Below are positions 1-64,000 of a DNA stretch of 64,000 nucleotides, in pieces (the first letter of the stretch is position 1; the number at the start of each line of letters is the position of its first letter). Below the pieces are notes generated by a model. It was given only the letters and a program-made list of their open reading frames with translations, ran no database searches and had not been told where the DNA came from. Made by a program: the position numbers and the translations under genes. Location of the stretch: positions 15,520 through 79,519 of the forward strand of contig JBGVKG010000017.1 in assembly GCA_045123575.1 (NCBI GenBank), in the 5' to 3' direction. This stretch comes from Lachnospiraceae bacterium. Its GTDB lineage: Bacteria; Bacillota; Clostridia; Lachnospirales; Lachnospiraceae.

Positions 1-152
1 TTTTACGTACATACTATTTCATAAAAAGTATGCTAATCCTTCCCTCTTTTATATACTTAACTTCAATCACTTAACATGTTTTCAAGATAATTAATTATTA
101 TACTTTATTTAATTCGTCAATTCAATACTTTATCAAAGAACTTTCCTATACG

Positions 153-184
153 ACAAAAAATAGACGTTCTCCATCGAAAACGTC
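153..184 (-). terminator. Rho-independent terminator after the nucleoside phosphorylase gene
   Basis: Minus-strand hairpin gacgtt(164-169)/aacgtc(179-184) followed by a U-run (plus-strand A-run 155-160), just 3' of the stop at 200. Confidence 0.4.
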
Positions 185-199
185 CATTCGCAAAATTCT

Positions 200-964
200 C
201 TACATTACCCTTACTGCCAGTTCTAATGCAAGCTCTCCTAGTCTACCTTTTTCTTCTAAAAAGTAAGACTCTCCTAAGCTTCTTCTATCCCACTGTTCTC
301 CGCCTAAGCTATCTGCTGCATATACAAACTGAAACAACTCCTTCTCCCTAAACTGGGCAACTGCTGCCAGTGCTGCACATTCCATCTCTACACATACACA
401 GCCCTGTGCCTTTCTTCTCTTTACCTTCGCCTTAGTCTCCCTATACATCGCATCTGTTGTCCATGTCTTTCCTACTATATACTTGCACTTTATCTCATCC
501 AATAGAGCTGTAAACTCTGGAATATATTTAGGATTTACTGTCATCTCATCAGATGGTGGCAGATAATGATAGCTAAGTCCTTCATCTCTAACTGCCTTAT
601 CTGGAATAATAATAGCACAATCCTTTATATTCTCATCTAGCACACCACAGCTACCAAATACTATTACCTTTTCCACTCCGAGAGCATACATATCTTCAAG
701 CTGCGCCGCTGCTCCTGCTGCTCCCATATCTGTCATATACAGTGCAATTTCCTTACCCTTGTACACCGCTTTATATATTAGCCATCTACAGTTAGCATTC
801 ACTGTTGTAGCTATCTCTTCGGCAGATAAGACCTTTACCAATCCGTCAAATACCGTCCATTCAAAGCAACTGACTGCCACCTTCGGCATTCCTTCCACCT
901 TACTAATAAAATGCAATGGAGATATCATCGCTTCCTTATCATAATCATATTCTTCTAAAATCAT
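200..964 (-). CDS. Nucleoside phosphorylase family protein (PNP/UDP-phosphorylase superfamily)
   Basis: 254-aa ORF. It has a glycine-rich MGAAGAA stretch, FGSCG, and VEMECAALAAV, typical of the PNP_UDP_1 fold. Confidence 0.7.
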   Translation of the reverse strand: MILEEYDYDKEAMISPLHFISKVEGMPKVAVSCFEWTVFDGLVKVLSAEEIATTVNANCRWLIYKAVYKGKEIALYMTDMGAAGAAAQLEDMYALGVEKVIVFGSCGVLDENIKDCAIIIPDKAVRDEGLSYHYLPPSDEMTVNPKYIPEFTALLDEIKCKYIVGKTWTTDAMYRETKAKVKRRKAQGCVCVEMECAALAAVAQFREKELFQFVYAADSLGGEQWDRRSLGESYFLEEKGRLGELALELAVRVM

Positions 965-988
965 AACTTTCCTCCTTTACCAAATATC

Positions 989-2188
989 CTATAGTTTACA
1001 AATAGGCTTATAGCAATGCCAAAACTGCCCTTCAGTCTCGATAACCACATAGCCATTTTCACTAATCCTTTGCTCCAAGCAAGCGATAATCTTACTTTTA
1101 CGGTCTACGATATACTTCTTATTCTCAGGATATTGCTCCAATAATCTATTAAACAGCTCCTCACTATTATCATACCTCATCCGATTTTCCAAGATAGATA
1201 TATCTATTTCTATAAAATACTTACAAAGTATTTCTTTAAATGCATCTCGGCTCTTTTCCTCCTCTTTTATCTTCCTAGTTATAAAAGAGGAATCCACCAT
1301 AACTTCATCTAATATACTCTTCCAAAACAAATGCTCGACACTGACACTATGTCCATTACAAGAGAACATTCCGTCAGAAGTTATATGTTCTGATACTTGC
1401 TTTATTAGATTCTCCTCATCCTTTACAAAACTTAACAAGTAATGAGCCAACACTGTGTTATAAGGTCCTTGCCCCGCAATATCATTCCATACTTCATCAC
1501 CTGTGATATCCCCCCACAAAAGATTAATATGTGTCCCTTCTGCCAACGAACTCTTATGCGTCTCAATAAACTCATTAAAGTTATCCGCCCAGCTACCATG
1601 TATATCCACTGCTACAACATTTATATTTGCCGGAATATCCATCCAATTGTTTCTCCAAACCTTTCCAAAGCCACAACCTATATCCAATACATTTGTATCA
1701 CCCTCTATATTCAATGAATTGTATATCTTCACATACCAGTCAACATTGTCAGCCGTATGCTTCAGTGCATGAAAATGTCTCTCATCAGCCCCTTGATCCT
1801 CTTGAATGGTATGAGCTATCTCTGCCACACTATTCCAATCTCCTTTTTCTTCACTCCTTACAAGCACACTTTTTATACAAGCTATACTTTGCTCAAGCTC
1901 TGCCTTTTTAGCCTCCATAAGCTCCAATTGATTCTTAAGAGAACCGATTACATCCTGATTACTCTTTGCAATAAGATTGTCATATATCTCCTCTAGAGAA
2001 TATCCAATCTGTTTTAATGCAATAATCTTTTCTAATACCTGCAACGCTTCTTTATCATATAATCTATAATTGCCCTCTGAATAATCCGATGGCTTAAGCA
2101 GACCCTTTTCATCATACAATCGTATCGCTTTCTGTGATACGCCTGCCTTCTTAGCTATCTCTCCAGATGTCATCTTTTTATCCATCAT
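989..2188 (-). CDS. MerR-family HTH regulator fused to a class I SAM-dependent methyltransferase domain
   Basis: The N-terminus MTSGEIAKKAGVSQKAIRLYDEKGLL is a MerR-type HTH, followed by a coiled coil. VLDIGCGFGKVW is SAM-MTase motif I. Start moved to M5 (2188) because GGAGGTG sits 4 nt upstream of it and overlaps the ORF-track first ATG. Confidence 0.7.
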   Translation of the reverse strand: MMDKKMTSGEIAKKAGVSQKAIRLYDEKGLLKPSDYSEGNYRLYDKEALQVLEKIIALKQIGYSLEEIYDNLIAKSNQDVIGSLKNQLELMEAKKAELEQSIACIKSVLVRSEEKGDWNSVAEIAHTIQEDQGADERHFHALKHTADNVDWYVKIYNSLNIEGDTNVLDIGCGFGKVWRNNWMDIPANINVVAVDIHGSWADNFNEFIETHKSSLAEGTHINLLWGDITGDEVWNDIAGQGPYNTVLAHYLLSFVKDEENLIKQVSEHITSDGMFSCNGHSVSVEHLFWKSILDEVMVDSSFITRKIKEEEKSRDAFKEILCKYFIEIDISILENRMRYDNSEELFNRLLEQYPENKKYIVDRKSKIIACLEQRISENGYVVIETEGQFWHCYKPICKL

Positions 2189-2206
2189 AATCACCTCCAT
2201 ACCCCT

Positions 2207-2237
2207 ATCCTAATGGGTGCCCCAAGGGTAGAGTCAA
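2207..2237 (-). promoter_or_regulatory. MerR-type promoter with a 19-nt spacer
   Basis: Minus strand reads TTGACT (2232-2237), then a 19-nt spacer ctacccttggggcacccat, then TAGGAT (2207-2212), directly upstream of the RBS/start of the MerR-MTase gene. An overlong 19-bp spacer is the hallmark of MerR-controlled promoters. Confidence 0.45.
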
Positions 2238-2325
2238 GTAATTTTACAAAAATGGCTCATAAACCAAAGCTTTCACTTAGAAATAGTCCTCAGCCTATGC
2301 GCCATTTAATATAATACTTATTTAA

Positions 2326-3003
2326 CTAATTTTTGATTTCCTTTATCTTATGATATATATCCTGCATCTTCTTATCAGTAAGGTTTATGGTCTCTGCACA
2401 CTGACGAAGTTCCTCAGATATAGCCTCTGCGCCATCTATTCCCTTTTTATATTTCACTTGATGCTCCAAAGATGCCCAAAAATCCATAGCAATAGTCCTT
2501 ATCTGCACCTCAACCTTCATAGGCAAAGCCTTGTCCGATAAGAATATCGGCACCTGAACAATAAGATGTAGAGAACGATAGCCATTTGGCTTAGGATTCT
2601 TAATATAATCCTTTATCTCTAGCACCTCTATATCATCCTGTTTCATAAACATAGCCGCCACATCATATATATCCTCTAAAAACGAGCATATAACTCTTAC
2701 ACCAGCCACATCAGAAAGATTCTCCCACACAGCCTCCACAGTCATTGGCAAACCTTTCCTAGCCATTTTCTCTATAATACTCTTAGGATTCTTAACCCTT
2801 GAACTTATAGACTCTATAGGATTACGCTGAGTTTTAAATGCCAGTTCATCATTTAGTATCTCAAGCTTTGTCTGTATCTCCTTTATGGCACATCTGTTAT
2901 AAAGGAACAGCTCTTGCATCTTCTCTGCTTGCTCATACAATTCTGACGGTATTTTTGTAATAGGAGTTTCCTCCATTATTTTTCTTTGTAAACCTCTGTC
3001 CAT
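2326..3003 (-). CDS. Small alarmone synthetase (RelQ/RelP-type GTP pyrophosphokinase)
   Basis: 225 aa, a single RelA/SpoT synthetase domain with GYRSLHLIV and EVQIRTIAMDFWASLEH motifs. No hydrolase or TGS domains. Confidence 0.8.
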   Translation of the reverse strand: MDRGLQRKIMEETPITKIPSELYEQAEKMQELFLYNRCAIKEIQTKLEILNDELAFKTQRNPIESISSRVKNPKSIIEKMARKGLPMTVEAVWENLSDVAGVRVICSFLEDIYDVAAMFMKQDDIEVLEIKDYIKNPKPNGYRSLHLIVQVPIFLSDKALPMKVEVQIRTIAMDFWASLEHQVKYKKGIDGAEAISEELRQCAETINLTDKKMQDIYHKIKEIKN

Positions 3004-3054
3004 TTTTCCACCATTTATCTCTCTTGACTATTATTCCCTTTATTATTCTAGTTC

Positions 3055-4452
3055 TTAACCTCTAGTATTTTCTATAACACTTGTTATATTCTCACTGTAT
3101 ACATCCAATGCCATTGCAATATCATCAACTGCTCTTTGATTTCTTATAGCACTACTATGCATATCAGATACCTTTACATTAAGTTCCTCAAATATGTAAT
3201 CTATCTGATTTACACTAGTATTTTGCTGCTCAATATTTCCATATAAGGATTCGAATTGCTCTCTCAGTCCATTAAAGCTTTCAGTTAGTTGTGTCATAGT
3301 ATCCATAGAAGCATCCATAGCAACCTTGCTACCCTCAAACTTCTCCGTAGTTTGTCTAACACTAGCTATCAATTGCTTCATAGCATCCTCTACTTGTTCT
3401 GAGAACATATCACTCTTCTGTGCCAGTTCTCTCATATTCTCAGCTACCACACCGAATCCCACACCTGCTCTACCTGCACGTCCTGCCTCTACTGACGCAT
3501 TCAATGCAAGTATTGTAAGATTATAAGAAATATCACTTAACTGCTTAGCAAAACCACTTATCTGCTTCATCTGCTCTTCCATAGCATTCAACACATCATT
3601 TGCCTGTGTCATAGCGTCGTCAACTGTTGTAAGATTCGCATTCATAGAATCTACATTATCCCTATTCTCAGACAATGCTTCTTCGAACTTCTTAACTTCC
3701 ACATTCATAGCCTCTATCTGACACTCTGTTTCTTTTATTTTATCATGTACAGAGGCGCAACCCTGTGCTGCATCATCGGCCATTCTAGCTATAACTGACG
3801 AACCTTCCTTTAAGCCTGTGGTACCTTTCTTTATCTGTTCTGAAGATACATCGAAATCATGTTGCAATTCTTCTCCCATAGCTCTCATTGTATCTAATAC
3901 TTCAATTGATTCCTTAGCTTTCTCATTTGATAGACTGATAAACGCCTGGCCTCTCTTAACTACATTATAGTAAAGCCATGCCGCCAGATTAAAACATGCA
4001 TAGCACAAAATGTACTGTCCTGCCGCCCCTGCCTTCTCCGGATGAATAGCCCACATAAGCAACAACAATATATCAACCATCACTATCTGAATTTTAGTAA
4101 ATGACGGTTCTAAAAACAATCCAACTACAGCTATAACTGCTAAATACAATGGAAAATCATCACTATACGATGCGCCACTAAATAAAGAAATCATAAATAT
4201 AAGAAGTGGCAACGCAAAGGACAATATTAACTCCTGGGTCTTTATACTAAGTTTTTTAACTTTTATAACTACTACCATTCCTGCAAATATAAATTCACAT
4301 ATGCTTATGCATATTATTCCCGGAACATTTCCACCGATTATATTTATCACAAGAAAAATCGCAGCTACAATCAATGGTAAATATTGAATTACCTTTACTA
4401 TCTTTTCGTTTTCAATTGGTTTTTTTACTACTTTCTCTTTTGTACTCATCAT
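3055..4452 (-). CDS. Methyl-accepting chemotaxis protein with a polytopic membrane N-terminus
   Basis: 465 aa. Conserved MCP signalling hairpin LTILALNASVEAGRAGRAGVGFGVVAENMRELAQKS, with about 6 hydrophobic segments in the N-terminal 170 aa. Confidence 0.8.
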   Translation of the reverse strand: MMSTKEKVVKKPIENEKIVKVIQYLPLIVAAIFLVINIIGGNVPGIICISICEFIFAGMVVVIKVKKLSIKTQELILSFALPLLIFMISLFSGASYSDDFPLYLAVIAVVGLFLEPSFTKIQIVMVDILLLLMWAIHPEKAGAAGQYILCYACFNLAAWLYYNVVKRGQAFISLSNEKAKESIEVLDTMRAMGEELQHDFDVSSEQIKKGTTGLKEGSSVIARMADDAAQGCASVHDKIKETECQIEAMNVEVKKFEEALSENRDNVDSMNANLTTVDDAMTQANDVLNAMEEQMKQISGFAKQLSDISYNLTILALNASVEAGRAGRAGVGFGVVAENMRELAQKSDMFSEQVEDAMKQLIASVRQTTEKFEGSKVAMDASMDTMTQLTESFNGLREQFESLYGNIEQQNTSVNQIDYIFEELNVKVSDMHSSAIRNQRAVDDIAMALDVYSENITSVIENTRG

Positions 4453-4662
4453 TAAACCTCTCCTTATATAAAATTGTTCACTAGACTAACTACTTTACAC
4501 TATATTATCAAAATATTACACAATATTCAATATTATTATATAATTTCTATAATTAACAAACATTAGCTTATTATATAGAAAAAACATTATCCGCGGTTTT
4601 GAATTATTACCTTAAACCTTGGATAATGCTTCTCATATAACATCTTTTATGGGCATACATAT

Positions 4663-4815
4663 CTATTCATGATACTCTTTATGCTCATCTAGCCCCCAAT
4701 ACTCTTTCATATGTTTTTCCCCTACATTATAGCCCATATTGTTTCTATACCAAAAACTAAATAGTACAGACACAAAACCTATTACCAATAAAACCGGTAT
4801 TAATAATAACAACAT
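4663..4815 (-). CDS. Small (50 aa) single-pass membrane protein, not in the ORF track
   Basis: Minus strand aaaaaGGAGGtttttATG, translating to MLLLLIPVLLVIGFVSVLFSFWYRNNMGYNVGEKHMKEYWGLDEHKEYHE*. A plausible TAGACA-17-TATAAT promoter lies upstream. Confidence 0.45.
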   Translation of the reverse strand: MLLLLIPVLLVIGFVSVLFSFWYRNNMGYNVGEKHMKEYWGLDEHKEYHE

Positions 4816-4920
4816 ATAAAAACCTCCTTTTTCTTATTTTGATATTTAAATTATATAATGCTCATGTCCTTATGTCTATATTCCTGTCTTGAACTACGCT
4901 TTTTTTTGCGTAAATTAAAA

Positions 4921-4962
4921 ATAAAAAGCCAATAGACTTTGAAATTAGAAAGTCTACTGGCT
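4921..4962 (-). terminator. Rho-independent terminator of the pheST operon
   Basis: 14-bp stem agccaatagacttt(4927-4940)/aaagtctactggct(4949-4962), followed on the minus strand by UUUUAU. Confidence 0.7.
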
Positions 4963-4994
4963 CTTTTAATTGATGTATAAATCTAATAGTTCTA

Positions 4995-7424
4995 TTAGCT
5001 TCTAAGCTCTGCACCTAGATTCTTATTAAGCTGTTTTAATATCTTCTTTACAAATGCATCAACTGACTCTGTAGTAAATGCCTCATCTTTTGGAGTAAAC
5101 AACACTGTAAATGCCATACTCTTCTGATTCTCTGCTATCTGAGCCCCTTCATAGATATCAAAAAGTTTAATACTTGTGATATACTTACAAGCTTCCTTCA
5201 TAGTCTTTTCAATCTCTCCACAGCTTACGCTCTTATCTACTACTATAGCCAAATCTCTCTGCTCTTCTGGGAACTTTGGAAGTGGTGTAAACATAGCCTT
5301 TTTTCCATACCACTGTGAAAGCACCTCAAGGTCTATCTCCATAATATACATAGGTACACGCATATCGCATTCATCTGCTACATCATAAGCCAATTTACCC
5401 ATATATCCTATTTCCTGTCCAGCTACGCTTATACTTGCTGTTTGGAACGGATGCAAGAATGTCTTTGTAGTATTGGCATACTCGAACTCAACATGAAGTG
5501 TCGACGCTACCTTCTGTGCCATTCCCTTAAGTGTAAAGAAGCTCTCCTTCTCGCCGAATACCGCTATACAAAGTGTCTGACGCTCATCTGGATACTCTGT
5601 AAGTGGCAACTCCTTTGGTATGAACTTCTTGGCTATTTCATATAATCTTCCTGATAAATTGCCCTTCTTCTGGTTGTTCATTACAGCATTTATCATAGAT
5701 GCAGCAAGTGTTGTTCTCATAAGCGAGAGTTCCTCACTTATAGGATTCATGATACGTATAGCATGACGCTCTGGTGCATCTTCTGGAAGCTTAAGTAAAT
5801 CTAAATCAGATGGTGAGAAGAATGAGTAATGTATACACTCATGAGCTCCTGCACTACAGAGAGCCTTCTTAAGTTTCATCTCTGTCTTTTGAACTGTATC
5901 CTCTCCACCTACTGTTACTTGAGCTGTTGGCATAAATGTTGGTATGATATGTTCATAACCATACATACGGATAACTTCTTCTGCTACATCCTGATATGTT
6001 TCCATATCTTCACGATATGCTGGAATCTGAAGTGTAAGTACATCACCATCAACCTTAGGTTCGAAGCAAAGGTTAGTCATTATACGGACAATATCTTCGT
6101 TTGGTACAGTAATACCAAGCACTGCATTTACCTTAGCGATACTTACCTTAAGCTCTCTTGGCTCTACACTATTTCCAGTGTTTGCCTCAGCATGCATCTT
6201 TGATACCTTGCCGCAGCCCAACTCCTCTATAAGGTGAAGCGCTCTCTTCATAGCCATAACTGTTGCATACTCGTCTACTCCCTTTGCATATCTTGCACTA
6301 GAGTCTGATGATTTTCCTACTGCTCTAGATGTACGACGAATATTGTCTCTTGCAAACTTAGCAGACTCAAATAAAACTGTATTTGTAGTATCCTTAATCT
6401 CTGAGTTTAATCCTCCCATTACACCAGCTAACGCAACTGGCTTTACACCATCGCAAATAAGCATATTTTCTGTATTAAGAGTAATCTCTGTCTCATCTAA
6501 TGTAACAATCTTTTCTCCATCCTTAGCACGACGTACATTGATTGCATCACCTTCTAATGTTGTGTAATCAAATGCATGCATTGGCTGACCAAGCTCTTTA
6601 AGAACATAGTTTGTTATATCAACTATATTTGATATAGCACCGATACCTACTAACTGTAGTCTACGCTTCATCCACAATGGTGAATCTTCTATCTTTACAT
6701 CATGAACAAAATGAGCACTATATCTTGGACAAAGCTCTGGACAGTCAACTGTTACCTTGAAGTTTTCTATAGTAACATCATCCTCTGTATAATCAAGAGC
6801 TGGAGCCTTAAATGGCTTCTCTAGTACTGCTGCTATCTCTCTAGCTATACCTACTATACTCTGGCAATCTGGACGATTAGCTGTTATAGCTATATCAAAT
6901 ATCCAATCATCAAGGCCAAGTATAGGTTTTACATCTGCTCCTACAGGTGCATCATCTGGCAATACCAAAAGACCATTATAATCTGCTCCTGGATACATAT
7001 TTTCATTTACACCTAACTCCACACCTGAGCAAAGCATACCATGTGACTCAACGCCACGTAACTTGCCTTTTCCAATAGTCATTACGCCTTCTACTGTCTT
7101 ATGATCCTTAGCTGTTGCATATACAGTTGCTCCAACTAATGCTGCAGGGAACTTACCACCTGTATGCACATTATCTGCGCCACAGCATATCTGGAATGTT
7201 CCATGCTCACCGCAATCTACCTGACATACATGAAGATGAGTATCTGGTATAGGCTCACACTCTAATACATGACCTACTACTACCTTGCTTATGTCCTTTC
7301 CTACCTCGTATAACTCCTCTACCTCAAAGCCACATGAGAATAACTTCTCTTCAAGCTCCTGTGGAGTAATATCTATATCCACATAATCCTTTAACCAACT
7401 AAGTGGTGCTATCATATTCGTCAC
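4995..7424 (-). CDS. pheT: Phenylalanine--tRNA ligase beta subunit
   Basis: 809 aa. The N-terminus MIAPLSWLKDYVDI is classic PheT, with a tRNA-binding domain, B3/4 and B5 domains and a C-terminal FDX-ACB-like region. It sits immediately downstream of pheS. Confidence 0.95.
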   Translation of the reverse strand: MTNMIAPLSWLKDYVDIDITPQELEEKLFSCGFEVEELYEVGKDISKVVVGHVLECEPIPDTHLHVCQVDCGEHGTFQICCGADNVHTGGKFPAALVGATVYATAKDHKTVEGVMTIGKGKLRGVESHGMLCSGVELGVNENMYPGADYNGLLVLPDDAPVGADVKPILGLDDWIFDIAITANRPDCQSIVGIAREIAAVLEKPFKAPALDYTEDDVTIENFKVTVDCPELCPRYSAHFVHDVKIEDSPLWMKRRLQLVGIGAISNIVDITNYVLKELGQPMHAFDYTTLEGDAINVRRAKDGEKIVTLDETEITLNTENMLICDGVKPVALAGVMGGLNSEIKDTTNTVLFESAKFARDNIRRTSRAVGKSSDSSARYAKGVDEYATVMAMKRALHLIEELGCGKVSKMHAEANTGNSVEPRELKVSIAKVNAVLGITVPNEDIVRIMTNLCFEPKVDGDVLTLQIPAYREDMETYQDVAEEVIRMYGYEHIIPTFMPTAQVTVGGEDTVQKTEMKLKKALCSAGAHECIHYSFFSPSDLDLLKLPEDAPERHAIRIMNPISEELSLMRTTLAASMINAVMNNQKKGNLSGRLYEIAKKFIPKELPLTEYPDERQTLCIAVFGEKESFFTLKGMAQKVASTLHVEFEYANTTKTFLHPFQTASISVAGQEIGYMGKLAYDVADECDMRVPMYIMEIDLEVLSQWYGKKAMFTPLPKFPEEQRDLAIVVDKSVSCGEIEKTMKEACKYITSIKLFDIYEGAQIAENQKSMAFTVLFTPKDEAFTTESVDAFVKKILKQLNKNLGAELRS

Positions 7425-7471
7425 CGAACCTTTCTATTTATTTGGATTGATTTCCATAACCTTAATATTGC

Positions 7472-8500
7472 TTATTTATCATTTAACTGGCCGAGTACCT
7501 TTACATCAGACTCAAATAAAAGCTTAATATTATTGATACCATACTTAAGCATAGCTGTACGCTCAATACCGATACCAAACGCAAATCCGCTGTATACATC
7601 TGTGTCTATACCACAGTTCTCAAGTACCTTGTTATTCACAACACCTGCACCTAATATCTCTATCCAACCTGTACCCTTACAGAGCTTACATCCTGCGCCA
7701 CCGCACTGGAAGCAACTACAGTCAACCTCAACAGATGGCTCTGTAAATGGGAAGTATGATGGACGAAGACGTGTCTTTGTACCCTCACCGTATATCTTCT
7801 TAACAAACTCATCAAGCATACCCTGTAAGTCGCAAAGTGTGATACCCTTATCCACTACAAGACCTTCCATCTGTGTAAACATTGGTGAATGTGTTGCGTC
7901 GTCATCTGAACGGAACACCTTACCTGGTGATAATATCTTAATAGGTGGCTGCTTCTTCTCCATTACGTGAATCTGTCCAGCAGATGTCTGTGTTCTAAGA
8001 AGGAACTCAGGTGAGAGATAGAATGTATCCTGCATATCTCTAGCTGGGTGATCCTGTGGAGTATTAAGAGCTGTAAAGTTATAATAATCTGTCTCAATCT
8101 CTGGGCCTTCAAATATCTCGAATCCCATTCCTGCAAATATATCTATTATCTCATTTTTAACTAATGTAATAGGATGAAGATTACCTTCTGCAACTTCCTC
8201 TGCTGGAAGAGAGATATCTATTCTCTCAGCCTCATATCTAGCCTGTAACTCCTTAGCCTTCATCTTCTCATCTATATCGCCGATAAAACCAAGAGCCCAC
8301 TCCTTTAACTCGTTAACTCCTTTACCATAAGCCGCCTTCTCCTCATTAGGGATGTTCTTCATCTCTTTCATAAGAAGACCTATCTTACCAGTCTTTCCAT
8401 CTAGGAACTTCTTTCTGAATTCATATACTTCTTTTGCCGAATTCAACTCTTCTGCTCCTGCAATAATTTCCTGCTTGATTTGCTCTAAATTTGCATTCAT
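7472..8500 (-). CDS. pheS: Phenylalanine--tRNA ligase alpha subunit
   Basis: Class II aaRS motifs ([43 protein letters not shown]). Start set at MNANLEQ (8500), which is preceded by AAAAGGAG. Confidence 0.95.
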
Positions 8501-8578
8501 TGCACATTCTCCTTTTCTATATGATTTGTATCGTTTCACCTAGGGAAATAATTTTACTATCATAATCAAATTTTAGAT

Positions 8579-8850
8579 AAAAAAATCGTCCCTTTAGAAA
8601 CTAAAGGGACGAATATATTTACATTTAATCTATCCGCGATACCACCCAGATTCCCACATCATATCATAAATGTGGACTCTCATTATCTGCGTAACGTGCA
8701 GCATCCGTTCTAGACTACTAATCTTCACCTAGACAGCTCCTGTGGGAAATTCAGTACATAACCAGCGCTTAAGGAAACTTACAGCCGATGATTTCCTCTC
8801 TCTTAAAGAATAGCTATAACCTACTATACACAATCATTGCCTTTGTATTT
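8579..8850 (-). promoter_or_regulatory. T-box leader (Phe) controlling pheST
   Basis: Minus strand carries the T-box sequence tctGGGTGGTATCGCGgat (plus 8636-8650). It is followed by terminator hairpin cgtcccttt..aaagggacg (8587-8612) and a U-run. Stem I has an AGAGAG region, and the candidate specifier loop gaaUUUCcc contains the Phe codons UUU/UUC. Confidence 0.8.
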
Positions 8851-8893
8851 TGAATTCTTTAATATAGTATCACACAACTTTTCAAAATACAAG

Positions 8894-10579
8894 CTATTTC
8901 TGTGCTGCAGCCTTCTCTGCCATCTCTGCCTTCATCTTCTGCTTCTTAGCGTACATCATCTCATCAGCCTTCATAACAACCTGTTCAATAGTATCGTACA
9001 TATATGGATCATAAGACTTATATCCCCATGCCATACTTAATGTAGCTCCTGGCACCTCTTTTGAATTCGCTAAGTCTACGTTAATACCTTCACAAGTATT
9101 CATGATTTCATTAACATTCATCTTCTTACAGATAACACAGAACTCATCACCACCTGTACGGTAACATCTTTCTCCTGCTTTCTCTGTAAACTGTTTCAAC
9201 CTCTTTGATATAGCTTTTATAGCATTATCACCACTCTGATGTCCCAGCTTATCATTTATAGTCTTAAGATTATTAAGGTCAATCATAACAATGATTACCT
9301 TCATTCTCTCATACTCGATCTGTCTAAGATCTTCATCAAAGGCACGTCTATTATATAAGCCTGTAAGTGTATCCGAGTACGCCATATTGGCAAAAATTTC
9401 CTTTTTAGTACCTTCAGCAAATAAATCCATCGCCTGATACACTGCCCATACACCTAACATTATGACAAATATGATAGAACTTATTCTAAATAAGAAACCT
9501 CTACATGTCATTGCGAAGGTATAGAAATCCAATAAATCTAATAATACTCCACTTAAAAGTGTAACGAATGCTATAAAGATTAATCTGAAGTTCTTATCCT
9601 GCTTTTCTTTATATTCAATATAATTGTCTATAAATACAATTACACTGGCTATAAATACTGCTATATGTACCCAATGTGTTGTTTCATAGAAATCGGCCAC
9701 ACCAAATAATTGCATTAAAACAATACATATTGCACTAGTAAACACTACTCCAAATACTATAGTGAAATGTTTCTTTATGATACCAACTGCTTTTAATGCC
9801 ATAACCATAGCCACCGGAACTATAGCGAACAACATACATTTCATAAAGTACAGTCCGAAATCATTGCCATTTAAGAACTGGAAATATCCCGACTCCACCA
9901 TACCCCATAATGCATTAAATATAAGATATGCACCGAGGTATAACAACTGCTTCATACTCGATATCCTTCTTACAAGGAAGAATGATATAAAAAGCAAGCA
10001 ACCTAAAACAAGTGAAATATATCCTATAACATACTCCGTCATAGTACTCTTTTGTACGTGTAGATTTACATCACCTTCGTATCCTATAAAGATCTCTGGT
10101 ACAAGACCTGAATATCTTCCATACTCAGAATTGAATTGTATCTCCATAGTCTTACCTGAGTTCTCACTATACATAGGTATTATATGCCATTTACTTCCTG
10201 GAGAATCTCCTATAGGAATATCCTCCCATCCATATGAATATACCTCTACGTTGTTGATTAAAACTCTAACCGAAGTATGTTCTGTCTTAAAGCACAATGC
10301 CATACCATCTGTCATATCCTCGCAAACTTTTCTGATAGAAACAGTTTGACCTACAGGAACCTCAAATGTCTCTGGTATAAAAACTATCTGACCTTCATCC
10401 AAAGAGCTTCCATATACATACCAATCACTTTTAAGAGACGACAACTTTATACCATCATACATACTCTTATTCTTACTGTCTTCAGAACCAAAGTATACAA
10501 ATGCAAAAATTATTGCAAATATGCTCAACATCAATATAAAAAATAATTCATTCCATTTTTCAATAATCTTATCTAACAA
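8894..10579 (-). CDS. Membrane-bound diguanylate cyclase (7TM-DISM-like sensor plus GGDEF)
   Basis: 561 aa: signal anchor, roughly 170-aa extracytoplasmic region, 7 predicted TM helices, and a C-terminal GGDEF domain with intact RTGGDEF. Confidence 0.8.
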   Translation of the reverse strand: MLDKIIEKWNELFFILMLSIFAIIFAFVYFGSEDSKNKSMYDGIKLSSLKSDWYVYGSSLDEGQIVFIPETFEVPVGQTVSIRKVCEDMTDGMALCFKTEHTSVRVLINNVEVYSYGWEDIPIGDSPGSKWHIIPMYSENSGKTMEIQFNSEYGRYSGLVPEIFIGYEGDVNLHVQKSTMTEYVIGYISLVLGCLLFISFFLVRRISSMKQLLYLGAYLIFNALWGMVESGYFQFLNGNDFGLYFMKCMLFAIVPVAMVMALKAVGIIKKHFTIVFGVVFTSAICIVLMQLFGVADFYETTHWVHIAVFIASVIVFIDNYIEYKEKQDKNFRLIFIAFVTLLSGVLLDLLDFYTFAMTCRGFLFRISSIIFVIMLGVWAVYQAMDLFAEGTKKEIFANMAYSDTLTGLYNRRAFDEDLRQIEYERMKVIIVMIDLNNLKTINDKLGHQSGDNAIKAISKRLKQFTEKAGERCYRTGGDEFCVICKKMNVNEIMNTCEGINVDLANSKEVPGATLSMAWGYKSYDPYMYDTIEQVVMKADEMMYAKKQKMKAEMAEKAAAQK

Positions 10580-10745
10580 TTTTTTCCACCTTCTATCTTA
10601 GGTATTTGCACGTATAATTTAATTCATATTATATCCTATTTTATAATATTACGCAAGTATTTTTATGATTTTGCATAACTTTTTATAATATTCTTAATAC
10701 TATATTTAATAAACAAAATTTTAATCGTACATACAAGGAGTTTCT

Positions 10746-11555
10746 ATGATAAAAATCAAAAAAATGTATGAAACAATATTGAATTTTTCACGCCAATTGT
10801 CGTATGACCACGTGGGTGCTTATGCCGCCACCTCATCTTTTTTCGTCATAATATCTATCTTCCCAATACTTATGCTTTTACTGGCATTACTTCGCTACAC
10901 ACCAGTAACTGAGCATTTCCTACTAAACAGCGTTTTAAGTATAACACCTAGTAGTCTAGACGGTCTTATTAGACAAATTGTAAATGAAATGTATCACCGT
11001 TCCAATTTCACTATAATATCTGCTACTGCATTAACCGCATTGTGGTCTTCTTCTCGTGCCACTTTATCTATAATACGTGGATTAAATGCAGTTTTTGGTG
11101 TAAACGAAAACCGCAACTATATTCATCTTCGTATAGTTGCGGTCTTTTACACTGTAGTTTTCTTAATTATTATAGTTTTAGCCTTAGGTATTATGGTCTT
11201 TGGAAATAGTTTATTAGAATTCTTTCATAGCCATATTCCACCTATCTATGACATATCATCCTTTGTATTGAGCCTAAGAATGATATATATACCGATTATA
11301 TTCACTATAGGATTTATCTATTTGTACGGAATAGTTCCCAATAAAGCCTATAGTTTTCAAGATAGATTGCCTGGTGCAATATTTACTGCTGTGGGCTGGA
11401 TTACATTTTCATCAGCCTACTCATTCTACATTGATAACTTTGCAACCTCGACCTATATATATGGCAGTTTAACTACTGTGATTCTACTTATGCTCTGGAT
11501 ATACTTTTGTATGTATATACTATTTATAGGTGCAGAGATAAATATGTGGCGTTAA
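10746..11555 (+). CDS. YihY/BrkB-family membrane protein
   Basis: 269 aa and polytopic. The N-terminal GAYAATSSFFVIISIFPILMLLLAL and overall architecture are typical of the YihY/virulence factor BrkB family. Confidence 0.7.
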   Translation: MIKIKKMYETILNFSRQLSYDHVGAYAATSSFFVIISIFPILMLLLALLRYTPVTEHFLLNSVLSITPSSLDGLIRQIVNEMYHRSNFTIISATALTALWSSSRATLSIIRGLNAVFGVNENRNYIHLRIVAVFYTVVFLIIIVLALGIMVFGNSLLEFFHSHIPPIYDISSFVLSLRMIYIPIIFTIGFIYLYGIVPNKAYSFQDRLPGAIFTAVGWITFSSAYSFYIDNFATSTYIYGSLTTVILLMLWIYFCMYILFIGAEINMWR

Positions 11556-11558
11556 ACA

Positions 11559-13913
11559 CTAATATATCTTAGCCAAATTGATTCCTGTATAGAAAAACTC
11601 TAATATTTCTATACAGCTCTTGCCTGATTTCGCCATATAGTTAGCTGCATTTTGACTCATACCTACTCCATGACCATATCCTCCTCCTATAATATTATAG
11701 GAGGTCAATATGTTATCCTCTGTTATCTCCTCTAGTACAAAAAATCCACTTGGTAGCATAGTTGCTGTTGTATATTCATCACCTGAATTTCTCTTTATAG
11801 ATATACCTTCTGGCGATAATACTGTTCTAATGTAATACTCCTTATATACTCTAACAGTACACTCTGTTCCAAAGATTGTTATATAATCAAGAACACCGCC
11901 TTGGCCTCTCTCTCCACACTCTATCTTTTTTATATCACCAACATTATCAATCTTTTTTTCAATCCACTGACCTCTATCATTTAAAACCTTAACATTTCCA
12001 AGCTTTATTTGGCCAATATTTTTGTTGATAGCATTAGTAACCTGCTCTAATGTCATATTTAGATTCCATCTGTACCATGGATATTCGCTATCGTATGTCT
12101 TATAAGGTGTTCTTATAAATGCGCCAAAGGTATTCTCATCTGTTAAATCCATAGATAATGACTGTTCTGTCAATATCTTTCCTTGAGTATACGGCACCTT
12201 AGTACCCCATACAGAAGATGATGTAGTTGCACCACAAGATGTAGAGAAGAAATAAGCTGATATAGTCTTATCTCCATGCATCAACACCTGACCATAAGTT
12301 TCATCTACCGCGGCATTTGTAACAGTTTGCTCATCCGAGTTGCCATATACTTGATATGTCGTACTGTCATCTACATGCGCTCCATATTCGCTATATCCAT
12401 TCCCTAAAATGTGTATATAAGCAAAGCTTCTTGCGCAAATCGCCTGAGCCTTAAGTGCTTCATAGTTATAGCTCCAAGGCATCTCACTAGGTACCACACT
12501 ATATAGATACTGCTCTAATGGTAATTCATTGACAATGGCAAGCTTACCATCTTTTACTACCAACTCTACAGTTCCTCTATACGAAGGTGTTCCTTGTCCT
12601 CTTGTTAAACTATTTATAGTTATTCTTCCGTCTATACCATTAGATGTTATGACTATTCTTCCATCCTTAAGTACATCTGAATCTGGTTTGAAGGTAAATT
12701 CTTCTCCTGGCTTTAATTCAAACAAGCCACCGCCCTTGTTATAGTATACTCTACAACCATCCTTCGAACTGATAGTTACATAATCATGCAACAACTCCTT
12801 ATATCCATTTGTCTTTATAAGCACACGAATATTTGATGCTGTTAAATCTCTATCCATAACAATAGCTACAATCTTACCATCATTATTCAATATAAACTTT
12901 TGACTGTCATATCCTACAAGCACTTCATTTATGCTACTCATAGCAATATTTCCATATATTTTATATACCTTGCAGTAATCATCTACTTGATATACGCCAT
13001 TCTTCTCTATCTCTATACCATTTCCAGAAGATGACATTACCTTACCTGATACTGTTTTTGTCTTAAAGCTTATATCCTTTAACTTATGGTCCTGTACAGA
13101 AATATCAGCTACAACATTATTGTATATAGCAGTTTTATCGCTTGCAATAAATTCCCTATAAGCGCCCTCTATATATGCCTTCACTACGCCTCCCGACATA
13201 GATATAATCCAGCTATTGTGATATGTTACTTTTTCACTATATACAGATTTAACACATATTATTTCATCACCTTTTAACAGGACAGTTATTCCCTTATCTA
13301 TGTAATAGTCTAAAGCTAATCCCTCAAAACCAAGATCGCCATATGTTGTTTTTGATTGCCACTGTTCTATAGTTTCATCATTTGATATAGTTCCTGCTAC
13401 AACAAGATTTATAGACTTAATCTCCTTATTTAAGTCTAGTTTTTCCACCATTTTCCCATATATCTCAGTCCATTCATCTAACCTTATAGGATTTCCTGCT
13501 CTATTGTTCTTGACATAGGATAATAATTCCTTGTCTACTACACCAATATTTGTAAACAACTTTCCTAAATCCGAATATGTAAATGAATCTAATACAGCCT
13601 TTTCTGTAGGTGTTATCTCCTTCGTTGCAAAATACGCATCTTCATACATCATATTCATATACTTCTCGTACCAGGCATTTTCCTTTGACAAGAAATAATC
13701 TTTCTTTGTGGCTTCTATGTCTTCCATACTATGAAATAATAATGAAACCGCCTTTGCCACCTGTCCTCTATTTACAACATTATCCTTTGGATTATATCTA
13801 GAATCTGCTGTTGTTCCATACCAAATAAGTATCACAGCCATAACAACTGCTGCCACAATCAGCACTATATTTTTAATGCCTATATTTTTAACCTTTGACA
13901 ATAGTTCTTGCAT
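11559..13913 (-). CDS. SpoIID/LytB-domain protein (large, membrane-anchored)
   Basis: 784 aa with an N-terminal TM anchor. The C-terminal SpoIID-type domain has YLYSVVPSEMP, EALKAQAICARSFA and GHGVGMSQNAANYMA. Confidence 0.8.
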   Translation of the reverse strand: MQELLSKVKNIGIKNIVLIVAAVVMAVILIWYGTTADSRYNPKDNVVNRGQVAKAVSLLFHSMEDIEATKKDYFLSKENAWYEKYMNMMYEDAYFATKEITPTEKAVLDSFTYSDLGKLFTNIGVVDKELLSYVKNNRAGNPIRLDEWTEIYGKMVEKLDLNKEIKSINLVVAGTISNDETIEQWQSKTTYGDLGFEGLALDYYIDKGITVLLKGDEIICVKSVYSEKVTYHNSWIISMSGGVVKAYIEGAYREFIASDKTAIYNNVVADISVQDHKLKDISFKTKTVSGKVMSSSGNGIEIEKNGVYQVDDYCKVYKIYGNIAMSSINEVLVGYDSQKFILNNDGKIVAIVMDRDLTASNIRVLIKTNGYKELLHDYVTISSKDGCRVYYNKGGGLFELKPGEEFTFKPDSDVLKDGRIVITSNGIDGRITINSLTRGQGTPSYRGTVELVVKDGKLAIVNELPLEQYLYSVVPSEMPWSYNYEALKAQAICARSFAYIHILGNGYSEYGAHVDDSTTYQVYGNSDEQTVTNAAVDETYGQVLMHGDKTISAYFFSTSCGATTSSSVWGTKVPYTQGKILTEQSLSMDLTDENTFGAFIRTPYKTYDSEYPWYRWNLNMTLEQVTNAINKNIGQIKLGNVKVLNDRGQWIEKKIDNVGDIKKIECGERGQGGVLDYITIFGTECTVRVYKEYYIRTVLSPEGISIKRNSGDEYTTATMLPSGFFVLEEITEDNILTSYNIIGGGYGHGVGMSQNAANYMAKSGKSCIEILEFFYTGINLAKIY

Positions 13914-13950
13914 ATTTTGACCTTCCCTGTTTCAAATCTCTTTCATTTAG

Positions 13951-13979
13951 AAAAAAGCAGCATCACAATGCTGCTTTTT
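13951..13979 (-). terminator. Bidirectional-looking intrinsic terminator
   Basis: Stem agcagcat(13956-13963)/atgctgct(13968-13975) with a 4-nt loop, flanked by an A-run and a T-run. It lies immediately 3' (minus sense) of the candidate ncRNA. Confidence 0.65.
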
Positions 13980-13987
13980 CTATTCAA

Positions 13988-14176
13988 TATATGTATCCCA
14001 AAATGCCGGTTCCTGCGCTTTGAGTCCTAGCATAGCTAGGTGGGCAACCGCATCTGATACTCAGCCTTCCACTAATATATAACGAGGCTTGACATCATAT
14101 CTGAAATATAGGAATCCCTTTAAATAAATGTAGGTTCAAATAAAACAGGAGTATCGAGCATCCCAGGAAACATATA
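13988..14176 (-). ncRNA. Candidate 6S-like structured RNA (about 189 nt)
   Basis: Gene-free 330-nt gap. The minus-sense ends form a 19-position closing helix, 5' uauauguuuccugggaugc with 3' gcauuuugggauacauaua. It has 4 G-U pairs that would be C-A mismatches on the plus strand. The helix continues (ucg/cgg, uccug/cagga) into a large internal loop, an apical hairpin (aagccuc/gaaggcu) and a small 3'-side hairpin (ccuagc/cuagg). Confidence 0.45.
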
Positions 14177-14247
14177 CGATATAAAATTTATTTACTCATC
14201 TTTATGACTATAGTATACTCTCTTTTTTACATTTTTACAAGTATAAG

Positions 14248-14922
14248 TTAGTTTTTTTCTACGACATTATCCGCACTCTTAAATATAGAGTTTGAAGGAA
14301 TATATCCCCTAACACTAGATAATGGATAAATATTACTATGACTTCCCACAACAGTTCCAGGATTAAGCACAGAATTGCAGCCTACCTCTACCTCATCACC
14401 AAGTACTGCTCCCATTTTTTTCAGCCCAGTCTCTACCTTATCTGTTCCATACTTTATAGTAACTAATGTTTTATCTGATTTCACATTAGAAGTAATGCTA
14501 CCTGCTCCCATATGCGACTTATAGCCTAATATGGAATCTCCTACGTAGTTGTAATGTGGAACCTGTACCTTGTCAAAAAGAACTACATTCTTTAGCTCTG
14601 TAGAGTTGCCTACTACAGCTCCCTTTCCAACGATTGCATTGCCTCTTATGAATGCACAATGTCTAATCTCTGCATCCTTGTCAACAATCAATGGACTTCC
14701 TAAGAATGCTGTAGGTGCTACTTTTGCAGAATTAGCAATCCACACATTCTCGCTTACCATAGTATATTCATCCTTTGGAAGCTTCATTCCTAATTCTATG
14801 ATAAAATCTCCTATCTTAGGAAGAACCTCCCATGGATATACGGCACCTTCGAAAAGTGGTGCTGCTATAGTTGTCTCATTTAAGTTTTCAAATAATTTTT
14901 CGATTTTCATATTTCTCTCCAT
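14248..14922 (-). CDS. Left-handed beta-helix (hexapeptide-repeat) acyltransferase, GlmU C-terminal-like
   Basis: 224 aa with repeated [LIV]-G-x-x-x-x hexapeptides (IVGKGAVVGNSTELKNVVLFD, VGDSILGYKSHMGAGS, LGDEVEVGCNSVLNPGTVVG). Located downstream of glmS. Confidence 0.6.
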   Translation of the reverse strand: MERNMKIEKLFENLNETTIAAPLFEGAVYPWEVLPKIGDFIIELGMKLPKDEYTMVSENVWIANSAKVAPTAFLGSPLIVDKDAEIRHCAFIRGNAIVGKGAVVGNSTELKNVVLFDKVQVPHYNYVGDSILGYKSHMGAGSITSNVKSDKTLVTIKYGTDKVETGLKKMGAVLGDEVEVGCNSVLNPGTVVGSHSNIYPLSSVRGYIPSNSIFKSADNVVEKN

Positions 14923-15047
14923 TATTCCTCAAATGATACGGTGACTCCGTTTCTTCGAAACTCTCGTCCCCGTCAACTATTTACAAAATTTATGCCAACA
15001 TAAATGTTGCCTAAAATTTTGTCCATACTTGACTCGCTTGTATCATT

Positions 15048-16874
15048 CTATTCTACAGTTACACTCTTAGCAAGGTTTCTTGGCTTATCTACATCGCATC
15101 CCTTCAGAACAGATGTATAATAAGCAAGCATCTGTAATGGAACTACTGCTACCATAGGCATAAGTATATCACTTACCACTGGAAGCTTAATAACAACATC
15201 TGCCACATCTTCTGTCACATCTACATTTTCCTTGGCTATCATTACAACTTTAGCTCCACGAGCCTTTACTTCCTTAATGTTACTTACTGTCTTATCAAAT
15301 AATCTATCCTGTGTAGCCACTGCTATAACAGGCATATCCTCTGTTACAAGAGAGATTGTTCCATGCTTAAGCTCACCTGCTGCATATGATTCAGAATGAA
15401 TATATGATATCTCCTTAAGCTTAAGTGAGCCTTCCATACTAAGTGCATAATCTAAGCCTCTACCTATATAGAGGAGACTCTCTGAATTGATAAGAGTAGA
15501 TGCTGCATACTGACAATCGCTCTCTAATGCAAATGCTTCCTCTACCTTTGAAGGTATAGTCTCAAGCTCAGCAACCAATGCCTTACACTGTTCCTCTGTT
15601 ATTCTGCCATTTGCATATGCAAGCTCAAACGCTAACATATACATAATAGATAACTGCACCATATATGCCTTTGTAGACGCTACCGATATCTCTGGGCCAG
15701 CATGTGTATATACTACAAAGTCTGACTCTCTAGCTATAGATGAACCCTTCACGTTTACGATAGAAAGAGTTGTTGCCCCCATCTCCTTTGCAAGTCGTAA
15801 TACAGCCTTTGTATCTGCTGTCTCGCCTGACTGTGATATAAGTATAACTAAATCATCACTTCCTATAATAGGATTTCTATATCTAAACTCTGAAGCAATA
15901 TCTACGATAACTTCTACTCTAGCAAGCTCCTCTATAACATACTTGCCTACTAAACCTGCGTGCATAGCAGTTCCACAGGCAACAATATATATCTTTCTAT
16001 AGCTTTTAAGCATATCAAGTGTAATACCACACTCCTCAAGGAATGGCATACCATCCATTATTCTAGGTCTGATAGTTGTCTTTATAGCTGTTGGCTGCTC
16101 GTGAATCTCCTTTAACATAAAGTGCGCATATCCGCCCTTTTCTGCCGCTTCAATATCCCAGTTCGCATGCTGCACTTCCTTTGAAAGCTCTGTGCCATGG
16201 ATATCATATATCTTTACTTCATCTTCTGTAATCTCAGCAATCTCATCATATTCAAGCAGATAATAATCTCTTGTATATTTTAAGATAGCTGGTACGTCAG
16301 ATGCTATAAAATTCTCACCTTCACCAAGACCTACGATAAGAGGGCTATCTTTTCTAACAGAATATATCTTGCCAGGACAATCAGCAAATACGATTCCTAA
16401 CGCATAAGAACCCTCTATCTCAGCCAAAACCTGCTGAATAGTCTTAAACGGATCCTTCTCCTTGTTGTAATAGTAATCAAGAAGCTTCGCTACAGTCTCT
16501 GTATCAGTCTCAGACTCAAATACATATCCCTTCTTTGTAAGGAAACTCTTAAGTCTAATATAATTCTCTATAATACCATTGTGTACAATAGTAATCTTAG
16601 CATTACCATGTGGATGTGAATTAACATCAGAAGGCTCTCCGTGAGTTGCCCATCTTGTATGTCCTATACCACAATTACCTGTTGGTTTATGACCAGCATT
16701 CATCTTATCTGTCAAATCAACCAAACGTCCCTTAGTCTTTTCTACAACTATCTTTCCATCCTCAAACACCGCAATACCTGCTGAGTCATAGCCTCTGTAT
16801 TCAAGCTTTGACAATGCATCTACAAGTACGTCTGCACAATCCTTTTTACCTACATATCCTACGATACCACACAT
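15048..16874 (-). CDS. glmS: Glutamine--fructose-6-phosphate aminotransferase (isomerising)
   Basis: Begins MCGIVGY (catalytic Cys2), so the start is set at 16874. Two SIS domains; the C-terminus ...DKPRNLAKSVTVE is canonical GlmS. Confidence 0.95.
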   Translation of the reverse strand: MCGIVGYVGKKDCADVLVDALSKLEYRGYDSAGIAVFEDGKIVVEKTKGRLVDLTDKMNAGHKPTGNCGIGHTRWATHGEPSDVNSHPHGNAKITIVHNGIIENYIRLKSFLTKKGYVFESETDTETVAKLLDYYYNKEKDPFKTIQQVLAEIEGSYALGIVFADCPGKIYSVRKDSPLIVGLGEGENFIASDVPAILKYTRDYYLLEYDEIAEITEDEVKIYDIHGTELSKEVQHANWDIEAAEKGGYAHFMLKEIHEQPTAIKTTIRPRIMDGMPFLEECGITLDMLKSYRKIYIVACGTAMHAGLVGKYVIEELARVEVIVDIASEFRYRNPIIGSDDLVILISQSGETADTKAVLRLAKEMGATTLSIVNVKGSSIARESDFVVYTHAGPEISVASTKAYMVQLSIMYMLAFELAYANGRITEEQCKALVAELETIPSKVEEAFALESDCQYAASTLINSESLLYIGRGLDYALSMEGSLKLKEISYIHSESYAAGELKHGTISLVTEDMPVIAVATQDRLFDKTVSNIKEVKARGAKVVMIAKENVDVTEDVADVVIKLPVVSDILMPMVAVVPLQMLAYYTSVLKGCDVDKPRNLAKSVTVE

Positions 16875-16919
16875 AATTATATCCTTTCTTGTTATGCATA
16901 TATACAAATCTATCTTCTA

Positions 16920-18986
16920 CTATCTTTTGTAATGAACTGCTGCCATATCAAAAAGATACTTTAGCTTATCCTGATTGTATAAATTCTTTACTCCATTTAC
17001 TCTCTTTGACACAAAGTCACTTAATTTCTGCATATATTCGTCACTAGTTATGCTACCCTCAGCCACATAAGTCAGACCCTTTTCCCAACTAGCTGTTAGC
17101 TCTGGGTTAAGCAATGACGTAATAGACGAATTAACCACATCAAATATTACCTCTCCATACAGTGATGGTGTAAGCACCTGAGTCTTTTTATTCAGGTTAA
17201 TATAGTTAATATTGATGAGTTTTTTTAATATCTCAGCTCTAGTTGCTGACGTACCAATACCGCTACCCTTTATCTGTGCTCTTAGTTCTTCATCCTCTAT
17301 AAGCTGACCGGCATTTTCCATTGCCAATATGATAGAACCTGAATTATATCTCTTTGGTGGTGATGTTTCACCCTCCTTGATATTCAATTCTACAAGTGCT
17401 ATCTTATCATCCTTTTTAAGCTTTTTCAACCTCTCTATGACGGCCTCATCTAGTTTGATATCTGCTTCTTCAGCGCCATCTTCCTTAGATTTTTCCTCTG
17501 AATCTTCCTTAGTCTGTTCCTTAGTTACATCACTATTGTCCTTTTTGCTGTAACTATTGGCCACCTTGAGATATCCTTCATCCATGAGCACCTTAAAGCT
17601 CGCATAGAAATTCTCATGTCTCTCTATGTTATCTGCAAAGTCTGCCTTCAACACAAGACTTACCTTCTGATATGTTGCTGGTGGATAAAAAATACTTAAG
17701 AATCTTCTAACTATAACCTCATATACCTTCTCAGTAAGTGGATTAAGGGAATTCATAGCCCCCAGTCCCTGTCCTGTAGGTATGATAGCATAGTGGTCTG
17801 TTATCTGTTTATCATTAACATATCGTGTTGATGCTATCTTCTTGTAGCTACCCATATTCAAAGTTTCCTCTGCAAAGGCCCTAAATTTCTCAACCTTTGT
17901 AAGACCACTGATATTCTTGTATATCTCCTTTGCAACAGCACTAGATAATACTCTGGCATCTGTTCTTGGATATGTAACCATCTTCTTCTCATATAGTTCC
18001 TGAACTATACTAAGTGTCTGGTCTGGACTTATCTTAAACATCCTTGAACAGTCATTCTGAAGTTCCGCTAAGTTATATAACAGCGGTGGATTTTTTGTTT
18101 CCTTCTTCTTCTCTGCCTGCTCAACAGTAAGGTACTCTTTTCCTTGATTCTTTATATCACATATGAGCTCCTCTGCTCGTTCTCTCTCCTTGAAACCATT
18201 TTCCTTATACAGTGCTGGATGTCCCGCATACTTTGACTGCTCCTGCACTCTCCACTCTGCATCGAATTTGAATTCATCCAAATTCATTGCACCTAACACT
18301 CTGTAAAATGGTGTCTTTACAAACTCTCTTATCTCTCGCTCACGTCTGACAATCATACCTAGTACGCAGGTCATTACTCGACCCACAGAAACTACAGCTC
18401 TATCTTGCTTTAGATATGCCGCGATGCTACGTCCGTACTTTAGGGTCAATATACGCGAAAAGTTGATACCCATAAGATAATCCTCTTTTGCACGTAAATA
18501 TGCCGCAGCCGAAAGATTGTCATACTCACTTAAATCCTTTGCCTCTGTTATACCTCTGTTTATCTCTTCCTCTGTCTGTGAGTCTATCCATACACGTTTT
18601 CTAGCCTTGCCCTGTACACCAGACATCTGCTCAACCAAACGATATATGTACTCTCCTTCTCGTCCAGAGTCAGTACACACATATATGCAAGTAACATCAT
18701 CACGGCGCAACAGTTCACTAACTATATCAAACTGCTTCTTAACCGAAGGAATTACCTCATAAAGAAACTTTTCAGGTATAAATGGAAGTGTATCAATGCT
18801 CCACTTCTTTAATTTCTCATCATATACTTCCGGATAACTCATAGTAACCAAATGTCCGACGCACCATGTCACCACATAGTTATCAGACTCAAGATATCCA
18901 TCTTTTTTTCTCATATTCTCTTTTAAGGCCTTGGCAAATTCATTTGCCACACTAGGCTTCTCTGCTATAAATAAGCTCTTAGACAT
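16920..18986 (-). CDS. topB: DNA topoisomerase III (type IA)
   Basis: 688 aa. TOPRIM start LFIAEKPSVA, then WCVGHL, TDSGREGE and TYPRTD(A) around the catalytic Tyr region. Confidence 0.85.
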   Translation of the reverse strand: MSKSLFIAEKPSVANEFAKALKENMRKKDGYLESDNYVVTWCVGHLVTMSYPEVYDEKLKKWSIDTLPFIPEKFLYEVIPSVKKQFDIVSELLRRDDVTCIYVCTDSGREGEYIYRLVEQMSGVQGKARKRVWIDSQTEEEINRGITEAKDLSEYDNLSAAAYLRAKEDYLMGINFSRILTLKYGRSIAAYLKQDRAVVSVGRVMTCVLGMIVRREREIREFVKTPFYRVLGAMNLDEFKFDAEWRVQEQSKYAGHPALYKENGFKERERAEELICDIKNQGKEYLTVEQAEKKKETKNPPLLYNLAELQNDCSRMFKISPDQTLSIVQELYEKKMVTYPRTDARVLSSAVAKEIYKNISGLTKVEKFRAFAEETLNMGSYKKIASTRYVNDKQITDHYAIIPTGQGLGAMNSLNPLTEKVYEVIVRRFLSIFYPPATYQKVSLVLKADFADNIERHENFYASFKVLMDEGYLKVANSYSKKDNSDVTKEQTKEDSEEKSKEDGAEEADIKLDEAVIERLKKLKKDDKIALVELNIKEGETSPPKRYNSGSIILAMENAGQLIEDEELRAQIKGSGIGTSATRAEILKKLININYINLNKKTQVLTPSLYGEVIFDVVNSSITSLLNPELTASWEKGLTYVAEGSITSDEYMQKLSDFVSKRVNGVKNLYNQDKLKYLFDMAAVHYKR

Positions 18987-19046
18987 CTGTAACCAGTTAT
19001 CCTTTCTGTATTGATTGACTATGACTTAGCTGAAGGTCGAAATCCA

Positions 19047-19646
19047 TTAGGACTCCGACCCAGACTGTTCATCTAATGTTAAACTATATGCTGGAAGGAA
19101 GTTTTCCAAGAAATAATTTGCCTCCTCCATATTCATGGCTTTGATGGCTTCTACTGTTGAACGTTCCGCCTGTTCAAAATCCATATTTCCCATTCGTTTT
19201 TCCTCTACACACTTTATCAGCGCAGATATCTTATCTGCCGCCTTTACATATCTCCACAATTCCTTTTCGTCCTCATCCTCGTGAAGTAATGGTTCGTATA
19301 CTGAACGCATCTCTCTAGGTAAGGCTTTCAGAAGCTTATTGCCTGCTGCCGACTCAACATTCTTATAAGCAACCTTTATCTCGGGTGCAAAATACTTAAT
19401 AGGTGTTGGTAAATCGCCTGTTATAATCTCTGTTGTGTCATGGAACATGGCCAATACTGCTATACGTTCCTCATCTAGATGCTTTCCATAATAGGTATTG
19501 CCTATAACAGCTAATCCGTGTGCTATGACTGCTGTATCCAAACTATGCTCTGCAATATTCTCTGTAATGGTATTGCGCATAAGTCCCCATCTATTTATAT
19601 ATTTCATTCTCGCTAACATAGCGAAAAAGTTCTTAAATACTGCCAT
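19047..19646 (-). CDS. HD-domain 5'-deoxynucleotidase (YfbR-like)
   Basis: 199 aa with INRWGLMRN, EHSL, and MFHDTTEIITGDLPTPIKY (HD motif), matching YfbR-type nucleotidases. Confidence 0.7.
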   Translation of the reverse strand: MAVFKNFFAMLARMKYINRWGLMRNTITENIAEHSLDTAVIAHGLAVIGNTYYGKHLDEERIAVLAMFHDTTEIITGDLPTPIKYFAPEIKVAYKNVESAAGNKLLKALPREMRSVYEPLLHEDEDEKELWRYVKAADKISALIKCVEEKRMGNMDFEQAERSTVEAIKAMNMEEANYFLENFLPAYSLTLDEQSGSES

Positions 19647-19660
19647 ATAACTCCTCGATA

Positions 19661-20722
19661 CTACTTAACCATAAACTTGTATACAGTTGTTGTATTATAT
19701 ACATCTCCTGCTTTTAATACTGGCTGCTTAAAACTTGGTACATTGATTGCATTTGGGAAATACTGTGTTTCTAAGCACAAGCCATCATGACATCCATATG
19801 TAACACCATTCTTACAATACTTTCTCTCACCTATAAAGTTGCCTGCATAGAACTGTATACCAGGCAAATCTGTATATGTCTCCATATATATTCCACTGAC
19901 TTCACTCTCAAGTGATGCAACAAGTGATACCTCACCCTCTTGTGTCTTCAGAACCCAGTTGTGGTCATATCCTCTTCCCAGCTTAATCTGATCGTAATCT
20001 GACTTGATATCTGTACCGACTACCTTAGCCACTCTAAAGTCCATAGGAGTGCCATCAACCTTTATCAACTGACCATCTGGAAGTAAATGCTTATCAATAT
20101 GTGTAAACTCATCAGCATCTATCCATAACTTATGATCCAGTGCTGAACCTGATGCATGACCTGAAAGATTGAAATATGAATGATTTGTCATATTAACAAC
20201 TGTATCCTGATCACTCTTAGCCTCATACTCTATGATAACACAATTGTCCTCTGTGATAATATATCTAACCTGTATCTCCAATTCACCTGGGAAGCCCTGG
20301 TCACCATCTGGGCTAGTATATGAAAATGCTATGGTCTGTCCAAGCTCATCCTCATACATATCGCCCTCCCACAGTCTCTTTCCATATCCATTAAAACCGC
20401 TATGAAGGTTGTTTTTACCGTTATCATTCTTATCTAACTTATATGTCTTGCCATTTAACTCAAAGCTGGCACCGCCTATACGATTGGCATGTCGTCCAAC
20501 TGTTATACCAAAGTTAGGAAGATTTCCAATATATCCTTCTATTTTTTCGTACCCCAATACTACATCACATGGATTGCCATCTCTATCTGGTACCTCTAGG
20601 GATACAAGTGCTGCTCCTAAGTCTGTAAACTTAGCTGTCATTCCATTATCATTAGTTATTGTATAAAGATATGCTGTCTTACCGTCCTTAGTCTGTCCAA
20701 ATATTTCTTTTGAAAATGCCAT
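19661..20722 (-). CDS. galM: Aldose 1-epimerase (galactose mutarotase)
   Basis: 353 aa with VGRHANRI, NNLHSGF, TNHSYFNL and ETQYFPNA motifs characteristic of mutarotases. Confidence 0.85.
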   Translation of the reverse strand: MAFSKEIFGQTKDGKTAYLYTITNDNGMTAKFTDLGAALVSLEVPDRDGNPCDVVLGYEKIEGYIGNLPNFGITVGRHANRIGGASFELNGKTYKLDKNDNGKNNLHSGFNGYGKRLWEGDMYEDELGQTIAFSYTSPDGDQGFPGELEIQVRYIITEDNCVIIEYEAKSDQDTVVNMTNHSYFNLSGHASGSALDHKLWIDADEFTHIDKHLLPDGQLIKVDGTPMDFRVAKVVGTDIKSDYDQIKLGRGYDHNWVLKTQEGEVSLVASLESEVSGIYMETYTDLPGIQFYAGNFIGERKYCKNGVTYGCHDGLCLETQYFPNAINVPSFKQPVLKAGDVYNTTTVYKFMVK

Positions 20723-20816
20723 GTTCTTTATCTCCTTCTAAATATAACAATGGGGTAATCTCACGTACGCAAAACTACCCCTTAATCATACCATATTTAA
20801 TGTTAAAATGCAAACT

Positions 20817-21503
20817 TTATAACTGTTCAAGTCTATCTGGCAGCTTACCTAATATAATATTAAGATTGCCATTTCTACATCTGATTGAGTCTATAAACTG
20901 CTTCTCGCTAACACCTGGTTTCATATCCACAATATATGTAAGCTCATAAAGCGTTCCCAAGTTTGTTGTTCTAACTCTCTCAAGCTCATATCTCTTTGTA
21001 TACTCTGAAAATAAATCGTCGAATATGCCTTCATAATCAAGATTCTCTGGTATAGTTACTCTAAGCTGCTTTGTAACCGCTCTCTTTACACCAAACTTCA
21101 TTCTTCCTAAAACCAAGTAATACAAACCTATAATAACTGTTACTATAACTGCTATAGTTATGTATCCCATACCTGTTGAAAGACCAACTGCCATAGCAAA
21201 GAAAACATTAGTAATATCCTTTGAATTACCTGGTACACTTCTAAATCTAACAAGTGCAAATACACCGCCAAGAGATATTGCTCTAGCAATATCTGAGCCA
21301 ACAACCATGATAACAACAGTTACAATAGCTGGCAATATAGCTAAACTAAATGCAAATGGTGATGAATATTTCTTTTCCTTGTCACTAAACATATAAATCA
21401 AGCTAATAACAAGACCCAATATAATACCTGTAACTATACAAGTAAGTCCTGCTTCTGTTGACACCGTACCTGTGGATGTTGTTTCTAGAATCGTGGTAAA
21501 CAT
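20817..21503 (-). CDS. DUF4956-family membrane protein
   Basis: 228 aa with 4 TM segments and GGVFALVRFRSVPGNSKDITNVFFAMAVGLSTGMG, the DUF4956 signature region. Overlaps the upstream VTC gene by 19 nt. Confidence 0.65.
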   Translation of the reverse strand: MFTTILETTSTGTVSTEAGLTCIVTGIILGLVISLIYMFSDKEKKYSSPFAFSLAILPAIVTVVIMVVGSDIARAISLGGVFALVRFRSVPGNSKDITNVFFAMAVGLSTGMGYITIAVIVTVIIGLYYLVLGRMKFGVKRAVTKQLRVTIPENLDYEGIFDDLFSEYTKRYELERVRTTNLGTLYELTYIVDMKPGVSEKQFIDSIRCRNGNLNIILGKLPDRLEQL

Positions 21504-22240
21504 AATAAATTTTCTCCTTTTAATCCATGTTTTTCTATTAAGTATTTTTTGTATTCTGTTCCGTATTTTGAGAACGAAGTTGGTTGTACTCCTGCCTCAG
21601 ACAGTATCTTTGTAAACCATAATGGTACTGCCATAAAGCTTTTAACCTCCATAAGCCACAGTTCATTACCAACAAGCAATTCACCATGATTTCCATTTTC
21701 TAACCCTACGTCTGTTCTCCTAGTACGCATATTTGTGTCAAATGTAACTCTAAAGTCTGAATCACCCTTGGCAAAATATGCTCTTCTGTCATATGTAATA
21801 TATACCTTAGGCTCCAAATCGTATCTTTTCAAGAACCATTGAATCTCTGACAACACCTGCTTGTTAATATAATTACTGTCCTGCGGTGCTATACCATTAA
21901 GCGTCAGGTCATAGGCTTCTCTCAAACGTAGCTTTGTCCTACGTTTATTGACCAAGCCTTTATACTTTTTCTTAATCTCGAGAAATACCTTGTCATCTAA
22001 ACCTGGCACTCCATAACTTCTTAAACGTAGCTTTTCCTTGTATATAGGCTTGTCAATAGATGCTCTAATAATCGCATCATCTGATGTGTCATAATAAATA
22101 TTTGCAATATTGTAAAATCCACCATCACGACTATACTTATCAGCTTCCATATATTCATCAAGCCTATCTACTATAAACTTGTATGTTCTTTCATCGATTA
22201 GATACTTCTTCTCATATCGGCTAAAGACTTCAATAGCCAT
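21485..22240 (-). CDS. VTC-domain (polyphosphate polymerase-like, triphosphate-tunnel) protein
   Basis: 251 aa. SRYEKKYLI, NIYYDTSD, EKLRLRSY, FLEIKKKYKGLVNKRR and RVTFD match the beta-strand pattern of the bacterial VTC/CYTH-like domain. Confidence 0.65.
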   Translation of the reverse strand: MAIEVFSRYEKKYLIDERTYKFIVDRLDEYMEADKYSRDGGFYNIANIYYDTSDDAIIRASIDKPIYKEKLRLRSYGVPGLDDKVFLEIKKKYKGLVNKRRTKLRLREAYDLTLNGIAPQDSNYINKQVLSEIQWFLKRYDLEPKVYITYDRRAYFAKGDSDFRVTFDTNMRTRRTDVGLENGNHGELLVGNELWLMEVKSFMAVPLWFTKILSEAGVQPTSFSKYGTEYKKYLIEKHGLKGENLLCLPRF

Positions 22241-22261
22241 CCTTTATACCTCCTCTAATGT

Positions 22262-23749
22262 CTACTTTACAGGCATCTGCGCCACCTTAAGTTCAAACCA
22301 AAAGATTGTACCCTCGTTTTCTTTGCTGCTCACACCAAACTGCGCATGATGAAGCTTCAGTACATTCTTCACTATGGATAAACCTAAGCCAGTTCCCATC
22401 ATAGCTCTCTTGTGGCTCTTATCCACCTTGTAATATCTCTCCCAAACGTTTTCTAACTCTTCTACAGCAATACCTGCACCCGTGTCAGCCACCTCTATAC
22501 GCACTATACTGCCTGCAACTCTTTGAGTCACTATTACGGTCTTATCCTCACCCGTATAGTTTATAGCATTATTTACCAGATTGTAAATCACCTGATATAT
22601 CTTGTACTCATCTGCATATACAGTTACATGTCTATCAAAATCGAATTTGATCTTATAGCCATTTTGCTCCATAAACTTTGCATATCTATCTATAACTGAC
22701 TGAATACTTTCAGTTAAATCATACACTTTAAGTTCTAGTTCTGCAACACCGGCCTGTAACTTGGATATATCAAGCAAATCATTAACAAGTGTAGTAAGTC
22801 TCTTTGCCTCATCTATAACTACCTGCACATTTTCTGGTGTATTCTCCCCTGGCAAATCACGCATAACCTCTGAATATGCAGTAATCATCGTAAGAGGAGT
22901 TCTAAGGTCATGAGAAACATTTGCCAATAATTCTCTTTGCAGACCTTCAGCCTTTGCCAACTCAATGGTAGCATAATTTAATGTATCTGACAACTGAGCT
23001 ATCTCTTTATATCCCTGTCCGTCGAATGTTACTGTATAATCACCCTTGCCTAGTCTACTAGCAGATTTATTTATCTTAACAATAGGCTTGGAAACCTTAT
23101 AAGAAATAATAATAGCCATAATCAGGGCCAATATAACCATTATCACAGATATACACACTAACTGAACTCTAATAGTTTGTACTGTCGCATCTACTGGTGT
23201 AATAACAGAATTGATAATCACCGCCATCTTCATTCCATCAGCACGTTCATATAGATTTATCTTAATTATGCTCTCACTTGCAACCATCTCACCTATTCCA
23301 TGGAATCGCTCTGGAAAAAATATTTCAAACCTGTCATCGATATTAGGTATCTGAACACCTATATCATCACCCGCTATAATTTCAGAATAGCTACCGTCAT
23401 TTTGCGCAGCTTTGCTTATAAATTTAATTATTTCATCTCTGCGCATCTTATGAACATAGCATTGAGTATTCTGCTCTGAACTATACAATTCATTGCCATA
23501 CTGGTCAACTACAACCACGCATATATCGTATCTGGATGCCACTAATTCTAATCCTTCTGTCATATCATCAGCACCTAATATAGTTTCAACATTTGAGAAT
23601 ACATTTTCTAATTCATTTTTCTTTATCATCTTGTAGAATTCATCTAAATACATAGTCTGAAATATCCATAAAAGTGCCAATAGCACCCCTATAAAACCAA
23701 GCATATATATAAATATTTTCCACTTTATGCCTAACTTTCTGTTTTTCAA
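22262..23749 (-). CDS. Sensor histidine kinase (two TM, periplasmic loop, HAMP, HisKA, HATPase_c)
   Basis: 495 aa with H-box LANVSHDLRTPLT, N-box NLVNNAINYT, G-boxes DTGAGI and GTGLGLSIV. Confidence 0.85.
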   Translation of the reverse strand: MKNRKLGIKWKIFIYMLGFIGVLLALLWIFQTMYLDEFYKMIKKNELENVFSNVETILGADDMTEGLELVASRYDICVVVVDQYGNELYSSEQNTQCYVHKMRRDEIIKFISKAAQNDGSYSEIIAGDDIGVQIPNIDDRFEIFFPERFHGIGEMVASESIIKINLYERADGMKMAVIINSVITPVDATVQTIRVQLVCISVIMVILALIMAIIISYKVSKPIVKINKSASRLGKGDYTVTFDGQGYKEIAQLSDTLNYATIELAKAEGLQRELLANVSHDLRTPLTMITAYSEVMRDLPGENTPENVQVVIDEAKRLTTLVNDLLDISKLQAGVAELELKVYDLTESIQSVIDRYAKFMEQNGYKIKFDFDRHVTVYADEYKIYQVIYNLVNNAINYTGEDKTVIVTQRVAGSIVRIEVADTGAGIAVEELENVWERYYKVDKSHKRAMMGTGLGLSIVKNVLKLHHAQFGVSSKENEGTIFWFELKVAQMPVK

Positions 23750-23899
23750 ATCAATGCCTCCACAACGTCAGTATTATATGCTTTTTGTATACATTACCTT
23801 CACTGCTTGATTGTAACATAAAAGCATAAGCCTTTCAATTATCATATAGTATAGATATACTATTTGATGTTTGTGTGAAAATCAGTTGAAAATAAATAA

Positions 23900-23943
23900 A
23901 AGATATATATAAATACTCCCGAAACCAAACTCGGTTTCGGGAG
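23900..23943 (-). terminator. Intrinsic terminator after the lipoprotein gene
   Basis: 11-bp stem ctcccgaaacc(23916-23926)/ggtttcgggag(23933-23943), followed on the minus strand by a U-rich tract. Confidence 0.65.
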
Positions 23944-23964
23944 GTTACATTATTCATAAATCAT

Positions 23965-25107
23965 TTACTTTACATATGAGAGAAAGTCTGACAGTTTATA
24001 TGTTCTAACAGTTAATCTTCCTTCCCAATTAAATTCTACATAATTATCTATAAACTCTGCTACTGACCAATGAGGTGCGCCGTACATCATGGCTATCTGA
24101 CTATCCAACTTTGCAGGTATCTGCATCCATTCAAATTCAATAGTTGTGATTTCACCATTTTTAGTTCTTTGAATTCTTAATAAATTACCATTATTATCAT
24201 AAGTAAAGTCTATGCATAATTCGGCTTCGTCATTAGTCAGCTTGACTATCTTTCCTTCACCATCAAAAGTATACTGGTCACCTTGCGCATTCTCAGATGT
24301 ACCATCACTATAATTATATACACGAGAAACCTCATAACCCCACCAGTTTGAAACGACAACCTCATCTACTTTTTTCTTATCACCACTTCCTGTATACAAA
24401 GGTGTTTTTCCATCTAGCTTTACATAACTTATAACAGTTTTAATATCACCTTTTTCGTCATAAGGTACTGTAGTAGCCTTACGTCTGATAGCTTCTACAT
24501 CACTACCATCTACATATGCCTCTCTAACTTCATCCTGTGTGATAGTATAGCTATCATTTCCATAACTATAAGTATATTTATACTCATACTTACTGTCCTC
24601 AACCAAATTACCTTCACCATCATATTCAAAATAAAAATTTGTCTGATCATAACTAGAGATACGGCCTTCATTATCCCACGCTATTACATATACTTCCTTG
24701 GATGATTCTTTGCCATTTTCAACCGACAGTCTAGTCAAGGTCGATGTTGTCTCATCATAGGTGATAGTCATCTCTTCACCTCTTTCAACATCCTTACCAA
24801 AGTCTTGCTTTTCCTCTATTATCTTAGTAATTCCATTCGAGTTAAACTCAAATATCATACTACTACGATTTACTTCACCCTTCCTTAATTCCCTAAGATT
24901 GTTCATTATAAAGGATGCATCCTTTAACTCACTGGTGTAAGTCACAGTTGATTCCCCTGAAGAATAAGTATATGTGGCCTTCTTCACAGTCCACGCCTTT
25001 TCCCCATTGTTCATTTCTCCTTTGCCTGCTGTAGCTCCACCATTGCCACAAGCTACCAATGACAACAGCAACATAACAGCTACTAGAAATAAAGATATTT
25101 TCTTCAT
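23965..25107 (-). CDS. Lipoprotein with YD-like repeats, function unknown
   Basis: 380 aa. Signal peptide plus lipobox LSLVAC|G. Recurring Y/F-x-Y/F-D-x-x-G-x-[LI] units (FEYDGEGNLV, YTFDGEGKIV, FTYDNNGNLL, WDNEGRIS). Confidence 0.6.
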   Translation of the reverse strand: MKKISLFLVAVMLLLSLVACGNGGATAGKGEMNNGEKAWTVKKATYTYSSGESTVTYTSELKDASFIMNNLRELRKGEVNRSSMIFEFNSNGITKIIEEKQDFGKDVERGEEMTITYDETTSTLTRLSVENGKESSKEVYVIAWDNEGRISSYDQTNFYFEYDGEGNLVEDSKYEYKYTYSYGNDSYTITQDEVREAYVDGSDVEAIRRKATTVPYDEKGDIKTVISYVKLDGKTPLYTGSGDKKKVDEVVVSNWWGYEVSRVYNYSDGTSENAQGDQYTFDGEGKIVKLTNDEAELCIDFTYDNNGNLLRIQRTKNGEITTIEFEWMQIPAKLDSQIAMMYGAPHWSVAEFIDNYVEFNWEGRLTVRTYKLSDFLSYVK

Positions 25108-25189
25108 ACGCTTTTCCCTCCTAATATAATATTTTAGTCACAAAATCCATTACTAAAATTATACCATAATCCTTATAATAAAGCAACTC

Positions 25190-25876
25190 TTAGCCCTCAA
25201 AACGGTACCCCACTCCACGCAATGTTATCAAATATTTCCTATACTCACCCAAGCTACTTCTAAGTAACTTTATATGTGTATCTAATGTTCTATCATCTCC
25301 AAAGTAATCATAGCCCCACACCTCTGATATAAGTTTCTCTCGTGTAAGCGCTATTCCTTTATTTCTGACCATATAGAAAAGCAAATCATACTCCTTTGGA
25401 GTCATAGTAGCCTTCTCTCCATCTATAGTTACTACTCTGCTAGTAAAATCTATAACCAAGCCCTCCTGTTTATAGACATCATGACCTTCATCCTCATTCT
25501 TCATAGACTTTGCCTGTCCATGTCGTGATATAACCACATTAACACGCATCATCAACTCCTTTGGCGAAAATGGTTTCACCACATAGTCATCTATACCAGC
25601 CTCAAAGCCATGTATCCTATCATACTCTTCACCTCTAGCCGAAAGCATAATAACCGGAATATCCTTAATCTTCTTTATCTCCTTGCAGGCAGAAAATCCG
25701 TCCAGCTCTGGCATCATCACATCAAGGATAATCAGGTCATAGTCATTTTCCTTGCACATCTCTATAGCTTCCATACCATCAGCTGCCTCACTTATATCAT
25801 AGCCTTCAAACTCAGCGTATTTCTTTATAATCAAACGAATCTTTTCTTCATCATCTACTACCAATATCTTGCTCAT
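25190..25876 (-). CDS. OmpR/PhoB-family response regulator
   Basis: 228 aa: receiver (VVDDE, ILDVMMP phospho-Asp, KPF) plus a winged-helix output (LTPKEYDLL, GVGYRF). Confidence 0.9.
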   Translation of the reverse strand: MSKILVVDDEEKIRLIIKKYAEFEGYDISEAADGMEAIEMCKENDYDLIILDVMMPELDGFSACKEIKKIKDIPVIMLSARGEEYDRIHGFEAGIDDYVVKPFSPKELMMRVNVVISRHGQAKSMKNEDEGHDVYKQEGLVIDFTSRVVTIDGEKATMTPKEYDLLFYMVRNKGIALTREKLISEVWGYDYFGDDRTLDTHIKLLRSSLGEYRKYLITLRGVGYRFEG

Positions 25877-26010
25877 AATTTTTCCCTTTCTTTGCCTCTT
25901 TTCAAACTACACAATAAAACATAATAAGATTATATCATATATGTGACAAAAAAGTGATATCTATTTGATATTATACAAAAAGAAGCTTACTTGCAAAATG
26001 ATAAATGCAA

Positions 26011-26052
26011 GAAACACAAAACGACAGTTGCAAAAGAAACTGTCGTTTTTTT
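26011..26052 (-). terminator. Intrinsic terminator after the dlt-like operon
   Basis: 9-bp stem acgacagtt(26021-26029)/aactgtcgt(26038-26046), with U-rich tracts on both strands. Confidence 0.55.
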
Positions 26053-26074
26053 AATCATATCATTATTAAGCATA

Positions 26075-27025
26075 TTATAGTCCAAGTTTTGAATTCTCAA
26101 TAGCATCTTTCCATGATAAATACTTCTCTTCGTCACGATGATCAATAAGTTCAAACTGCTCTGCCAAATAAGAACCGAAATATCTTGAAACCTTTCTCGC
26201 ACCATTATGATTCAAATGATTGCCACCATCTCTTGTATCCTGTGCCCAATTAATATTTAACTCTTCAGACTTAAGATTCATATCAAGATACACAATCTTT
26301 TTTTCCTGAGCCCAATCATTTACGGAATTATACTTTTCATAAGTCCAATTTGTTGGAGCTGGAGTCGTAACTAAGAGTATCTGCGCACCATTTTCTTCAC
26401 AAAGTGCATAGATTTTCTCTAAGTATTCATCTACAAGGCCAGAAAATTCCATACGTCCGTCAGACTCTTTCATCCATTCCCCACCTTCATAGGCAATTGT
26501 GTCTGTACGAAGCTTAAAGCCTTTTCTAATACACTCAATATCTCTATCTGAAGCATCCGCAAGACCCAAATACTGTTTCCATCTGTTATGATGTTTTAAG
26601 ATTGGAAATATCTTTGCCGCATCATTTAATATGTCATACTCTACATCCTGCGTAGAACCTGCATAACGAAAGAAACAGTTTGTCTCTAACACAATCAATT
26701 CAGGTGACTGTGTTTCAAATGCTGTTTCCAAAATACTAATGGTATCACAAAGTCTCTGCGCTGAAGTTCCACAGATATATGATGTTATTCCATACTCTTT
26801 AAAAATCTGAAGTGGACTGTATGCAGAATATGTTTCACTATCTCCTACTACAATCACATCAATGGTATCGTTTTCTTCTTTTAACAAAGCTTTTCTCTTA
26901 CTTTCAACAGTAACAGCATTATAAATGTCACCTTTTGGCGCTAATGCCAATGATAAAAGAAATAATATCCCTGCTAAGCCGCCAAGAAATACGATACTAC
27001 CAAATATATTTTTCCATTTTTTCAT
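26075..27025 (-). CDS. Membrane-anchored SGNH-fold protein (DltD/PatB/AlgJ-like acyl-transfer partner)
   Basis: 316 aa with an N-terminal TM anchor, block I VVGDSETYS, and a C-terminal DGGNHLN block V-like motif. Last gene of the operon, 9 nt after the MBOAT gene. Confidence 0.6.
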   Translation of the reverse strand: MKKWKNIFGSIVFLGGLAGILFLLSLALAPKGDIYNAVTVESKRKALLKEENDTIDVIVVGDSETYSAYSPLQIFKEYGITSYICGTSAQRLCDTISILETAFETQSPELIVLETNCFFRYAGSTQDVEYDILNDAAKIFPILKHHNRWKQYLGLADASDRDIECIRKGFKLRTDTIAYEGGEWMKESDGRMEFSGLVDEYLEKIYALCEENGAQILLVTTPAPTNWTYEKYNSVNDWAQEKKIVYLDMNLKSEELNINWAQDTRDGGNHLNHNGARKVSRYFGSYLAEQFELIDHRDEEKYLSWKDAIENSKLGL

Positions 27026-27034
27026 TTTTATCTC

Positions 27035-28585
27035 CTAGTAACCTGCATAAATCATCTCAACAATTGTATAACCTACACCGTAAGCACCAAACAGAACGAC
27101 CACTACGGCACCTGCATACCATAAGCTCCATCTTGCTACAATGTTCCATCCTGCAATTGCCTCGCGAATTTTAACACCTTTTTCATGAAGTTTTCCTACA
27201 ATTGCCACGATGAGAATACCAATTGCCGCAATTATCAAATCTGCTGCATCCATTTTCAATAAAGTGATTTTATAGATAAGCTCTGTAATATTAAAATTGG
27301 TTACAATCTTTCCAAGCATCGCAAATCCATCTGTTAATGTATCTGCACGGAAGAATAATTCTCCAACATTAATGATTAAAAACATTTTAATTGCTTGGAA
27401 AACACGATATCTGCTTCCCTGTCGGTTGATATTTAACTTTTCTGCAAGTTTCTTAATTGGTGCTTCTGTGATATTTTCCAAAAAAATAAGCACAAAGTAA
27501 TACATACCGTAGAAAATAAATGTCCAATTTGCGCCATGCCACAAGCCATTACAAGACCATACGCAAAACAGCGCAATCGTAGGCGCCACAAACTGGCTCA
27601 CATTTCTACCGAAACGCTCTTTAAACTTTTTAGCAAAGTTCTTTACAGGTTTTGCTAACGACACTGGGTAAAAAATATAATCCTTAAAAAATGCACCAAG
27701 TGTAATATGCCATCTTCTCCAGAACTCTGACGCATCCTTGGCAGCAAATGGCTGACGGAAGTTTTCTGGAAGAGTCACTCCAAAAATCTCACCACTACCA
27801 ATAATAATGTCCATACATCCTGAGAATTCCATATAAAGTTGCGCTGTATAGCACACTACACCAAAGGCAATAATAGAACCATCCAGTTCCATATAATTGT
27901 CAAACACATATCCTACCGTCACATAAATACGATCTGCAATAACAATTTTTTTAAACAAACCCCACAGTATTCTCTGGTATCCAAACTTTAAATTCTTGAA
28001 GGCAATCTTTCTACCTTCATATAAACTATCTGCCACTTCCGCGAAACGACTGATTGGTCCTTCCATAACCTGTGGAAAGAAGCTTAAATACAATGCCATT
28101 TTAAATAGATTATGCTCTGCCTTCTGCTTGCCACGATAAACATCTGTCATATAGGCAATCATCTGCAAGGTGTAGAACGAAAGTCCAACGGGTACCATGA
28201 ACTTAATTGGCTCAAACTTCCATGCATCTGTGAACAAATTCACAAAATCAGATGCCGTCTGACCAAAGAAGTTTAAGTATTTTAGCATTACTAAAAGACC
28301 AACGGATGCTACTACCCCTACAGCAAGAACCCTTCTCTTTTTGTACGTAATTAATTTCGCATTTCCTTCAGTAGTTAACGCAACATTTTCAATCCAAATA
28401 CCAATGTAATGAGTAAAGACTGTCGCTCCGAGCAAATACATCAAAAGCTTTCCACTAATCAAATAGAAAAAGATATAGTTCGCTAGTAAAAGCACTCCTT
28501 TTCTAAATTTCTGTGGGCAAAGCTGATATACCAATATAACTGTAGGAAGGAAAATCGCAAAATATTCCAACAAATGATAGGACAT
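27035..28585 (-). CDS. MBOAT-family membrane O-acyltransferase (DltB/AlgI-like)
   Basis: 516 aa, polytopic, with the conserved histidine region FWRRWHITLGAFFKDYIFYP. Confidence 0.85.
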   Translation of the reverse strand: MSYHLLEYFAIFLPTVILVYQLCPQKFRKGVLLLANYIFFYLISGKLLMYLLGATVFTHYIGIWIENVALTTEGNAKLITYKKRRVLAVGVVASVGLLVMLKYLNFFGQTASDFVNLFTDAWKFEPIKFMVPVGLSFYTLQMIAYMTDVYRGKQKAEHNLFKMALYLSFFPQVMEGPISRFAEVADSLYEGRKIAFKNLKFGYQRILWGLFKKIVIADRIYVTVGYVFDNYMELDGSIIAFGVVCYTAQLYMEFSGCMDIIIGSGEIFGVTLPENFRQPFAAKDASEFWRRWHITLGAFFKDYIFYPVSLAKPVKNFAKKFKERFGRNVSQFVAPTIALFCVWSCNGLWHGANWTFIFYGMYYFVLIFLENITEAPIKKLAEKLNINRQGSRYRVFQAIKMFLIINVGELFFRADTLTDGFAMLGKIVTNFNITELIYKITLLKMDAADLIIAAIGILIVAIVGKLHEKGVKIREAIAGWNIVARWSLWYAGAVVVVLFGAYGVGYTIVEMIYAGY

Positions 28586-28586
28586 T

Positions 28587-28817
28587 CTACTCTTCTCCTC
28601 TTAATCTGCAAATCATTTCCCAAAGGCTCTGTGCAGAATTGAAGTTCTCTGCCACTAGCTCTACTGGTTCGATTTCGATTTCGAAGGCATCTTCGATTTC
28701 TGATACCAGCGATAAAATACTGAATGAATCTAAGATTTCATCATCGATTAATGTTGTACAATTTTCGTAATCTACTCCTGGCTGAATATCTTCTAAAATT
28801 TCAAGTAACTGTTCCAT
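28587..28817 (-). CDS. Acyl/aminoacyl carrier protein (DltC-like)
   Basis: 76 aa and acidic, with phosphopantetheine-attachment context DDEILDSFSILSLV. Confidence 0.75.
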   Translation of the reverse strand: MEQLLEILEDIQPGVDYENCTTLIDDEILDSFSILSLVSEIEDAFEIEIEPVELVAENFNSAQSLWEMICRLRGEE

Positions 28818-28821
28818 TTTC

Positions 28822-30009
28822 TTATCTCCTTTTTGAATTAAATATATTTGTTTCTACGATTTCTCTAATAACCATAAAACCATTTTCTTTCGAATAAAAT
28901 ACTACCTGTGGAAGTTCACGGCTCAAAAACAGCGCCATTCCTTCTGTTACAGAATATGCTCCACACTTTTCAAACACCAGACAGTCATCCTTTGCTAATG
29001 CTGGTAGCTGTACTCCCTTTAGAATCACATCATTTACAGTGCAAAGTGAACCACAAATATTCCAGGCAGTCATTTCTTCGGAAACATCCTGCTTCTGTGC
29101 CTTTATCAATTTCATATGCGGAATCTTCATTCCCATAATCTGACCATAATAGTTTAACTGGTGAATACCACCATCAACAATTGCATAATTAGTTCCTTCT
29201 GTTGTTTTCACATCTACAACCTTTGTAAGGTAATTCCCGCATTCACTTGCAATGAAACGTCCAAGCTCAATTGTAATATGCGAAAATGCATCCACTGTGT
29301 CAAGCACTGCTTTTAATTCCAACAACTGCTCATTTGCATCTAAAGGCTCATCTGTGGCAAAGTAAGTAACTCCAAGTCCTGGTCCATACTCAAGTTCCTT
29401 GGTCGGCACATCGTATGTTTCCTGAAGATACTTGCCGTACTCCTGAAGCATTACAATCTCCTTTTCTACCTTTTTTGCCTTTTTCTGGGTTCCAGAGTAA
29501 AAATGAATTCCTTCAAACTCCATAGTTGCATCTGCTTTTACCTGCATCAATACCTTTTCTAAAGTTTCTTTATCCATACCAAATTGATTGCCACTAGATA
29601 ATCTAAGAAGTACCTTAATCTTTGTTCGGTATTTTTGGCAAACCTCTGACAGAATCCGATAGTGTTCTGGCGATTCAATGGTAAAAATACCTTCACCTTT
29701 GCTTAAATCCATAATCCTATCCATGGATGCGAAGTTTTTGTTTACACCTGAAACAACAATTTTCTCAGGTGCAATTCCTTCTCTATAACAAATCTCGTAC
29801 TCTCCTGGTGAACAAACCTCGTATCTTTGCGTGTACGCATTCATTGGTCCAATCAAAAACGGATTTGCTTTCATTGCATAACATGCCGTGACTCTCTTAC
29901 CCAGACACGCTTGAATCAACTCCATACGTGCCTTCAGTACATCTAAATCAAACAAGTAGCATGGTGTTGCAAACTGGGCTTTCGCAAGTTCAATCACATT
30001 ATTCTCCAT
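28822..30009 (-). CDS. Fold-type III PLP-dependent decarboxylase (Orn/DAP/Arg decarboxylase family 2, LysA/BtrK-like)
   Basis: YAMKANP (PLP lysine), EYGPGLGV, IELGRFIAS, ICGSLCTVND and CGAYS motifs. Start set at MENNVIEL (30009), which is preceded by AGGAGG. Confidence 0.75.
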   Translation of the reverse strand: MENNVIELAKAQFATPCYLFDLDVLKARMELIQACLGKRVTACYAMKANPFLIGPMNAYTQRYEVCSPGEYEICYREGIAPEKIVVSGVNKNFASMDRIMDLSKGEGIFTIESPEHYRILSEVCQKYRTKIKVLLRLSSGNQFGMDKETLEKVLMQVKADATMEFEGIHFYSGTQKKAKKVEKEIVMLQEYGKYLQETYDVPTKELEYGPGLGVTYFATDEPLDANEQLLELKAVLDTVDAFSHITIELGRFIASECGNYLTKVVDVKTTEGTNYAIVDGGIHQLNYYGQIMGMKIPHMKLIKAQKQDVSEEMTAWNICGSLCTVNDVILKGVQLPALAKDDCLVFEKCGAYSVTEGMALFLSRELPQVVFYSKENGFMVIREIVETNIFNSKRR

Positions 30010-31522
30010 GCTTACCTCCTGTCTGATATAACTCTTTAAGATAATTACGGTCGATTTTTCCATTCTTTGTAAGTGGCATCTCTTCTACCTGCATAAAGAG
30101 ATTTGGAACCATATATTCTGGAACTTTTTTCTTCATATCATCGATAATCTCTTTCTTCTCAGAACATCCTACATAGAACGCCACCACACGATTTTTCCTT
30201 TCATCAAAGAATGTACATGCACGCTCTACACCACTTAAAGCATTCAAAGCTGTATCAATCTCTTCTAATTCAATACGATGGCCCATATGCTTAATCTGGA
30301 AATCTTTTCTTCCCGCAAAATACATCTGTCCATCTTTTCCATAGTACGCTAAATCACCTGTATGATAAATGAGCTCTGGATAATGTGTATTTAACGGATT
30401 CTGCGTGAATACCTTCGCTGTCATCTCTGGATTGTTATAGTATCCAAGCGCTAAAGCAGTTCCCGCTACACATACCTCACCAGGCTTTTCAGCTTCGCGT
30501 ACTTCCTTATTCTCATCATTCAAAAGGAATACCTGCTCATTTGGGAATGCATCACCCATTGGAAGCTTCTCATCTTCTGTAAACTCTCTATCTAATATGT
30601 AGTAAGTACAGTTACAGGTAATCTCTGTAGGTCCATAAAGGTTAACAAACATTGCTTCTGGATAATGTGCGCGCCACTGATTTAACTGCTTAATCGGCAT
30701 CATCTCGCCACTAAACATAATCTTATCAATTGCAGATGGCACTTTATATTTTAAGCCATGTAATCTGTTCAAAAGACACAATGCAGACACCGCCCAAATT
30801 AACGTTGTAACCTTATTGTCCTCAAGCATATCCACAACATTGTTAGGGAAACGGAAATATGCCTTTGGAATAATAATAAGAGTCGCACCTGTTTTTAAAC
30901 ACGAATAAATATCTTTTACCGATACATCGAAATCAAACGGAGCCTGATTACCAATAACATCCTTTTCAGTGATTCCAAAAATCTCCGTAAAAGGCTCAAT
31001 AAAATCAATGACCGAACGGTGACAGATAACAACACCCTTTGGTACTCCAGTCGATCCCGATGTAAAGATACCGTATAACGGATCTGTGTCCTTACTCTGC
31101 TTTCTGATGTCAGCAAGAAGCTTTTCGTCTACCTCATGACCGAGCTCAGATTCCTCAATCACAACACCGTTATAGCCTGTTTCCCCAAGTTTTTCCCTGT
31201 ATTCGCTTTTTGTAATTACAAGTTCTGGCTCTAAAACGCCAAAAATCTGAGCAATTCTTTGATATGGAAATGTTGGATCCACTAAAACATAAAAATCACC
31301 AGCTTCAACAATTCCCATGAAAATCTCTAAGGTATCTACGCTCTTTTCCATAAAAACTGCAACTGGTTTACGTATTCCTTGTCTTTTTGCTATATCTGTA
31401 CCAATCTCTCTTGCACGTTGATGGAGCTCACGATAAGTACACTGTTTCTTTTCATCCTTTGCTGCCAGCTTATCTGGATGTTTTTCCGCTGTCAGTTCAA
31501 GATATTCTAATATATTTTTCAT
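29999..31522 (-). CDS. Stand-alone amino-acid adenylation enzyme (DltA-like, ANL superfamily)
   Basis: 507 aa with cores A3 FTSGSTGVPKG, A4 region PFDFDVSV, A5 NLYGPTE, A7 YHTGDL, A8 GRKDFQIKHMGHRIELEEI and A10 PLTKNGKIDR. No C, T or TE domains. Confidence 0.85.
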   Translation of the reverse strand: MKNILEYLELTAEKHPDKLAAKDEKKQCTYRELHQRAREIGTDIAKRQGIRKPVAVFMEKSVDTLEIFMGIVEAGDFYVLVDPTFPYQRIAQIFGVLEPELVITKSEYREKLGETGYNGVVIEESELGHEVDEKLLADIRKQSKDTDPLYGIFTSGSTGVPKGVVICHRSVIDFIEPFTEIFGITEKDVIGNQAPFDFDVSVKDIYSCLKTGATLIIIPKAYFRFPNNVVDMLEDNKVTTLIWAVSALCLLNRLHGLKYKVPSAIDKIMFSGEMMPIKQLNQWRAHYPEAMFVNLYGPTEITCNCTYYILDREFTEDEKLPMGDAFPNEQVFLLNDENKEVREAEKPGEVCVAGTALALGYYNNPEMTAKVFTQNPLNTHYPELIYHTGDLAYYGKDGQMYFAGRKDFQIKHMGHRIELEEIDTALNALSGVERACTFFDERKNRVVAFYVGCSEKKEIIDDMKKKVPEYMVPNLFMQVEEMPLTKNGKIDRNYLKELYQTGGKHGE

Positions 31523-31584
31523 TATTTTCCCCTTCTATTTGTCCTTCAACAAAATATACTGTTTTTCTACAAAAACCACCGTCT

Positions 31585-31612
31585 ATTCTACCACTTTATT
31601 ATTAATTTGCAA
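31585..31612 (-). promoter_or_regulatory. Putative sigma-A promoter of the dlt-like operon
   Basis: Minus strand TTGCAA (31607-31612), 16-nt spacer ending in TGg, then TAGAAT (31585-31590), about 60 nt upstream of the adenylation-enzyme ATG. Confidence 0.35.
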
Positions 31613-32032
31613 GCTGATATTATAGAAAAAGAAGTCTATTCTAGCTCATCCGCTCAAACAGACTTCTCTTTTACACACTACTTTACCTCGTTAGGTTTGT
31701 TATCATAACTTTACCGCCTTCAGTCAGTTTATATTTTATTACCTGTTTTCCTTTTCCTGATATAGAATATGTACCATTTTCTTCAATTCTAAATACAAGG
31801 AGGTTAATTCTTATTTCTCCAACATTAATTCTTATTTATTGATAAAGTTAAACTCGTCTTACATGTCAACGAACTTGGATTATATGTTGAGTATATAATT
31901 AGCCTAAATGACCATCTAAAAACCTAAATGGCACTATTCACAAAATCATCATTTCACTTCTGCATTTTCATGTCAATTCATTTCCCTCCAATGGTCGTTT
32001 ATTTCGTCGAATGGTCGTTTTTGCTATTTTTA

Positions 32033-32073
32033 ACGTAAAAATAGCTTAGACAGAATTCAATTCCATCTAAGCT
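32033..32073 (-). terminator. Putative terminator of thrC
   Basis: 8-bp stem agcttaga(32043-32050)/tctaagct(32066-32073) with a 15-nt loop, followed on the minus strand by AUUUUU. Confidence 0.35.
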
Positions 32074-32106
32074 ACTTACATTCATACCTTATATATTTGT
32101 TCAGTT

Positions 32107-33591
32107 TTATAATCCCAAGAACTTCTTAACTGCGTCTGTCATCTCATCTACTTCAACTACTGTATCATGAAGTACTGGCGCTGTACGGATTTCTTCGATT
32201 GCGTTTGGAACAGCCACATTACCGATTCTGCTAAGTTCATCTACAAGCTCGAAATCGCCCATAGCATCATACTTAGGGTCGATAGCGTTCATAACGCTTC
32301 TTGTGAACTTGTATGGGCTAGCTGTTGATGCGATAACCGACTTAGTTGTATCGCCTGTAGCCTCCTTATACTTCTTGTACACCTTAGCAGCTACTGCTGT
32401 ATGTGTATCGATAACATATCCTGTATCCTCGTAGATAGCCTTAATGATATCTGCTGTCTCAGCCTCATTTGCATAGTTGCCATAGAAGTCTGCAAGCTCA
32501 GCCTTCATATCATCTGTAATATCATACTTACCAGCTGTGCTAAGAGCTGTCATAAGCTCCTTATTCTTAGCAGCATCACAGCCAGCTACTTTATAGATAA
32601 GTCTCTCAAGATTGCTTGAGATAAGGATATCCATAGAAGGTGATGTTGTAAGGATAAAGTCTCTGTTCTTATCATAGCTTCCTGTCTCAAAGAAGTCATA
32701 GAGAACCTTGTTATCATTTGAAGCACAGATAAGCTTGTCAATAGGAAGCCCCATATTCTTTGCATAATATGCCGCTAAGATATTACCAAAGTTACCTGTA
32801 GGTACTACAACATTTATCTTCTCACCATTCTCTATCTCACCCTCTGCTAAAAGCTTTGCGTATGAATATACATAATAAACTACCTGTGGTACAAGTCTAC
32901 CGATATTGATAGAGTTTGCTGAAGAGAACTGGAATCCAGCAGCGTCAAGCTCCTTCTCCAACTCCTTATTTCCAAATATAGCCTTCACACCGCTCTGAGC
33001 CTGGTCAAAGTTACCCTTGATACCTACTACATGTGTGTTGGCACCCTTCTGAGTAACCATCTGCTTCTCCTGGATAGGGCTAACGCCTCCCTTTGGATAG
33101 AACACTACGATACGAGTATTCTCTACATCTGCAAAGCCTGCAAGAGCTGCCTTACCTGTATCACCTGATGTAGCAGTTAAGATAACTATCTCATTCTTAA
33201 CATTATTCTTCTTAGCTGATGTTGTAAGAAGATGTGGCAATATAGAAAGTGCCATATCCTTAAACGCTATAGTAGCACCGTGGAACAACTCAAGATAATA
33301 TGCTCCATCTGCCTTAACGATAGGTGCTATCTCCTCTGTATCAAACTTTGAATCATACGCCTTCGCTATACAATTCTTAAGCTCCTCCTCTGTGAAATCT
33401 GTAAGGAATTCCTTCATAACAGTATAAGCAACTTCTTGATAGCTCATACCCTTCAATTCCTCTATATCTACTGAAAGCTTTGGTAACGAAACAGGTACGA
33501 ATAATCCTCCATCGCTTGCAAGACCCTTTAATATAGCCTGTGATGCTGTAACTGTTTCATCGCTTCTTGTACTCTTATACATTAATTCCAT
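32107..33591 (-). CDS. thrC: Threonine synthase (long form)
   Basis: 494 aa with YKSTRS near the N-terminus, the PLP-lysine context TIAFKDMAL, and TSGDTGKAA. Confidence 0.9.
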   Translation of the reverse strand: MELMYKSTRSDETVTASQAILKGLASDGGLFVPVSLPKLSVDIEELKGMSYQEVAYTVMKEFLTDFTEEELKNCIAKAYDSKFDTEEIAPIVKADGAYYLELFHGATIAFKDMALSILPHLLTTSAKKNNVKNEIVILTATSGDTGKAALAGFADVENTRIVVFYPKGGVSPIQEKQMVTQKGANTHVVGIKGNFDQAQSGVKAIFGNKELEKELDAAGFQFSSANSINIGRLVPQVVYYVYSYAKLLAEGEIENGEKINVVVPTGNFGNILAAYYAKNMGLPIDKLICASNDNKVLYDFFETGSYDKNRDFILTTSPSMDILISSNLERLIYKVAGCDAAKNKELMTALSTAGKYDITDDMKAELADFYGNYANEAETADIIKAIYEDTGYVIDTHTAVAAKVYKKYKEATGDTTKSVIASTASPYKFTRSVMNAIDPKYDAMGDFELVDELSRIGNVAVPNAIEEIRTAPVLHDTVVEVDEMTDAVKKFLGL

Positions 33592-33632
33592 GATAATATC
33601 CTTTCCGACCTCTTTACACTTTCTTCTGATTT

Positions 33633-33746
33633 ACACTTTTCAGCAAAATCGCTTCGCGCTTTTGGTCACACCTTTCTGACCTTTTCACACTTTTCAACAA
33701 AATCGCTTCGTGCTTTTGGTCACACCTTTCTGACCCTTTCACACTT
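33633..33746. repeat. 54-nt tandem direct repeat (2.1 copies) in the thrC upstream region
   Basis: 33633-33686 and 33687-33740 are identical at 51/54 positions (acacttttcaRcaaaatcgcttcgYgcttttggtcacacctttctgaccYtttc). A third copy starts at 33741. Confidence 0.9.
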
Positions 33747-33825
33747 CATAACTATAACACACCTTTTCACTTCTGACAAGCCCTTTTGTATCACTAAATT
33801 AAATCTTTAACGCAATAAAGAAAAT

Positions 33826-34338
33826 ATAATTCATATTATCAGAAGCTTGGTAAAATATTTGCTAAGCTTCTTTTTATATTGCGTTGGAATATTCCTTCTA
33901 ACCATCAGCTATTTACAGATATTTTTCTGTGCTGTTTTCGAGAACGCATATTTTTCTAAATGCCGTTTTTCAAAGAGCCTATATTTTTGTCTTTTATATG
34001 TCAGACAGCTATGCCAGATGATGATTTGTGTGGATAAACACAGCATTGCAGATTTTCGTTAAGTTTTTATAGTTCGCCCGAGCAAGCACACCGCATAGCT
34101 CGAAGCTGTTTGACGAAGCTCGCCCCATATAATAGGGCGAGCGAGAAGTTCTGCAGAGCTATGCGGCTTGTACTATAAAAGCTTGTGAGGGCGAACGTAT
34201 AAAAATAGAAAATCGAAACAGCTGTGTTTACCACACAAACATCACTGGCTAGATGTCCGCCTTGATAAAAGACAAAAGCTTTTTTGAAAAAAAAGAAGCT
34301 TGAATCAAATACTTCAAGCTTCTTATAATATGAATTAT
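33826..34338. repeat. Long imperfect palindrome, copy 1 (about 513 nt), MITE-like or structured-RNA element
   Basis: Terminal inverted repeats ataattcatattatMagaagcttg at 33826 and, reverse-complemented, at 34338. Nested stems run down to the apical hairpin gctcgccc(34118-34125)/gggcgagc(34135-34142). It shares 24-28-nt near-identical blocks with the element at 49491-50104, in inverted orientation. Confidence 0.8.
34284..34323 (-). terminator. Intrinsic terminator of the SleB-like gene (forms the right terminal hairpin of the palindrome)
   Basis: Stem agaagcttgaa/ttcaagcttct (34294-34323), followed on the minus strand by U8 (plus-strand A-run 34286-34294). Confidence 0.6.
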
Positions 34339-34339
34339 G

Positions 34340-35026
34340 TTATTTGTAAAAGTAGTGGTCCTGGTGCTTGAATAAGAATTCAAGCGCTGTGTTAAACCAG
34401 CTATTAGGTGATGTCTTCATACAGAAGTATATTGCACCCTCTGAGTAATCTTCACCGCGAAGTGCTCTGTTTACACAGTCTATAGTTTCTTCACTAGCTG
34501 TTACTCTCCAGTATCTTCCACCTGGTCTAGTTGGTGAGAACTGGTATGTTTTACCATTGTTTGCAAATACCACATCAGTGATATTGTTAGGGAACTTCCT
34601 TGGATGCTTAACTCTGTTAATAATAACATTAGCAACTAAAATCTTTCCCTTTTCGTCTTGATCACCGGCCTCTGCCTCAACAATAGTACATAATACCTTA
34701 TAATCTTCTTCTGTAAATTCCACAACATACTCTGGCTCTGCCACTATATGTTCTTCATTTTCCTGTTTTGTTGCTGTAGATGGTTCTTCATCTAAAGTTT
34801 CTTCGATCTGAACTTCGTTCTTTGTTACATTCTGTTCAGCGTAGTAAGTCCCGGGCGCACTATCATCTTCACTGTTTGTTTCTTCGATTGTACTCTCTGT
34901 TTCATTAACTGTTACGTTTGTAGTATTGTCTAGAGATGCTGCTACTGCTACGAGCACTAAGGCACTAGTTGTCATTGCAATGGCACCGCTAGGTATTTTG
35001 CTAAATACTGTCTTAATACTGTCCAT
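34340..35026 (-). CDS. Cell-wall hydrolase, SleB/Hydrolase_2 family, membrane-anchored
   Basis: 228 aa with an N-terminal signal anchor, an acidic linker, and a C-terminal LCTIVEAEAGDQDEKGKILVANVIINRV...YQFSP...ALRGEDYSEGAIYF typical of SleB-like domains. Confidence 0.7.
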   Translation of the reverse strand: MDSIKTVFSKIPSGAIAMTTSALVLVAVAASLDNTTNVTVNETESTIEETNSEDDSAPGTYYAEQNVTKNEVQIEETLDEEPSTATKQENEEHIVAEPEYVVEFTEEDYKVLCTIVEAEAGDQDEKGKILVANVIINRVKHPRKFPNNITDVVFANNGKTYQFSPTRPGGRYWRVTASEETIDCVNRALRGEDYSEGAIYFCMKTSPNSWFNTALEFLFKHQDHYFYK

Positions 35027-35324
35027 GATTTATCTCCTTTCAGTCCCGTTGGACCTAAGACGCATTATATTGTACCTGCCAACGACTGTCAACACTACCT
35101 CTTGAATTTTGGGAGTAATTGCCATCCATATTTTACCACAAAAAAGTAGCCACCCTACAAACATGCACAATAACCCCTTTATCACCAATCTAATTTTGTG
35201 CACTTTTACCATAACCGCTTTTTTCTGATAAAGTAGTAGTTATTAACTTTTTTCTTCTAATTTTTATAATTTCGTGTTAAAATGGGTTGTGAGACATATT
35301 TTTTTACTAAAATCGGAGGTCAAA

Positions 35325-36125
35325 ATGTACCCTGGAGTATTTAAAGCTACAAAAAAAGACGGTACTATTTACTATCGTTCTTCATTTACGCACAAAAGCA
35401 AACATATAAGTCTAGGTAGCTATTCTACGGAAAAGGATGCTCACAAGGCTTATGTAGAGGCCTCCAATATTATAACTTCCACCAAGTCTATAAAGATAAC
35501 TGATTATAATAAGAAGAAAAGGGTATTATCTTTCGAGAAATGGGTTGTGCTTATCAATTTCAAGGACAACGGCATGTACTTTAAGAATCCCATCTATCTG
35601 CGCCCCAAATACTTTGAGTATTATCTGGACAACGACCCTTATGCTCCACTTAAGTTTGATGTAGAGGACTTATTCTTCTACTCTACTCATAAGATAATGA
35701 GACGTGGAGGGCATCTTTTCGTAGCCGATTACGGTATGCAGCTAAATATTCAAAACCGTTACGGCATTAAGAACTTTGCAGTACCTGGCAAGGATTACAT
35801 ATTCATAAATGGCGATAATACTGACTATCGTTCACAGAATATAAAGATAATAAATAAGTACAATGGTGTTACTCTCATAGACGATGAGGGCACTCAACCT
35901 TTATATATTGCCAAGATACATATAAATGGTGATTATATTATAGGAAGATACTCAGATGAAATAGACGCTGCCATAGCATATAATAAAGCAGTAGACACAC
36001 TTACATCTAATGGCTTTAATATAGCTTATCAGCATAATTATATAGAAGAATTAAATAGTATCGGCTATACATCCAGATACAACAAAACAAAGATATCAAA
36101 AAAGCTAAGGGATTTACGCCCTTAG
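35325..36125 (+). CDS. Double AP2-domain DNA-binding protein with a degenerate HNH-like core
   Basis: Start set at MYPGVFK (GGAGG 8 nt upstream). AP2-like units YPGVFKATKKDGTIYYRSSF..GSYSTEKDAHKAYVEA and YNGVTLIDDEGTQPLYIAKIHINGDYIIGRYSDEIDAAIAYNKA. The central DYIFINGDNTDYRSQNI resembles an HNH_3 motif but lacks the histidine. Confidence 0.5.
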   Translation: MYPGVFKATKKDGTIYYRSSFTHKSKHISLGSYSTEKDAHKAYVEASNIITSTKSIKITDYNKKKRVLSFEKWVVLINFKDNGMYFKNPIYLRPKYFEYYLDNDPYAPLKFDVEDLFFYSTHKIMRRGGHLFVADYGMQLNIQNRYGIKNFAVPGKDYIFINGDNTDYRSQNIKIINKYNGVTLIDDEGTQPLYIAKIHINGDYIIGRYSDEIDAAIAYNKAVDTLTSNGFNIAYQHNYIEELNSIGYTSRYNKTKISKKLRDLRP

Positions 36126-37133
36126 CTTTTTCATTCCTTTGCCCATATATTTCATACCCGTAGCTATAGCTAATGTCAATGCAAGTATCAAAACATAAAA
36201 CACCGCATTACTGTCAATACTAAACACCTTCTCTTTCTTCAGTATCAATGCTAATTTCTCATATATCAGATATATTTCCAATGAATACATACCTATCCAC
36301 GAGAAAAATTTAGCAAATCCCCCATTGATGCCATAAACCTTTCTGGCTGTTGAGTTCATAAAGCACACCACCAGCACAAAAGACACTGTCCACAGTCCGT
36401 ATAGATACCTGACTATGCAATAGTACTGAAAGTGACTACTATATAGCAGAATATTCGTTACCACAAAGGTTATAAATGCTGCCACAAGCCACCAAGCAGA
36501 TATGGCATCATCATTTTTGGCTCTCTTTCCAAAATATATACCTACTACAAATATAGGAACGCGTGTCAATGCTATCTCCAGTCTGGCATAAAGCTCTGGC
36601 ATCCACAGCATCAGCAGCAGGTTGAATACCACCATAGCAACAACCATTGCCGTTACACCCAATCCTCTGAATCTCTCCACCACCTTGTATAATATAGGAA
36701 ATACTATATACATGGTGAGTATAAATGATAAAAACCAAAAATCTCTGTTGTCACTCTCAAAAAATGCAAGTAAAAATACTTTCTTAAAAAAATCAAATAT
36801 TCCTTCGGTTCCTACATATATATAGTAGGCAGCAGCTATGAGCATAGCCGATGGTATTATCCTCAGTAATCTTTTGGTATAGAAGCTTTTCACATCAGGA
36901 TTTTTTGAAAACGAATAATACAATCCAAACGCAGATACAAACAGGAATATGTCCACTCCTATATTGCCTAAGCTCTGTATGTAATTAAACACATTACACA
37001 AGAATACTGACGAAAAAATATCCTCAAAATGCAGTGAATATGAGTGGAATAGCATAACCGCCACGGTTGCTATTCCTATAAGCACACTCCTCTCCTCACT
37101 GATAGTACACAAATCAAACCTCTTATCTTTCAT
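36114..37133 (-). CDS. Acyltransferase family 3 (integral-membrane O-acyltransferase)
   Basis: 339 aa with about 10 TM segments. The N-terminal region IGIATVAVMLFHS and GNIGVDIFLFVSAFGL is typical of Acyl_transf_3. Confidence 0.7.
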   Translation of the reverse strand: MKDKRFDLCTISEERSVLIGIATVAVMLFHSYSLHFEDIFSSVFLCNVFNYIQSLGNIGVDIFLFVSAFGLYYSFSKNPDVKSFYTKRLLRIIPSAMLIAAAYYIYVGTEGIFDFFKKVFLLAFFESDNRDFWFLSFILTMYIVFPILYKVVERFRGLGVTAMVVAMVVFNLLLMLWMPELYARLEIALTRVPIFVVGIYFGKRAKNDDAISAWWLVAAFITFVVTNILLYSSHFQYYCIVRYLYGLWTVSFVLVVCFMNSTARKVYGINGGFAKFFSWIGMYSLEIYLIYEKLALILKKEKVFSIDSNAVFYVLILALTLAIATGMKYMGKGMKKLRA

Positions 37134-37192
37134 ATCTCTTATCCCCTTGTAAGCTATCCGTATCTTTATTAATTATCTATCCTGTATAAGTT

Positions 37193-39436
37193 CTATCTAA
37201 GTCTAACTACAGTCTTAAATACATCATCATCTATCTCAACAGTGAAACTTCCGCCCATAAGCTCTGTAAAACTCTTAGCGATAGATAATCCTAATCCATT
37301 CCCCTCTGAATGTCTCGCCTTATCACCTCTAGTAAATCTAGACATAATCTCCTCGGCTGTGAAATCCATCTCATATTCTGACACATTCTTCAGTGTCACT
37401 ACAAACTCTGCACCTTCCATATCCGCTGTCAGATATATTCTAGTACCTGGCATAGAATACTTGAGAGCATTGTCAATTATATTTTGAAACACTCTGTATA
37501 ACTTCTGACCATTACCTGTAAGTGGTGCCGTCTCTGGCACTACCTTTGAACGCAAATCTCTACCTGAGGTTTCAATCTTGTCCTGCATATCAGATAATAC
37601 CTGATTGATAAGCACTACTCCGTCTAACTCCTCCATGGGTACCTGCTCACCGCTAGTAGCCTTTGCCAAATCAAACACATCTGCTACGATATATTTCAGC
37701 CTATCTGATTTATCAGACAATACCTTCACATAATCCTTTGCCACCTCTGACATTTCCTCTTCCTTGAGTAACTCAACATAGCTAATGATAGATGTAAGTG
37801 GTGTCTTTAAGTCATGTGACACATTTGCCACCAGCTCTATCTGCATTTTCTCTGCCTCTACCTGTTTGCGCACTGATTCTTCAAAGTTATCAGACAGATG
37901 AGCAAGCATCTTTAAAGCATCATTCTTCTCGCTATCCTCTACGGTAAAGCTATTATAATTGCCGTTGTAGATGGTTTCTATAGCCTTAGCCACCTTGTTG
38001 TACTTTCTTAGGTCGAAGTATTCTTTAAAGCTGTTGATGTAGTATATAACAACTGCGACCAACATAAATAAGAACAATGGAATTTGCACACCGTGATAAC
38101 CATAATCCCGTTCATACCAGTATTCTACTTCCCATGACAAATATTTGTCTGCTGCTATCAATGCTCCATACTGCTGCAATGCTATAATAGTTACAACAAT
38201 AGTAACAACTGCAACCACAACATCCATTATTATCTTTCTAATATACTTCTTTTTAATATCTGGCAGTGCATCATATCCAGTACTGTCATATACCTTCTTA
38301 AGGAAACGCCCTATACCTTTAACTATCTTAGTAATCAACTGCAATATAGCACAATCCTTAAGTATTCTCTTATTCTTTCTCTTCTTTATAAGTATTCCTA
38401 TCTCATAGAATATAGCGGATACAACGACTGTTCCAAGGATAATATATGCCCATCTTATTCCTTGATTCAGTAATGGTTTTATCCACCACATCTCCCCCCA
38501 ATACCAATACAAATGCTCATAAATATACATTGCTAACATTATTATAGGTGCACTCAAAACAGCCAACATTAGTATATGTAACTCTACTGGTTTCCTCTCC
38601 CACTTATTAAGCTGCGTTAAACCTTCTACAGACTTTCCATACAATATAGCCAATACAAGTAGTGACACCACAAGACATACAGCCTGAATTATCAGATTGA
38701 TTCCCATATCCTTTATATCTTTCTTATAGGTCGAATTAATAACTTTCTTTTCAGACTCAAGTTCTTCATCAACTTCTTTATTTAACCACTCTGTAAATTC
38801 AGATGTACTAAACAATCTAAATGTTAGTAATTCATAATCCATAGACTGCAATATGGTATTCAATCTCTCATTGCCGTCCATTATATTGTCTTCCCAACAA
38901 TCAAATACTACTCCATATCTAATACATCTCTCAAATCGGTGGTCAGAATATTCTTTTATACTAACATTTGTTTTATATTGTAGCTGACCATTTCTACGCA
39001 TTGCATGATATAACTCGACAACATCTCTACCTTCCATGAAATCTAGAGTCTCTACATATACAAAATTTGAATATACCTGTTCAGCATCAGCTATCAAAAT
39101 ATTACTCTTACTTAATAACTCTGCCGCTTCAGCTCCTAAAACATCTTTATAATCATCTATTTTACCATTATATATTTGCCTTATACCATCTATACCAGAT
39201 GTTGCATAGGTCTCTAATATATATAAAAATACTTCATCAAGGAGAGCATCTATCTTTTCTTCTTCTTGTACCTTTATCTGACCAATACTATTCTCAATTT
39301 CGTCTCTCTCTTTACAATATTTTGAGTATATCGCAAACATCTCATAAGATGTAAACAACATACTTCCTATAAGTAAGAAGCACACTGCAGCTATAACCCA
39401 TTTTGTTATCTTATTATATAATATATTCTTCATCAT
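37193..39436 (-). CDS. Sensor histidine kinase with a large multi-TM N-terminal sensor
   Basis: H-box LVANVSHDLKTPLTSI, N-box NIIDNALKYS, G-box GNGLGLSIAKS. The start ATG overlaps the TGA of the upstream response regulator (ATGA). Confidence 0.85.
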   Translation of the reverse strand: MMKNILYNKITKWVIAAVCFLLIGSMLFTSYEMFAIYSKYCKERDEIENSIGQIKVQEEEKIDALLDEVFLYILETYATSGIDGIRQIYNGKIDDYKDVLGAEAAELLSKSNILIADAEQVYSNFVYVETLDFMEGRDVVELYHAMRRNGQLQYKTNVSIKEYSDHRFERCIRYGVVFDCWEDNIMDGNERLNTILQSMDYELLTFRLFSTSEFTEWLNKEVDEELESEKKVINSTYKKDIKDMGINLIIQAVCLVVSLLVLAILYGKSVEGLTQLNKWERKPVELHILMLAVLSAPIIMLAMYIYEHLYWYWGEMWWIKPLLNQGIRWAYIILGTVVVSAIFYEIGILIKKRKNKRILKDCAILQLITKIVKGIGRFLKKVYDSTGYDALPDIKKKYIRKIIMDVVVAVVTIVVTIIALQQYGALIAADKYLSWEVEYWYERDYGYHGVQIPLFLFMLVAVVIYYINSFKEYFDLRKYNKVAKAIETIYNGNYNSFTVEDSEKNDALKMLAHLSDNFEESVRKQVEAEKMQIELVANVSHDLKTPLTSIISYVELLKEEEMSEVAKDYVKVLSDKSDRLKYIVADVFDLAKATSGEQVPMEELDGVVLINQVLSDMQDKIETSGRDLRSKVVPETAPLTGNGQKLYRVFQNIIDNALKYSMPGTRIYLTADMEGAEFVVTLKNVSEYEMDFTAEEIMSRFTRGDKARHSEGNGLGLSIAKSFTELMGGSFTVEIDDDVFKTVVRLR

Positions 39437-40155
39437 CCCTTTACCTCCTCTATCTTGTAACCTAATCCCCATACAACCTTGATATACCTTGGTTCCTTTG
39501 GATTTATCTCTATCTTTTCTCTGAGATGTCTTATATGTACCATAACAGTATTTTCCACAGCGTACCCGTCCTCATTCCATACACTTGTGTAAATATTCTC
39601 AGCAGAAAATATCTTGCCGGGATTCTTCATTAAAAGCTCTAATATCTTATACTCTGTTGCTGTCAGTTTCACACCATCTCCATCCACTGTTAGCTGCTTG
39701 TTATCAGTATCTAATTCTAGACCACCTATGGTTATTACGCTCTTATTATTATGTAACCCTTCACCCATAGTGCCTAGATGCATATACCTTCGTAAACTAG
39801 CACGAACCCTTGCCACAAGCTCCATAGGATTATATGGCTTAGATATGTAATCATCTGCTCCCACACTTAATCCTAATACCTTGTCAGTATCCTCTGACTT
39901 GGCAGACAACACTATAATAGGTATGTTCTTTGTCTGGCGTATACGCATTATAGCCGACAAACCGTCCATACGAGGCATCATGACATCTATAAGCATAAGG
40001 TGTATATCATTACTTATAATAGTATCCAAAGCCTCTAGGCCATCATAAGCCCTGAATACTTTATATCCCTCCTTCTCTAACAGAGTAGCTATAGCCTTCA
40101 CTATGTCCTTGTCATCATCCACTACCAATATGTTTGTCTTAAATCCTGTGTCCAT
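39433..40155 (-). CDS. OmpR/PhoB-family response regulator
   Basis: 240 aa: receiver (VVDDDKD, LIDVMMP, KPY) plus winged helix (LTATEYKILELL, GLGYKI). Confidence 0.9.
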   Translation of the reverse strand: MDTGFKTNILVVDDDKDIVKAIATLLEKEGYKVFRAYDGLEALDTIISNDIHLMLIDVMMPRMDGLSAIMRIRQTKNIPIIVLSAKSEDTDKVLGLSVGADDYISKPYNPMELVARVRASLRRYMHLGTMGEGLHNNKSVITIGGLELDTDNKQLTVDGDGVKLTATEYKILELLMKNPGKIFSAENIYTSVWNEDGYAVENTVMVHIRHLREKIEINPKEPRYIKVVWGLGYKIEEVKG

Positions 40156-40359
40156 GTTTATCTCCTGTTATATAGGTTAATCGCATAGTTTTTATCTTAT
40201 CCCCTATGCAATAAAAATCACCCGTTTTATTACAATCGAAGTCACTTCGTAACTTTGATTTAGTACGCAAATAGTGTACCACATCTAACGGATGATTTTA
40301 ATATAAATTATAAATCTTATAAAAAAGTTGATAAAATTCTTAAGATTTTCTTAAGGATA

Positions 40360-40590
40360 AAGCAACAGCACAAGAAAAACTATGTGTACACGATTTTAAG
40401 CTTGCTTAAAAAATCGTGGATATATAGTTTTTCTTGTATTGGGCGCAGCCCGTGAATGAAATAGCTTACGAAGTAAGCTATGAATTCTGGCTGTTGCTTA
40501 TATATCTATATTTACATTTTTTCTTGCATCAAGCGCAGCCCGTGAATGAAATAGCTTACGAAGTAAGCTATGAATTCTGGCTGTTGCTTA
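40360..40590. repeat. Composite hairpin repeat containing an exact 58-nt direct duplication
   Basis: 40443-40500 equals 40533-40590 exactly (gcgcagcccgtgaatgaaatagcttacgaagtaagctatgaattctggctgttgctta), and each copy is itself a hairpin. An inverted partial copy aagcaacagcacaagaaaaa lies at 40360-40379, with an intervening hairpin cacgatttt..aaaatcgtg. Confidence 0.9.
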
Positions 40591-41266
40591 ACGCACACAA
40601 GTCCTTCACAACCTCACTAGCCATCAAAAGTCCAGCAACTGAAGGCGAAAAAGCTATACTTCCTGGCACTTCCCCCTTATATACAGGCACTTCCTTGGAA
40701 TATACCACCTTTAGCTTCTTTACACCTCTTGTCTTCAGTTCCTTTCGCATAACCTTTGCCAGCGGACACATCTCTGTCTTATATATATCTGCTATCTCAA
40801 ACTTATCTGGGCACACCTTATTGCCTGCGCCCATAGCTGATATAACTGGCACACCTGCCTCCTTAGCCTGCATTATTATCTGTATCTTAGCTGTAACAGT
40901 ATCTACAGCATCTACTACATAATCATACTGAGCGAAATCAAACTCATGAGCATTGTCAGGAAGAAAGAAGCATTTTCTAGCGTCTACTTGTATATCAGGG
41001 TTAATATCAAGCATACGCTCCTTAAGTACATCTACCTTATCTCTACCAATAGTTGAATGTAGAGCTATTATCTGTCTGTTTATATTTGACTCTGACACAG
41101 TATCCTTGTCCACTATGGTTATGTGTCCTACTCCGCTTCTTGCTAGCGCTTCCGCAACATATCCACCTACACCACCAACACCAAAGATAAGCACTTTCGA
41201 ATTATTTAATTTAACTATAGCGTCTTCACCTAAAAGTAATGCTGTTCGTGAAAATTGTTCCTTCAT
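40568..41266 (-). CDS. tcdA: tRNA threonylcarbamoyladenosine dehydratase (ThiF/E1-like, TcdA/CsdL)
   Basis: 232 aa with Rossmann motif VLIFGVGGVGGYVAEALARSGVG, then DKDTVSESNINRQ and a TcdA-like C-terminal half. The last 7 codons and the stop lie inside the 58-nt repeat. Confidence 0.75.
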   Translation of the reverse strand: MKEQFSRTALLLGEDAIVKLNNSKVLIFGVGGVGGYVAEALARSGVGHITIVDKDTVSESNINRQIIALHSTIGRDKVDVLKERMLDINPDIQVDARKCFFLPDNAHEFDFAQYDYVVDAVDTVTAKIQIIMQAKEAGVPVISAMGAGNKVCPDKFEIADIYKTEMCPLAKVMRKELKTRGVKKLKVVYSKEVPVYKGEVPGSIAFSPSVAGLLMASEVVKDLCALSNSQNS

Positions 41267-41280
41267 ATATCATACCTCAT

Positions 41281-41314
41281 TTAAAATATCAGTCGGATAG
41301 AACATCCGACTGAT
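41281..41314 (-). terminator. Putative terminator after tyrS
   Basis: 11-bp stem atcagtcggat(41288-41298)/atccgactgat(41304-41314), followed on the minus strand by AUUUUA. Confidence 0.45.
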
Positions 41315-41330
41315 AATATCACCATTATTA

Positions 41331-42551
41331 TTACACAAGTACAATCTTCTTAAACGATTTCTTACCCTTCTTAAGGAGTACTCCTGCCTTTAACTGCTCT
41401 TCTGTGAGAACAGCCTTTACATCTGTAATCTTCTCACCGTCAGCTGTAACACCGCCCTGCTCGATAGCTCTTCTACCTTCACCACGTGAAGCTACCATCT
41501 CTGCTGTAACAAGAGCTGTTATAACATCCATAGCGCCGTCTGTAAGAGCATCTGCTGTAACCTCCACTGTTGGAGCATTGTCACCATTACCTGCTCCGAA
41601 GAGTGAACGAGCCTGCGCCTGTGCCTCATTAGCATCTTCCTCGCCGTGAACAAGCTTTGTAAGCTCGTATGCAAGGATTTCCTTTGCCTGATTAAGCTGG
41701 CTACCTTCCCAGCTATCCATCTCATTGATCTGTTCGATAGGGAGGAATGTAAGCATACGGATACACTTAAGTACGTCTGCATCTGCCACATTTCTCCAGT
41801 ACTGGTAGAACTCGTATGGTGTAGTCTTGTTTCTGTCAAGCCATACTGCACCTGACTGTGTCTTACCCATCTTCTTACCTTCTGAGTTAAGAAGAAGTGT
41901 GATGGTCATAGCGTGTGCGTCCTTGCCAAGCTTTCTTCTGATAAGCTCTGTACCACCAAGCATATTGCTCCACTGGTCATCGCCACCAAACTGCATATTA
42001 CAGCCGTACTTCTGGAATAACATATAGAAGTCGTAGCTTTGCATAATCATGTAGTTAAACTCAAGGAAGCTTAAACCCTTCTCCATACGCTGCTTGTAGC
42101 ACTCTGCTGTCAACATTCTGTTTACAGAGAAGTGTGGACCAACCTCTCTAAGTACATCGATGTAGTTAAGGTCCATAAGCCAGTCGGCATTATTTACCAG
42201 TATAGCCTTGTCCTCAGAGAAGTCGATAAATCTGCTCATCTGCTTCTTGAAACACTCTACATTATGGTTAATAGTCTCATTTGTCATCATCTGACGCATA
42301 TCACTTCTACCAGATGGATCACCAATCTGTGCTGTACCTCCACCGATAAGTACGATAGGCTTATTGCCAGCCATCTGAAGTCTCTTCATAAGACAAAGTG
42401 CCATAAAATGACCTACATGTAAGCTGTCTGCTGTTGGGTCAAAGCCAATGTAGAATGTTGCCTTTCCCTCGTTTACCATCTTCTTGATTTCTTCTTCATT
42501 TGTTACCTGCGCGATAAGTCCACGCGCAATAAGTTCTTCATAGATTCCCAT
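41331..42551 (-). CDS. tyrS: Tyrosine--tRNA ligase
   Basis: HIGH-type motif ADSLHVGH, KMSKS-type KMGKT, and a C-terminal S4-like domain. Start set at MGIYEELIARG (AAAGGAG upstream). Confidence 0.95.
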   Translation of the reverse strand: MGIYEELIARGLIAQVTNEEEIKKMVNEGKATFYIGFDPTADSLHVGHFMALCLMKRLQMAGNKPIVLIGGGTAQIGDPSGRSDMRQMMTNETINHNVECFKKQMSRFIDFSEDKAILVNNADWLMDLNYIDVLREVGPHFSVNRMLTAECYKQRMEKGLSFLEFNYMIMQSYDFYMLFQKYGCNMQFGGDDQWSNMLGGTELIRRKLGKDAHAMTITLLLNSEGKKMGKTQSGAVWLDRNKTTPYEFYQYWRNVADADVLKCIRMLTFLPIEQINEMDSWEGSQLNQAKEILAYELTKLVHGEEDANEAQAQARSLFGAGNGDNAPTVEVTADALTDGAMDVITALVTAEMVASRGEGRRAIEQGGVTADGEKITDVKAVLTEEQLKAGVLLKKGKKSFKKIVLV

Positions 42552-42619
42552 TGTTTTTTCTCCTTTACTATACATTTTAAATCTGTTAAAGGACTTGTTT
42601 CTTTCTCAATAATATATAT

Positions 42620-42940
42620 AAAAGAAGCTCGTCCTTTATAAATAAAGGACGAGCATTATACCCGTGTTACCACCTTAATTCATAGAGCATTCACACACTC
42701 TACCTTAGTAGGTACTGACCTGTTATACCAAAATGGAATTCACTTCACGATTTTGATTACGATCAAGACCCTAGCACTCTAACGGTTGCCCTCCGTCGCA
42801 GCCTACTGGATTGCTCTTTCGGTACGAAGCTCATGGATGTATTCGTAAACTTAAGTATCTCCTGCGCCTCTCATCAACCGGCTACTTTCTGTAGGTCTTC
42901 CCTAGAACTACTTGTTCCAATCATTGCTTTTTCAATATAT
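42620..42940 (-). promoter_or_regulatory. T-box leader (Tyr) controlling tyrS
   Basis: Minus strand has specifier context cGAA-UAC-Auc (Tyr codon UAC) and T-box sequence ttAAGGTGGTAACACGGGta (plus 42661-42676). Terminator gctcgtcc..ggacgagc (42627-42654) and a U-run follow. Confidence 0.85.
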
Positions 42941-42946
42941 ATTGGT

Positions 42947-42974
42947 AGTATAGCATTTTCTTTCCGTGTGTCAA
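42947..42974 (-). promoter_or_regulatory. Sigma-A promoter of the tyrS T-box leader
   Basis: Minus strand TTGACA (42969-42974), 16-nt spacer ending in TGc, then TATACT (42947-42952). Confidence 0.55.
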
Positions 42975-43007
42975 GTAATTTTACGATGAAACACTATATT
43001 TAGCATA

Positions 43008-45497
43008 CTATTCCACTGCTTTAAGTGACTCCGCCATCTTTATCTTTGCTATATGTTTTCTCATAAACAGATTAACTATAGTCGCAAATACAACTGTGAG
43101 TATAAGTGCATACACATAGCTAATAGGCTTTATTTCCACTCTAAACATAATCAAGTCTATCTGTATCATACTCATAACTATCCTGTGGAATACCACTCCT
43201 AGTGGCAAGCCCACAAAACCTGCCAGTATAGATAAACCTATATTTTCTGTTAGTACGTAGCTTTCCGTTTCATTCTTACGGAAACCAAGGACCTGTACGG
43301 TAGCTATCTCTCTACTTCTTTCTGCCAGATTGATATTTGTCAGGTTGTAGATAACTATAAATGCTAATGCTGCCGAGAATACAACTACCATCAACACTAT
43401 ATAGTCTAGACATGACAATGCATTATTTACCAAGTCTCTCATTACCTCAAGCTGTTGCACACTAGCTATAGCCTCCACATCATTGACCTTTTTAGCGACT
43501 TCATCCACATCACCATCTATGGTTATAAGTGCTGTCTTTTCTGCCCATTCACCAAACGTATCCTCATATGTCTCTGGCGATATAAATATGTAGCTGTTTA
43601 AATAATTTTCAAATATGCCTGTAACCTTTATCTTAGCTGTGTGCATATCTGCATCCTGCACCTCTATCACATCTCCAACTAATATCGAAAGCTTATCTGC
43701 CAATTTAGCACTTATAATCATTTCTCCCTTTTGGGGATATGTTAATACTCCGTTATCATCATGGAGGTTCCAGAAATCTGATAGCTTTGTAGTATCATCT
43801 ACGCATATCATATTTACAGAGCTAAATCTGTCCTTCTCACCTATGACATCTACAAACTGCGATGAGCAGAATATATACTTTTCTACCTCTTTTATACTGT
43901 CTAAGCCTTCTATTACATCATCCCTTGTTTCAGGTGCAAATGACGCCTCAAGCTCATACTTTTGTATACCATCATAATGTCTGTCAGCCACATCAAACAT
44001 AGAGTCAGCCACACCGAAGGCTGTAACCAATAAACCAGTACAACAGCTTATACCTACTATCATAAGTATCAGTTTTCTCTTATATCTAAACATATTTCTA
44101 AGAGTAATCTTCTGCAAGAAAGTTAATCTCTTCCATACGAATGTTACACGTTCAATCAACACTCTCTTACCATTCTTTGCCGCCCTTGGTCTTATAAGCT
44201 TGGCAGGCTCACTAAATAGCTCCTTACGGCATGACAGATATGTACTGCCAAGTATACCTATAAGAGATACGCATAACGTAACCGCCGCCATAACAGGGCT
44301 AAACAAGTATGATAATGGCGCAAAGTTATACATAGAATTATATGCAAACCAGAATATCTGAGGTATACCCCAAGTACACACAAAATATCCTATAGTCCAA
44401 CCTATAACAGTTGCACTACCTGCATACAATAAATATTTAGCCACTATCTTTCCATTGCTAAAGCCCATAGCCTTCAATACACCTATCTGTGTTCTCTCCT
44501 CGTCCACCATTCTAGTCATAGTGGTCATACACACAAGCATAGCAATCATTATGAAAAATACAGGGAATATATTGGCGATACCACTGACTATTCCAGTATC
44601 ATTTTCAAAACTTGTATATCCTGTATTTTCATTTCTAGTGAGTACGTAGGTCTCTGCTTCAACTAATCCATATTGCTCTGCTAACGCTTCCTTAGTTGTT
44701 CCAAGCATAGCAGCCATTTCATCAGTTATGCCGTTTTCCTTAAGCAAGTCCTGATATCTCTTATCCGCTCTATCTTCTAGCAATTTCTCTATATCATCAA
44801 TCTTATTATCTATCAATGACTGATATTCATCGCTATATATATATTCTGCATCTGTCAAGGTCATATTAAGCTCTGTATATACGTCAAGCTCAAATACATC
44901 TTCATTAACATATATAAAGCCATTTAATGCTCCACTTCCAACAGTTGTCGTTCCGCGGTCTATACCTATATGCATCGGTGACTCAGCCAAACCTACGATG
45001 GTATACTCTGTGTAGCTTAGCTTAGAGGTTATATCCTCTCCATTGCTATTCGCCAGCTTAACAGTAGTTCCAATATCTTCCTTTGTATATTTATCTGCAT
45101 CCACCAGACACTCTTTTTTATTCTCTGGCATCCTGCCCTCTACAAGCGATATCTGATTTACCAGCTCTGGTATGGACATTATCTTAAACTCCTTATCAGC
45201 ATCCTTGTACTCTATAATGGCGTCTACACTATATGTACCTTCGGCATTCAATATCTCGTCCAGCTTGGCGAATTCCTTTACATCTTCCTCCGTGATACCA
45301 AGTGTCGATATCAAACGAAAATCATAGAAATGATGGTCTGACAAATATATATCTGCAGTATTCACCATAGCATTCTTAGTAAGCTTCAAACCTGCAAAGA
45401 ATCCAGCACTTAATGCCACTATACTTAATAACGCCATATATCTTCCCATGGAGTTTTTTATACTTCTCCATGCCATTTTTATAATAGATGTCTTCAT
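43008..45497 (-). CDS. ABC transporter permease with two FtsX domains (MacB-type)
   Basis: About 829 aa. Two repeats, each a TM helix plus a large extracytoplasmic domain plus 3 TM helices (FtsX fold). Immediately downstream of the ATPase. Start chosen at MKTSIIKMAWRSIKN. Confidence 0.8.
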   Translation of the reverse strand: MKTSIIKMAWRSIKNSMGRYMALLSIVALSAGFFAGLKLTKNAMVNTADIYLSDHHFYDFRLISTLGITEEDVKEFAKLDEILNAEGTYSVDAIIEYKDADKEFKIMSIPELVNQISLVEGRMPENKKECLVDADKYTKEDIGTTVKLANSNGEDITSKLSYTEYTIVGLAESPMHIGIDRGTTTVGSGALNGFIYVNEDVFELDVYTELNMTLTDAEYIYSDEYQSLIDNKIDDIEKLLEDRADKRYQDLLKENGITDEMAAMLGTTKEALAEQYGLVEAETYVLTRNENTGYTSFENDTGIVSGIANIFPVFFIMIAMLVCMTTMTRMVDEERTQIGVLKAMGFSNGKIVAKYLLYAGSATVIGWTIGYFVCTWGIPQIFWFAYNSMYNFAPLSYLFSPVMAAVTLCVSLIGILGSTYLSCRKELFSEPAKLIRPRAAKNGKRVLIERVTFVWKRLTFLQKITLRNMFRYKRKLILMIVGISCCTGLLVTAFGVADSMFDVADRHYDGIQKYELEASFAPETRDDVIEGLDSIKEVEKYIFCSSQFVDVIGEKDRFSSVNMICVDDTTKLSDFWNLHDDNGVLTYPQKGEMIISAKLADKLSILVGDVIEVQDADMHTAKIKVTGIFENYLNSYIFISPETYEDTFGEWAEKTALITIDGDVDEVAKKVNDVEAIASVQQLEVMRDLVNNALSCLDYIVLMVVVFSAALAFIVIYNLTNINLAERSREIATVQVLGFRKNETESYVLTENIGLSILAGFVGLPLGVVFHRIVMSMIQIDLIMFRVEIKPISYVYALILTVVFATIVNLFMRKHIAKIKMAESLKAVE

Positions 45498-45501
45498 AGG
45501 T

Positions 45502-46209
45502 TTACCACTCAATCTCGTCAATAGAAACGACGTTTTCATTTATCTCGTTAGATATTATCTTTCCACTCTTTATCTTAATAACACGGTCAGCCATAGGTGC
45601 TATAGCCTGATTGTGTGTGATAATGATAACTGTTGTACCACGCTCCTTGCTAAGGTCGTATAGCAGCTTTAATACTGCCTTTCCTGTTACATAATCTAGC
45701 GCTCCAGTAGGCTCATCACACAGAAGTAATCTAGGATTTTTCGCCAAAGCTCTGGCGATAGCCACTCTTTGCTGTTCTCCACCTGAAAGCTGTGCTGGGA
45801 AGTTACCAGCTCTCTCTGACAATCCAACCATATCTAATGCTTCCTCTGCCGGTATAGGATTCTTACAAAGCTGTGCTGCTATCTCTACATTCTCAAGTGC
45901 TGTAAGATTCGGTATAAGGTTATAAAACTGGAATACAAAACCCACATCATGTCGACGATACTCTGTAAGCTCACGCTTGTTAAGTTTAGATATATCCTTG
46001 CCATCAAACTCTATCTGACCACTGGTAATACTGTCCATACCACCAAGCATATTTAAAAGTGTAGTCTTTCCTGCACCTGATGAGCCCAGCAATATGCAAA
46101 ATTCTCCCTTTTCTACCTCGAAATCTATACCTGCCAATGCATTAATCTGTGCATTTCCTGTTCCATATGTTTTCTTTACATCACTAAACTTAATGTATTT
46201 ATCTGACAT
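45502..46209 (-). CDS. ABC transporter ATP-binding protein (MacB/LolD-type)
   Basis: Walker [10 protein letters not shown], signature [15 protein letters not shown], Walker [13 protein letters not shown]. Start at MSDKYIKF (AAGGAG upstream). Confidence 0.9.
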
Positions 46210-46342
46210 AATTTTCTCCTTCTTTTGCAATATATTAATAGCCTATGCCCTCTTCTAGCATTTTTAGCCCATATATGTGTTTATTTTATCATAAATTTGT
46301 TAAAAATGTGTTAATCATATTTTTTTATTTTAAAATTACACA

Positions 46343-46374
46343 TAAAAATGGTATGGTCACATAAAACCATACCA
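46343..46374 (-). terminator. Intrinsic terminator after argH
   Basis: 9-bp stem tggtatggt(46349-46357)/accatacca(46366-46374), followed on the minus strand by UUUUUA. Confidence 0.6.
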
Positions 46375-46386
46375 CTTTGTTACATA

Positions 46387-47781
46387 TTAAAATGTCTTTA
46401 TCTCAGCATTATTAGCCATATACTCTTCGTTTATAGCTATAACCTTCTTCATAGCCTCCATACCAGGTGCTCCTATAGTCATACGTTTCTCCACGCATGT
46501 CTTAAGACTGATAGCCTCGTATATATCCTGCTCAAATACAGGGCTGATAGCCTTATATTCCTCTAAAGTCATATCATCGAGAGCGATGTCCTTTTCTATA
46601 CAGAAAAGTACAAGCTGTCCTACTATACCGTGTGCATCTCTAAATGGAACGCCCTTACCTACTAGGTAATCTGCTGCATCTGTAGCATTAGTGAAGCCGT
46701 TCTTTGCACTAGACTCCATATTGTTCTTATTAAACGACATAGTATCTATCATACCTGTGAAGAGTGATATACAACCCTTTGTAGTATCTATAGCATCAAA
46801 AGTCATCTCCTTATCCTCCTGCATATCCTTATTATACGCAAGTGGTAAGCCCTTCATAGTTGTGAGAAGTGACATAAGTGCGCCATATACACGACCTGTC
46901 TTGCCCCTAACAAGCTCTGCTATATCAGGGTTCTTCTTCTGTGGCATAATACTACTACCTGTGCTATAAGCATCATCTAATTCAACAAAGCGATACTCAT
47001 TACTGTTCCAGATGATTATCTCCTCTGAGAAACGGCTAAGGTGCATCATTATAGTAGACATTGCACTTAAAAACTCTATAAGGTAATCTCTGTCTGATAC
47101 AGAATCCATACTATTTAATGTAGGTCCTTCAAAGCCTAAAAGTGATGCTGTAAGCTCTCTATCCAGTGGATATGTAGTACCTGCAAGTGCGCCTGAACCG
47201 ATAGGACTATAGTTCATTCTCTTATATATGTCCTTAAGTCTGTCTCTATCTCTTTTGAACATCTCGAAATACGCACCAAAATGATGAGCAAGTGTTATAG
47301 GCTGCGCCTTCTGAAGGTGTGTGAAGCCTGGCATAAATGTATCTACATTCTCCTTCATTATACGGAGGATAACCTCTAAAAGTTTCTTCAACAGCTGGTC
47401 TACCTCTACAACCTCATCTCTTGTGTAAAGCTTCATATCTAAAGCAACCTGATCATTTCTACTTCTACCTGTGTGAAGCTTCTTGCCTGGCTCACCTATT
47501 CTCTCGATAAGATTTGCCTCTACAAATGAGTGAATATCCTCATGTTCCTCTGTTATCTCAAGCTTACCTGACTCTATATCAGCCAGTATGCCCTTTAAAC
47601 CTTCTATGATTACTCTTGTATCATCCTCTGTTATGATACCCACTGTTCCAAGCTGTGTTACATGGGCTATGCTTCCCTCTATGTCCTGCTTATAGAACTT
47701 CTGGTCAAATGATATTGACGCATTAAAATTGTGAACTAACTGATTCTCTTCCTTTGTGAATCTTCCGCCCCAAAGTTTCAT
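46387..47781 (-). CDS. argH: Argininosuccinate lyase
   Basis: 464 aa with [17 protein letters not shown], and the fumarate-lyase signature [12 protein letters not shown]. Confidence 0.95.
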
Positions 47782-47809
47782 GATATATTTCCTCCATTAT
47801 CTATTTTCT

Positions 47810-49327
47810 TTAATTAACAGCATCTGTATTCATGCTCTCATCTGGCAACTTCTTCTCAGCCTGTCCCTTAAACTTAGCAAGTTCCTTAGCTGCCTGTGGT
47901 ATAGCAATATTTGTTCCAGCACCTGCTATACAGCCACCTGGACAAGCCATTCCCTCAATAAGACATCCATTAAGTCTGCCTGCCTTAGCCTGAAGTAACA
48001 CCTTCTTACACTCAGTAAGACCCTCTGCGTGCTCAATATGCACTGGCACTCCTGGATGATTTTCCTCTACATAAGATTTGATAGCGTCTGCAACACCACC
48101 TGCCACACCATAGCCTCTACCAGCCGCTGTAGCATCCTTCATCTCATCCATAGCTTTTATCTCATCAAGAAGAATACCCTTCGCCTCAAACATACCTGTA
48201 AGCTCTTCAAATGTTATAACGAAATCAACATCCGAACGAACTGTTCTACGGCTAGCCTCAAGCTTCTTAGAAGCACATGGGCCTATAAATACAACCGATG
48301 CATCTGGATGCTCCTTCTTTATAATACGTGCTGTTGCCACCATAGGTGTCAGCTCGTTACTTATCTTATCTATAGTCTCTGGGAAGAGATTCTTCGCCAT
48401 AACAGACCACGATGGACAACAAGATGTAAGTGCAAAAGATTGCTTTCCACTAGCTACCTCGTGTACATAATGCTCTGCCTCTGCCATACAGCCTAAGTCT
48501 GCTCCTATAGCTGTCTCATATACGTCTGCAAAACCAAGCTCCTTTAGTGCTGTCTTAAACATATCAGGTGTTACCTTAAGACCAAACTGACCTACAAAAG
48601 CTGGTGCCACCTGTGCAATAATCTTTCTTCCTGACTGCATCGCTCTAATAAGCTGGAACACCTGAGACTTATCTGCAATAGCACCAAACGGACAGCTAAC
48701 CATACACTGACCACATGATACACACATATCATTGTCTATTACAGCACGTCCAACTCTATCATTCTTTATGGCATTTACACCACAAGCAGCCTTACATGGG
48801 CGCTCCTTGTGACATATAGCATCATATGGACATACAGATTTACATTTTCCACACTTTATACACTTTTCTTTATCTATAACTGACTTTCCCTTGACCATAG
48901 ATATGGCTCCTACCGGACACACACTATGACATGGATGCGCTAAACATCCCATACAAGAGTCTGTTATCTCATATTCATTTTCCGGACACGCATTACATGC
49001 TGATGGAATAACCTGCATAAGAGGTGGCTCATAATATTTTTCATCAATATCGCTTTCCTCAAGGCCCTGTGTCAAATGTCCTGGACGCTCTCTATCCTCT
49101 GGTCTTAAGCTCATACCCATAGCCAGTCGAATACGCTCTCTTGTAATAGAACGCTCTCTATAAACGCTTTCCCAATATATAGACTCATCATAATCAACTA
49201 TCTTATATGGTAAAGCCTCCATATCATCCTTTAAATTAGTCGAATTGTACGCAAGGTTAGCAACCTCCTTGAATACTCTTCTTCTTCGCTGTCTTACAGG
49301 TGTGTCGATACCTCTCATTCCACTCAT
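47810..49327 (-). CDS. [FeFe]-hydrogenase-family protein (ferredoxin-like clusters plus H-cluster domain)
   Basis: 505 aa with several CxxCxxCxxxCP motifs and H-cluster signatures TSCCPSW, GPCASKKLE and EGMACPGGCIAGAG. Confidence 0.7.
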   Translation of the reverse strand: MSGMRGIDTPVRQRRRRVFKEVANLAYNSTNLKDDMEALPYKIVDYDESIYWESVYRERSITRERIRLAMGMSLRPEDRERPGHLTQGLEESDIDEKYYEPPLMQVIPSACNACPENEYEITDSCMGCLAHPCHSVCPVGAISMVKGKSVIDKEKCIKCGKCKSVCPYDAICHKERPCKAACGVNAIKNDRVGRAVIDNDMCVSCGQCMVSCPFGAIADKSQVFQLIRAMQSGRKIIAQVAPAFVGQFGLKVTPDMFKTALKELGFADVYETAIGADLGCMAEAEHYVHEVASGKQSFALTSCCPSWSVMAKNLFPETIDKISNELTPMVATARIIKKEHPDASVVFIGPCASKKLEASRRTVRSDVDFVITFEELTGMFEAKGILLDEIKAMDEMKDATAAGRGYGVAGGVADAIKSYVEENHPGVPVHIEHAEGLTECKKVLLQAKAGRLNGCLIEGMACPGGCIAGAGTNIAIPQAAKELAKFKGQAEKKLPDESMNTDAVN

Positions 49328-49490
49328 AAGAATTCCTCATCTTTCTCTTTATAGTCACTATATTTTACAATTGCGTAAAACATATTTAAACGCATAAATA
49401 TACACTTTATATTAAACCCCAAAACACAAACAAAATCAAGCTATATATTTTTTCTTATGCAAATAATTATCATTATGCGAATTAGCTAAA

Positions 49491-50104
49491 TTACATATAA
49501 TGAATTTTTATTCTCAAATCTGTCTATACTCCTGAACAACACGACTGTCTGTACATATTTTTCAATGCATTGAGAGGTTGCATAATTTCCCTTACGCGCT
49601 CTACTTGAAACAAAGCGCCCGACAAATCGCAGTTGCATAGCAACTACGATTAATTGTGCAATATCGAGGCAGACAACCAGCCAAGATGTTTGTATGGTGA
49701 GTACAGCTGTTTCGATTTTCTATTTTCATTCGCCCCACCTCACAAAATGCCTATTACAAGTAGCCTGCCTGCACAACTCAGTCGCTTGCCCTATAAAGGG
49801 GCAAGCTCCATCAAACAGGTTCGGCAGGCTGCTTTATTTGTGAGGTGGGGCGATGAAAACTTCACGAAAATCTGCAATGCTGTACTCATCCATGCAAATC
49901 ATCCTTGGCTAGGTTGTTCTGACCTATAGTGCATCACGGGCTAATAAGCTTGTTTCAAGAGAGCACTTAGGGGAATTTGCGTTCTCGGAAAAAGCACTGA
50001 ATAATATGTATAGATAACCTGTTGTTAGGAGTGGTAATGAGTAATTTGTCATAAAAATCGAGTATAACTAGTTATGAGTTTCGGATAATGAGAATTATGT
50101 GTAA
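49491..50104. repeat. Long imperfect palindrome, copy 2 (about 614 nt), same family as 33826-34338
   Basis: Arms are symmetric around the apical hairpin gcttgccc(49784-49791)/gggcaagc(49799-49806). Paired blocks include agcctgcc/ggcaggct, ttcgccccacctcacaaa/tttgtgaggtggggcga, gagtacagc/gctgtactc, cccttacgcgctctacttgaaacaaagc/gcttgtttcaagagagcacttagggg, and termini ttacatataat/attatgtgtaa. Confidence 0.8.
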
Positions 50105-50176
50105 AATAAAAAGCATTGAAAAGATAAAGCAGTTGTATTATAATGGGGGGGTATCAGTTGTGCTCACAGGAGGAAA

Positions 50177-50746
50177 ATGATGAAGAAGTTATTATTAATG
50201 CTTGCGTTAGTGATTAGTATGGTTGCAGCGACTGCATGCGGTGCTAAAACAGATGATGCAGGAGAAAGTTTCAATAATATGAATTCTGAAAAGGAATCAA
50301 AAGAGGATAAAAAGGAGCCTATACGTTGGGAGTTTAAATGGTCTGTACCAGAAGGATTTTTGTCTGAGGATGGAGAACTTTATGTAACAGATGATTATCC
50401 AACCGACACATCAAATATTACTTATACACATAGTGAAAATGATAGCATGGGTATTAATTTTACATCTAAGAAGTTCGAAGAATTAATGGAGGATACATTC
50501 TCAAAGCTTGGAATGGAAATAGATGTTGTAGTTGATAAGTTTGAAGAAATTGAAAAGAGCGGATGCAAAGGTCTTTCAATAGAAAGCCATTATTCAATGG
50601 GTGAAGTAGAGCTTATTCAGATACAATATGTATTCCAGTTGGGCGAAGAGATACATACTGTATGTTATACTGCAGTTGGTGATACATGGCTTGATAAGTT
50701 TGTCGAGAGCGCTAAGAGTATAACAATTACACCTATATACGAATAA
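50177..50746 (+). CDS. Lipoprotein, function unknown
   Basis: 189 aa with signal peptide and lipobox VAATAC|G, and a strong RBS AGGAGG. Confidence 0.6.
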   Translation: MMKKLLLMLALVISMVAATACGAKTDDAGESFNNMNSEKESKEDKKEPIRWEFKWSVPEGFLSEDGELYVTDDYPTDTSNITYTHSENDSMGINFTSKKFEELMEDTFSKLGMEIDVVVDKFEEIEKSGCKGLSIESHYSMGEVELIQIQYVFQLGEEIHTVCYTAVGDTWLDKFVESAKSITITPIYE

Positions 50747-50756
50747 GATTTATAAA

Positions 50757-50783
50757 AAGGGCAATGAATTCATTGCCCTTTTG
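50757..50783 (+). terminator. Intrinsic terminator
   Basis: Stem aagggcaatga/tcattgccctt followed by TTTT(G). Confidence 0.7.
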
Positions 50784-50804
50784 AAGTAAGAAAAGGGTAC
50801 AGAT

Positions 50805-52205
50805 ATGAAGTTAAGTAAGATTGTAAGAATTGTTAATATGGGTGTAGCCTTTCTTGTGCTTGCATTTTTTATGAGTGCATGTGTGTCTAAAGGCAAGGTT
50901 GACAAGGACAGAGCGACTTCAGATACAAGAGATAAGGTGGAGGTCGAAAGTTCTAGAGAACAGTTCATCGAGGATGAAACTACTACCAAGGTATTGGAGG
51001 AAGGGCCTACAGCGTCAGTATTGCCTAATGATGCTACTACGCAACCACCAACATCGACAAAAGAAAATACAAAACCTACTCAGACAACAAATAAAACTAA
51101 TACAACAGAAAAACAGACAACGACAGTAATACATACAGAAGATAAGACAACTATAGAGGAAACGACTACAGAAGAGGAGACAACTACGCAAACTCCACCT
51201 ACCGTAGAGTCATTTTATATGACAAAGACTGAATTTGACATTACAGATATGTCATATATGAGTCTTGGATTTTATATTAAGAATAATCCTGGAAATATAG
51301 AATGGGTGTCTAAGGACTCAACAGTGGCACAGATAATTGATGATGAACTTATAGGAATTAACACTGGAACTACGACTATAACAGGAACAGTTGGTGAAAA
51401 TTCTGTTACTATATCAGTGAATGTAGAGCCGTTATATGAATATGAGGAAGAAAGACCACAGTACATATTTATGTCGTCTGAACGTATCTATTTGTTTATG
51501 GAAAGTGTAGATGTGGAATCTGAATACAAAGAATCTTTAATGACAGATTTGGAAAAGATTTTAGATGAGATAGAAAAAGTAACAGGATATTCTTACACTA
51601 AGATAAGTGATAATGTGGAGCATGATGATACAAGAACTAAGATTGTTATACAGGCCATAGGGACAGACGAAGTGTATGTGTCTACCGACGAGTTAGTTAT
51701 AGATGTAGCTTCTATGGATTTTGAACAAAATGGTATTTATAATATAGTATCGGAACTGCTAGGTATGGTGTTACTAAGAAATAGTGTGGATGTAGGTGCT
51801 GCTATAAATGAGGGATACAAAGAATACCAGCAATCCCAGGTGTGTCATATATTTGAGTATGATGTAATATATGATGCGTCAAATATTCACCAGGAACAAT
51901 TAAAAGTTATGGATGAACTAACTGTAGATAATATAGTAGATAAGCTGTTGTATCCTGAAAATAATACACTTAGCTACTATTTTGTAAGATATATAGCGGA
52001 GAATTATGGTAACGACAAAATAAAGAAATTGGCTGATGCTATAACTATAAAAGCAGTGGAATTATATGAAAGCGTTCTGGCAGGACAGGCAAGCTTGTTC
52101 ACGGAAGAAGAGATATTGCATATCATTGAGGAGAATACTTCATTAGAAATAATGGATGATTTTTATGATTACATAATAAGTATAAGAGAAATGGAGAGCT
52201 TATAA
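50805..52205 (+). CDS. Secreted or lipid-anchored protein with a Thr/Glu-rich linker and a Big_2-like Ig domain
   Basis: 466 aa with signal peptide/lipobox FFMSAC|V, a TTxxT-rich low-complexity linker, and a VAQIIDDELIGINTGTTTITGTVGENSVTISVNVEP segment (Big_2-like). The C-terminal roughly 250 aa are uncharacterised. Confidence 0.55.
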   Translation: MKLSKIVRIVNMGVAFLVLAFFMSACVSKGKVDKDRATSDTRDKVEVESSREQFIEDETTTKVLEEGPTASVLPNDATTQPPTSTKENTKPTQTTNKTNTTEKQTTTVIHTEDKTTIEETTTEEETTTQTPPTVESFYMTKTEFDITDMSYMSLGFYIKNNPGNIEWVSKDSTVAQIIDDELIGINTGTTTITGTVGENSVTISVNVEPLYEYEEERPQYIFMSSERIYLFMESVDVESEYKESLMTDLEKILDEIEKVTGYSYTKISDNVEHDDTRTKIVIQAIGTDEVYVSTDELVIDVASMDFEQNGIYNIVSELLGMVLLRNSVDVGAAINEGYKEYQQSQVCHIFEYDVIYDASNIHQEQLKVMDELTVDNIVDKLLYPENNTLSYYFVRYIAENYGNDKIKKLADAITIKAVELYESVLAGQASLFTEEEILHIIEENTSLEIMDDFYDYIISIREMESL

Positions 52206-52229
52206 AGCTCTCCATTTGTATAGATAAGG

Positions 52230-52523
52230 CTAGTCCTCTATCTTCTCATATCTGTTCCATATTTTATCTGCACCACATACATGCTTAGAACCATCGGCGT
52301 CTAAGATGATATAATCGCCTTCACCGATGAATGTGTATCCTCTGCGGTTCTTAATGTATGGGCAGACAATATTTCCACTTTCGTTTGTAATCTTAATTAA
52401 AAAATCGGTTACGATCCAACCCTGGGTAAGGAGCTTTGTCCAAGTTTCAAAACCATCTTCAAGACCCTTGCCTGGTTCGTATTTTACAACCTCTGATTCT
52501 AAACAAATTCTTTTGCACTTCAT
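52230..52523 (-). CDS. Hypothetical small protein (97 aa)
   Basis: Strong RBS AGGAGG 8 nt upstream of the ATG. No recognisable motif. Confidence 0.5.
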   Translation of the reverse strand: MKCKRICLESEVVKYEPGKGLEDGFETWTKLLTQGWIVTDFLIKITNESGNIVCPYIKNRRGYTFIGEGDYIILDADGSKHVCGADKIWNRYEKIED

Positions 52524-52663
52524 AATGAGTTCCTCCTATCTGTCATTTATACGATTAATTGTACACGTTACCTTTTATTCACTTACATTATAACATACAA
52601 ATAGGGTATTTGAAAATAAAAAAATTGCAAAATTATAATAAAATATAATAAAAACAGTCAATT

Positions 52664-53422
52664 TTAGTATAAAGGCAATAATTTCATTATAATTGGAACT
52701 TGTTTAGCCCAAGAAGCTTCATTATGGTTGCCACCTGGTATGATACGCAGTGTTGTAGATACGTTTTTCTCAACAAGCAATTTTGTTGCATCTAGTAATA
52801 TACCCATATTATCTTGGTGATGATGAAGCTCTTTTGAACCATAGTCCATATAGATGCAGGTTTCTTGGTTAATCTTTGAATCTGCAATTAACTTTATGAC
52901 CTCGTTAGGAGATATCCATAGGCTAGGTGAAAGGCATAAGGCATAACTAAAAAATCTGTTGTAAAAAGTTGCGCCATAAAATGACATTAATCCACCTAGA
53001 GAAGAACCACATATAAATGTATGTTTTCTATCTTTGTAAGTTCTAAGCTCTTTATCTACAGCAGGCTTTAAGGTTTTTGTAAGCCAGTCCATATATATTT
53101 TACCTTGTGCTTTAAAAGAACCCATTGGTTCGTATGTGAAATCAAATGGGCTATATTCGGATAAACGAGCATTGCCATCATGATTACATTCTATAGCTAT
53201 GATTATCAAATCTAAAGGATTATTGATTAAATAGTCCGACATACCCCATGAGGTGCCATATGTCGAATCGCTATCAAAGAATACATTGTGACCATCAAAC
53301 ATATACATAACTGGATAACGTTTATCAGTCTGCTTGTTATAGTCGTCTGGTAGATATATATAGCCCTTTCTAGTTAAATTACCTGTCAAAGGTGGAATAG
53401 CTATATCGAATTTCTTTATCAT
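52664..53422 (-). CDS. Alpha/beta hydrolase, putative esterase family
   Basis: 252 aa with YPVMYMFDGHN and nucleophile elbow GSSLGG, typical of the PF00756-type esterase family. RBS AAAGGAGG. Confidence 0.7.
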   Translation of the reverse strand: MIKKFDIAIPPLTGNLTRKGYIYLPDDYNKQTDKRYPVMYMFDGHNVFFDSDSTYGTSWGMSDYLINNPLDLIIIAIECNHDGNARLSEYSPFDFTYEPMGSFKAQGKIYMDWLTKTLKPAVDKELRTYKDRKHTFICGSSLGGLMSFYGATFYNRFFSYALCLSPSLWISPNEVIKLIADSKINQETCIYMDYGSKELHHHQDNMGILLDATKLLVEKNVSTTLRIIPGGNHNEASWAKQVPIIMKLLPLY

Positions 53423-53585
53423 AGAACCTCCTTTCTATTGTCACAAAAATATTACTTAAAGTATATGGTTAATGTAAGTAATTTGTCAATGGGAGACATT
53501 TTTAAAATATGTTGAAGATAAGATGGAATAGTGGTAAAATTATAAAGAATATGTATATTATTAAGCAATTAGGAGATTTGTAAAA

Positions 53586-54941
53586 ATGAAGATAATTGTA
53601 GTAGGCTGTGGTAAGGTTGGATATGCATTGGCAGAGCAACTTGACAAAGAAGGACATGATATAACAGTTATAGATAAGGATGACAAGAAACTAGAGAAGA
53701 TATCATCTACTATGGATGTGTACTGTATCAATGGAAATGGAGCTAGCCATAATGTTCAGATGGAGGCAGGCATCAAAGATGCAGATTTGCTTATATCTAT
53801 GACGGATAGTGATGAAGTGAATATGCTTTGCTGTCTTATTGCTAAGAAGGCTGGTAATTGCCAGACTATTGCACGTATTAGAAAACCAGAATATTTTGAA
53901 GAAGTTAGTTTCTTGAAAGATGAATTAGGTTTATCTATGGCTATTAATCCTGAGCAGACTGCAGCAGCTGAAATGTCAAGACTTATTCAGTATCCAAAGG
54001 CTCTTGAGGTGGAGACATTTGTTAAGGGTCGAGTTACTATGATAAAGGTTGTTATAGCTGAAAAGTCTCCTTTGGACGGAGTTGTCTTAAAGGATATGGG
54101 CAAAGTGGTAAGTAATAGAGTGCTTGTATGTATCGTTAAGCGTGGAAATGACGTTGTGATACCAGATGGTAATTTTATGTTACAGGCAGGAGATGCTGTA
54201 TCACTTATATTGCCGGTAGAGGAATCCACAGCATTCTTTAAGAAGATGGGCATAAAAACACCTCCGATTAAGTCGGTAATGATAGCTGGTGGTGGAACTA
54301 CATCATATTATCTTGCAAAACAGCTCAATAAGACAGGAGTTAAGGTTAAGATAATAGATGAGAAGTTGGAAAGATGTGAGGAACTCAGTGAATTATTACC
54401 AGATGCTACAATTATTAATGGCTGGTGTATAGATAAGAACTTATTATTATCAGAAGGCATCAAAGACACGGATGCTATGATAGCGTTAACATCACTTGAT
54501 GAAGAAAATATTATGCTTACACTTTATGCAAAGGCTATAGCTGATTGTAAAACTATGACATTAGTTGATAAGATTACTTTCCAGGAAGTAATGGACAATA
54601 TGGATTTAGACACAGTTATATCTGTGAAGAATCTTACAACTGCAGCTATAGTAAGATATGTTAGAGCTATGCAGAATTCATATGGAAGCAATGTGCAGAC
54701 TCTTCATAGATTGGCAGAGGGCAAAGTTGAGGCGTTGGAGTTTAGAGTTAGAGATAAGGCAAAAGTTATCGGCAAGACTTTATATGAATTGCAGTTAAAG
54801 AAAAATCTGCTGGTATGCTGTATATCTAGAAAAGGAAAGATAATAACACCGTCTGGACGTGATGAATTGATGCCTGGTGATGGAGTAGTGGTAGTAACTA
54901 CAAATATGGGTCTAGACGATATAGACGATATTTTAGCATAG
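53586..54941 (+). CDS. trkA: Trk potassium uptake system NAD-binding subunit
   Basis: 451 aa with two tandem RCK N/C modules (IIVVGCGKVGYALA, VMIAGGGTTSYYLA). Confidence 0.9.
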   Translation: MKIIVVGCGKVGYALAEQLDKEGHDITVIDKDDKKLEKISSTMDVYCINGNGASHNVQMEAGIKDADLLISMTDSDEVNMLCCLIAKKAGNCQTIARIRKPEYFEEVSFLKDELGLSMAINPEQTAAAEMSRLIQYPKALEVETFVKGRVTMIKVVIAEKSPLDGVVLKDMGKVVSNRVLVCIVKRGNDVVIPDGNFMLQAGDAVSLILPVEESTAFFKKMGIKTPPIKSVMIAGGGTTSYYLAKQLNKTGVKVKIIDEKLERCEELSELLPDATIINGWCIDKNLLLSEGIKDTDAMIALTSLDEENIMLTLYAKAIADCKTMTLVDKITFQEVMDNMDLDTVISVKNLTTAAIVRYVRAMQNSYGSNVQTLHRLAEGKVEALEFRVRDKAKVIGKTLYELQLKKNLLVCCISRKGKIITPSGRDELMPGDGVVVVTTNMGLDDIDDILA

Positions 54942-54958
54942 TATATGGGAGCAATTAT

Positions 54959-56398
54959 ATGAATTACAGATTGGTTATATATTTAATGGGCAAGGTAATG
55001 ATGTTTCTGTCATTATTCTTGTTACTGCCTAGCATAGTGGCTCTCGTGTATGGAGAGTGGTCGGGAATATACTTTTTGGCAACTTCTTTTGGGTGTCTTA
55101 TAATTGGCTTTTTAATGTCGAGAAAGAAACCTAAGAATACACTGTTTTATGCAAGAGAAGGCTTCGTGGTTGTGGCATTAAGCTGGATTATGTTAAGTAT
55201 TTTTGGTGCTATACCATTTTGGGCAAGTGGAGAGATTCCAAATGTAGTAGATGCTATGTTTGAAATGGTGTCAGGATTTACTACTACAGGTGCTAGTATA
55301 GTGCCAGACGTTGAAGGCTTGTCTAAATGTATGTTATTCTGGCGTAGTTTTTCACACTGGATAGGCGGCATGGGAGTGCTGGTGTTTATGTTAGCTATAT
55401 TGCCTATGGCGGGGGGCAACAATATGCACTTGCTTAGAGCAGAAAGTTCAGGAACAACTGTTGGAAAGTTGGTTCCCAAAATGAAGCAAACAGCCATTAT
55501 TTTATATGGTATATACATAGGATTAACTGTACTTGAGTTTATCTGTTTAGCTATATCAGGAATGAAGGTGTTTGACAATATCTGTTTAACCTTCGGTACA
55601 GCAGGTACAGGTGGTTTTGGTATATTGGCTGACAGCATTGCATCATATACTGCTGCGCAGCAATGGATAATAACAATATTTATGATGCTGTTTGGTGTTA
55701 ATTTCAGCTTCTATTATCTGATTTTATTAAAGAAACTTGGTCAGGCATTTAAGCTTGAAGAGGTAAAATGGTATTTTGCTATTTATCTATCAGCAGTTGT
55801 AATTATTGCCATCAACATTTATAATAGCATCGGAAATGTCGGTGATACCATTAGACATGCAGCATTTCAGGTTGCGTCTGTTATGACTACAACAGGTTAT
55901 GCGACCATCGACTATGAACATTGGCCACAGATAGCTATTATGGTTATGACGGCAGTAATGTTTATAGGTGGATGTGCAGGAAGTACCGGTGGTGGTATGA
56001 AGGTTAGCCGTTTTGTTATAGGTGCCAAAAGTGCGTCTAGAGAATTAAAGAAGCTTATTCATCCACAAGGTGTCAAGATATCTAAAATGGATGGAAAACC
56101 ACTGTCAGACCAAACTATGAAAACTGTAACAGTATATTTTTATATATACGCGTTGATTTTTGCATTTTCAGCGCTTATAGTAGCGTTTGATAATTTTGAT
56201 TTTGAGACTACATTCACATCTATAGTGGCTACGCTTAATAATATAGGCCCAGGTTTTGGTGGAGTAGGACCAACAGATAATTTTTCGCAATTTTCGATTC
56301 TGTCCAAGTTAGTGTTTATTTTTGACATGCTAGTAGGCAGATTGGAGATATTCCCTATGTTACTTTTATTCATGCCATCAACATGGAAGAATAGATAA
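54959..56398 (+). CDS. trkH: Trk-type potassium transporter membrane subunit
   Basis: 479 aa, polytopic, with selectivity-filter-like TTTG/TAGTGG/TTTGY/GPGFG repeats. Adjacent to trkA. Confidence 0.9.
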
Positions 56399-56415
56399 TA
56401 TATACACAAGAAAGG

Positions 56416-57123
56416 ATGAAAAAAATGGGTAAAGATGTAATAGTAGCTTGCGATTTTAGCAGCAAGGAAGAGGTTATTGGATTTCTTAGCAAATTTAAAG
56501 AGGAAAAGCCTTATGTAAAGATAGGTATGGAGCTTTTCTATGCAGAAGGTCCAGATATCGTTAGAGAGATAAAGAAAATGGGACATAAGATATTCTTAGA
56601 TTTGAAGCTTCATGATATTCCAAATACAGTTAAGAAATCTATGACTGTTTTGTCTAATCTTGATGTAGATATGTGTAATCTTCATGCGGCAGGTACAAAG
56701 GCTATGATGGAGGCTGCATTAGAGGGACTTACAAGACCAGATGGAACTAGACCAATTCTTATCGCCGTAACACAGCTTACATCTACAAGTGAGGAGAGAA
56801 TGAGAGAAGATCTTCTCATAGATAAGCCAATTGATGAGGTTGTTATGCATTATGCAAAGAATGCTAAGGATTCAGGCTTAGATGGTATCGTATGTTCACC
56901 ACTTGAGGCAGGAAAGGTTCATGAACTTTGTGGTAATGAGTTTATTACAGTAACTCCTGGTGTAAGATTTGCTGATGGTGATATAGGTGATCAGGTCAGA
57001 GTTACAACTCCTGCTAAGGCAAAAGAAATAGGCTCTGATTATATCGTAGTTGGTAGACCTGTAACAGCAGCAGAGGATCCAGTTGCAGCATATAGAAGAT
57101 GTGTTGCGGAGTTCGTAGGATAG
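56416..57123 (+). CDS. pyrF: Orotidine 5'-phosphate decarboxylase
   Basis: 235 aa with [17 protein letters not shown] and IVVGRPV motifs. An alternative start at 56425 is possible. Confidence 0.9.
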
Positions 57124-57834
57124 TTACAGAGGTTGTCTTATGACACCTATTACTGTTCCAAGGCACGTATAACTGTCGATATTTTTTAGTTCGACTTCGT
57201 TGTTGGTAGCAAAAGGTGGAATTAGCCTAACTTTGCTATTCATAACGCTATGTTTTCTAAAGTAAATTATATTATCTTTTATGTAGAGAGCGATTTCGTC
57301 TGGTAGAGGAAATCGCTTTTCTAATGCAATCATATCACCAGGGAAATACATAGGGAAAAGGCTATCACTTAATACAGTCATAGCAAAATTTGCATTTTCC
57401 ATATAGTCAGAGGGAATAGATATATATTCAAATCTATTCTCGTCGTATAGAGCACCATTTCCTAGATATGCGGATGGTGTGTAACATTTTAGAAGTCTTG
57501 TATTGCTAGTATAGGAAGGTTGCAAAGCTAATTCTTTATCTAATACAAGCATAACGCTATTTCTTCCATGAGTATCTAAACTACGCCATTTTCTTAAAAG
57601 TTCAGCCTCATTATCAGAGCTATTTGTTCTTCCAATCAAGTTTTCTATACTACAGTCAAGTGCAGCAGATATGGCGGCTATAACTCCGAGGCTTGGATTT
57701 TTCGTTTTGCAGCTTCTTATGGATTTAATTGTATCTTCAGATACATTGGCCTTTATAGCCAAATCAGTTATGGTGTATCCTTTTATCTTCATTAAAAATT
57801 TTAATCTATCAGCTAATAAATTTGTTATGTCCAT
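57124..57834 (-). CDS. XRE-family HTH regulator with a C-terminal S24 (LexA/CI-like) peptidase domain
   Basis: Start at MDITNLL (AGGAGG upstream). HTH region GYTITDLAIKANVSEDTIKSIRS. C-terminus VLSDSLFPMYFPGDMIAL...YFRK resembles the Ser/Lys dyad region of S24 peptidases. Confidence 0.65.
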   Translation of the reverse strand: MDITNLLADRLKFLMKIKGYTITDLAIKANVSEDTIKSIRSCKTKNPSLGVIAAISAALDCSIENLIGRTNSSDNEAELLRKWRSLDTHGRNSVMLVLDKELALQPSYTSNTRLLKCYTPSAYLGNGALYDENRFEYISIPSDYMENANFAMTVLSDSLFPMYFPGDMIALEKRFPLPDEIALYIKDNIIYFRKHSVMNSKVRLIPPFATNNEVELKNIDSYTCLGTVIGVIRQPL

Positions 57835-58120
57835 AGTTCCTCCTATATAGCAAGTGTAGTAAATATTATAAAGTAAGAAAAAGAAAAAAACAAGTCGAAA
57901 AGTGTATAATAATACACAAAATAATAACAACAAAATTCAAAAGTGTATAAAGACCCCTTGTATTAAGATGTAAGTATGCTATAATTACAAATACAGGTAA
58001 GTGAAATAAGCTTACAGGGGAATAAAAGAATTAAAGTGGCTGTCTGTCTGTGGTGGATGAGACAGCTACTTTGTGTATGTACTCATAAGTATAACAATAA
58101 ATGTGCGATTGGTGGTTTAA

Positions 58121-59377
58121 ATGGTAAAAAAGCTAAAATATGCAAAATATCATATCGATAATGATCTTAAGGGAAGAATAATACAAGTTAATGCTGGTTT
58201 TTCTGAAACAACAGGATATTCATATGATGAAGTTATGGAAAAGCAGATGACTATATTCGATTTAGTGCCAGACAGTCAATTAGAAGAGTATATGAAGCTG
58301 GTGCATGAGGCTAAGATATATGGAGAAATCTACCTGTCTCACGATATTTGCTGCAAGGATGGAAGGGTAATCAGAGTACATTGTTTTGGTGAAATATATA
58401 CTGATGTGGATACAGGTCATAGTTGTTCTAAAGTACTTATTAATGATGTAACAGAACATGCCAATGTGATGGATGAACTGAATATTAAGTCGGAGCAGTT
58501 CGCACTTCAGATGGAAAAGATGAAATTCCTAGCAGAGGATTCCCAAGAAATATTTATAGATTATGATATTCAAAGAGATTACTTTGAGGTGTCTATGTTT
58601 GTAGAAGGAGAGTATAAGCAGCTTTTTTCTAAAGAGAATTATTTTACCTCAGAGGAACAGGGTATACATGAAGACGATTTTGAAGCGGTATGTCAGGCTT
58701 TTTTGGTAGCAAATAATAAAAATTCTAAGCAGGTTATAGATTTTAGAAGTCGTAGGTTTAAGGATTACTATAACTGGTATAGATTGACATATACAACATT
58801 TATATATCCTACTACGGGAAAAAGTCATATAATCGGAAGAATAATGGATATAAATGACGAGAAACTTGCTAGTTTACAGATAACTGATGGTGTTCATAAG
58901 GATAAGCTTACAAGTGTATATAATAAAACTACGACGGAAGCAAAAATTAATGAGATATTGACTAACAATGGTGCAGAGAGTGAATATGCATTGTTACTTA
59001 TAGATTTAAAACATTTAGAACAAATACAGATGACTATGGGATATGATCAAGGTGACTTAGTGCTTGAAAGTACGGGACAGTTACTTTTGAATATGTTTAG
59101 GCAGAATTTCGATATAATAGGAAGAATAGATGATAACATATTCGTTATATTTATGAGAAATGCATCGGATGTATTTTATGTAGAGAGTAGATGTATGGAG
59201 ATATGCATGAGAGTTAGACAGGAATGTACTCCATTGCATAGTAATTATTCGAATATTGCTCATATAGGTATTGCATTAGGAAATGGCAAAATTGGTTCCT
59301 TTAAAAAACTATACAACAAGGCACGTAAGGCATTAGAACGTCAAAAAGATAAGGATAAAGAAGGGTACAGCTTTTAA
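58121..59377 (+). CDS. PAS-domain protein with a degenerate GGDEF domain
   Basis: 418 aa. N-terminal PAS-like region (NAGFSETTGYSYDEVMEK). The C-terminal GGDEF fold (LTSVYNK...LLLIDLKHL) has the active-site GGDEF replaced by IDDNIF. Confidence 0.65.
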   Translation: MVKKLKYAKYHIDNDLKGRIIQVNAGFSETTGYSYDEVMEKQMTIFDLVPDSQLEEYMKLVHEAKIYGEIYLSHDICCKDGRVIRVHCFGEIYTDVDTGHSCSKVLINDVTEHANVMDELNIKSEQFALQMEKMKFLAEDSQEIFIDYDIQRDYFEVSMFVEGEYKQLFSKENYFTSEEQGIHEDDFEAVCQAFLVANNKNSKQVIDFRSRRFKDYYNWYRLTYTTFIYPTTGKSHIIGRIMDINDEKLASLQITDGVHKDKLTSVYNKTTTEAKINEILTNNGAESEYALLLIDLKHLEQIQMTMGYDQGDLVLESTGQLLLNMFRQNFDIIGRIDDNIFVIFMRNASDVFYVESRCMEICMRVRQECTPLHSNYSNIAHIGIALGNGKIGSFKKLYNKARKALERQKDKDKEGYSF

Positions 59378-59392
59378 ACTGTACCCTTTATC
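59361..59392 (+). terminator. Putative intrinsic terminator
   Basis: Stem aagggtacag/ctgtaccctt spanning the stop codon, followed by TTATCGTT (a weak U-tract). Confidence 0.4.
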
Positions 59393-59457
59393 GTTGAAAC
59401 TAGATATTAAATATGATAGAATTAGAGCGATAAAAGCAAAAAAGTGGAAGGAAGATA

Positions 59458-60729
59458 ATGAGTAAGTTAAGCGATGTAGAGAACAAAAATATAGGAATAG
59501 ATGTATACACCTTAGATAACGGTTTGAGAGTTGTATTTGAACAAAATAGACACCTTAATGCTGTGACAGCAGGTGTATGGATAAAGGTAGGCTCTAGAGA
59601 TGAGAACGAGACCAATAATGGAATAGCTCATATAATTGAACACATGTTATTTAAAGGTACTAAAAATATGACAGCTAAGCAGCTGGCAGTGAGGACAGCT
59701 ATACTGGGTGGTGGTCTAAATGCTTACACAAGCAAGGAAAATACAGAGGTGTATTGCAGAACTTTGCCATCATGTCTAGAAGAAGCTATTAACATTCTAG
59801 GAGATATGATATGCCATTCCTTAATAGATGACGTAGAGCTTGAAAAGGAAAAGGGTGTCGTTTGCGAAGAGATAGATATGTATAAGGATTCACCGGAGGA
59901 TAGTGTTCATGAGGTGTTGCAAAAGAAGATATGGAATAAGCACCCTTTAGGATATATTATTTCTGGAAAGAAGAAGAACGTTAAAGGGTTTACATCCTCG
60001 CAGTTAAAAGAATTTATGAAGCGTTACTATGTGGCTAGTAATATGGTTGTATCAGTAGCAGGTAATTTTAATAAGCGGGAAACCTTGCAGTGGATAAAGA
60101 CAGCATTTGCAGATGTAAATATAGCTGGTGGTGATGAGTGTAAATGCGTGGATGGATATACACCTACATATAAGAAGACTACTTTTGTAAAGGAGAAGGA
60201 TATAGAACAGCTCCATATGAATCTAGCCATTCAGTCCCCGGCATTTGTTGATGAGGAGCGATATGTTGCAACTATTGTAAATGCCATATTTGGCGGGGAT
60301 GTGAATTCTAGATTGTTTCAATGTGTAAGGGAGCAATATGGTCTTACATATTCAGTGTATTCTTATGGAAGCAGTTTTTCGGATACCGGACTTATGCATA
60401 TATATGCCGCTATGAATCCGCAACAGCAGGATAGGGTATATCAGCTTATTACGGGTACTATGGAGGAATTAAAATCTAAGGGGATAACATCAGATGAACT
60501 AAAAAATGCTAAGCAACAGACAAAGGTGGAGTTGAGCTTGGGAAGAGATAGTACATCTTCACTTATGAGCGCTAATGCCAAAAGTGTGATATATGGTATA
60601 CCGTTGATAGCTTTTGAGGAAAAGCTACATAATATTGATAAGATTAAAAAGAGTGATGTAAATAAATTTATAGACAAATATTTTGATGTAGATAATATGA
60701 GTGTTGGACTAATTGGTCCAAAGATTTAA
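59458..60729 (+). CDS. M16-family (pitrilysin/insulinase-like) zinc peptidase
   Basis: 423 aa with the inverted zinc motif HIIEH and a downstream Glu (GGGLNAYTSKENT region). Confidence 0.8.
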   Translation: MSKLSDVENKNIGIDVYTLDNGLRVVFEQNRHLNAVTAGVWIKVGSRDENETNNGIAHIIEHMLFKGTKNMTAKQLAVRTAILGGGLNAYTSKENTEVYCRTLPSCLEEAINILGDMICHSLIDDVELEKEKGVVCEEIDMYKDSPEDSVHEVLQKKIWNKHPLGYIISGKKKNVKGFTSSQLKEFMKRYYVASNMVVSVAGNFNKRETLQWIKTAFADVNIAGGDECKCVDGYTPTYKKTTFVKEKDIEQLHMNLAIQSPAFVDEERYVATIVNAIFGGDVNSRLFQCVREQYGLTYSVYSYGSSFSDTGLMHIYAAMNPQQQDRVYQLITGTMEELKSKGITSDELKNAKQQTKVELSLGRDSTSSLMSANAKSVIYGIPLIAFEEKLHNIDKIKKSDVNKFIDKYFDVDNMSVGLIGPKI

Positions 60730-60798
60730 AATCTTATATTGAATTGAACACTTCAATGTGTTAAAATGCTCAAAGAAGACTTTTTGGAGGTAAATATA

Positions 60799-62082
60799 AT
60801 GTCAGAGAAAAGAAATTTAGGAACAGTATGTATACAGGGAGGATATTCTCCAAAGAATGGCGAAGCTAGAGTTTTGCCTATATATCAAAGTACAACATTT
60901 AAGTATGAGACAAGTGACCAGATGGGTAAGCTTTTTGATTTAGAAGATACAGGTTACTTCTATACACGTTTACAGAATCCTACTAATGATGCTGTGGCAG
61001 CAAAGATTGCAGAGCTTGAAGGTGGAGTTGGCGCTATGCTTACATCATCAGGTCAGGCAGCTAATTTCTATGCTATTTTTAATATATGTGAGCAGGGTGG
61101 TCACGTTGTTGCATCAGCACCAATATATGGCGGAACATTCAATTTGTTTAATGTAACTCTTAGAAAGCTTGGATTGGATTTTACATTTGTAGATCCAGAT
61201 GCATCAGAGGAAGAACTTGCAAAGGCATTTAAGCCTAACACAAAGGCAGTGTTTGCAGAAACTATATCTAATCCATCGTTAGTAGTATTGGATATTGAGA
61301 AGTTTGCAAGACTTGCTCATTCTCATGGAGTACCATTAGTTATAGATAACACATTTGCTACACCTATCAACTGTCGTCCATTTGAGTGGGGAGCAGATAT
61401 TGTTACACATTCAACTACAAAGTATATGGATGGTCATGCTATGGCAGTTGGTGGCTGTATCGTAGATAGTGGTAATTTTGATTGGGATGCTCATGCTGAT
61501 AAGTTCCCAGGTCTTACAACACCAGATGATTCTTACCATGGTATTGTGTATACACAGAAGTTTGGCAAGGCGGCATTTATAACAAAGGCTACTGTTCAGT
61601 TGATGAGAGATTTAGGCTCAATACAGTCTCCACAGAATGCATTCCTTACAAATGTTGGACTGGAGACACTTCACCTTCGTATGAAGAGACATTGTGAGAA
61701 TGCGCAGAAGGTTGCTGAATATTTAAAGAATAATGAGAAGGTATCATGGGTTAGATATTCAGGCTTAGAAGGTGACGATTATTATGATCTTGCTAAGAAG
61801 TATCTTCCTAATGGAAGCTGTGGAGTTATTTCTTTTGGTCTTAAGGCTGGCAGAGAGGCTTGTAAGAGATTTATGGATAACCTTAAGTTAGCAGCTATAG
61901 TTACACATGTTGCGGATTCTCGTACATCTGTACTTCACCCAGCTAGCCATACACATAGACAGCTTACAAATGAGCAGCTTGTGGAAGCCGGAGTAAAGCC
62001 TGAGCTTATAAGATTAAGTGTTGGTATAGAGGATGTTGAAGACATTATAGCTGATATAGAGCAGGCGCTTAATATTGACTAA
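60799..62082 (+). CDS. metY: O-acetylhomoserine/O-acetylserine sulfhydrylase (Cys/Met-metabolism PLP enzyme)
   Basis: Start at MSEKRNLGT (GGAGG upstream). PLP-lysine context HSTTKYMDGH, with the N-terminal QSTTFKY typical of MetY/CysD. Confidence 0.8.
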   Translation: MSEKRNLGTVCIQGGYSPKNGEARVLPIYQSTTFKYETSDQMGKLFDLEDTGYFYTRLQNPTNDAVAAKIAELEGGVGAMLTSSGQAANFYAIFNICEQGGHVVASAPIYGGTFNLFNVTLRKLGLDFTFVDPDASEEELAKAFKPNTKAVFAETISNPSLVVLDIEKFARLAHSHGVPLVIDNTFATPINCRPFEWGADIVTHSTTKYMDGHAMAVGGCIVDSGNFDWDAHADKFPGLTTPDDSYHGIVYTQKFGKAAFITKATVQLMRDLGSIQSPQNAFLTNVGLETLHLRMKRHCENAQKVAEYLKNNEKVSWVRYSGLEGDDYYDLAKKYLPNGSCGVISFGLKAGREACKRFMDNLKLAAIVTHVADSRTSVLHPASHTHRQLTNEQLVEAGVKPELIRLSVGIEDVEDIIADIEQALNID

Positions 62083-62116
62083 TTTTGAATAACAGTTGTA
62101 AAAATAGGAGGATGAA

Positions 62117-62887
62117 ATGAAATTTAGACCATGTATTGACATTCATAATGGGTGTGTTAAGCAGATTGTTGGGGGAAGCTTAATAGATACAGGTGATAAA
62201 GCACAGGAAAATTTTGTGGCAAAGCAGGATGCTGCTTACTATGCTAAATTATATAAGTCAAAAGGTATTACAGGTGGTCATATTATTTTGCTTAATGATA
62301 CAGCATCACCATATTATGACGCTACAAAAGAGCAGGCATTGATGGCACTAGAGGCATATCGTGGAGGTATGCAGATTGGTGGCGGTATAACACCAAAGAA
62401 TGCTATTGGATATCTAAATGAAGGTGCATCCCATGTTATAGTTACATCATATGTGTTTCAAGATGGCATTATTAATATGGATAACCTTAGATTACTTAAT
62501 AATAAAATAGGTAAGGAACATATTGTTTTAGACTTAAGCTGCAAAAAAAGTGATGGTAAATATTATGTTGCAACCAATAGATGGCAGAAGATTACGGATG
62601 TTCAGGTAAATGAGCAACTATTTGATGAACTTAAGGACTATTGCGATGAATTTTTGGTTCATGCGGTAGATGTTGAAGGTAAGTCAAATGGTGTAGATAG
62701 GGATATGGTATCATTACTTGGACGGTTAAATGGTCTTGAGGTTACGTATGCAGGCGGTATTTCTAGTTATAAGGATATAGATATTCTTAAGGAATTAGGT
62801 CAAGGAAAGGTAGATTTTACTGTAGGCAGCGCATTGGATCTGTTTGGTGGTAGTATGAAATTTGATGAAATGTGCCAATTTAAGTAA
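62117..62887 (+). CDS. hisA: ProFAR isomerase, His6-like (eukaryote-type HisA) subfamily
   Basis: 256 aa. MKFRPCIDIHNGCVKQIVGG and HAVDVEGK are characteristic of the His6-like branch of HisA/HisF TIM barrels. The subfamily assignment is from memory of the family, not a search. Confidence 0.6.
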   Translation: MKFRPCIDIHNGCVKQIVGGSLIDTGDKAQENFVAKQDAAYYAKLYKSKGITGGHIILLNDTASPYYDATKEQALMALEAYRGGMQIGGGITPKNAIGYLNEGASHVIVTSYVFQDGIINMDNLRLLNNKIGKEHIVLDLSCKKSDGKYYVATNRWQKITDVQVNEQLFDELKDYCDEFLVHAVDVEGKSNGVDRDMVSLLGRLNGLEVTYAGGISSYKDIDILKELGQGKVDFTVGSALDLFGGSMKFDEMCQFK

Positions 62888-62990
62888 AACAGTAAGTATT
62901 TTGATTGGAATTATGTAGCAAACTCATTGAAAAATATTGAGTGATATTGTAAAATGTAATAGCTTAATTATAATTGTTATGAGGTAGCGT

Positions 62991-63491
62991 ATGGGTGGTA
63001 ATATAAATTTTGTTTACGATATAAACCCTGATGAGAATGCTGATGAATTAAAGCATTTTCTGTTTCTTGAAAGTGTTCGCTTAAGCGAGGAAAGACAAGA
63101 AATTGCCGATGAGAGAAGAAAACTTGAGTTGGATAAGAAGAAACTTGAAAGAGACAGGGAGTTGTTTGATAAGCAGTGGAAGATAGTGGAGCGAGAGCTT
63201 CGCCAGATTGGTAACGACAGGGCTAATATCGCAAAGGATAAAGCATATATAGAAAAAGAGAAGCTTAATCTAAGAAGGCTACAGCAGCAGGTTAGACAAA
63301 ATACTGCTAATGTGACAGTGTGTACAACAGCTACTTTTTTTGGTGGAGTTACAGGCACAGCTAATCTTAGAAAAAGATATAAAGAATTATTGAAGATATA
63401 TCATCCTGATAATGGTGGAGATTCGGCGACGCTTTTAGCTATAAATAAAGAGTATGAAAAAGTGAAAAAACGATTCGGTACCAGTATATAA
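62991..63491 (+). CDS. J-domain protein with an N-terminal coiled coil
   Basis: 166 aa. Charged heptad-like region (residues about 30-100) and a C-terminal J-domain core LRKRYKELLKIYHPDNGGD (HPD motif). Confidence 0.6.
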   Translation: MGGNINFVYDINPDENADELKHFLFLESVRLSEERQEIADERRKLELDKKKLERDRELFDKQWKIVERELRQIGNDRANIAKDKAYIEKEKLNLRRLQQQVRQNTANVTVCTTATFFGGVTGTANLRKRYKELLKIYHPDNGGDSATLLAINKEYEKVKKRFGTSI

Positions 63492-63520
63492 GATTTGATA
63501 TGGAGATGTGGAGGATCAAT

Positions 63521-64000
63521 ATGAGCAAAATAATTATTCCAAAGGATTATGAGTCAGCATTAAATTTGCATGACACACAGATTGCAATAAAGACAGTTAA
63601 AGATTTTTTTCAAAATCTGTTGGCAGAGCATCTTAATTTATTAAGAGTGTCTGCACCGCTTTTTGTTACACCAGAGTCAGGTCTTAATGACAATCTTAAT
63701 GGTGTAGAGCGTCCAGTTGCATTCGGAATCAAGGAACAGGATGATTATGAGGTAGAGATAGTTCAGTCTCTTGCTAAGTGGAAGAGATATGCACTTAAAA
63801 GATATGGTTTTAAGCCAGGCGAGGGCCTTTATACAGATATGAATGCCATCAGAAGAGATGAGGATACAGATAATATCCATTCTATATTTGTTGACCAGTG
63901 GGACTGGGAGAAGGTTATCACTAAGGAAGAAAGAACTATGGAGACACTTATTAACAGTGTTAGAAAAGTGTACAGTGCTCTTAGAAAGACAGAAAAGTTC
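63521..64000 (+). CDS. asnA: Aspartate--ammonia ligase (partial, runs off the window end)
   Basis: Open frame from the ATG at 63521 (GGAGGA upstream) to the window end. MSKIIIPKDYESALNLHDTQIAIKTVKDFF...LLRVSAPLFV...VQSLAKWKR...IRRDE matches the AsnA N-terminus. Absent from the ORF track because no stop is reached. Confidence 0.8.
   Translation, partial: MSKIIIPKDYESALNLHDTQIAIKTVKDFFQNLLAEHLNLLRVSAPLFVTPESGLNDNLNGVERPVAFGIKEQDDYEVEIVQSLAKWKRYALKRYGFKPGEGLYTDMNAIRRDEDTDNIHSIFVDQWDWEKVITKEERTMETLINSVRKVYSALRKTEKF

Follow-up and report, generated by a model that had tools for sequence, protein, structure and literature searches.

Organization of the locus

We analysed a 64 000-nucleotide stretch of DNA from a Lachnospiraceae bacterium (GCA_045123575.1, contig JBGVKG010000017.1; referred to below as the window). 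Five minus-strand genes, all of them found as ORFs, run from 31522 to 26075 and encode an adenylation enzyme (A), a decarboxylase (DC), a carrier protein (CP), an MBOAT acyltransferase and an SGNH protein (G5) (Table 1). The A and DC genes overlap by 11 nt, and the subsequent DC-CP, CP-MBOAT and MBOAT-SGNH gaps are 4, 1 and 9 nt. This block and its tight spacing are exactly as described in the initial annotation, and each of the motifs quoted there (FDFDVSV, YAMKANP, ELGRFI, CGSLCTVND, LDSF and RRWHITLGAFFKDY) was found. The internal start chosen for DC, at 30009, is preceded at a distance of 6 nt by an AGGAGG ribosome-binding site and also agrees with a 395-aa database protein (P0001).

The promoter-like site is a consensus match only and is weak evidence, as the number of such sites in the region is not above the shuffle expectation. 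In this window, the response regulator and its partner kinase are split by a 1.45-kb insertion. Regulation of the operon by the response regulator is possible, the association being inferred.

Table 1. Features of the operon and its borders (positions in the window)
Feature	Position	Strand	Description
Adenylation enzyme (A)	29999-31522	-	507 aa, stand-alone, DltA-like
Decarboxylase (DC)	28822-30009	-	395 aa counted from internal ATG; fold-type III PLP, BtrK/SbnH/LysA clade
Carrier protein (CP)	28587-28817	-	76 aa; predicted phosphopantetheine attachment at Ser31 (LDSF)
MBOAT acyltransferase	27035-28585	-	516 aa; DltB-like core with two additional transmembrane helices at the C-terminus
MBOAT C-terminal hexapeptide MIYAGY	27038-27055	-	Putative fused FxYxxF-type acyl-shuttle motif; predicted acyl-accepting Tyr
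SGNH protein (G5)	26075-27025	-	316 aa; membrane-anchored, extracytoplasmic SGNH fold, putative DltD-like role
Promoter-like site	31585-31612	-	TTGCAA-16-TAGAAT with extended TG, upstream of adenylation gene
Intrinsic-terminator-like hairpin	26018-26049	-	12-bp stem, then T-rich tail; 26 nt past last gene
OmpR-family response regulator	25190-25876	-	Pfam Response_reg and Trans_reg_C; directly downstream of operon
Sensor histidine kinase	22262-23749	-	HAMP-HisKA-HATPase; partner of the response regulator

Carrier protein, MBOAT and SGNH protein

CP matched PP-binding at 20.9 bits, against a cutoff of 20.8. Its best NCBIfam match was DltC (28 bits), below the cutoff of 68, and Ser31 is invariant in 74 homologs. 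The MBOAT matched the Pfam MBOAT family, and its sole PDB matches by sequence were to DltB (6bug/8jem, E 4e-18). In the alignment, H293 and H350 fall on the conserved DltB histidines of the RWH and WHG motifs, which we take to be H289 and H336. Both MBOAT residues are conserved in 86/88 homologs, the other two rows being gapped.

The extra transmembrane helices of the MBOAT lie at residues ~445-463 and 482-503. The C-terminus has the form (M/L/F)(I/M)YAx(Y/F) in all but one of ~80 full-length homologs; the exception, the second copy at locus L035, ends FLYFRF. An FxYxxF acyl-shuttle motif has been defined (PMC12148441), and no DltX-like ORF was found upstream of the operon. As judged from its sequence, the MBOAT itself ends in the FxYxxF-type motif that is normally supplied by DltX. 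The dltA-dltC-dltB-dltD logic read from the locus originally thus holds, and the putative fusion would refine it to dltA-dltC-(dltB+dltX)-dltD.

G5 had no Pfam or NCBIfam match at threshold; a Lipase_GDSL_2 match was seen below it. The family comprises 3,530 clusters at E<=1e-30, without a Pfam model. An AlphaFold2 model (pLDDT 91.6) searched with Foldseek returned SGNH hydrolases, with DltD (6pfx/6o93; 6pfx E 2.5e-5) among the top fold matches. With a transmembrane helix at about residues 2-29, this bears out the earlier description of the fifth gene product as a membrane-anchored, SGNH/DltD-like protein. The Gly-Asp-Ser motif is G61-D62-S63, with Ser63 the predicted nucleophile. Across 83 homologs, G61 and S63 are invariant, D62 is present in 62, D266 in 81 and H270 in 80; the remaining rows at the last two positions are gaps plus one Q at 270.

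Specificity code of the adenylation enzyme

A matched Pfam AMP-binding and, above cutoff at 344 bits, the amino-acid adenylation domain model TIGR01733. Against the DltA models it scored 326-340 bits, under the cutoffs of 476 and 560, and against TIGR03098 it scored 214 bits. The specificity code is D V K (S/A) M S L C N K, position 278 being ambiguous in the alignment, and it is invariant in 76 homologs, K203 (code position 239) included. DltA structures give the best alignment of the pocket region, yet 6 of the 8 confidently aligned positions differ from the DltA code (D L M. M C T V A K), with Lys at 239 where DltA has Met and Ser at 301 where DltA has Cys. This is not a D-Ala code, in line with the original proposal of a modification different from D-alanylation.

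Going by its side chains, the pocket looks about DltA-sized. Because an invariant Lys at 239 fits an anionic group, the code suggests that the substrate loaded by A carries an extra carboxylate. A dicarboxylic or diamino acid had been proposed; the dicarboxylic part of that proposal (Asp over Glu) is favoured over the diamino part, the substrate itself being inferred. The nearest solved relatives of A are alpha-amino-acid adenylation domains and DltA (LgrA, 400 bits; DltA, 212 bits), so loading of Asp through its side chain is an assumption; beta-amino-acid enzymes are farther away (HitB, 188 bits).

The decarboxylase resembles BtrK rather than LysA

DC contains Orn_Arg_deC_N (PF02784) and Orn_DAP_Arg_deC (PF00278), with a weak Ala_racemase_N match. 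One source calls a DC homolog alanine racemase. The best NCBIfam match was TIGR03099 (177 bits), followed by lysA (155 bits against a cutoff of 298). By sequence, the best PDB match was BtrK (2j66/7ru7, E 3.5e-32, with identity of only ~24%) and SbnH came next; the best LysA match was at 3.5e-23. By fold, BtrK was ahead of LysA only marginally (E 1e-29 versus 2e-28). DC has Cys-Thr, as do BtrK and SbnH, where LysA has Cys-Glu; it has no counterpart to the Arg/Tyr specificity helix of LysA and has lost an active-site loop of 18 residues. On these alignments, DC is not LysA and groups with BtrK-like enzymes, which settles on one side of the LysA/BtrK-like assignment made initially.

The PLP and catalytic residues K47, E248, R251, C323, D327 and Y352 do not vary across 82 homologs. 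BtrK decarboxylates glutamyl-S-carrier and SbnH also works on a conjugated amino acid; DC is predicted to work on a carrier-tethered aminoacyl group. Its chemistry could differ from plain decarboxylation, since in 32/82 homologs (39%) the PLP-stacking His169 is Gln and the GGG phosphate loop is GPG.

The gene set is conserved with its decarboxylase

A decarboxylase pattern gave at least 576 matches, from which 80 species-level genomes or loci were examined. A was present in 74 of these, CP in 72, the MBOAT in 77 and the SGNH protein in 73. Since 72-77 of these 80 related loci carry the same genes, the operon is not a chance arrangement. With distant SGNH homologs as bait, the full A-DC-CP-MBOAT-SGNH set was found in 5 of 6 loci; the sixth (L087) has two MBOAT-SGNH pairs and no A-DC-CP trio within 7 kb. 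The five-gene operon is common in gut Firmicutes: the block spans Clostridia, as the initial annotation had suggested might be looked for, and reaches Erysipelothrix, with the decarboxylase kept. In the literature searched, we found no paper on this decarboxylase-containing system.

A two-component system adjoins the operon in 16-17 of the 80 related loci and in 4 of the 6 G5-baited loci. In at least six species (L030, L045, L046, L058, L059 and L063) the operon is flanked by a SapS/BceS-like kinase with its regulator and, at the opposite end, by an ABC/FtsX transporter, surroundings typical of antimicrobial-peptide resistance. Across the related loci, glycosyltransferase or teichoic-acid genes were not consistently linked.

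Proposed mechanism and alternatives

We propose a carrier-dependent MBOAT-SGNH system, a relative of Dlt, that remodels an acyl group on its carrier and then acylates an envelope polymer. We hold this with confidence only somewhat above even, on the basis of the observed gene set, domains, conserved catalytic residues, synteny and motif fusion. A would activate an amino acid with an extra carboxylate, whose identity is inferred (L-aspartate via its side-chain carboxyl most likely, glutamate second), and thioesterify it onto the Ser31-phosphopantetheine of CP. DC would strip the free alpha-carboxylate from the tethered residue to leave beta-alanyl-S-carrier (or gamma-aminobutyryl-S-carrier). 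At the cytoplasmic face, the MBOAT would receive the aminoacyl group borne by CP and, by means of its conserved histidines, pass it to the Tyr of its own MIYAGY motif at the outer face, from where Ser63 of the SGNH protein would take it to esterify teichoic acid or another wall polymer, the acceptor again being inferred. Since DC is predicted to decarboxylate the amino acid on the carrier, the surface polymer probably gets beta-alanine or GABA instead of D-alanine, subject to the inferred substrate. The physiological role is likewise an inference: the added positive charge would probably protect against cationic antimicrobial peptides, with a two-component system in control. One point against the mechanism is that its substrate rests on neither experimental nor direct computational evidence.

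Decarboxylation had been suggested to occur on or before the carrier. The on-carrier timing is favoured, as an inference, whilst decarboxylation before loading is disfavoured because the anionic group matched by Lys239 would already be gone. Loading followed by decarboxylation on the carrier has been published for BtrJ/I/K, CtaD/E/F, VinN/L/O and FlvN/L/O. A 'biosynthetic' decarboxylase beside a ligase is most simply read as converting the free amino acid (Asp, Glu or DAP into beta-Ala, GABA or Lys, respectively), with A then loading the product, and the initial annotation left this route open. It would leave the cationic K203 without a partner on beta-Ala or GABA, and K203 would repel Lys. 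Moreover, all characterised decarboxylases encoded beside a loader and carrier use a tethered substrate, CtaF does not accept free amino acids (free Asp), and the best DC homologs use conjugated substrates; we regard this route as quite unlikely. Unlikely too, if to a lesser degree, is the loading of meso- or LL-diaminopimelate by one alpha-carboxyl, with on-carrier decarboxylation of the distal end giving lysyl-S-carrier and a lysylated polymer. DAP is abundant in these organisms, DC lies in the DAP-decarboxylase clade with lysA as its second-best NCBIfam match, and the invariant K203 could hold the distal carboxylate. However, the pocket of A looks comparable in its small size to the D-Ala pocket of DltA and has no acidic residue for the distal ammonium, and DC has neither the LysA Glu after the catalytic Cys nor the Arg/Tyr helix that grips the far end of DAP.

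The PLP enzyme might instead perform another reaction on the tethered residue, for example beta-decarboxylation of an alpha-loaded (D-)Asp-S-carrier to alanyl-S-carrier or epimerisation. A pocket resembling that of DltA plus a carboxylate-binding Lys/Asn could be read as 'alanine plus COO-', and the weak racemase-domain match, the racemase name of the homolog and the substitution at His169 all point the same way. Against this stand the decarboxylase-type C-terminal domain and the invariant catalytic Cys323, Asp327 and Tyr352; we know of no member of the Orn/DAP/Arg decarboxylase family with beta-decarboxylation or racemisation activity, and think such chemistry very unlikely. As to the acceptor, eukaryotic MBOATs acylate lipids and proteins, and without an identified polymer or consistent glycosyltransferase/teichoic-acid linkage the group could go to a membrane lipid, a protein or a secreted small molecule. 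We doubt this about as much as prior decarboxylation of the free amino acid, as the membrane anchor places the SGNH domain on the outer side and all characterised bacterial MBOAT-SGNH pairs (Dlt, PatAB, alginate/cellulose acetylation) modify extracytoplasmic polymers with the same shuttle motif (PMC12148441). Scarcely tenable, and already disfavoured, is the reading that the block is a divergent but otherwise ordinary dlt operon for D-alanylation in which the housekeeping lysA happens to sit. The gene order and the best named NCBIfam matches (DltA, DltB and DltC) would fit, but all four Dlt models and lysA are far below cutoffs, the A pocket departs from DltA as set out above, DC lacks the LysA substrate residues, there is no DltX, and the decarboxylase accompanies the other genes across families and at loci found with SGNH bait.

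Comparison with known systems

Our proposed system shares with the Dlt pathway of teichoic-acid D-alanylation (DltA, DltC, DltB, DltX, DltD) a stand-alone adenylation enzyme, a small carrier, a two-His MBOAT and a membrane-anchored extracytoplasmic SGNH transferase. It differs in the obligatory PLP decarboxylase, in a shuttle motif fused to the MBOAT in place of the DltX microprotein, in scores under every Dlt family cutoff and in Lys239/Ser301 for the Met/Cys of DltA. Two extra MBOAT C-terminal helices ending FxYxxF and a separate SGNH partner are also found in PatA/PatB and other acetyl-CoA-dependent pairs (peptidoglycan, alginate and cellulose O-acetylation). PatA/PatB-type systems use acyl-CoA and, according to PMC12148441, have no carrier protein, whereas the operon here encodes carrier, loader and decarboxylase.

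In BtrJ/BtrI/BtrK (butirosin) and CtaD/CtaE/CtaF (closthioamide), an Orn/DAP/Arg-family PLP enzyme similarly turns Glu- or Asp-S-carrier into GABA- or beta-alanyl-S-carrier, but the loader is an ATP-grasp ligase, the products enter antibiotic biosynthesis and are not passed to an MBOAT. The trio of adenylation enzyme, stand-alone ACP and PLP decarboxylase recurs in VinN/VinL/VinO and FlvN/FlvL/FlvO (macrolactam starter units), where Asp or 3-methyl-Asp is loaded via the side-chain carboxyl and decarboxylated on the ACP; these belong to actinomycete secondary metabolism and continue with aminoacyl protection and transfer to a PKS. Lastly, the hypothetical equivalogs TIGR03098 and TIGR03099 (exosortase A system-associated acyl-CoA ligase and PLP decarboxylase) are a ligase-decarboxylase pair tied to exopolysaccharide loci, with, to our knowledge, no MBOAT link and an untested function. 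A and DC of the operon here both score far below the cutoffs of those families (478 and 592), and the families are proteobacterial.

Organisation of the operon

The initial annotation had picked out five minus-strand ORFs as an acylation operon resembling Dlt (the D-alanylation pathway of teichoic acids), with an added PLP enzyme of the diaminopimelate (DAP) decarboxylase family. The coordinates it assigned to the ORFs are exact, and its description of all five genes holds in domain, NCBIfam, PDB and fold matches. The spacing it reported, an 11-nt overlap between the adenylation enzyme (A) and decarboxylase (DC) genes followed by gaps of 4, 1 and 9 nt, is also correct with a DC start at 30009. 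The longest DC ORF begins at 30063; the more probable start is the internal ATG at 30009, which is preceded by an AGGAGG ribosome-binding site and yields a 395-aa database protein (P0001). Apart from the response regulator downstream, the five genes look like one transcription unit, since a promoter-like site lies upstream and a hairpin follows the last gene.

Coordinates of the operon, its putative signals and envelope-related genes upstream
Feature	Coordinates	Strand	Details
Adenylation enzyme (A)	29999-31522	minus	ORF, 507 aa
Decarboxylase (DC)	28822-30009	minus	ORF, 395 aa
Carrier protein (CP)	28587-28817	minus	ORF, 76 aa
MBOAT	27035-28585	minus	ORF, 516 aa
Fifth-gene SGNH protein (G5)	26075-27025	minus	ORF, 316 aa
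Promoter-like site	31612-31585		upstream of operon
Hairpin	26049-26018		12-bp stem and T-rich tail, after last gene (G5)
SleB-type cell-wall hydrolase	34340-35026		upstream of operon
AT3-family acyltransferase	36114-37133		upstream of operon
Second two-component system	37193-40155		upstream of operon

The adenylation enzyme and its pocket

A scores 343.9 bits against TIGR01733 (NRPS-type amino-acid adenylation; cutoff 317.4), which marks it as a bona fide amino-acid adenylation enzyme. The equivalents of Asp235 and Lys517 (D199 and K489) are invariant. The next-best matches are two DltA models, TIGR01734 (326 bits versus a cutoff of 559.85) and NF003417 (340 bits versus 476). The scaffold is DltA-like: DltA structures take ranks 2-5 of the five best PDB matches to the A4-A5 pocket region, with a prolyl-carrier-protein ligase at rank 1.

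The specificity code, which the initial annotation had proposed to extract, was taken from alignments to LgrA, to GrsA-type motifs and to three DltA structures, and reads D199 V200 K203 (S246 or A247) M269 S271 L295 C303 N304 K489. At position 278 the three alignments gave three registers, and the candidates S246, A247 and L248 are all (nearly) invariant. The code is invariant in 76 homologs except at positions 299 (L, M or I) and 322 (L, V or I). The B. subtilis DltA code is D L M. M C T V A K, and the pocket in the B. subtilis and B. cereus DltA structures is D L M. M/L C T V A K. Compared with these, the A pocket (D V K. M S L C N K) differs at six of the eight confidently aligned variable positions, and the changes include Met239 to Lys, Ala331 to Asn, and Cys301, the enantioselectivity residue, to Ser. 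An assignment of A as DltA was rejected on both counts, the equivalog scores being under cutoff and the pocket not of the D-Ala type.

The invariant cationic Lys at position 239, the position that contacts the side-chain carboxylate in one Glu code, suggests an extra anionic group on the loaded substrate, itself inferred. D-Ala, beta-Ala, GABA and Lys would thus be disfavoured as loaded species. Judged from the side chains at the code positions, the pocket does not look larger than that of DltA. Aspartate would fit it best and glutamate next, in the absence of direct substrate evidence or of a pocket comparison with VinN and FlvN (the adenylation enzymes of two characterised systems, see below). 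A weak point for an aspartate scheme is that the nearest solved relatives of A are alpha-amino-acid activators, not beta-amino-acid enzymes.

The decarboxylase

Both Pfam domains of DC are above the gathering score (PF02784, 60.9 bits; PF00278, 55.8 bits). DC looks like an active enzyme, an inference from the invariance in 82 homologs of the PLP lysine K47, E248 and R251 of the ELGR motif, the catalytic C323, D327 and Y352. Its best NCBIfam match, TIGR03099 ("PLP decarboxylase, exosortase A system-associated"), reaches 176.7 bits against a cutoff of 478.45, and the lysA model TIGR01048 reaches 154.8 bits against 297.9. Among solved structures, BtrK (L-glutamyl-[BtrI carrier protein] decarboxylase; 2j66/7ru7, E 3.5e-32) ranks first in sequence similarity, ahead of SbnH (N-citryl-diaminopropionate decarboxylase, E 9e-26) and H. 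pylori LysA (E 3.5e-23). A fold search with an AF2 model (pLDDT 87.5) also returned BtrK at the top (TM 0.89, E 1.2e-29). The placement that the initial annotation had left to be decided, LysA versus BtrK-like, therefore comes out on the BtrK side by sequence and fold, with the lysA score under cutoff. The margin of BtrK over SbnH and LysA in the fold search is small, so it is the residue-level comparison that carries the argument against LysA.

For this comparison, the test pattern for binding of the distal end of DAP by LysA was the Glu of C-E-S together with the Arg/Tyr of N-D-x-x-R-P-x-L-Y. The residue after the catalytic Cys is Glu in LysA, whereas it is Thr in the DC family (C-T-V), BtrK and SbnH. 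In the alignment with H. pylori LysA (3c5q), the specificity helix N-D-F-L-R-P-S-L-Y is replaced in DC by G-I-H-Q-L-N-Y-Y-G-Q. DC also lacks the 18-residue active-site loop found in LysA ahead of the (N/K)-(Q/K)-F-G motif, and its phosphate loop is G-P-G in place of GGG. With the score short of the cutoff and the residues that hold the distal DAP end absent, DC was rejected as a LysA. No second lysA or DC paralog was found in the 64-kb window.

At residue 169 (window about 29503-29505), the PLP-stacking His is replaced by Gln in 32 of the 82 homologs (L041-L085 among the compared loci). The homologs form two sub-clades, His169 and Gln169, with identical adenylation codes. The Gln169 sub-clade is mostly paired with MBOATs ending FIYAQF.

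BtrK, SbnH, AcsE, MccE and FigC form a group that clusters with LysA and whose substrates are conjugated amino acids (PMC7857480). Four systems load the side-chain carboxyl of Glu, Asp or 3-methyl-Asp on a stand-alone carrier and then remove the alpha-carboxylate, giving GABA-, beta-alanyl- or 3-aminoisobutyryl-S-carrier; the loader is an ATP-grasp enzyme in BtrJ/I/K and CtaD/E/F, and an adenylation enzyme in VinN/L/O and FlvN/L/O (PMC11284099, PMC11350588, PMC7183216). BtrK and CtaF belong to the type III PLP (Orn-DAP-Arg) family, VinO and FlvO are termed only PLP-dependent decarboxylases, and CtaF does not accept free aspartate (PMC11284099, PMC11350588, PMC7183216). VinN/L/O and FlvN/L/O have the same composition (adenylation enzyme, carrier, decarboxylase) as the A-DC-CP trio of the operon. 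By analogy with these four systems, on-carrier decarboxylation by DC is plausible. The specific proposal that DC would act on an aminoacyl-S-carrier, not on a free amino acid, has only indirect support, namely BtrK as the top PDB match, the C-T signature, and the position of the gene between that of the loader, which it overlaps, and that of CP, 4 nt away.

The carrier protein and the export half

CP is barely over the threshold for PP-binding (PF00550, 20.9 bits versus 20.8), with an invariant Ser31; its best named match, DltC (NF003464), is below cutoff (28 bits versus 68). The MBOAT is well above threshold for its Pfam family (PF03062, 49.4 bits versus 27), and the DltB structures 6bug and 8jem are its sole PDB sequence matches (E 4e-18). 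H293 and H350, which 86 of 88 homologs share, align with the pair of histidines conserved in DltB (in its motifs RWH and WHG; H289 and H336 in the published numbering). The protein is ~100 residues longer than DltB (516 aa versus about 400 aa), has two extra hydrophobic/transmembrane helices after the catalytic His (445-463 and 482-503) and ends in M-I-Y-A-G-Y. The pattern (M/L/F)(I/M)-Y-A-x-(Y/F) terminates all but one of roughly 80 full-length homologs, and the single exception ends FLYFRF, itself fitting FxYxxF. Membership of the DltB family was rejected on this length, helix and C-terminal evidence and on a TIGR04091 score of 133 bits against a cutoff of 375. No DltX-like ORF was found upstream of the operon (31450-32150) or within it.

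In the Dlt pathway, DltB moves D-Ala from DltC to the Tyr of an FxYxxF "acyl shuttle" in the microprotein DltX, which then passes it to the DltD serine (PMC12148441). Acetyl-CoA-dependent MBOATs such as PatA work without DltX and have FxYxxF built into their own C-terminal end, on two additional transmembrane helices; according to the same 2025 mechanistic paper, other MBOAT/SGNH pathways have no carrier protein (PMC12148441). The operon MBOAT meets all the criteria of a PatA-type fused shuttle (FxYxxF, two extra transmembrane helices and a separate adjacent SGNH gene), but not that of an acyl-CoA donor without a carrier protein, since in 72-74 of 80 loci the operon includes genes for a carrier and its loader (the donor itself is inferred). 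The carrier and loader genes, the terminal FxYxxF-type motif and the lack of a DltX ORF together point to a hybrid that shares the carrier-protein donor with Dlt and the fused shuttle with PatA.

G5 has no Pfam or NCBIfam match at E<=0.001; a relaxed search gave a sub-threshold Lipase_GDSL_2 match (E 0.005). A confident AlphaFold2 model from 44 homologs (pLDDT 91.6) has an N-terminal transmembrane helix (about residues 2-29) followed by an SGNH fold, and Foldseek matched it to SGNH esterases, with DltD (6pfx, E 2.5e-5, and 6o93) among the top matches. In the Gly-Asp-Ser motif, G61 and S63 are invariant and D62 is kept in 62 of 83 homologs; D266 (81/83) and H270 (80/83) are nearly invariant. 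G5 has the N-terminal anchor, the fold and the Ser/Asp/His catalytic set of DltD and other SGNH transferases. There was no sequence-level match to any DltD model, so the likeness to DltD is one of fold and role, not of family membership. With 3,530 clusters (50% identity) matched by the G5 profile at E<=1e-30 in a set of 1.84 billion representatives, the family is very large, and it has no curated model in Pfam. One database protein (P0258, 924 aa) contains two G5-like stretches and so represents the SGNH family in tandem or fused form.

Conservation of the five-gene block

Using patterns from the DC alignment and one genome per species (GTDB representatives), we found relatives of DC in at least 576 stretches, each from a different species genome. 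Synteny was surveyed in the best 80 of these at least 576 loci, with DC as the bait; they come from Lachnospiraceae, Butyrivibrio, Roseburia, Dorea, Coprococcus, Blautia, Clostridium, Oscillospiraceae, Anaerobium and Erysipelothrix. Of these 80 loci, 74 have A, 72 CP, 77 the MBOAT and 73 G5, and most gaps are contig ends. The flanking genes vary by lineage, from which it follows that the block moves as a unit. The names that these genes carry at source are only "diaminopimelate decarboxylase family protein", "alanine racemase" and "hypothetical protein".

Because that survey was baited with DC, a second used six distant G5 homologs (32-38% identity). Five of the six loci (L086, L088, L089, L090 and L091) contain a complete A-DC-CP-MBOAT-G5 operon, and in the sixth (L087) two MBOAT-G5 pairs stand without an A-DC-CP trio within 7 kb. 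No locus among those examined keeps A and CP without DC; DC is therefore an integral component. The initial annotation had made its reading depend on the five-gene block being conserved, decarboxylase included, in relatives, and this is the case.

In many relatives the export half is present twice around one trio of loader, decarboxylase and carrier: two MBOAT-G5 pairs accompany one A-DC-CP trio in L030, L037, L045, L046, L058, L059, L063 and L066. This suggests one acyl-carrier pool serving two acceptors. Two tandem SGNH genes occur in L086 and L089.

A model for the pathway and its alternatives

In the scheme we favour, A would load Asp (or Glu) on the carrier, DC would decarboxylate it there, the His/Tyr shuttle of the MBOAT, with Tyr513 of MIYAGY as the predicted acceptor, would take the acyl group across to Ser63 of the SGNH protein, and an ester would be formed on an envelope polymer. 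Neither substrate nor acceptor is directly evidenced, and we put this general scheme at only a little better than an even chance. The specific beta-alanyl or GABA outcome is more tentative and falls somewhat short of even. Equally tentative is the proposal in full, that in many gut Lachnospiraceae, Oscillospiraceae, Clostridium and Erysipelothrix species beta-alanine (or GABA), made on a carrier from aspartate (or glutamate) and exported via an MBOAT with a built-in DltX-type Tyr shuttle, is esterified to a teichoic acid or a wall polysaccharide, under antimicrobial-peptide-sensing control in some lineages.

Several other readings would use the same genes. DAP could be loaded and converted to a lysyl group on the carrier, which is unlikely since the A pocket is small and has no acidic residue for the second ammonium; the LysA residues that would grip the distal end are also missing from DC. 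If DC instead acted on a free amino acid before loading, the loaded species would be of the kind (beta-Ala, GABA, Lys) that Lys239 argues against, and we give this order little weight. The same small weight goes to an acceptor that is not a polymer. A different PLP chemistry on the tethered residue stays possible because of the His169Gln sub-clade and the GPG loop; we would give it marginally less credence again. An ordinary dlt operon with a passenger lysA can scarcely be maintained when A and CP are never seen without DC in the loci examined.

Dlt D-alanylation is the model for surface-charge tuning, cationic-peptide resistance and host interaction in Gram-positive bacteria. Asp/Glu loading with on-carrier decarboxylation and export would, if true, be the second known carrier-protein-fed MBOAT-SGNH pathway and a previously unrecognised cationic envelope modification, differing from Dlt in its acyl group, obtained by on-carrier decarboxylation, and in its fused shuttle motif. 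Full-text literature searches found no prior description of this operon system. Each half of the system is of a known kind; what is new is the joining of the two, a carrier-fed MBOAT with its shuttle fused on, and the acyl group that is predicted. The operon, common in dominant gut commensals, ties cell-envelope biology to thiotemplated "natural-product" chemistry. Should the model hold, Lachnospiraceae envelope polymers would carry a new ester substituent, which could bear on antimicrobial-peptide resistance, immune recognition and colonisation.

Regulatory and genomic context

In the window, an OmpR-type response regulator (RR) and a histidine kinase (HK) follow the operon. A two-component system adjoins it in 16-17 of the 80 loci and in four of the six G5-baited loci. 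Six species (L030, L045, L046, L058, L059 and L063) have the order RR-HK-MBOAT-G5-A-DC-CP-MBOAT-G5-ABC-FtsX, spanning 1960-15222 in L059, with a kinase of roughly 337 aa and an FtsX-type permease of 687 aa. The L059 kinase (337 aa), the only one checked, has as its best match, over the full length, SapS, a BceS-type peptide-antibiotic sensor. The L059 transporter consists of an ABC ATPase and a 687-aa FtsX-type permease in a BceAB-like arrangement. The six-species arrangement resembles a Bce-type antimicrobial-peptide module, with the above limit on the kinase. Such a context is typical for the regulation of dlt and mprF and supports, by association only, the idea that the operon acts in surface charge and in resistance to antimicrobial peptides. 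Two-component systems and ABC/FtsX transporters are the recurrent extra neighbours in the 80 loci; no conserved neighbour that would indicate the substrate (racemase, mutase, aminotransferase) was found, and nothing beyond the five genes occurs in more than about 20 of the 80.

Near about 49300-50200 in the window, the GC skew turns from negative to positive and gene orientation from minus to plus strand. A replication origin at about 50 kb, considered because of this flip, was rejected: the two ORFs beside it (50177-50746 and 50805-52205) have neither a DnaA nor any other Pfam domain.

In three metagenomic contigs from the same species (L001-L003; 99.5% identity), the RR and HK genes overlap; relative to these contigs, the window has a 1,450-bp insertion between the two genes (23738-25187). 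The insertion holds a 380-aa ORF (23965-25107) whose N terminus resembles that of a lipoprotein and in which Pfam finds no domain, and it may uncouple the RR-HK pair that neighbours the operon. Just downstream of the kinase, an overlapping pair of genes (20817-22240), also in L001-L003, encodes VTC-domain and DUF4956 proteins. Upstream of the operon, a lone plus-strand ORF of 283 aa (35274-36125; weak AP2-domain match, E 0.022) lies among minus-strand genes; it is missing from L002, which has other genes upstream of threonine synthase. Several further envelope-related genes occupy 34340-40155 on this side of the operon (Table).

Follow-up and report, generated by a model that had tools for sequence, protein, structure and literature searches.

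A many-copy palindromic repeat family with dif-like ends, found in both orientations among related strains of rumen Lachnospiraceae

Between a hydrogenase-family gene and a lipoprotein gene of a Lachnospiraceae bacterium, in a 64-kb stretch of DNA that was analysed as a whole (the window), lies a long palindrome with a diverged second copy elsewhere in the same window, which raises the question of whether such a structure is a relic, an RNA gene, a switch or a mobile DNA module. The first-pass annotation had described a 614-nt element (49491-50104) symmetric about 49795; the palindrome is real, and its apical stem GCTTGCCC (49784-49791) / GGGCAAGC (49799-49806) places the centre there, but comparison of strains sets slightly wider limits (Table 1). 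Both sequence blocks quoted as common to the two copies recur as stated, ACAGCTGTTTCGATTTTCTATTTT at 49703-49726 being the reverse complement of 34202-34225 at every position and the reverse complement of 49856-49883 matching 34040-34067 with one mismatch, and the next stem out is indeed AGCCTGCC/GGCAGGCT (49762-69 / 49823-30) in copy 2 versus CCGCATAGCTC/GAGCTATGCGG (34091-101 / 34156-66) in copy 1. Copy 2 has an additional perfect 17-bp stem (49730-46 / 49837-53), and pairing of its A block with its B block leaves internal loops of 6x6 and 6x3. In the orientation adopted for the family, copy 2 has its A-type arm on the right and is the reverse complement of copy 1, of which 33895-34268 aligns locally with the reverse complement of 49662-50032; the B outer arm of copy 1 is about 100 nt shorter than the full-length version of other strains. 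The 271-nt core of copy 2 has a fold energy of -139.6 kcal/mol on the + strand and -133.0 on the - strand, far below the shuffle means (-69 and -73; z = -15.7 and -11.4, respectively), and the palindrome is thus well beyond chance.

Table 1. Coordinates of the two palindromic modules and their parts in the window (a dot denotes no strand)
Feature	Position	Strand	Description
Copy 2	49463..50098	.	Complete palindromic module, 636 nt, imperfect, centre 49795; limits are where the sequences of other strains cease to match
Copy 2 left (B-end) dif-like site	49456..49483	-	AATTCGCATAA TGATAA TTATTTGCATA
B-type outer arm, copy 2	49484..49603	.	Single-copy depth; identical to hydrogenase-locus copy of other strains
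Motif CTTGAAACAAAGCG, copy 2	49604..49617	.	Borders high-copy core; window changes here from L022-type to L031-type sequence
Mini-hairpin insertion, B arm of copy 2	49624..49656	+	33 nt; present in some copies and absent from others
Conserved B block ACAGCTGTTTCGATTTTCTATTTT	49703..49726	+	Kept in copy 1 (24/24), L041, L042 and L071
Variable central hairpin, copy 2	49730..49853	.	17-bp stem, 8-bp stem (49762-69 / 49823-30), conserved internal loops, apical stem-loop 49784-49806
Conserved A block ACAGCATTGCAGATTTTCGTGAAGTTTT	49856..49883	-	27/28 versus copy 1; kept across lineages
A-type outer arm, copy 2	49965..50077	.	Includes CGAGAACGCA; identical to lipoprotein-locus copy in L031
Copy 2 right (A-end) dif-like site	50078..50105	+	GTTTCGGATAA TGAGAA TTATGTGTAAA; rank 3 in window, PWM positions 1-22
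Copy 1	33826..34338	.	Diverged 513-nt family member, opposite strand to copy 2
Copy 1 A-end dif-like site	33819..33846	-	GCTTCTGATAA TATGAA TTATATTTTCT; rank 3 of 127,946, full 28-nt PWM
Hairpin A, just inside copy 1 A-end	33841..33871	+	T-run next on + strand; read from sequence
Hairpin B, just inside copy 1 B-end	34294..34323	-	Followed by T8 on - strand; read from sequence by eye
Copy 1 B-end dif-like site	34318..34345	+	GCTTCTTATAA TATGAA TTATGTTATTT; rank 1 in window, dif PWM

The palindrome belongs to a family of non-coding repeats that has many copies in rumen Lachnospiraceae. A profile search of the window returns only the two copies that had been annotated, both of which are confirmed, but metagenome depth shows that the family is multi-copy and dispersed rather than a pair: in contigs of DNA metagenomes, the flanks of copy 2 have a depth of 3-12x and its core 66-212x, and copy 1 has a comparable core excess over its flanks, which suggests that the core is present at roughly 10-25 copies per genome equivalent. 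The depth climbs just outside motif CTTGAAACAAAGCG (mirrored at 49948-49964), from about 49560, and in three of the four DNA runs no bin of copy 2 is deeper than the one with the B block. Independent members were found at L021/L022, L031, L041, L042, L070 and L071 (loci from other assemblies); five independent lineages from related Lachnospiraceae are represented, and the family extends over at least five lineages and several species, with modules of 0.5-0.64 kb. The 33-nt mini-hairpin is missing in L021-L023, a joint that skips 33 nt occurs in all four DNA runs and some other runs, and the apex of the L070 element carries a closely similar hairpin.

No conserved ORF was found, the reading frames differing between copies. 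An ORF start common to copies 1 and 2 (MVxTAVSIFYF) was considered as a coding signal and rejected as a by-product of the B block (L021 has an indel and L042 an early stop). A 91-aa ORF across the core, queried against a protein collection, had only two matches, each of which led to a new copy. A genome scan with GAAAATCGAAACAGCTGT gave 20 matches, all in unrelated phyla and approximately the number expected by chance, in a collection from which the host species, or at least its repeat-bearing contigs, must be absent. Scans of metagenome contigs gave no match to CGAGAACGCAWATTYNYCTAARYGC and only chance matches to AAAATAGAAAATCGAAACAG, a viral scan gave no match, and blastn against plasmid and phage collections gave none.

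The conclusion of the first-pass annotation that pairing is kept while the sequence changes is borne out by additional copies. An alignment of seven sequences has 96.5% of cells paired (slid controls of the same alignment, 37-49%) and both sides changed in 39 of 89 pairs, with 0 of 500 shuffles scoring as high; in five independent lineages, both sides are changed in 38 of 85 pairs. The stems are almost wholly different between lineages yet complementary, and they diverge between lineages far more than the intervening bulges; every lineage keeps the asymmetric A and B blocks. Arm complementarity is 75-85% except in the 25 nt beside the apex, reaches the ends in four full-length copies, and shows no clear apex-to-end gradient of the kind expected of hairpin-templated correction. 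Although the presence of only two copies in the 64-kb window would suit a neutral relic, namely an old inverted duplication that was copied once in the region and is decaying, this scarcely credible reading is already contradicted by the high core depth in metagenomes, the occurrence in at least five lineages of several species, the 38-39 pairs changed on both sides, and the conservation of the same asymmetric blocks in every lineage.

Covariation is common to structured RNA and DNA hairpins, and does not discriminate between them. The arm mismatches comprise 36 G.T versus 55 A.C, the consensus fold energy is -105.7 for one strand and -108.4 for the other, and 83 cells are changed on both sides versus approximately 14 on one side, with few G-U intermediates. 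Because there is no strand bias and G-U intermediates are few, the complementarity looks, from these sequence comparisons, to be maintained at the DNA level and not at the RNA level. A long structured hairpin RNA gene or cis-element (a processed double-stranded RNA or a transcription insulator), its pairing selected in RNA, would account for the strong covariation, the very stable folds and the conserved internal loops, and metatranscriptome contigs do cover parts of the element at a depth of 2-6, in data so thin that the 6S RNA of the organism reaches only 2-3.5. Such an RNA is nevertheless quite unlikely: both strands fold equally well, G.U is not in excess over A.C, one-sided changes are few, no promoter is conserved (the sole good -35/-10 pair belongs to the copy 1 type), copy 2 has no terminator-like site, the element, with roughly 10-25 copies, has an RNA depth not above that of the 6S RNA gene, which is single-copy, and the in-place inversions described below would reverse the transcribed strand. 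Rfam, which the first-pass annotation had proposed to search, returned no family at the gathering score and only chance-level matches at E values up to 10. Of the hairpin or cruciform structure that had been proposed, the conserved pairing stands, and nothing speaks for a hairpin RNA, given strands that fold alike, balanced G.T and A.C mismatches, rare wobble and no Rfam family; rather than an RNA gene, the element is probably a DNA module of a new kind, driven by a recombinase.

The ends of the modules resemble dif, the chromosomal XerC/XerD site; this resemblance and the orientation flips are newly found here, both having been missed by the first-pass annotation. Each end apparently has an 11-nt arm of XerC type within the element, then a spacer of 6 nt, and then an XerD-type arm that starts with TTAT and runs into the flank. 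The likeness was spotted first and tested afterwards, with a matrix that is itself independent (a PWM from 20 predicted Firmicutes dif sites, supplement of PMC3025954; ranks are among 127,946 window positions). Besides the high ranks of three of the four window ends (Table 1), the B-end of copy 1 matches Bacillus subtilis dif at 20/28 positions, and the A-end of copy 2 is a tied best match to Escherichia coli dif by simple identity. At the B-end of copy 2, which has its XerC-type arm and spacer inside the element and a poor XerD-type arm in the flank of the hydrogenase-family gene, the score for PWM positions 1-22 is equalled or exceeded at 38 of the 127,946 positions, but the full 28 nt rank only 358; TTCGCATAAT within this end is identical to a stretch of the XerC arm of the predicted Lactobacillus casei dif. 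Among eleven element-bearing loci scanned, eight have one or both ends scoring above 2 and in six the ends are the top matches (L070, 25.5 and 10.1; L071, 23.6 and 10.1; L050, 15.8 and 9.8), whereas L065 and L067, loci without the element, have no match above 2.

All ends of copies of the copy 1, copy 2, L070 and L071 types have the 28-bp layout (R/Y)ATAA-N6-TTAT in register, and every complete copy has the XerC-type arm on the inner side at both ends, with the two sites in opposite orientation; the terminal inverted repeats measure 19-24 bp. The XerD-binding arm (TTATGTNAANT) is good at L070 (TTATGTAATCT), on the sleB side (TTATGTTATTT) and on the lipoprotein side (TTATGTGTAAA), but poor on the hydrogenase side (TTATTTGCATA) and the patatin side (TTATAGGTAGG). 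The two end spacers are identical in the four full-length non-hybrid elements (TATGAA in copy 1, TGAGAA in L031 and L070, TGATAA in L022) and differ by one base in the hybrid copies (copy 2 of the window and L021). A Fur box, suggested by a terminal repeat that matches the E. coli Fur box at 15/19 positions by eye, was set aside for the dif interpretation, which had been compared with background. Another protein might instead use the AT-rich dyad ATAAT-N4-ATTAT.

At three loci, the orientation of the element differs between closely related strains. The sleB flank meets the B-end of the element in the window and in L050, L051, L053, L056 and L058, and the A-end in L052, L054, L055 and L059; the thrC flank meets the end with hairpin A, the mark by which A-end and B-end are told apart, in the window and in L060, L061 and L062 (the last by orientation), and the end with hairpin B in L063 and L064, L063 being from the same sample as L054. 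Run X7 contains a joint of 33826 with 34339 on opposite strands, sharing 14 letters. Beside the hydrogenase-family gene, L030/L025 have the inverted outer arm of L022, and beside the lipoprotein gene, L034 has the other end of the L031 element. These flips are reconstructed from two junctions each, with no flipped-end contig spanning the whole element, and the assembled contigs of each sample examined show one orientation. The junctions fall in the terminal 14 bp common to both ends (copy 1) or in a 19-20-bp repeat, with no finer resolution. Homologous arm-to-arm crossover was rejected as the cause, as the outer arms move too, and thus the crossovers lie within the terminal 14-24 bp, which contain the dif-like spacer, and not in longer identical stretches further inward.

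These observations bear on whether the element is a MITE or foldback element of the conventional kind, derived by deletion from an insertion sequence and moved in trans by a transposase that recognises the terminal inverted repeats, its palindrome being a by-product of long inverted repeats homogenised by conversion. The modules are short, non-coding, multi-copy and intergenic with terminal inverted repeats of suitable length, two related species (L065 and L067) have the orthologous region upstream of the hydrogenase-family gene without the element, and contigs often end inside it, as such a reading would predict. It is unlikely all the same: target-site duplications are absent at all nine ends (although some may have been lost as copies exchanged flanks), the divergence of stems far exceeds that of bulges, as random decay does not predict, transposition does not normally yield in-place flips whose junctions lie exactly at the ends, and the ends match the dif matrix and resemble no insertion sequence end known to us. 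The first-pass annotation had allowed for a known MITE with a cognate transposase elsewhere; there is no transposase near any copy, with no recombinase gene in the window and neither a recombinase nor a transposase gene within 3-6 kb of the element at any locus examined, and no autonomous relative that combines these ends with a transposase was found in the window, the fetched loci, or the plasmid and phage collections, which contain no match to the element.

We consider it moderately probable that copies 1 and 2 are non-coding palindromic modules bounded by inverted Xer-type sites, flipped and re-sorted by a recombinase of the Xer kind, with arms kept complementary at the DNA level. The spacers would most likely be the place where a tyrosine recombinase of this kind (the host XerC/XerD pair or a paralogue) exchanges strands. 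A module whose own two ends recombine would flip in place; exchange or homologous recombination between copies would re-sort the flanks and swap the inner high-copy core. Complementarity may be kept because one arm corrects the other (through hairpin-templated repair or conversion), because there is selection for DNA able to fold into a hairpin or cruciform that would join the two end sites, or for both reasons, and the asymmetric A and B blocks, which persist as conserved bulges, are the likeliest candidates for protein recognition. The acting enzyme, the way in which complementarity is maintained, and any benefit to the cell are the parts of this explanation that we infer. Xer action alone leaves the need for complementary arms of approximately 300 nt unexplained, and many dif-like sites on one chromosome would be expected to be hazardous, which counts against Xer involvement.

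A more speculative version, possible though not probable, is that the modules are self-folding: a chromosomal, non-coding counterpart of dif modules, folded into a hairpin or cruciform throughout the interior, that would spread, flip and swap cores by hijacking the machinery of chromosome dimer resolution. The half-sites would come together at the base of the stem when the structure is extruded from supercoiled DNA, or when single strands fold in the course of replication or DNA uptake, and the host Xer recombinase would be offered a ready-made synapse or junction independent of FtsK; the modules might then also be portable breakpoints that re-arrange Lachnospiraceae chromosomes.

Flipping could also serve phase variation. 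Invertons, such as the RecV switches of Clostridium difficile and the Mpi-controlled promoters of Bacteroides, are short segments with inverted repeats that carry an asymmetric promoter or terminator, and a recombinase encoded elsewhere flips several such loci. Here, both orientations occur among near-identical strains at three loci, five genes that point away from the element have their start codons 79-136 nt downstream of an element end, and the A block of copy 1 contains a promoter-like site (TTGCAG-16-TATAGT), so that a flip might re-aim an internal promoter or terminator and toggle the flanking genes. This is very doubtful. Unlike the invertons, the modules have an almost symmetric payload, 75-85% self-complementary over most of each arm, which a flip changes little; the promoter-like site is not kept in copy 2, L021 or L042, and the alignment contains none that is conserved across lineages. 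A strong promoter-like site that belongs to the lipoprotein gene itself (TTGAAA-17-TATAAT, 11/12) lies outside the element, and the hydrogenase-family gene has a conserved upstream stretch, read as its own promoter, that is kept in relatives without the element. The assembled contigs show one orientation in each sample examined.

The nearest known system to the Xer-type modules proposed here is the Acinetobacter dif module, by mechanistic likeness and not by family membership. Acinetobacter dif modules are DNA segments between two oppositely oriented 28-bp XerC/XerD-type sites, which make no target duplication and invert and reshuffle between sites with a common 6-bp spacer; they carry genes (resistance, toxin-antitoxin), reside on Rep_3/OrfX plasmids and are described as unique to Acinetobacter, and their active inverted pXerC/D pairs have identical or near-identical spacers (PMC13141974, PMC9947245). 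The present family is similar in its inverted dif-like ends, identical spacers in non-hybrids and occurrence in both orientations, but differs in being non-coding, palindromic throughout, chromosomal, present at roughly 10-25 copies by core depth, and found in Clostridia, with a putative role for Xer. The attP site of CTX-phi has two inverted dif-like sites, and Xer acts on its folded single strand (PMC4246890); single strands of the present element would likewise fold so that the dif-like ends pair. IMEX, which likewise exploit Xer, integrate at chromosomal dif, carry genes and end flanked by directly repeated hybrid sites, unlike the present modules, which are gene-free and scattered between genes, and which are not at the terminus, since GC skew is continuous at their sites.

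Among small palindromic repeats, REPINs, Correia elements, ERIC, RUP and bcr1 are about 100-160 nt long with ends that are not dif-like; compensatory changes that keep the hairpin are described for REPINs, which have a RAYT transposase as their partner, and target duplications are made by Correia elements and by bcr1. The present family is likewise non-coding, multi-copy, intergenic and hairpin-forming, but has modules of 500-640 nt, dif-like ends and no target duplications. Single-strand promoters and origins of plasmids (Frpo, ssoA) are long imperfect DNA hairpins that function on one strand, in leading or lagging-strand regions; the present family resembles them in its conserved bulges within otherwise variable stems, but has no strand preference and is chromosomal.

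If the explanation by Xer-type modules is true, Xer-bounded mobile modules are not peculiar to Acinetobacter plasmids, and stripped-down, non-coding, palindromic forms exist on the chromosomes of abundant gut anaerobes. The family is a natural system for studying the survival of long palindromes and the co-evolution of their arms in bacteria, and allows one to ask whether cruciform or hairpin DNA is a substrate for tyrosine recombinases outside phage CTX-phi. It marks differences in gene order between strains, which is relevant to strain tracking and pangenome work in rumen Lachnospiraceae.

Hairpin B of copy 1, judging by its stem and T-run, is likely to be the terminator of the cell-wall hydrolase gene (34340-35026). 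A 283-aa ORF beside copy 1 was suspected to have an AP2/HNH-type domain and has no match in Pfam. The context given for copy 2 by the first-pass annotation, between the hydrogenase-family gene and the lipoprotein gene, is present in the window but was seen nowhere else, and coincides with a flip in GC skew, the cumulative minimum of which is exactly at copy 2. A replication origin at copy 2 was rejected: the context lacks dnaA (a perfect TGTGGATAA DnaA-type box is in copy 1), in L022, L031 and L070 the skew runs through the same element without a break, and adjacency of the MscS-like and hydrogenase-family genes is ancestral (L067). The continuous skew elsewhere and this ancestral adjacency indicate that the skew flip of the window reflects an inversion or a chimeric join. 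In contigs of other assemblies that span the element, the lipoprotein copy adjoins a CmpB-like gene and the hydrogenase-family copy adjoins an MscS-like or patatin gene, and two copies may have been combined into a hybrid at the join in the window; short-read assemblies break at members of the family, which may also give rise to hybrid joins in metagenome-assembled genomes, possibly including this one.

The same loci were retrieved from about 40 contigs of other assemblies, by way of contigs encoding exactly the flanking proteins. Their flanks are 97-100% identical to the window, and the palindromic element is replaced or abruptly divergent at fixed points, which set the limits of copy 2 (near the hydrogenase-family and lipoprotein genes) and of its opposite-strand relative, copy 1 (between thrC and the cell-wall hydrolase gene sleB). 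On the combined evidence, the element is most likely a non-coding palindromic module bounded by inverted sites of Xer type. From the outside inward it comprises a terminal inverted repeat of 19-24 bp, an outer arm of about 120-140 nt, the short motif CTTGAAACAAG, A and B blocks that are conserved but mutually different, two or three stems almost unrelated in sequence between lineages, conserved internal loops, and an apical stem-loop. The B outer arm of copy 1 is shortened by about 100 nt; the full-length form is found in L052 and L064 (L numbers denote loci on contigs of other assemblies). One arm of copy 2 contains an inserted 33-nt mini-hairpin (AAATCGCAGTTGCATAGCAACTACGATTAATTG) that other copies lack and whose presence varies in every DNA run examined; because a closely similar hairpin makes up the apex in L070, the 33-nt hairpin behaves as a sub-module able to move. 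Copy 1 includes a perfect DnaA-box-type nonamer in its A arm (TGTGGATAA), with one-mismatch versions at this position in L042 and L021 and none in copy 2.

Coordinates of features in the window
Feature	Position	Strand
Copy 1	33826-34338	
Copy 2	49463-50098	
High-copy core of copy 2	49560-49973	
Apical stem of copy 2 (symmetry centre 49795)	49784-91/49799-806	
B block, copy 2	49703-49726	
B block, copy 1	34202-34225	
A block, copy 2 (as reverse complement)	49856-49883	
A block, copy 1	34040-34067	
CTTGAAACAAG motifs, copy 2	49604-49617; 49948-49964	
33-nt mini-hairpin	49624-49656	
DnaA-box-type nonamer	34029-34037	
Second-best match to dif matrix	50267-50294	+
Tandem 54-nt repeats	33630-33737	
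81-nt direct repeats	40370-40590	
Gene downstream of 81-nt repeats	40568-41266	
Two T-box leaders and 6S RNA gene	8602-8846; 42642-42933; 13991-14172	minus
283-aa ORF beside copy 1	35274-36125	+
188-aa lipoprotein	50180-50746	+
466-aa neighbour of lipoprotein	50805-52205	+

All sequence statements of the first-pass annotation were confirmed on reading the window: the centre of symmetry of copy 2, the B block as an exact reverse complement of its copy 1 counterpart, the A block agreeing at 27 of its 28 positions, apical stems that differ between copies 1 and 2 by a C-G to T-A double change, and a next stem whose sequence is unrelated between the copies yet paired in each. A repeat finder additionally detected a perfect 17-bp stem in copy 2, and 33895-34268 of copy 1 aligns locally with the reverse complement of 49662-50032 of copy 2. 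Fold energies of the 271-nt core are -139.6 and -133.0 kcal/mol for its two strands, which is 11 to 16 SD below shuffles. For seven sequences, RNAalifold predicts 89 pairs, with standard pairing in 96.5% of cells and two-sided changes at 39 of the pairs; none of 500 shuffles reaches these values, and sliding the partners by 1-3 columns lowers pairing to 37-49%. When each of five independent lineages is represented by a single sequence, double changes are found at 38 of 85 pairs, the central stem showing up to four pair types among the five sequences; the outer arms also covary, as judged by eye. Pairing between the arms is maintained: the proposal that it is kept despite sequence change holds, and the covariation persists with these additional copies aligned. 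A decaying inverted duplication, which the first-pass annotation had already argued against, is excluded.

The pattern of change points to maintenance of pairing at the level of DNA rather than RNA. Arm-versus-arm alignment of six elements gives 36 G.T versus 55 A.C mismatches, and thus neither strand is protected; the consensus fold energies of the two strands are -105.7 versus -108.4 kcal/mol, the preferred strand varying among individual copies. One-sided wobble-type changes are rare (about 14 cells versus 83 double changes), and many double changes are transversion swaps, such as G-C to C-G. An Rfam search of the element gave no match, no terminator-like site was found in copy 2, and the only good promoter-like site, read from the alignment, is in the A block and limited to the copy 1 type. 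A hairpin RNA is a reading of lower probability. Metatranscriptome contigs reach the element at a depth of 2-6, the organism's single-copy 6S RNA likewise reaching only 2-3.5; these data are too thin to decide between RNA and DNA.

Each end of the element, read outward, has the form TTC-NN-ATAA / N6 / TTAT(G)...., resembling the 28-nt dif layout of XerC-type arm, 6-nt spacer and XerD-type arm; the XerC-type arm faces inward at every end, and the outer arm, which comes from the flank, varies among ends from good to poor. The window was scanned on both strands (127,946 positions) with a position weight matrix built from 20 non-identical dif sites predicted in Firmicutes (Kono et al. 2011, supplement; PMC3025954). 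The B-end of copy 1 (ends are named for the arm on their side) is the top match, at 15.8 bits, and its A-end ranks third; when XerC arm, spacer and TTAT are scored, the A-end of copy 2 ranks third, and 38 window positions equal or beat its B-end. The second-best match to the matrix (AGTTTCAATAATATGAATTCTGAAAAGG) is within the lipoprotein gene and has ATAATATGAATT in common with the copy 1 ends. Among the element-bearing loci scanned, the ends score above 2 in 8 of 11 and are the top matches in six of those; loci without the element have no match above 2. Matrix scores are 25.5 and 10.1 for the L070 ends, of which the stronger (AGTTCCGATAA TGAGAA TTATGTAATCT) is essentially consensus dif, 23.6 and 10.1 for L071, and 15.8 and 9.8 for L050. 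Across the element, GC skew continues without a break in L022, L031, L050 and L070; thus, the elements are not the chromosomal dif at the terminus. Spacers are identical at both ends in copy 1, L022, L031 and L070; inverted pXerC/D pairs of Acinetobacter plasmids that are active in recombination are reported to follow this rule (PMC9947245, PMC13141974). Target duplication, looked for at the element ends, is not present. A classical MITE is a possible but less probable reading of the element.

Both orientations of the element are found. The sleB flank leads to the B-end of copy 1 in the window, L050, L051, L053, L056 and L058, and to the A-end in L052, L054, L055 and L059; once reverse-complemented, the L050 element matches the L052 element at 461 of 470 positions. 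For the thrC flank, the adjoining end is that of hairpin A in the window, L060, L061 and L062 (the last by orientation) and that of hairpin B in L063 and L064. As L054 and L063 were obtained from one sample, both junctions of the flipped copy 1 state, which is reconstructed from these junctions on separate assembled contigs, are seen together. Sequencing run X7 independently gives a joint between 33826 and 34339 on opposite strands, with 14 letters common to both sides. At the hydrogenase-family locus, the outer arm beside the gene in L030 and L025 is a near-identical reverse complement of the far arm of L022, as far as the terminal repeat, and the lipoprotein gene in L034 adjoins the other end of the L031 element. 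The word sizes of the assemblers exceed the length of these junction sequences, which rules the junctions out as graph artefacts. Crossover maps to the terminal 14 bp in copy 1 and the terminal 19-20 bp in the copy 2 type, an interval that coincides exactly with the ATAA-N6-TTAT segment, spacer included; Xer enzymes exchange strands in the spacer. Crossover did not use the longer stretches of identity, 21 and 26 nt, that lie immediately within the ends of L022. A regulatory inverton, in which flipping would have a regulatory role, is possible at a lower probability. A further copy 1-type member was noted from L060 2200-2320 and from loose ends that runs X1, X2, X4 and X5 show at window positions 33828 and 34345. 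Its flank reads ...CGGACGCTAAATAAC and adjoins the A-end or the B-end depending on the sample, with a XerD-type arm (GTTATTT) resembling the sleB-side arm.

A profile search built from known copies finds only two family members in the window. In metagenome DNA of samples with the organism, depth is 3-12x in the flanks versus 66-212x in the core, highest in the A and B blocks and lower in the variable centre, and depth over copy 1 behaves likewise; these values suggest that a genome equivalent has roughly 10-25 copies of the core at a minimum of 95% identity, to which related species in the samples may contribute. Independent members occur upstream of the same hydrogenase-family gene (L021-L023; L070/L071 in another species), adjoining a CmpB-like gene (L031/L032), and on two short contigs reached through a spurious ORF (L041, L042); the element is absent upstream of the orthologous hydrogenase-family gene in two related species (L065, L067). 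About seven tandem copies of a repeat of about 60-65 nt precede that ortholog in place of the element in a related species (L065 3500-3960 and L066 1-260). Named cluster members give the host as a Lachnospiraceae bacterium, and every sample in which it occurs is a rumen or gut metagenome, apart from a few with a terrestrial label. Family members are mosaic: copy 2-type arms enclose a copy 1-type centre in L041, L022-type arms enclose a copy 2-type core in L030, and the A block of L052 includes a copy 2-like patch. Mosaic junctions cluster at the CTTGAAACAAG motifs bounding the high-copy core; the motif is locally palindromic, and three independent junctions between family members fall at it.

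Site-specific recombination at the end sites, by a putative Xer-type recombinase, most likely flips the module in place, and the module most likely also swaps parts with sister copies. The complementarity of the arms over about 300 nt could result from arm-to-arm correction, by template switching on a folded strand or by conversion, or from selection for a foldable structure that would juxtapose the two end sites; the DNA-level signature fits both. The conserved asymmetric blocks argue that a protein recognises the folded form, or at least the exact geometry, of the module. The closest known system is the Acinetobacter dif module, and the closest precedent is the CTX-phi attachment site (PMC4246890), where Xer acts on folded DNA with two inverted dif-like sites. 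Unlike these, the palindromic family is without genes, is not on Rep_3 plasmids and is not integrated at dif; lacking such defining features, it is best regarded as a variant and not a member.

Copy 2 of the window is a hybrid, matching the hydrogenase-locus copy (L021/L022) over 49463-49617 and identical to the lipoprotein-locus copy (L031) over 49605-50098. Within 48000-52000, GC skew switches sharply at about 49500-50100, its value changing from about -0.25 to about +0.2 and rising to +0.29. Exactly at copy 2, gene orientation also switches, being almost entirely minus on one side and mostly plus on the other. A skew flip of the same kind is found in L021 and L060, and none in L022, L031/L032, L050, L067 and L070. 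Elsewhere, the order CmpB, element, lipoprotein is found in six assemblies, and the MscS-hydrogenase adjacency is retained in a relative without the element. Thus, the window's order of hydrogenase, element and lipoprotein stems either from a large inversion that took place recently between two copies or from a join made in assembly via the shared core. The skew switch gives an origin-like cumulative-skew minimum at copy 2, without dnaA context.

Other repeats and genes of the window were also recorded. The stretch between thrC and copy 1 contains two tandem 54-nt repeats (93% identical), with an extra repeat stretch in runs X5 and X7 (47-nt back-step joint) and a 71-nt deletion in run X2, and thus the repeat number differs between strains. 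A 413-nt gap upstream of a gene contains a 28-nt inverted repeat followed by two 81-nt direct repeats (91% identical). Pfam has no family for the ORF beside copy 1, the lipoprotein or its neighbour; at the first of these loci, gene callers instead give a 266-aa product on the opposite strand. The T-box leaders and 6S RNA gene reach Rfam gathering scores.
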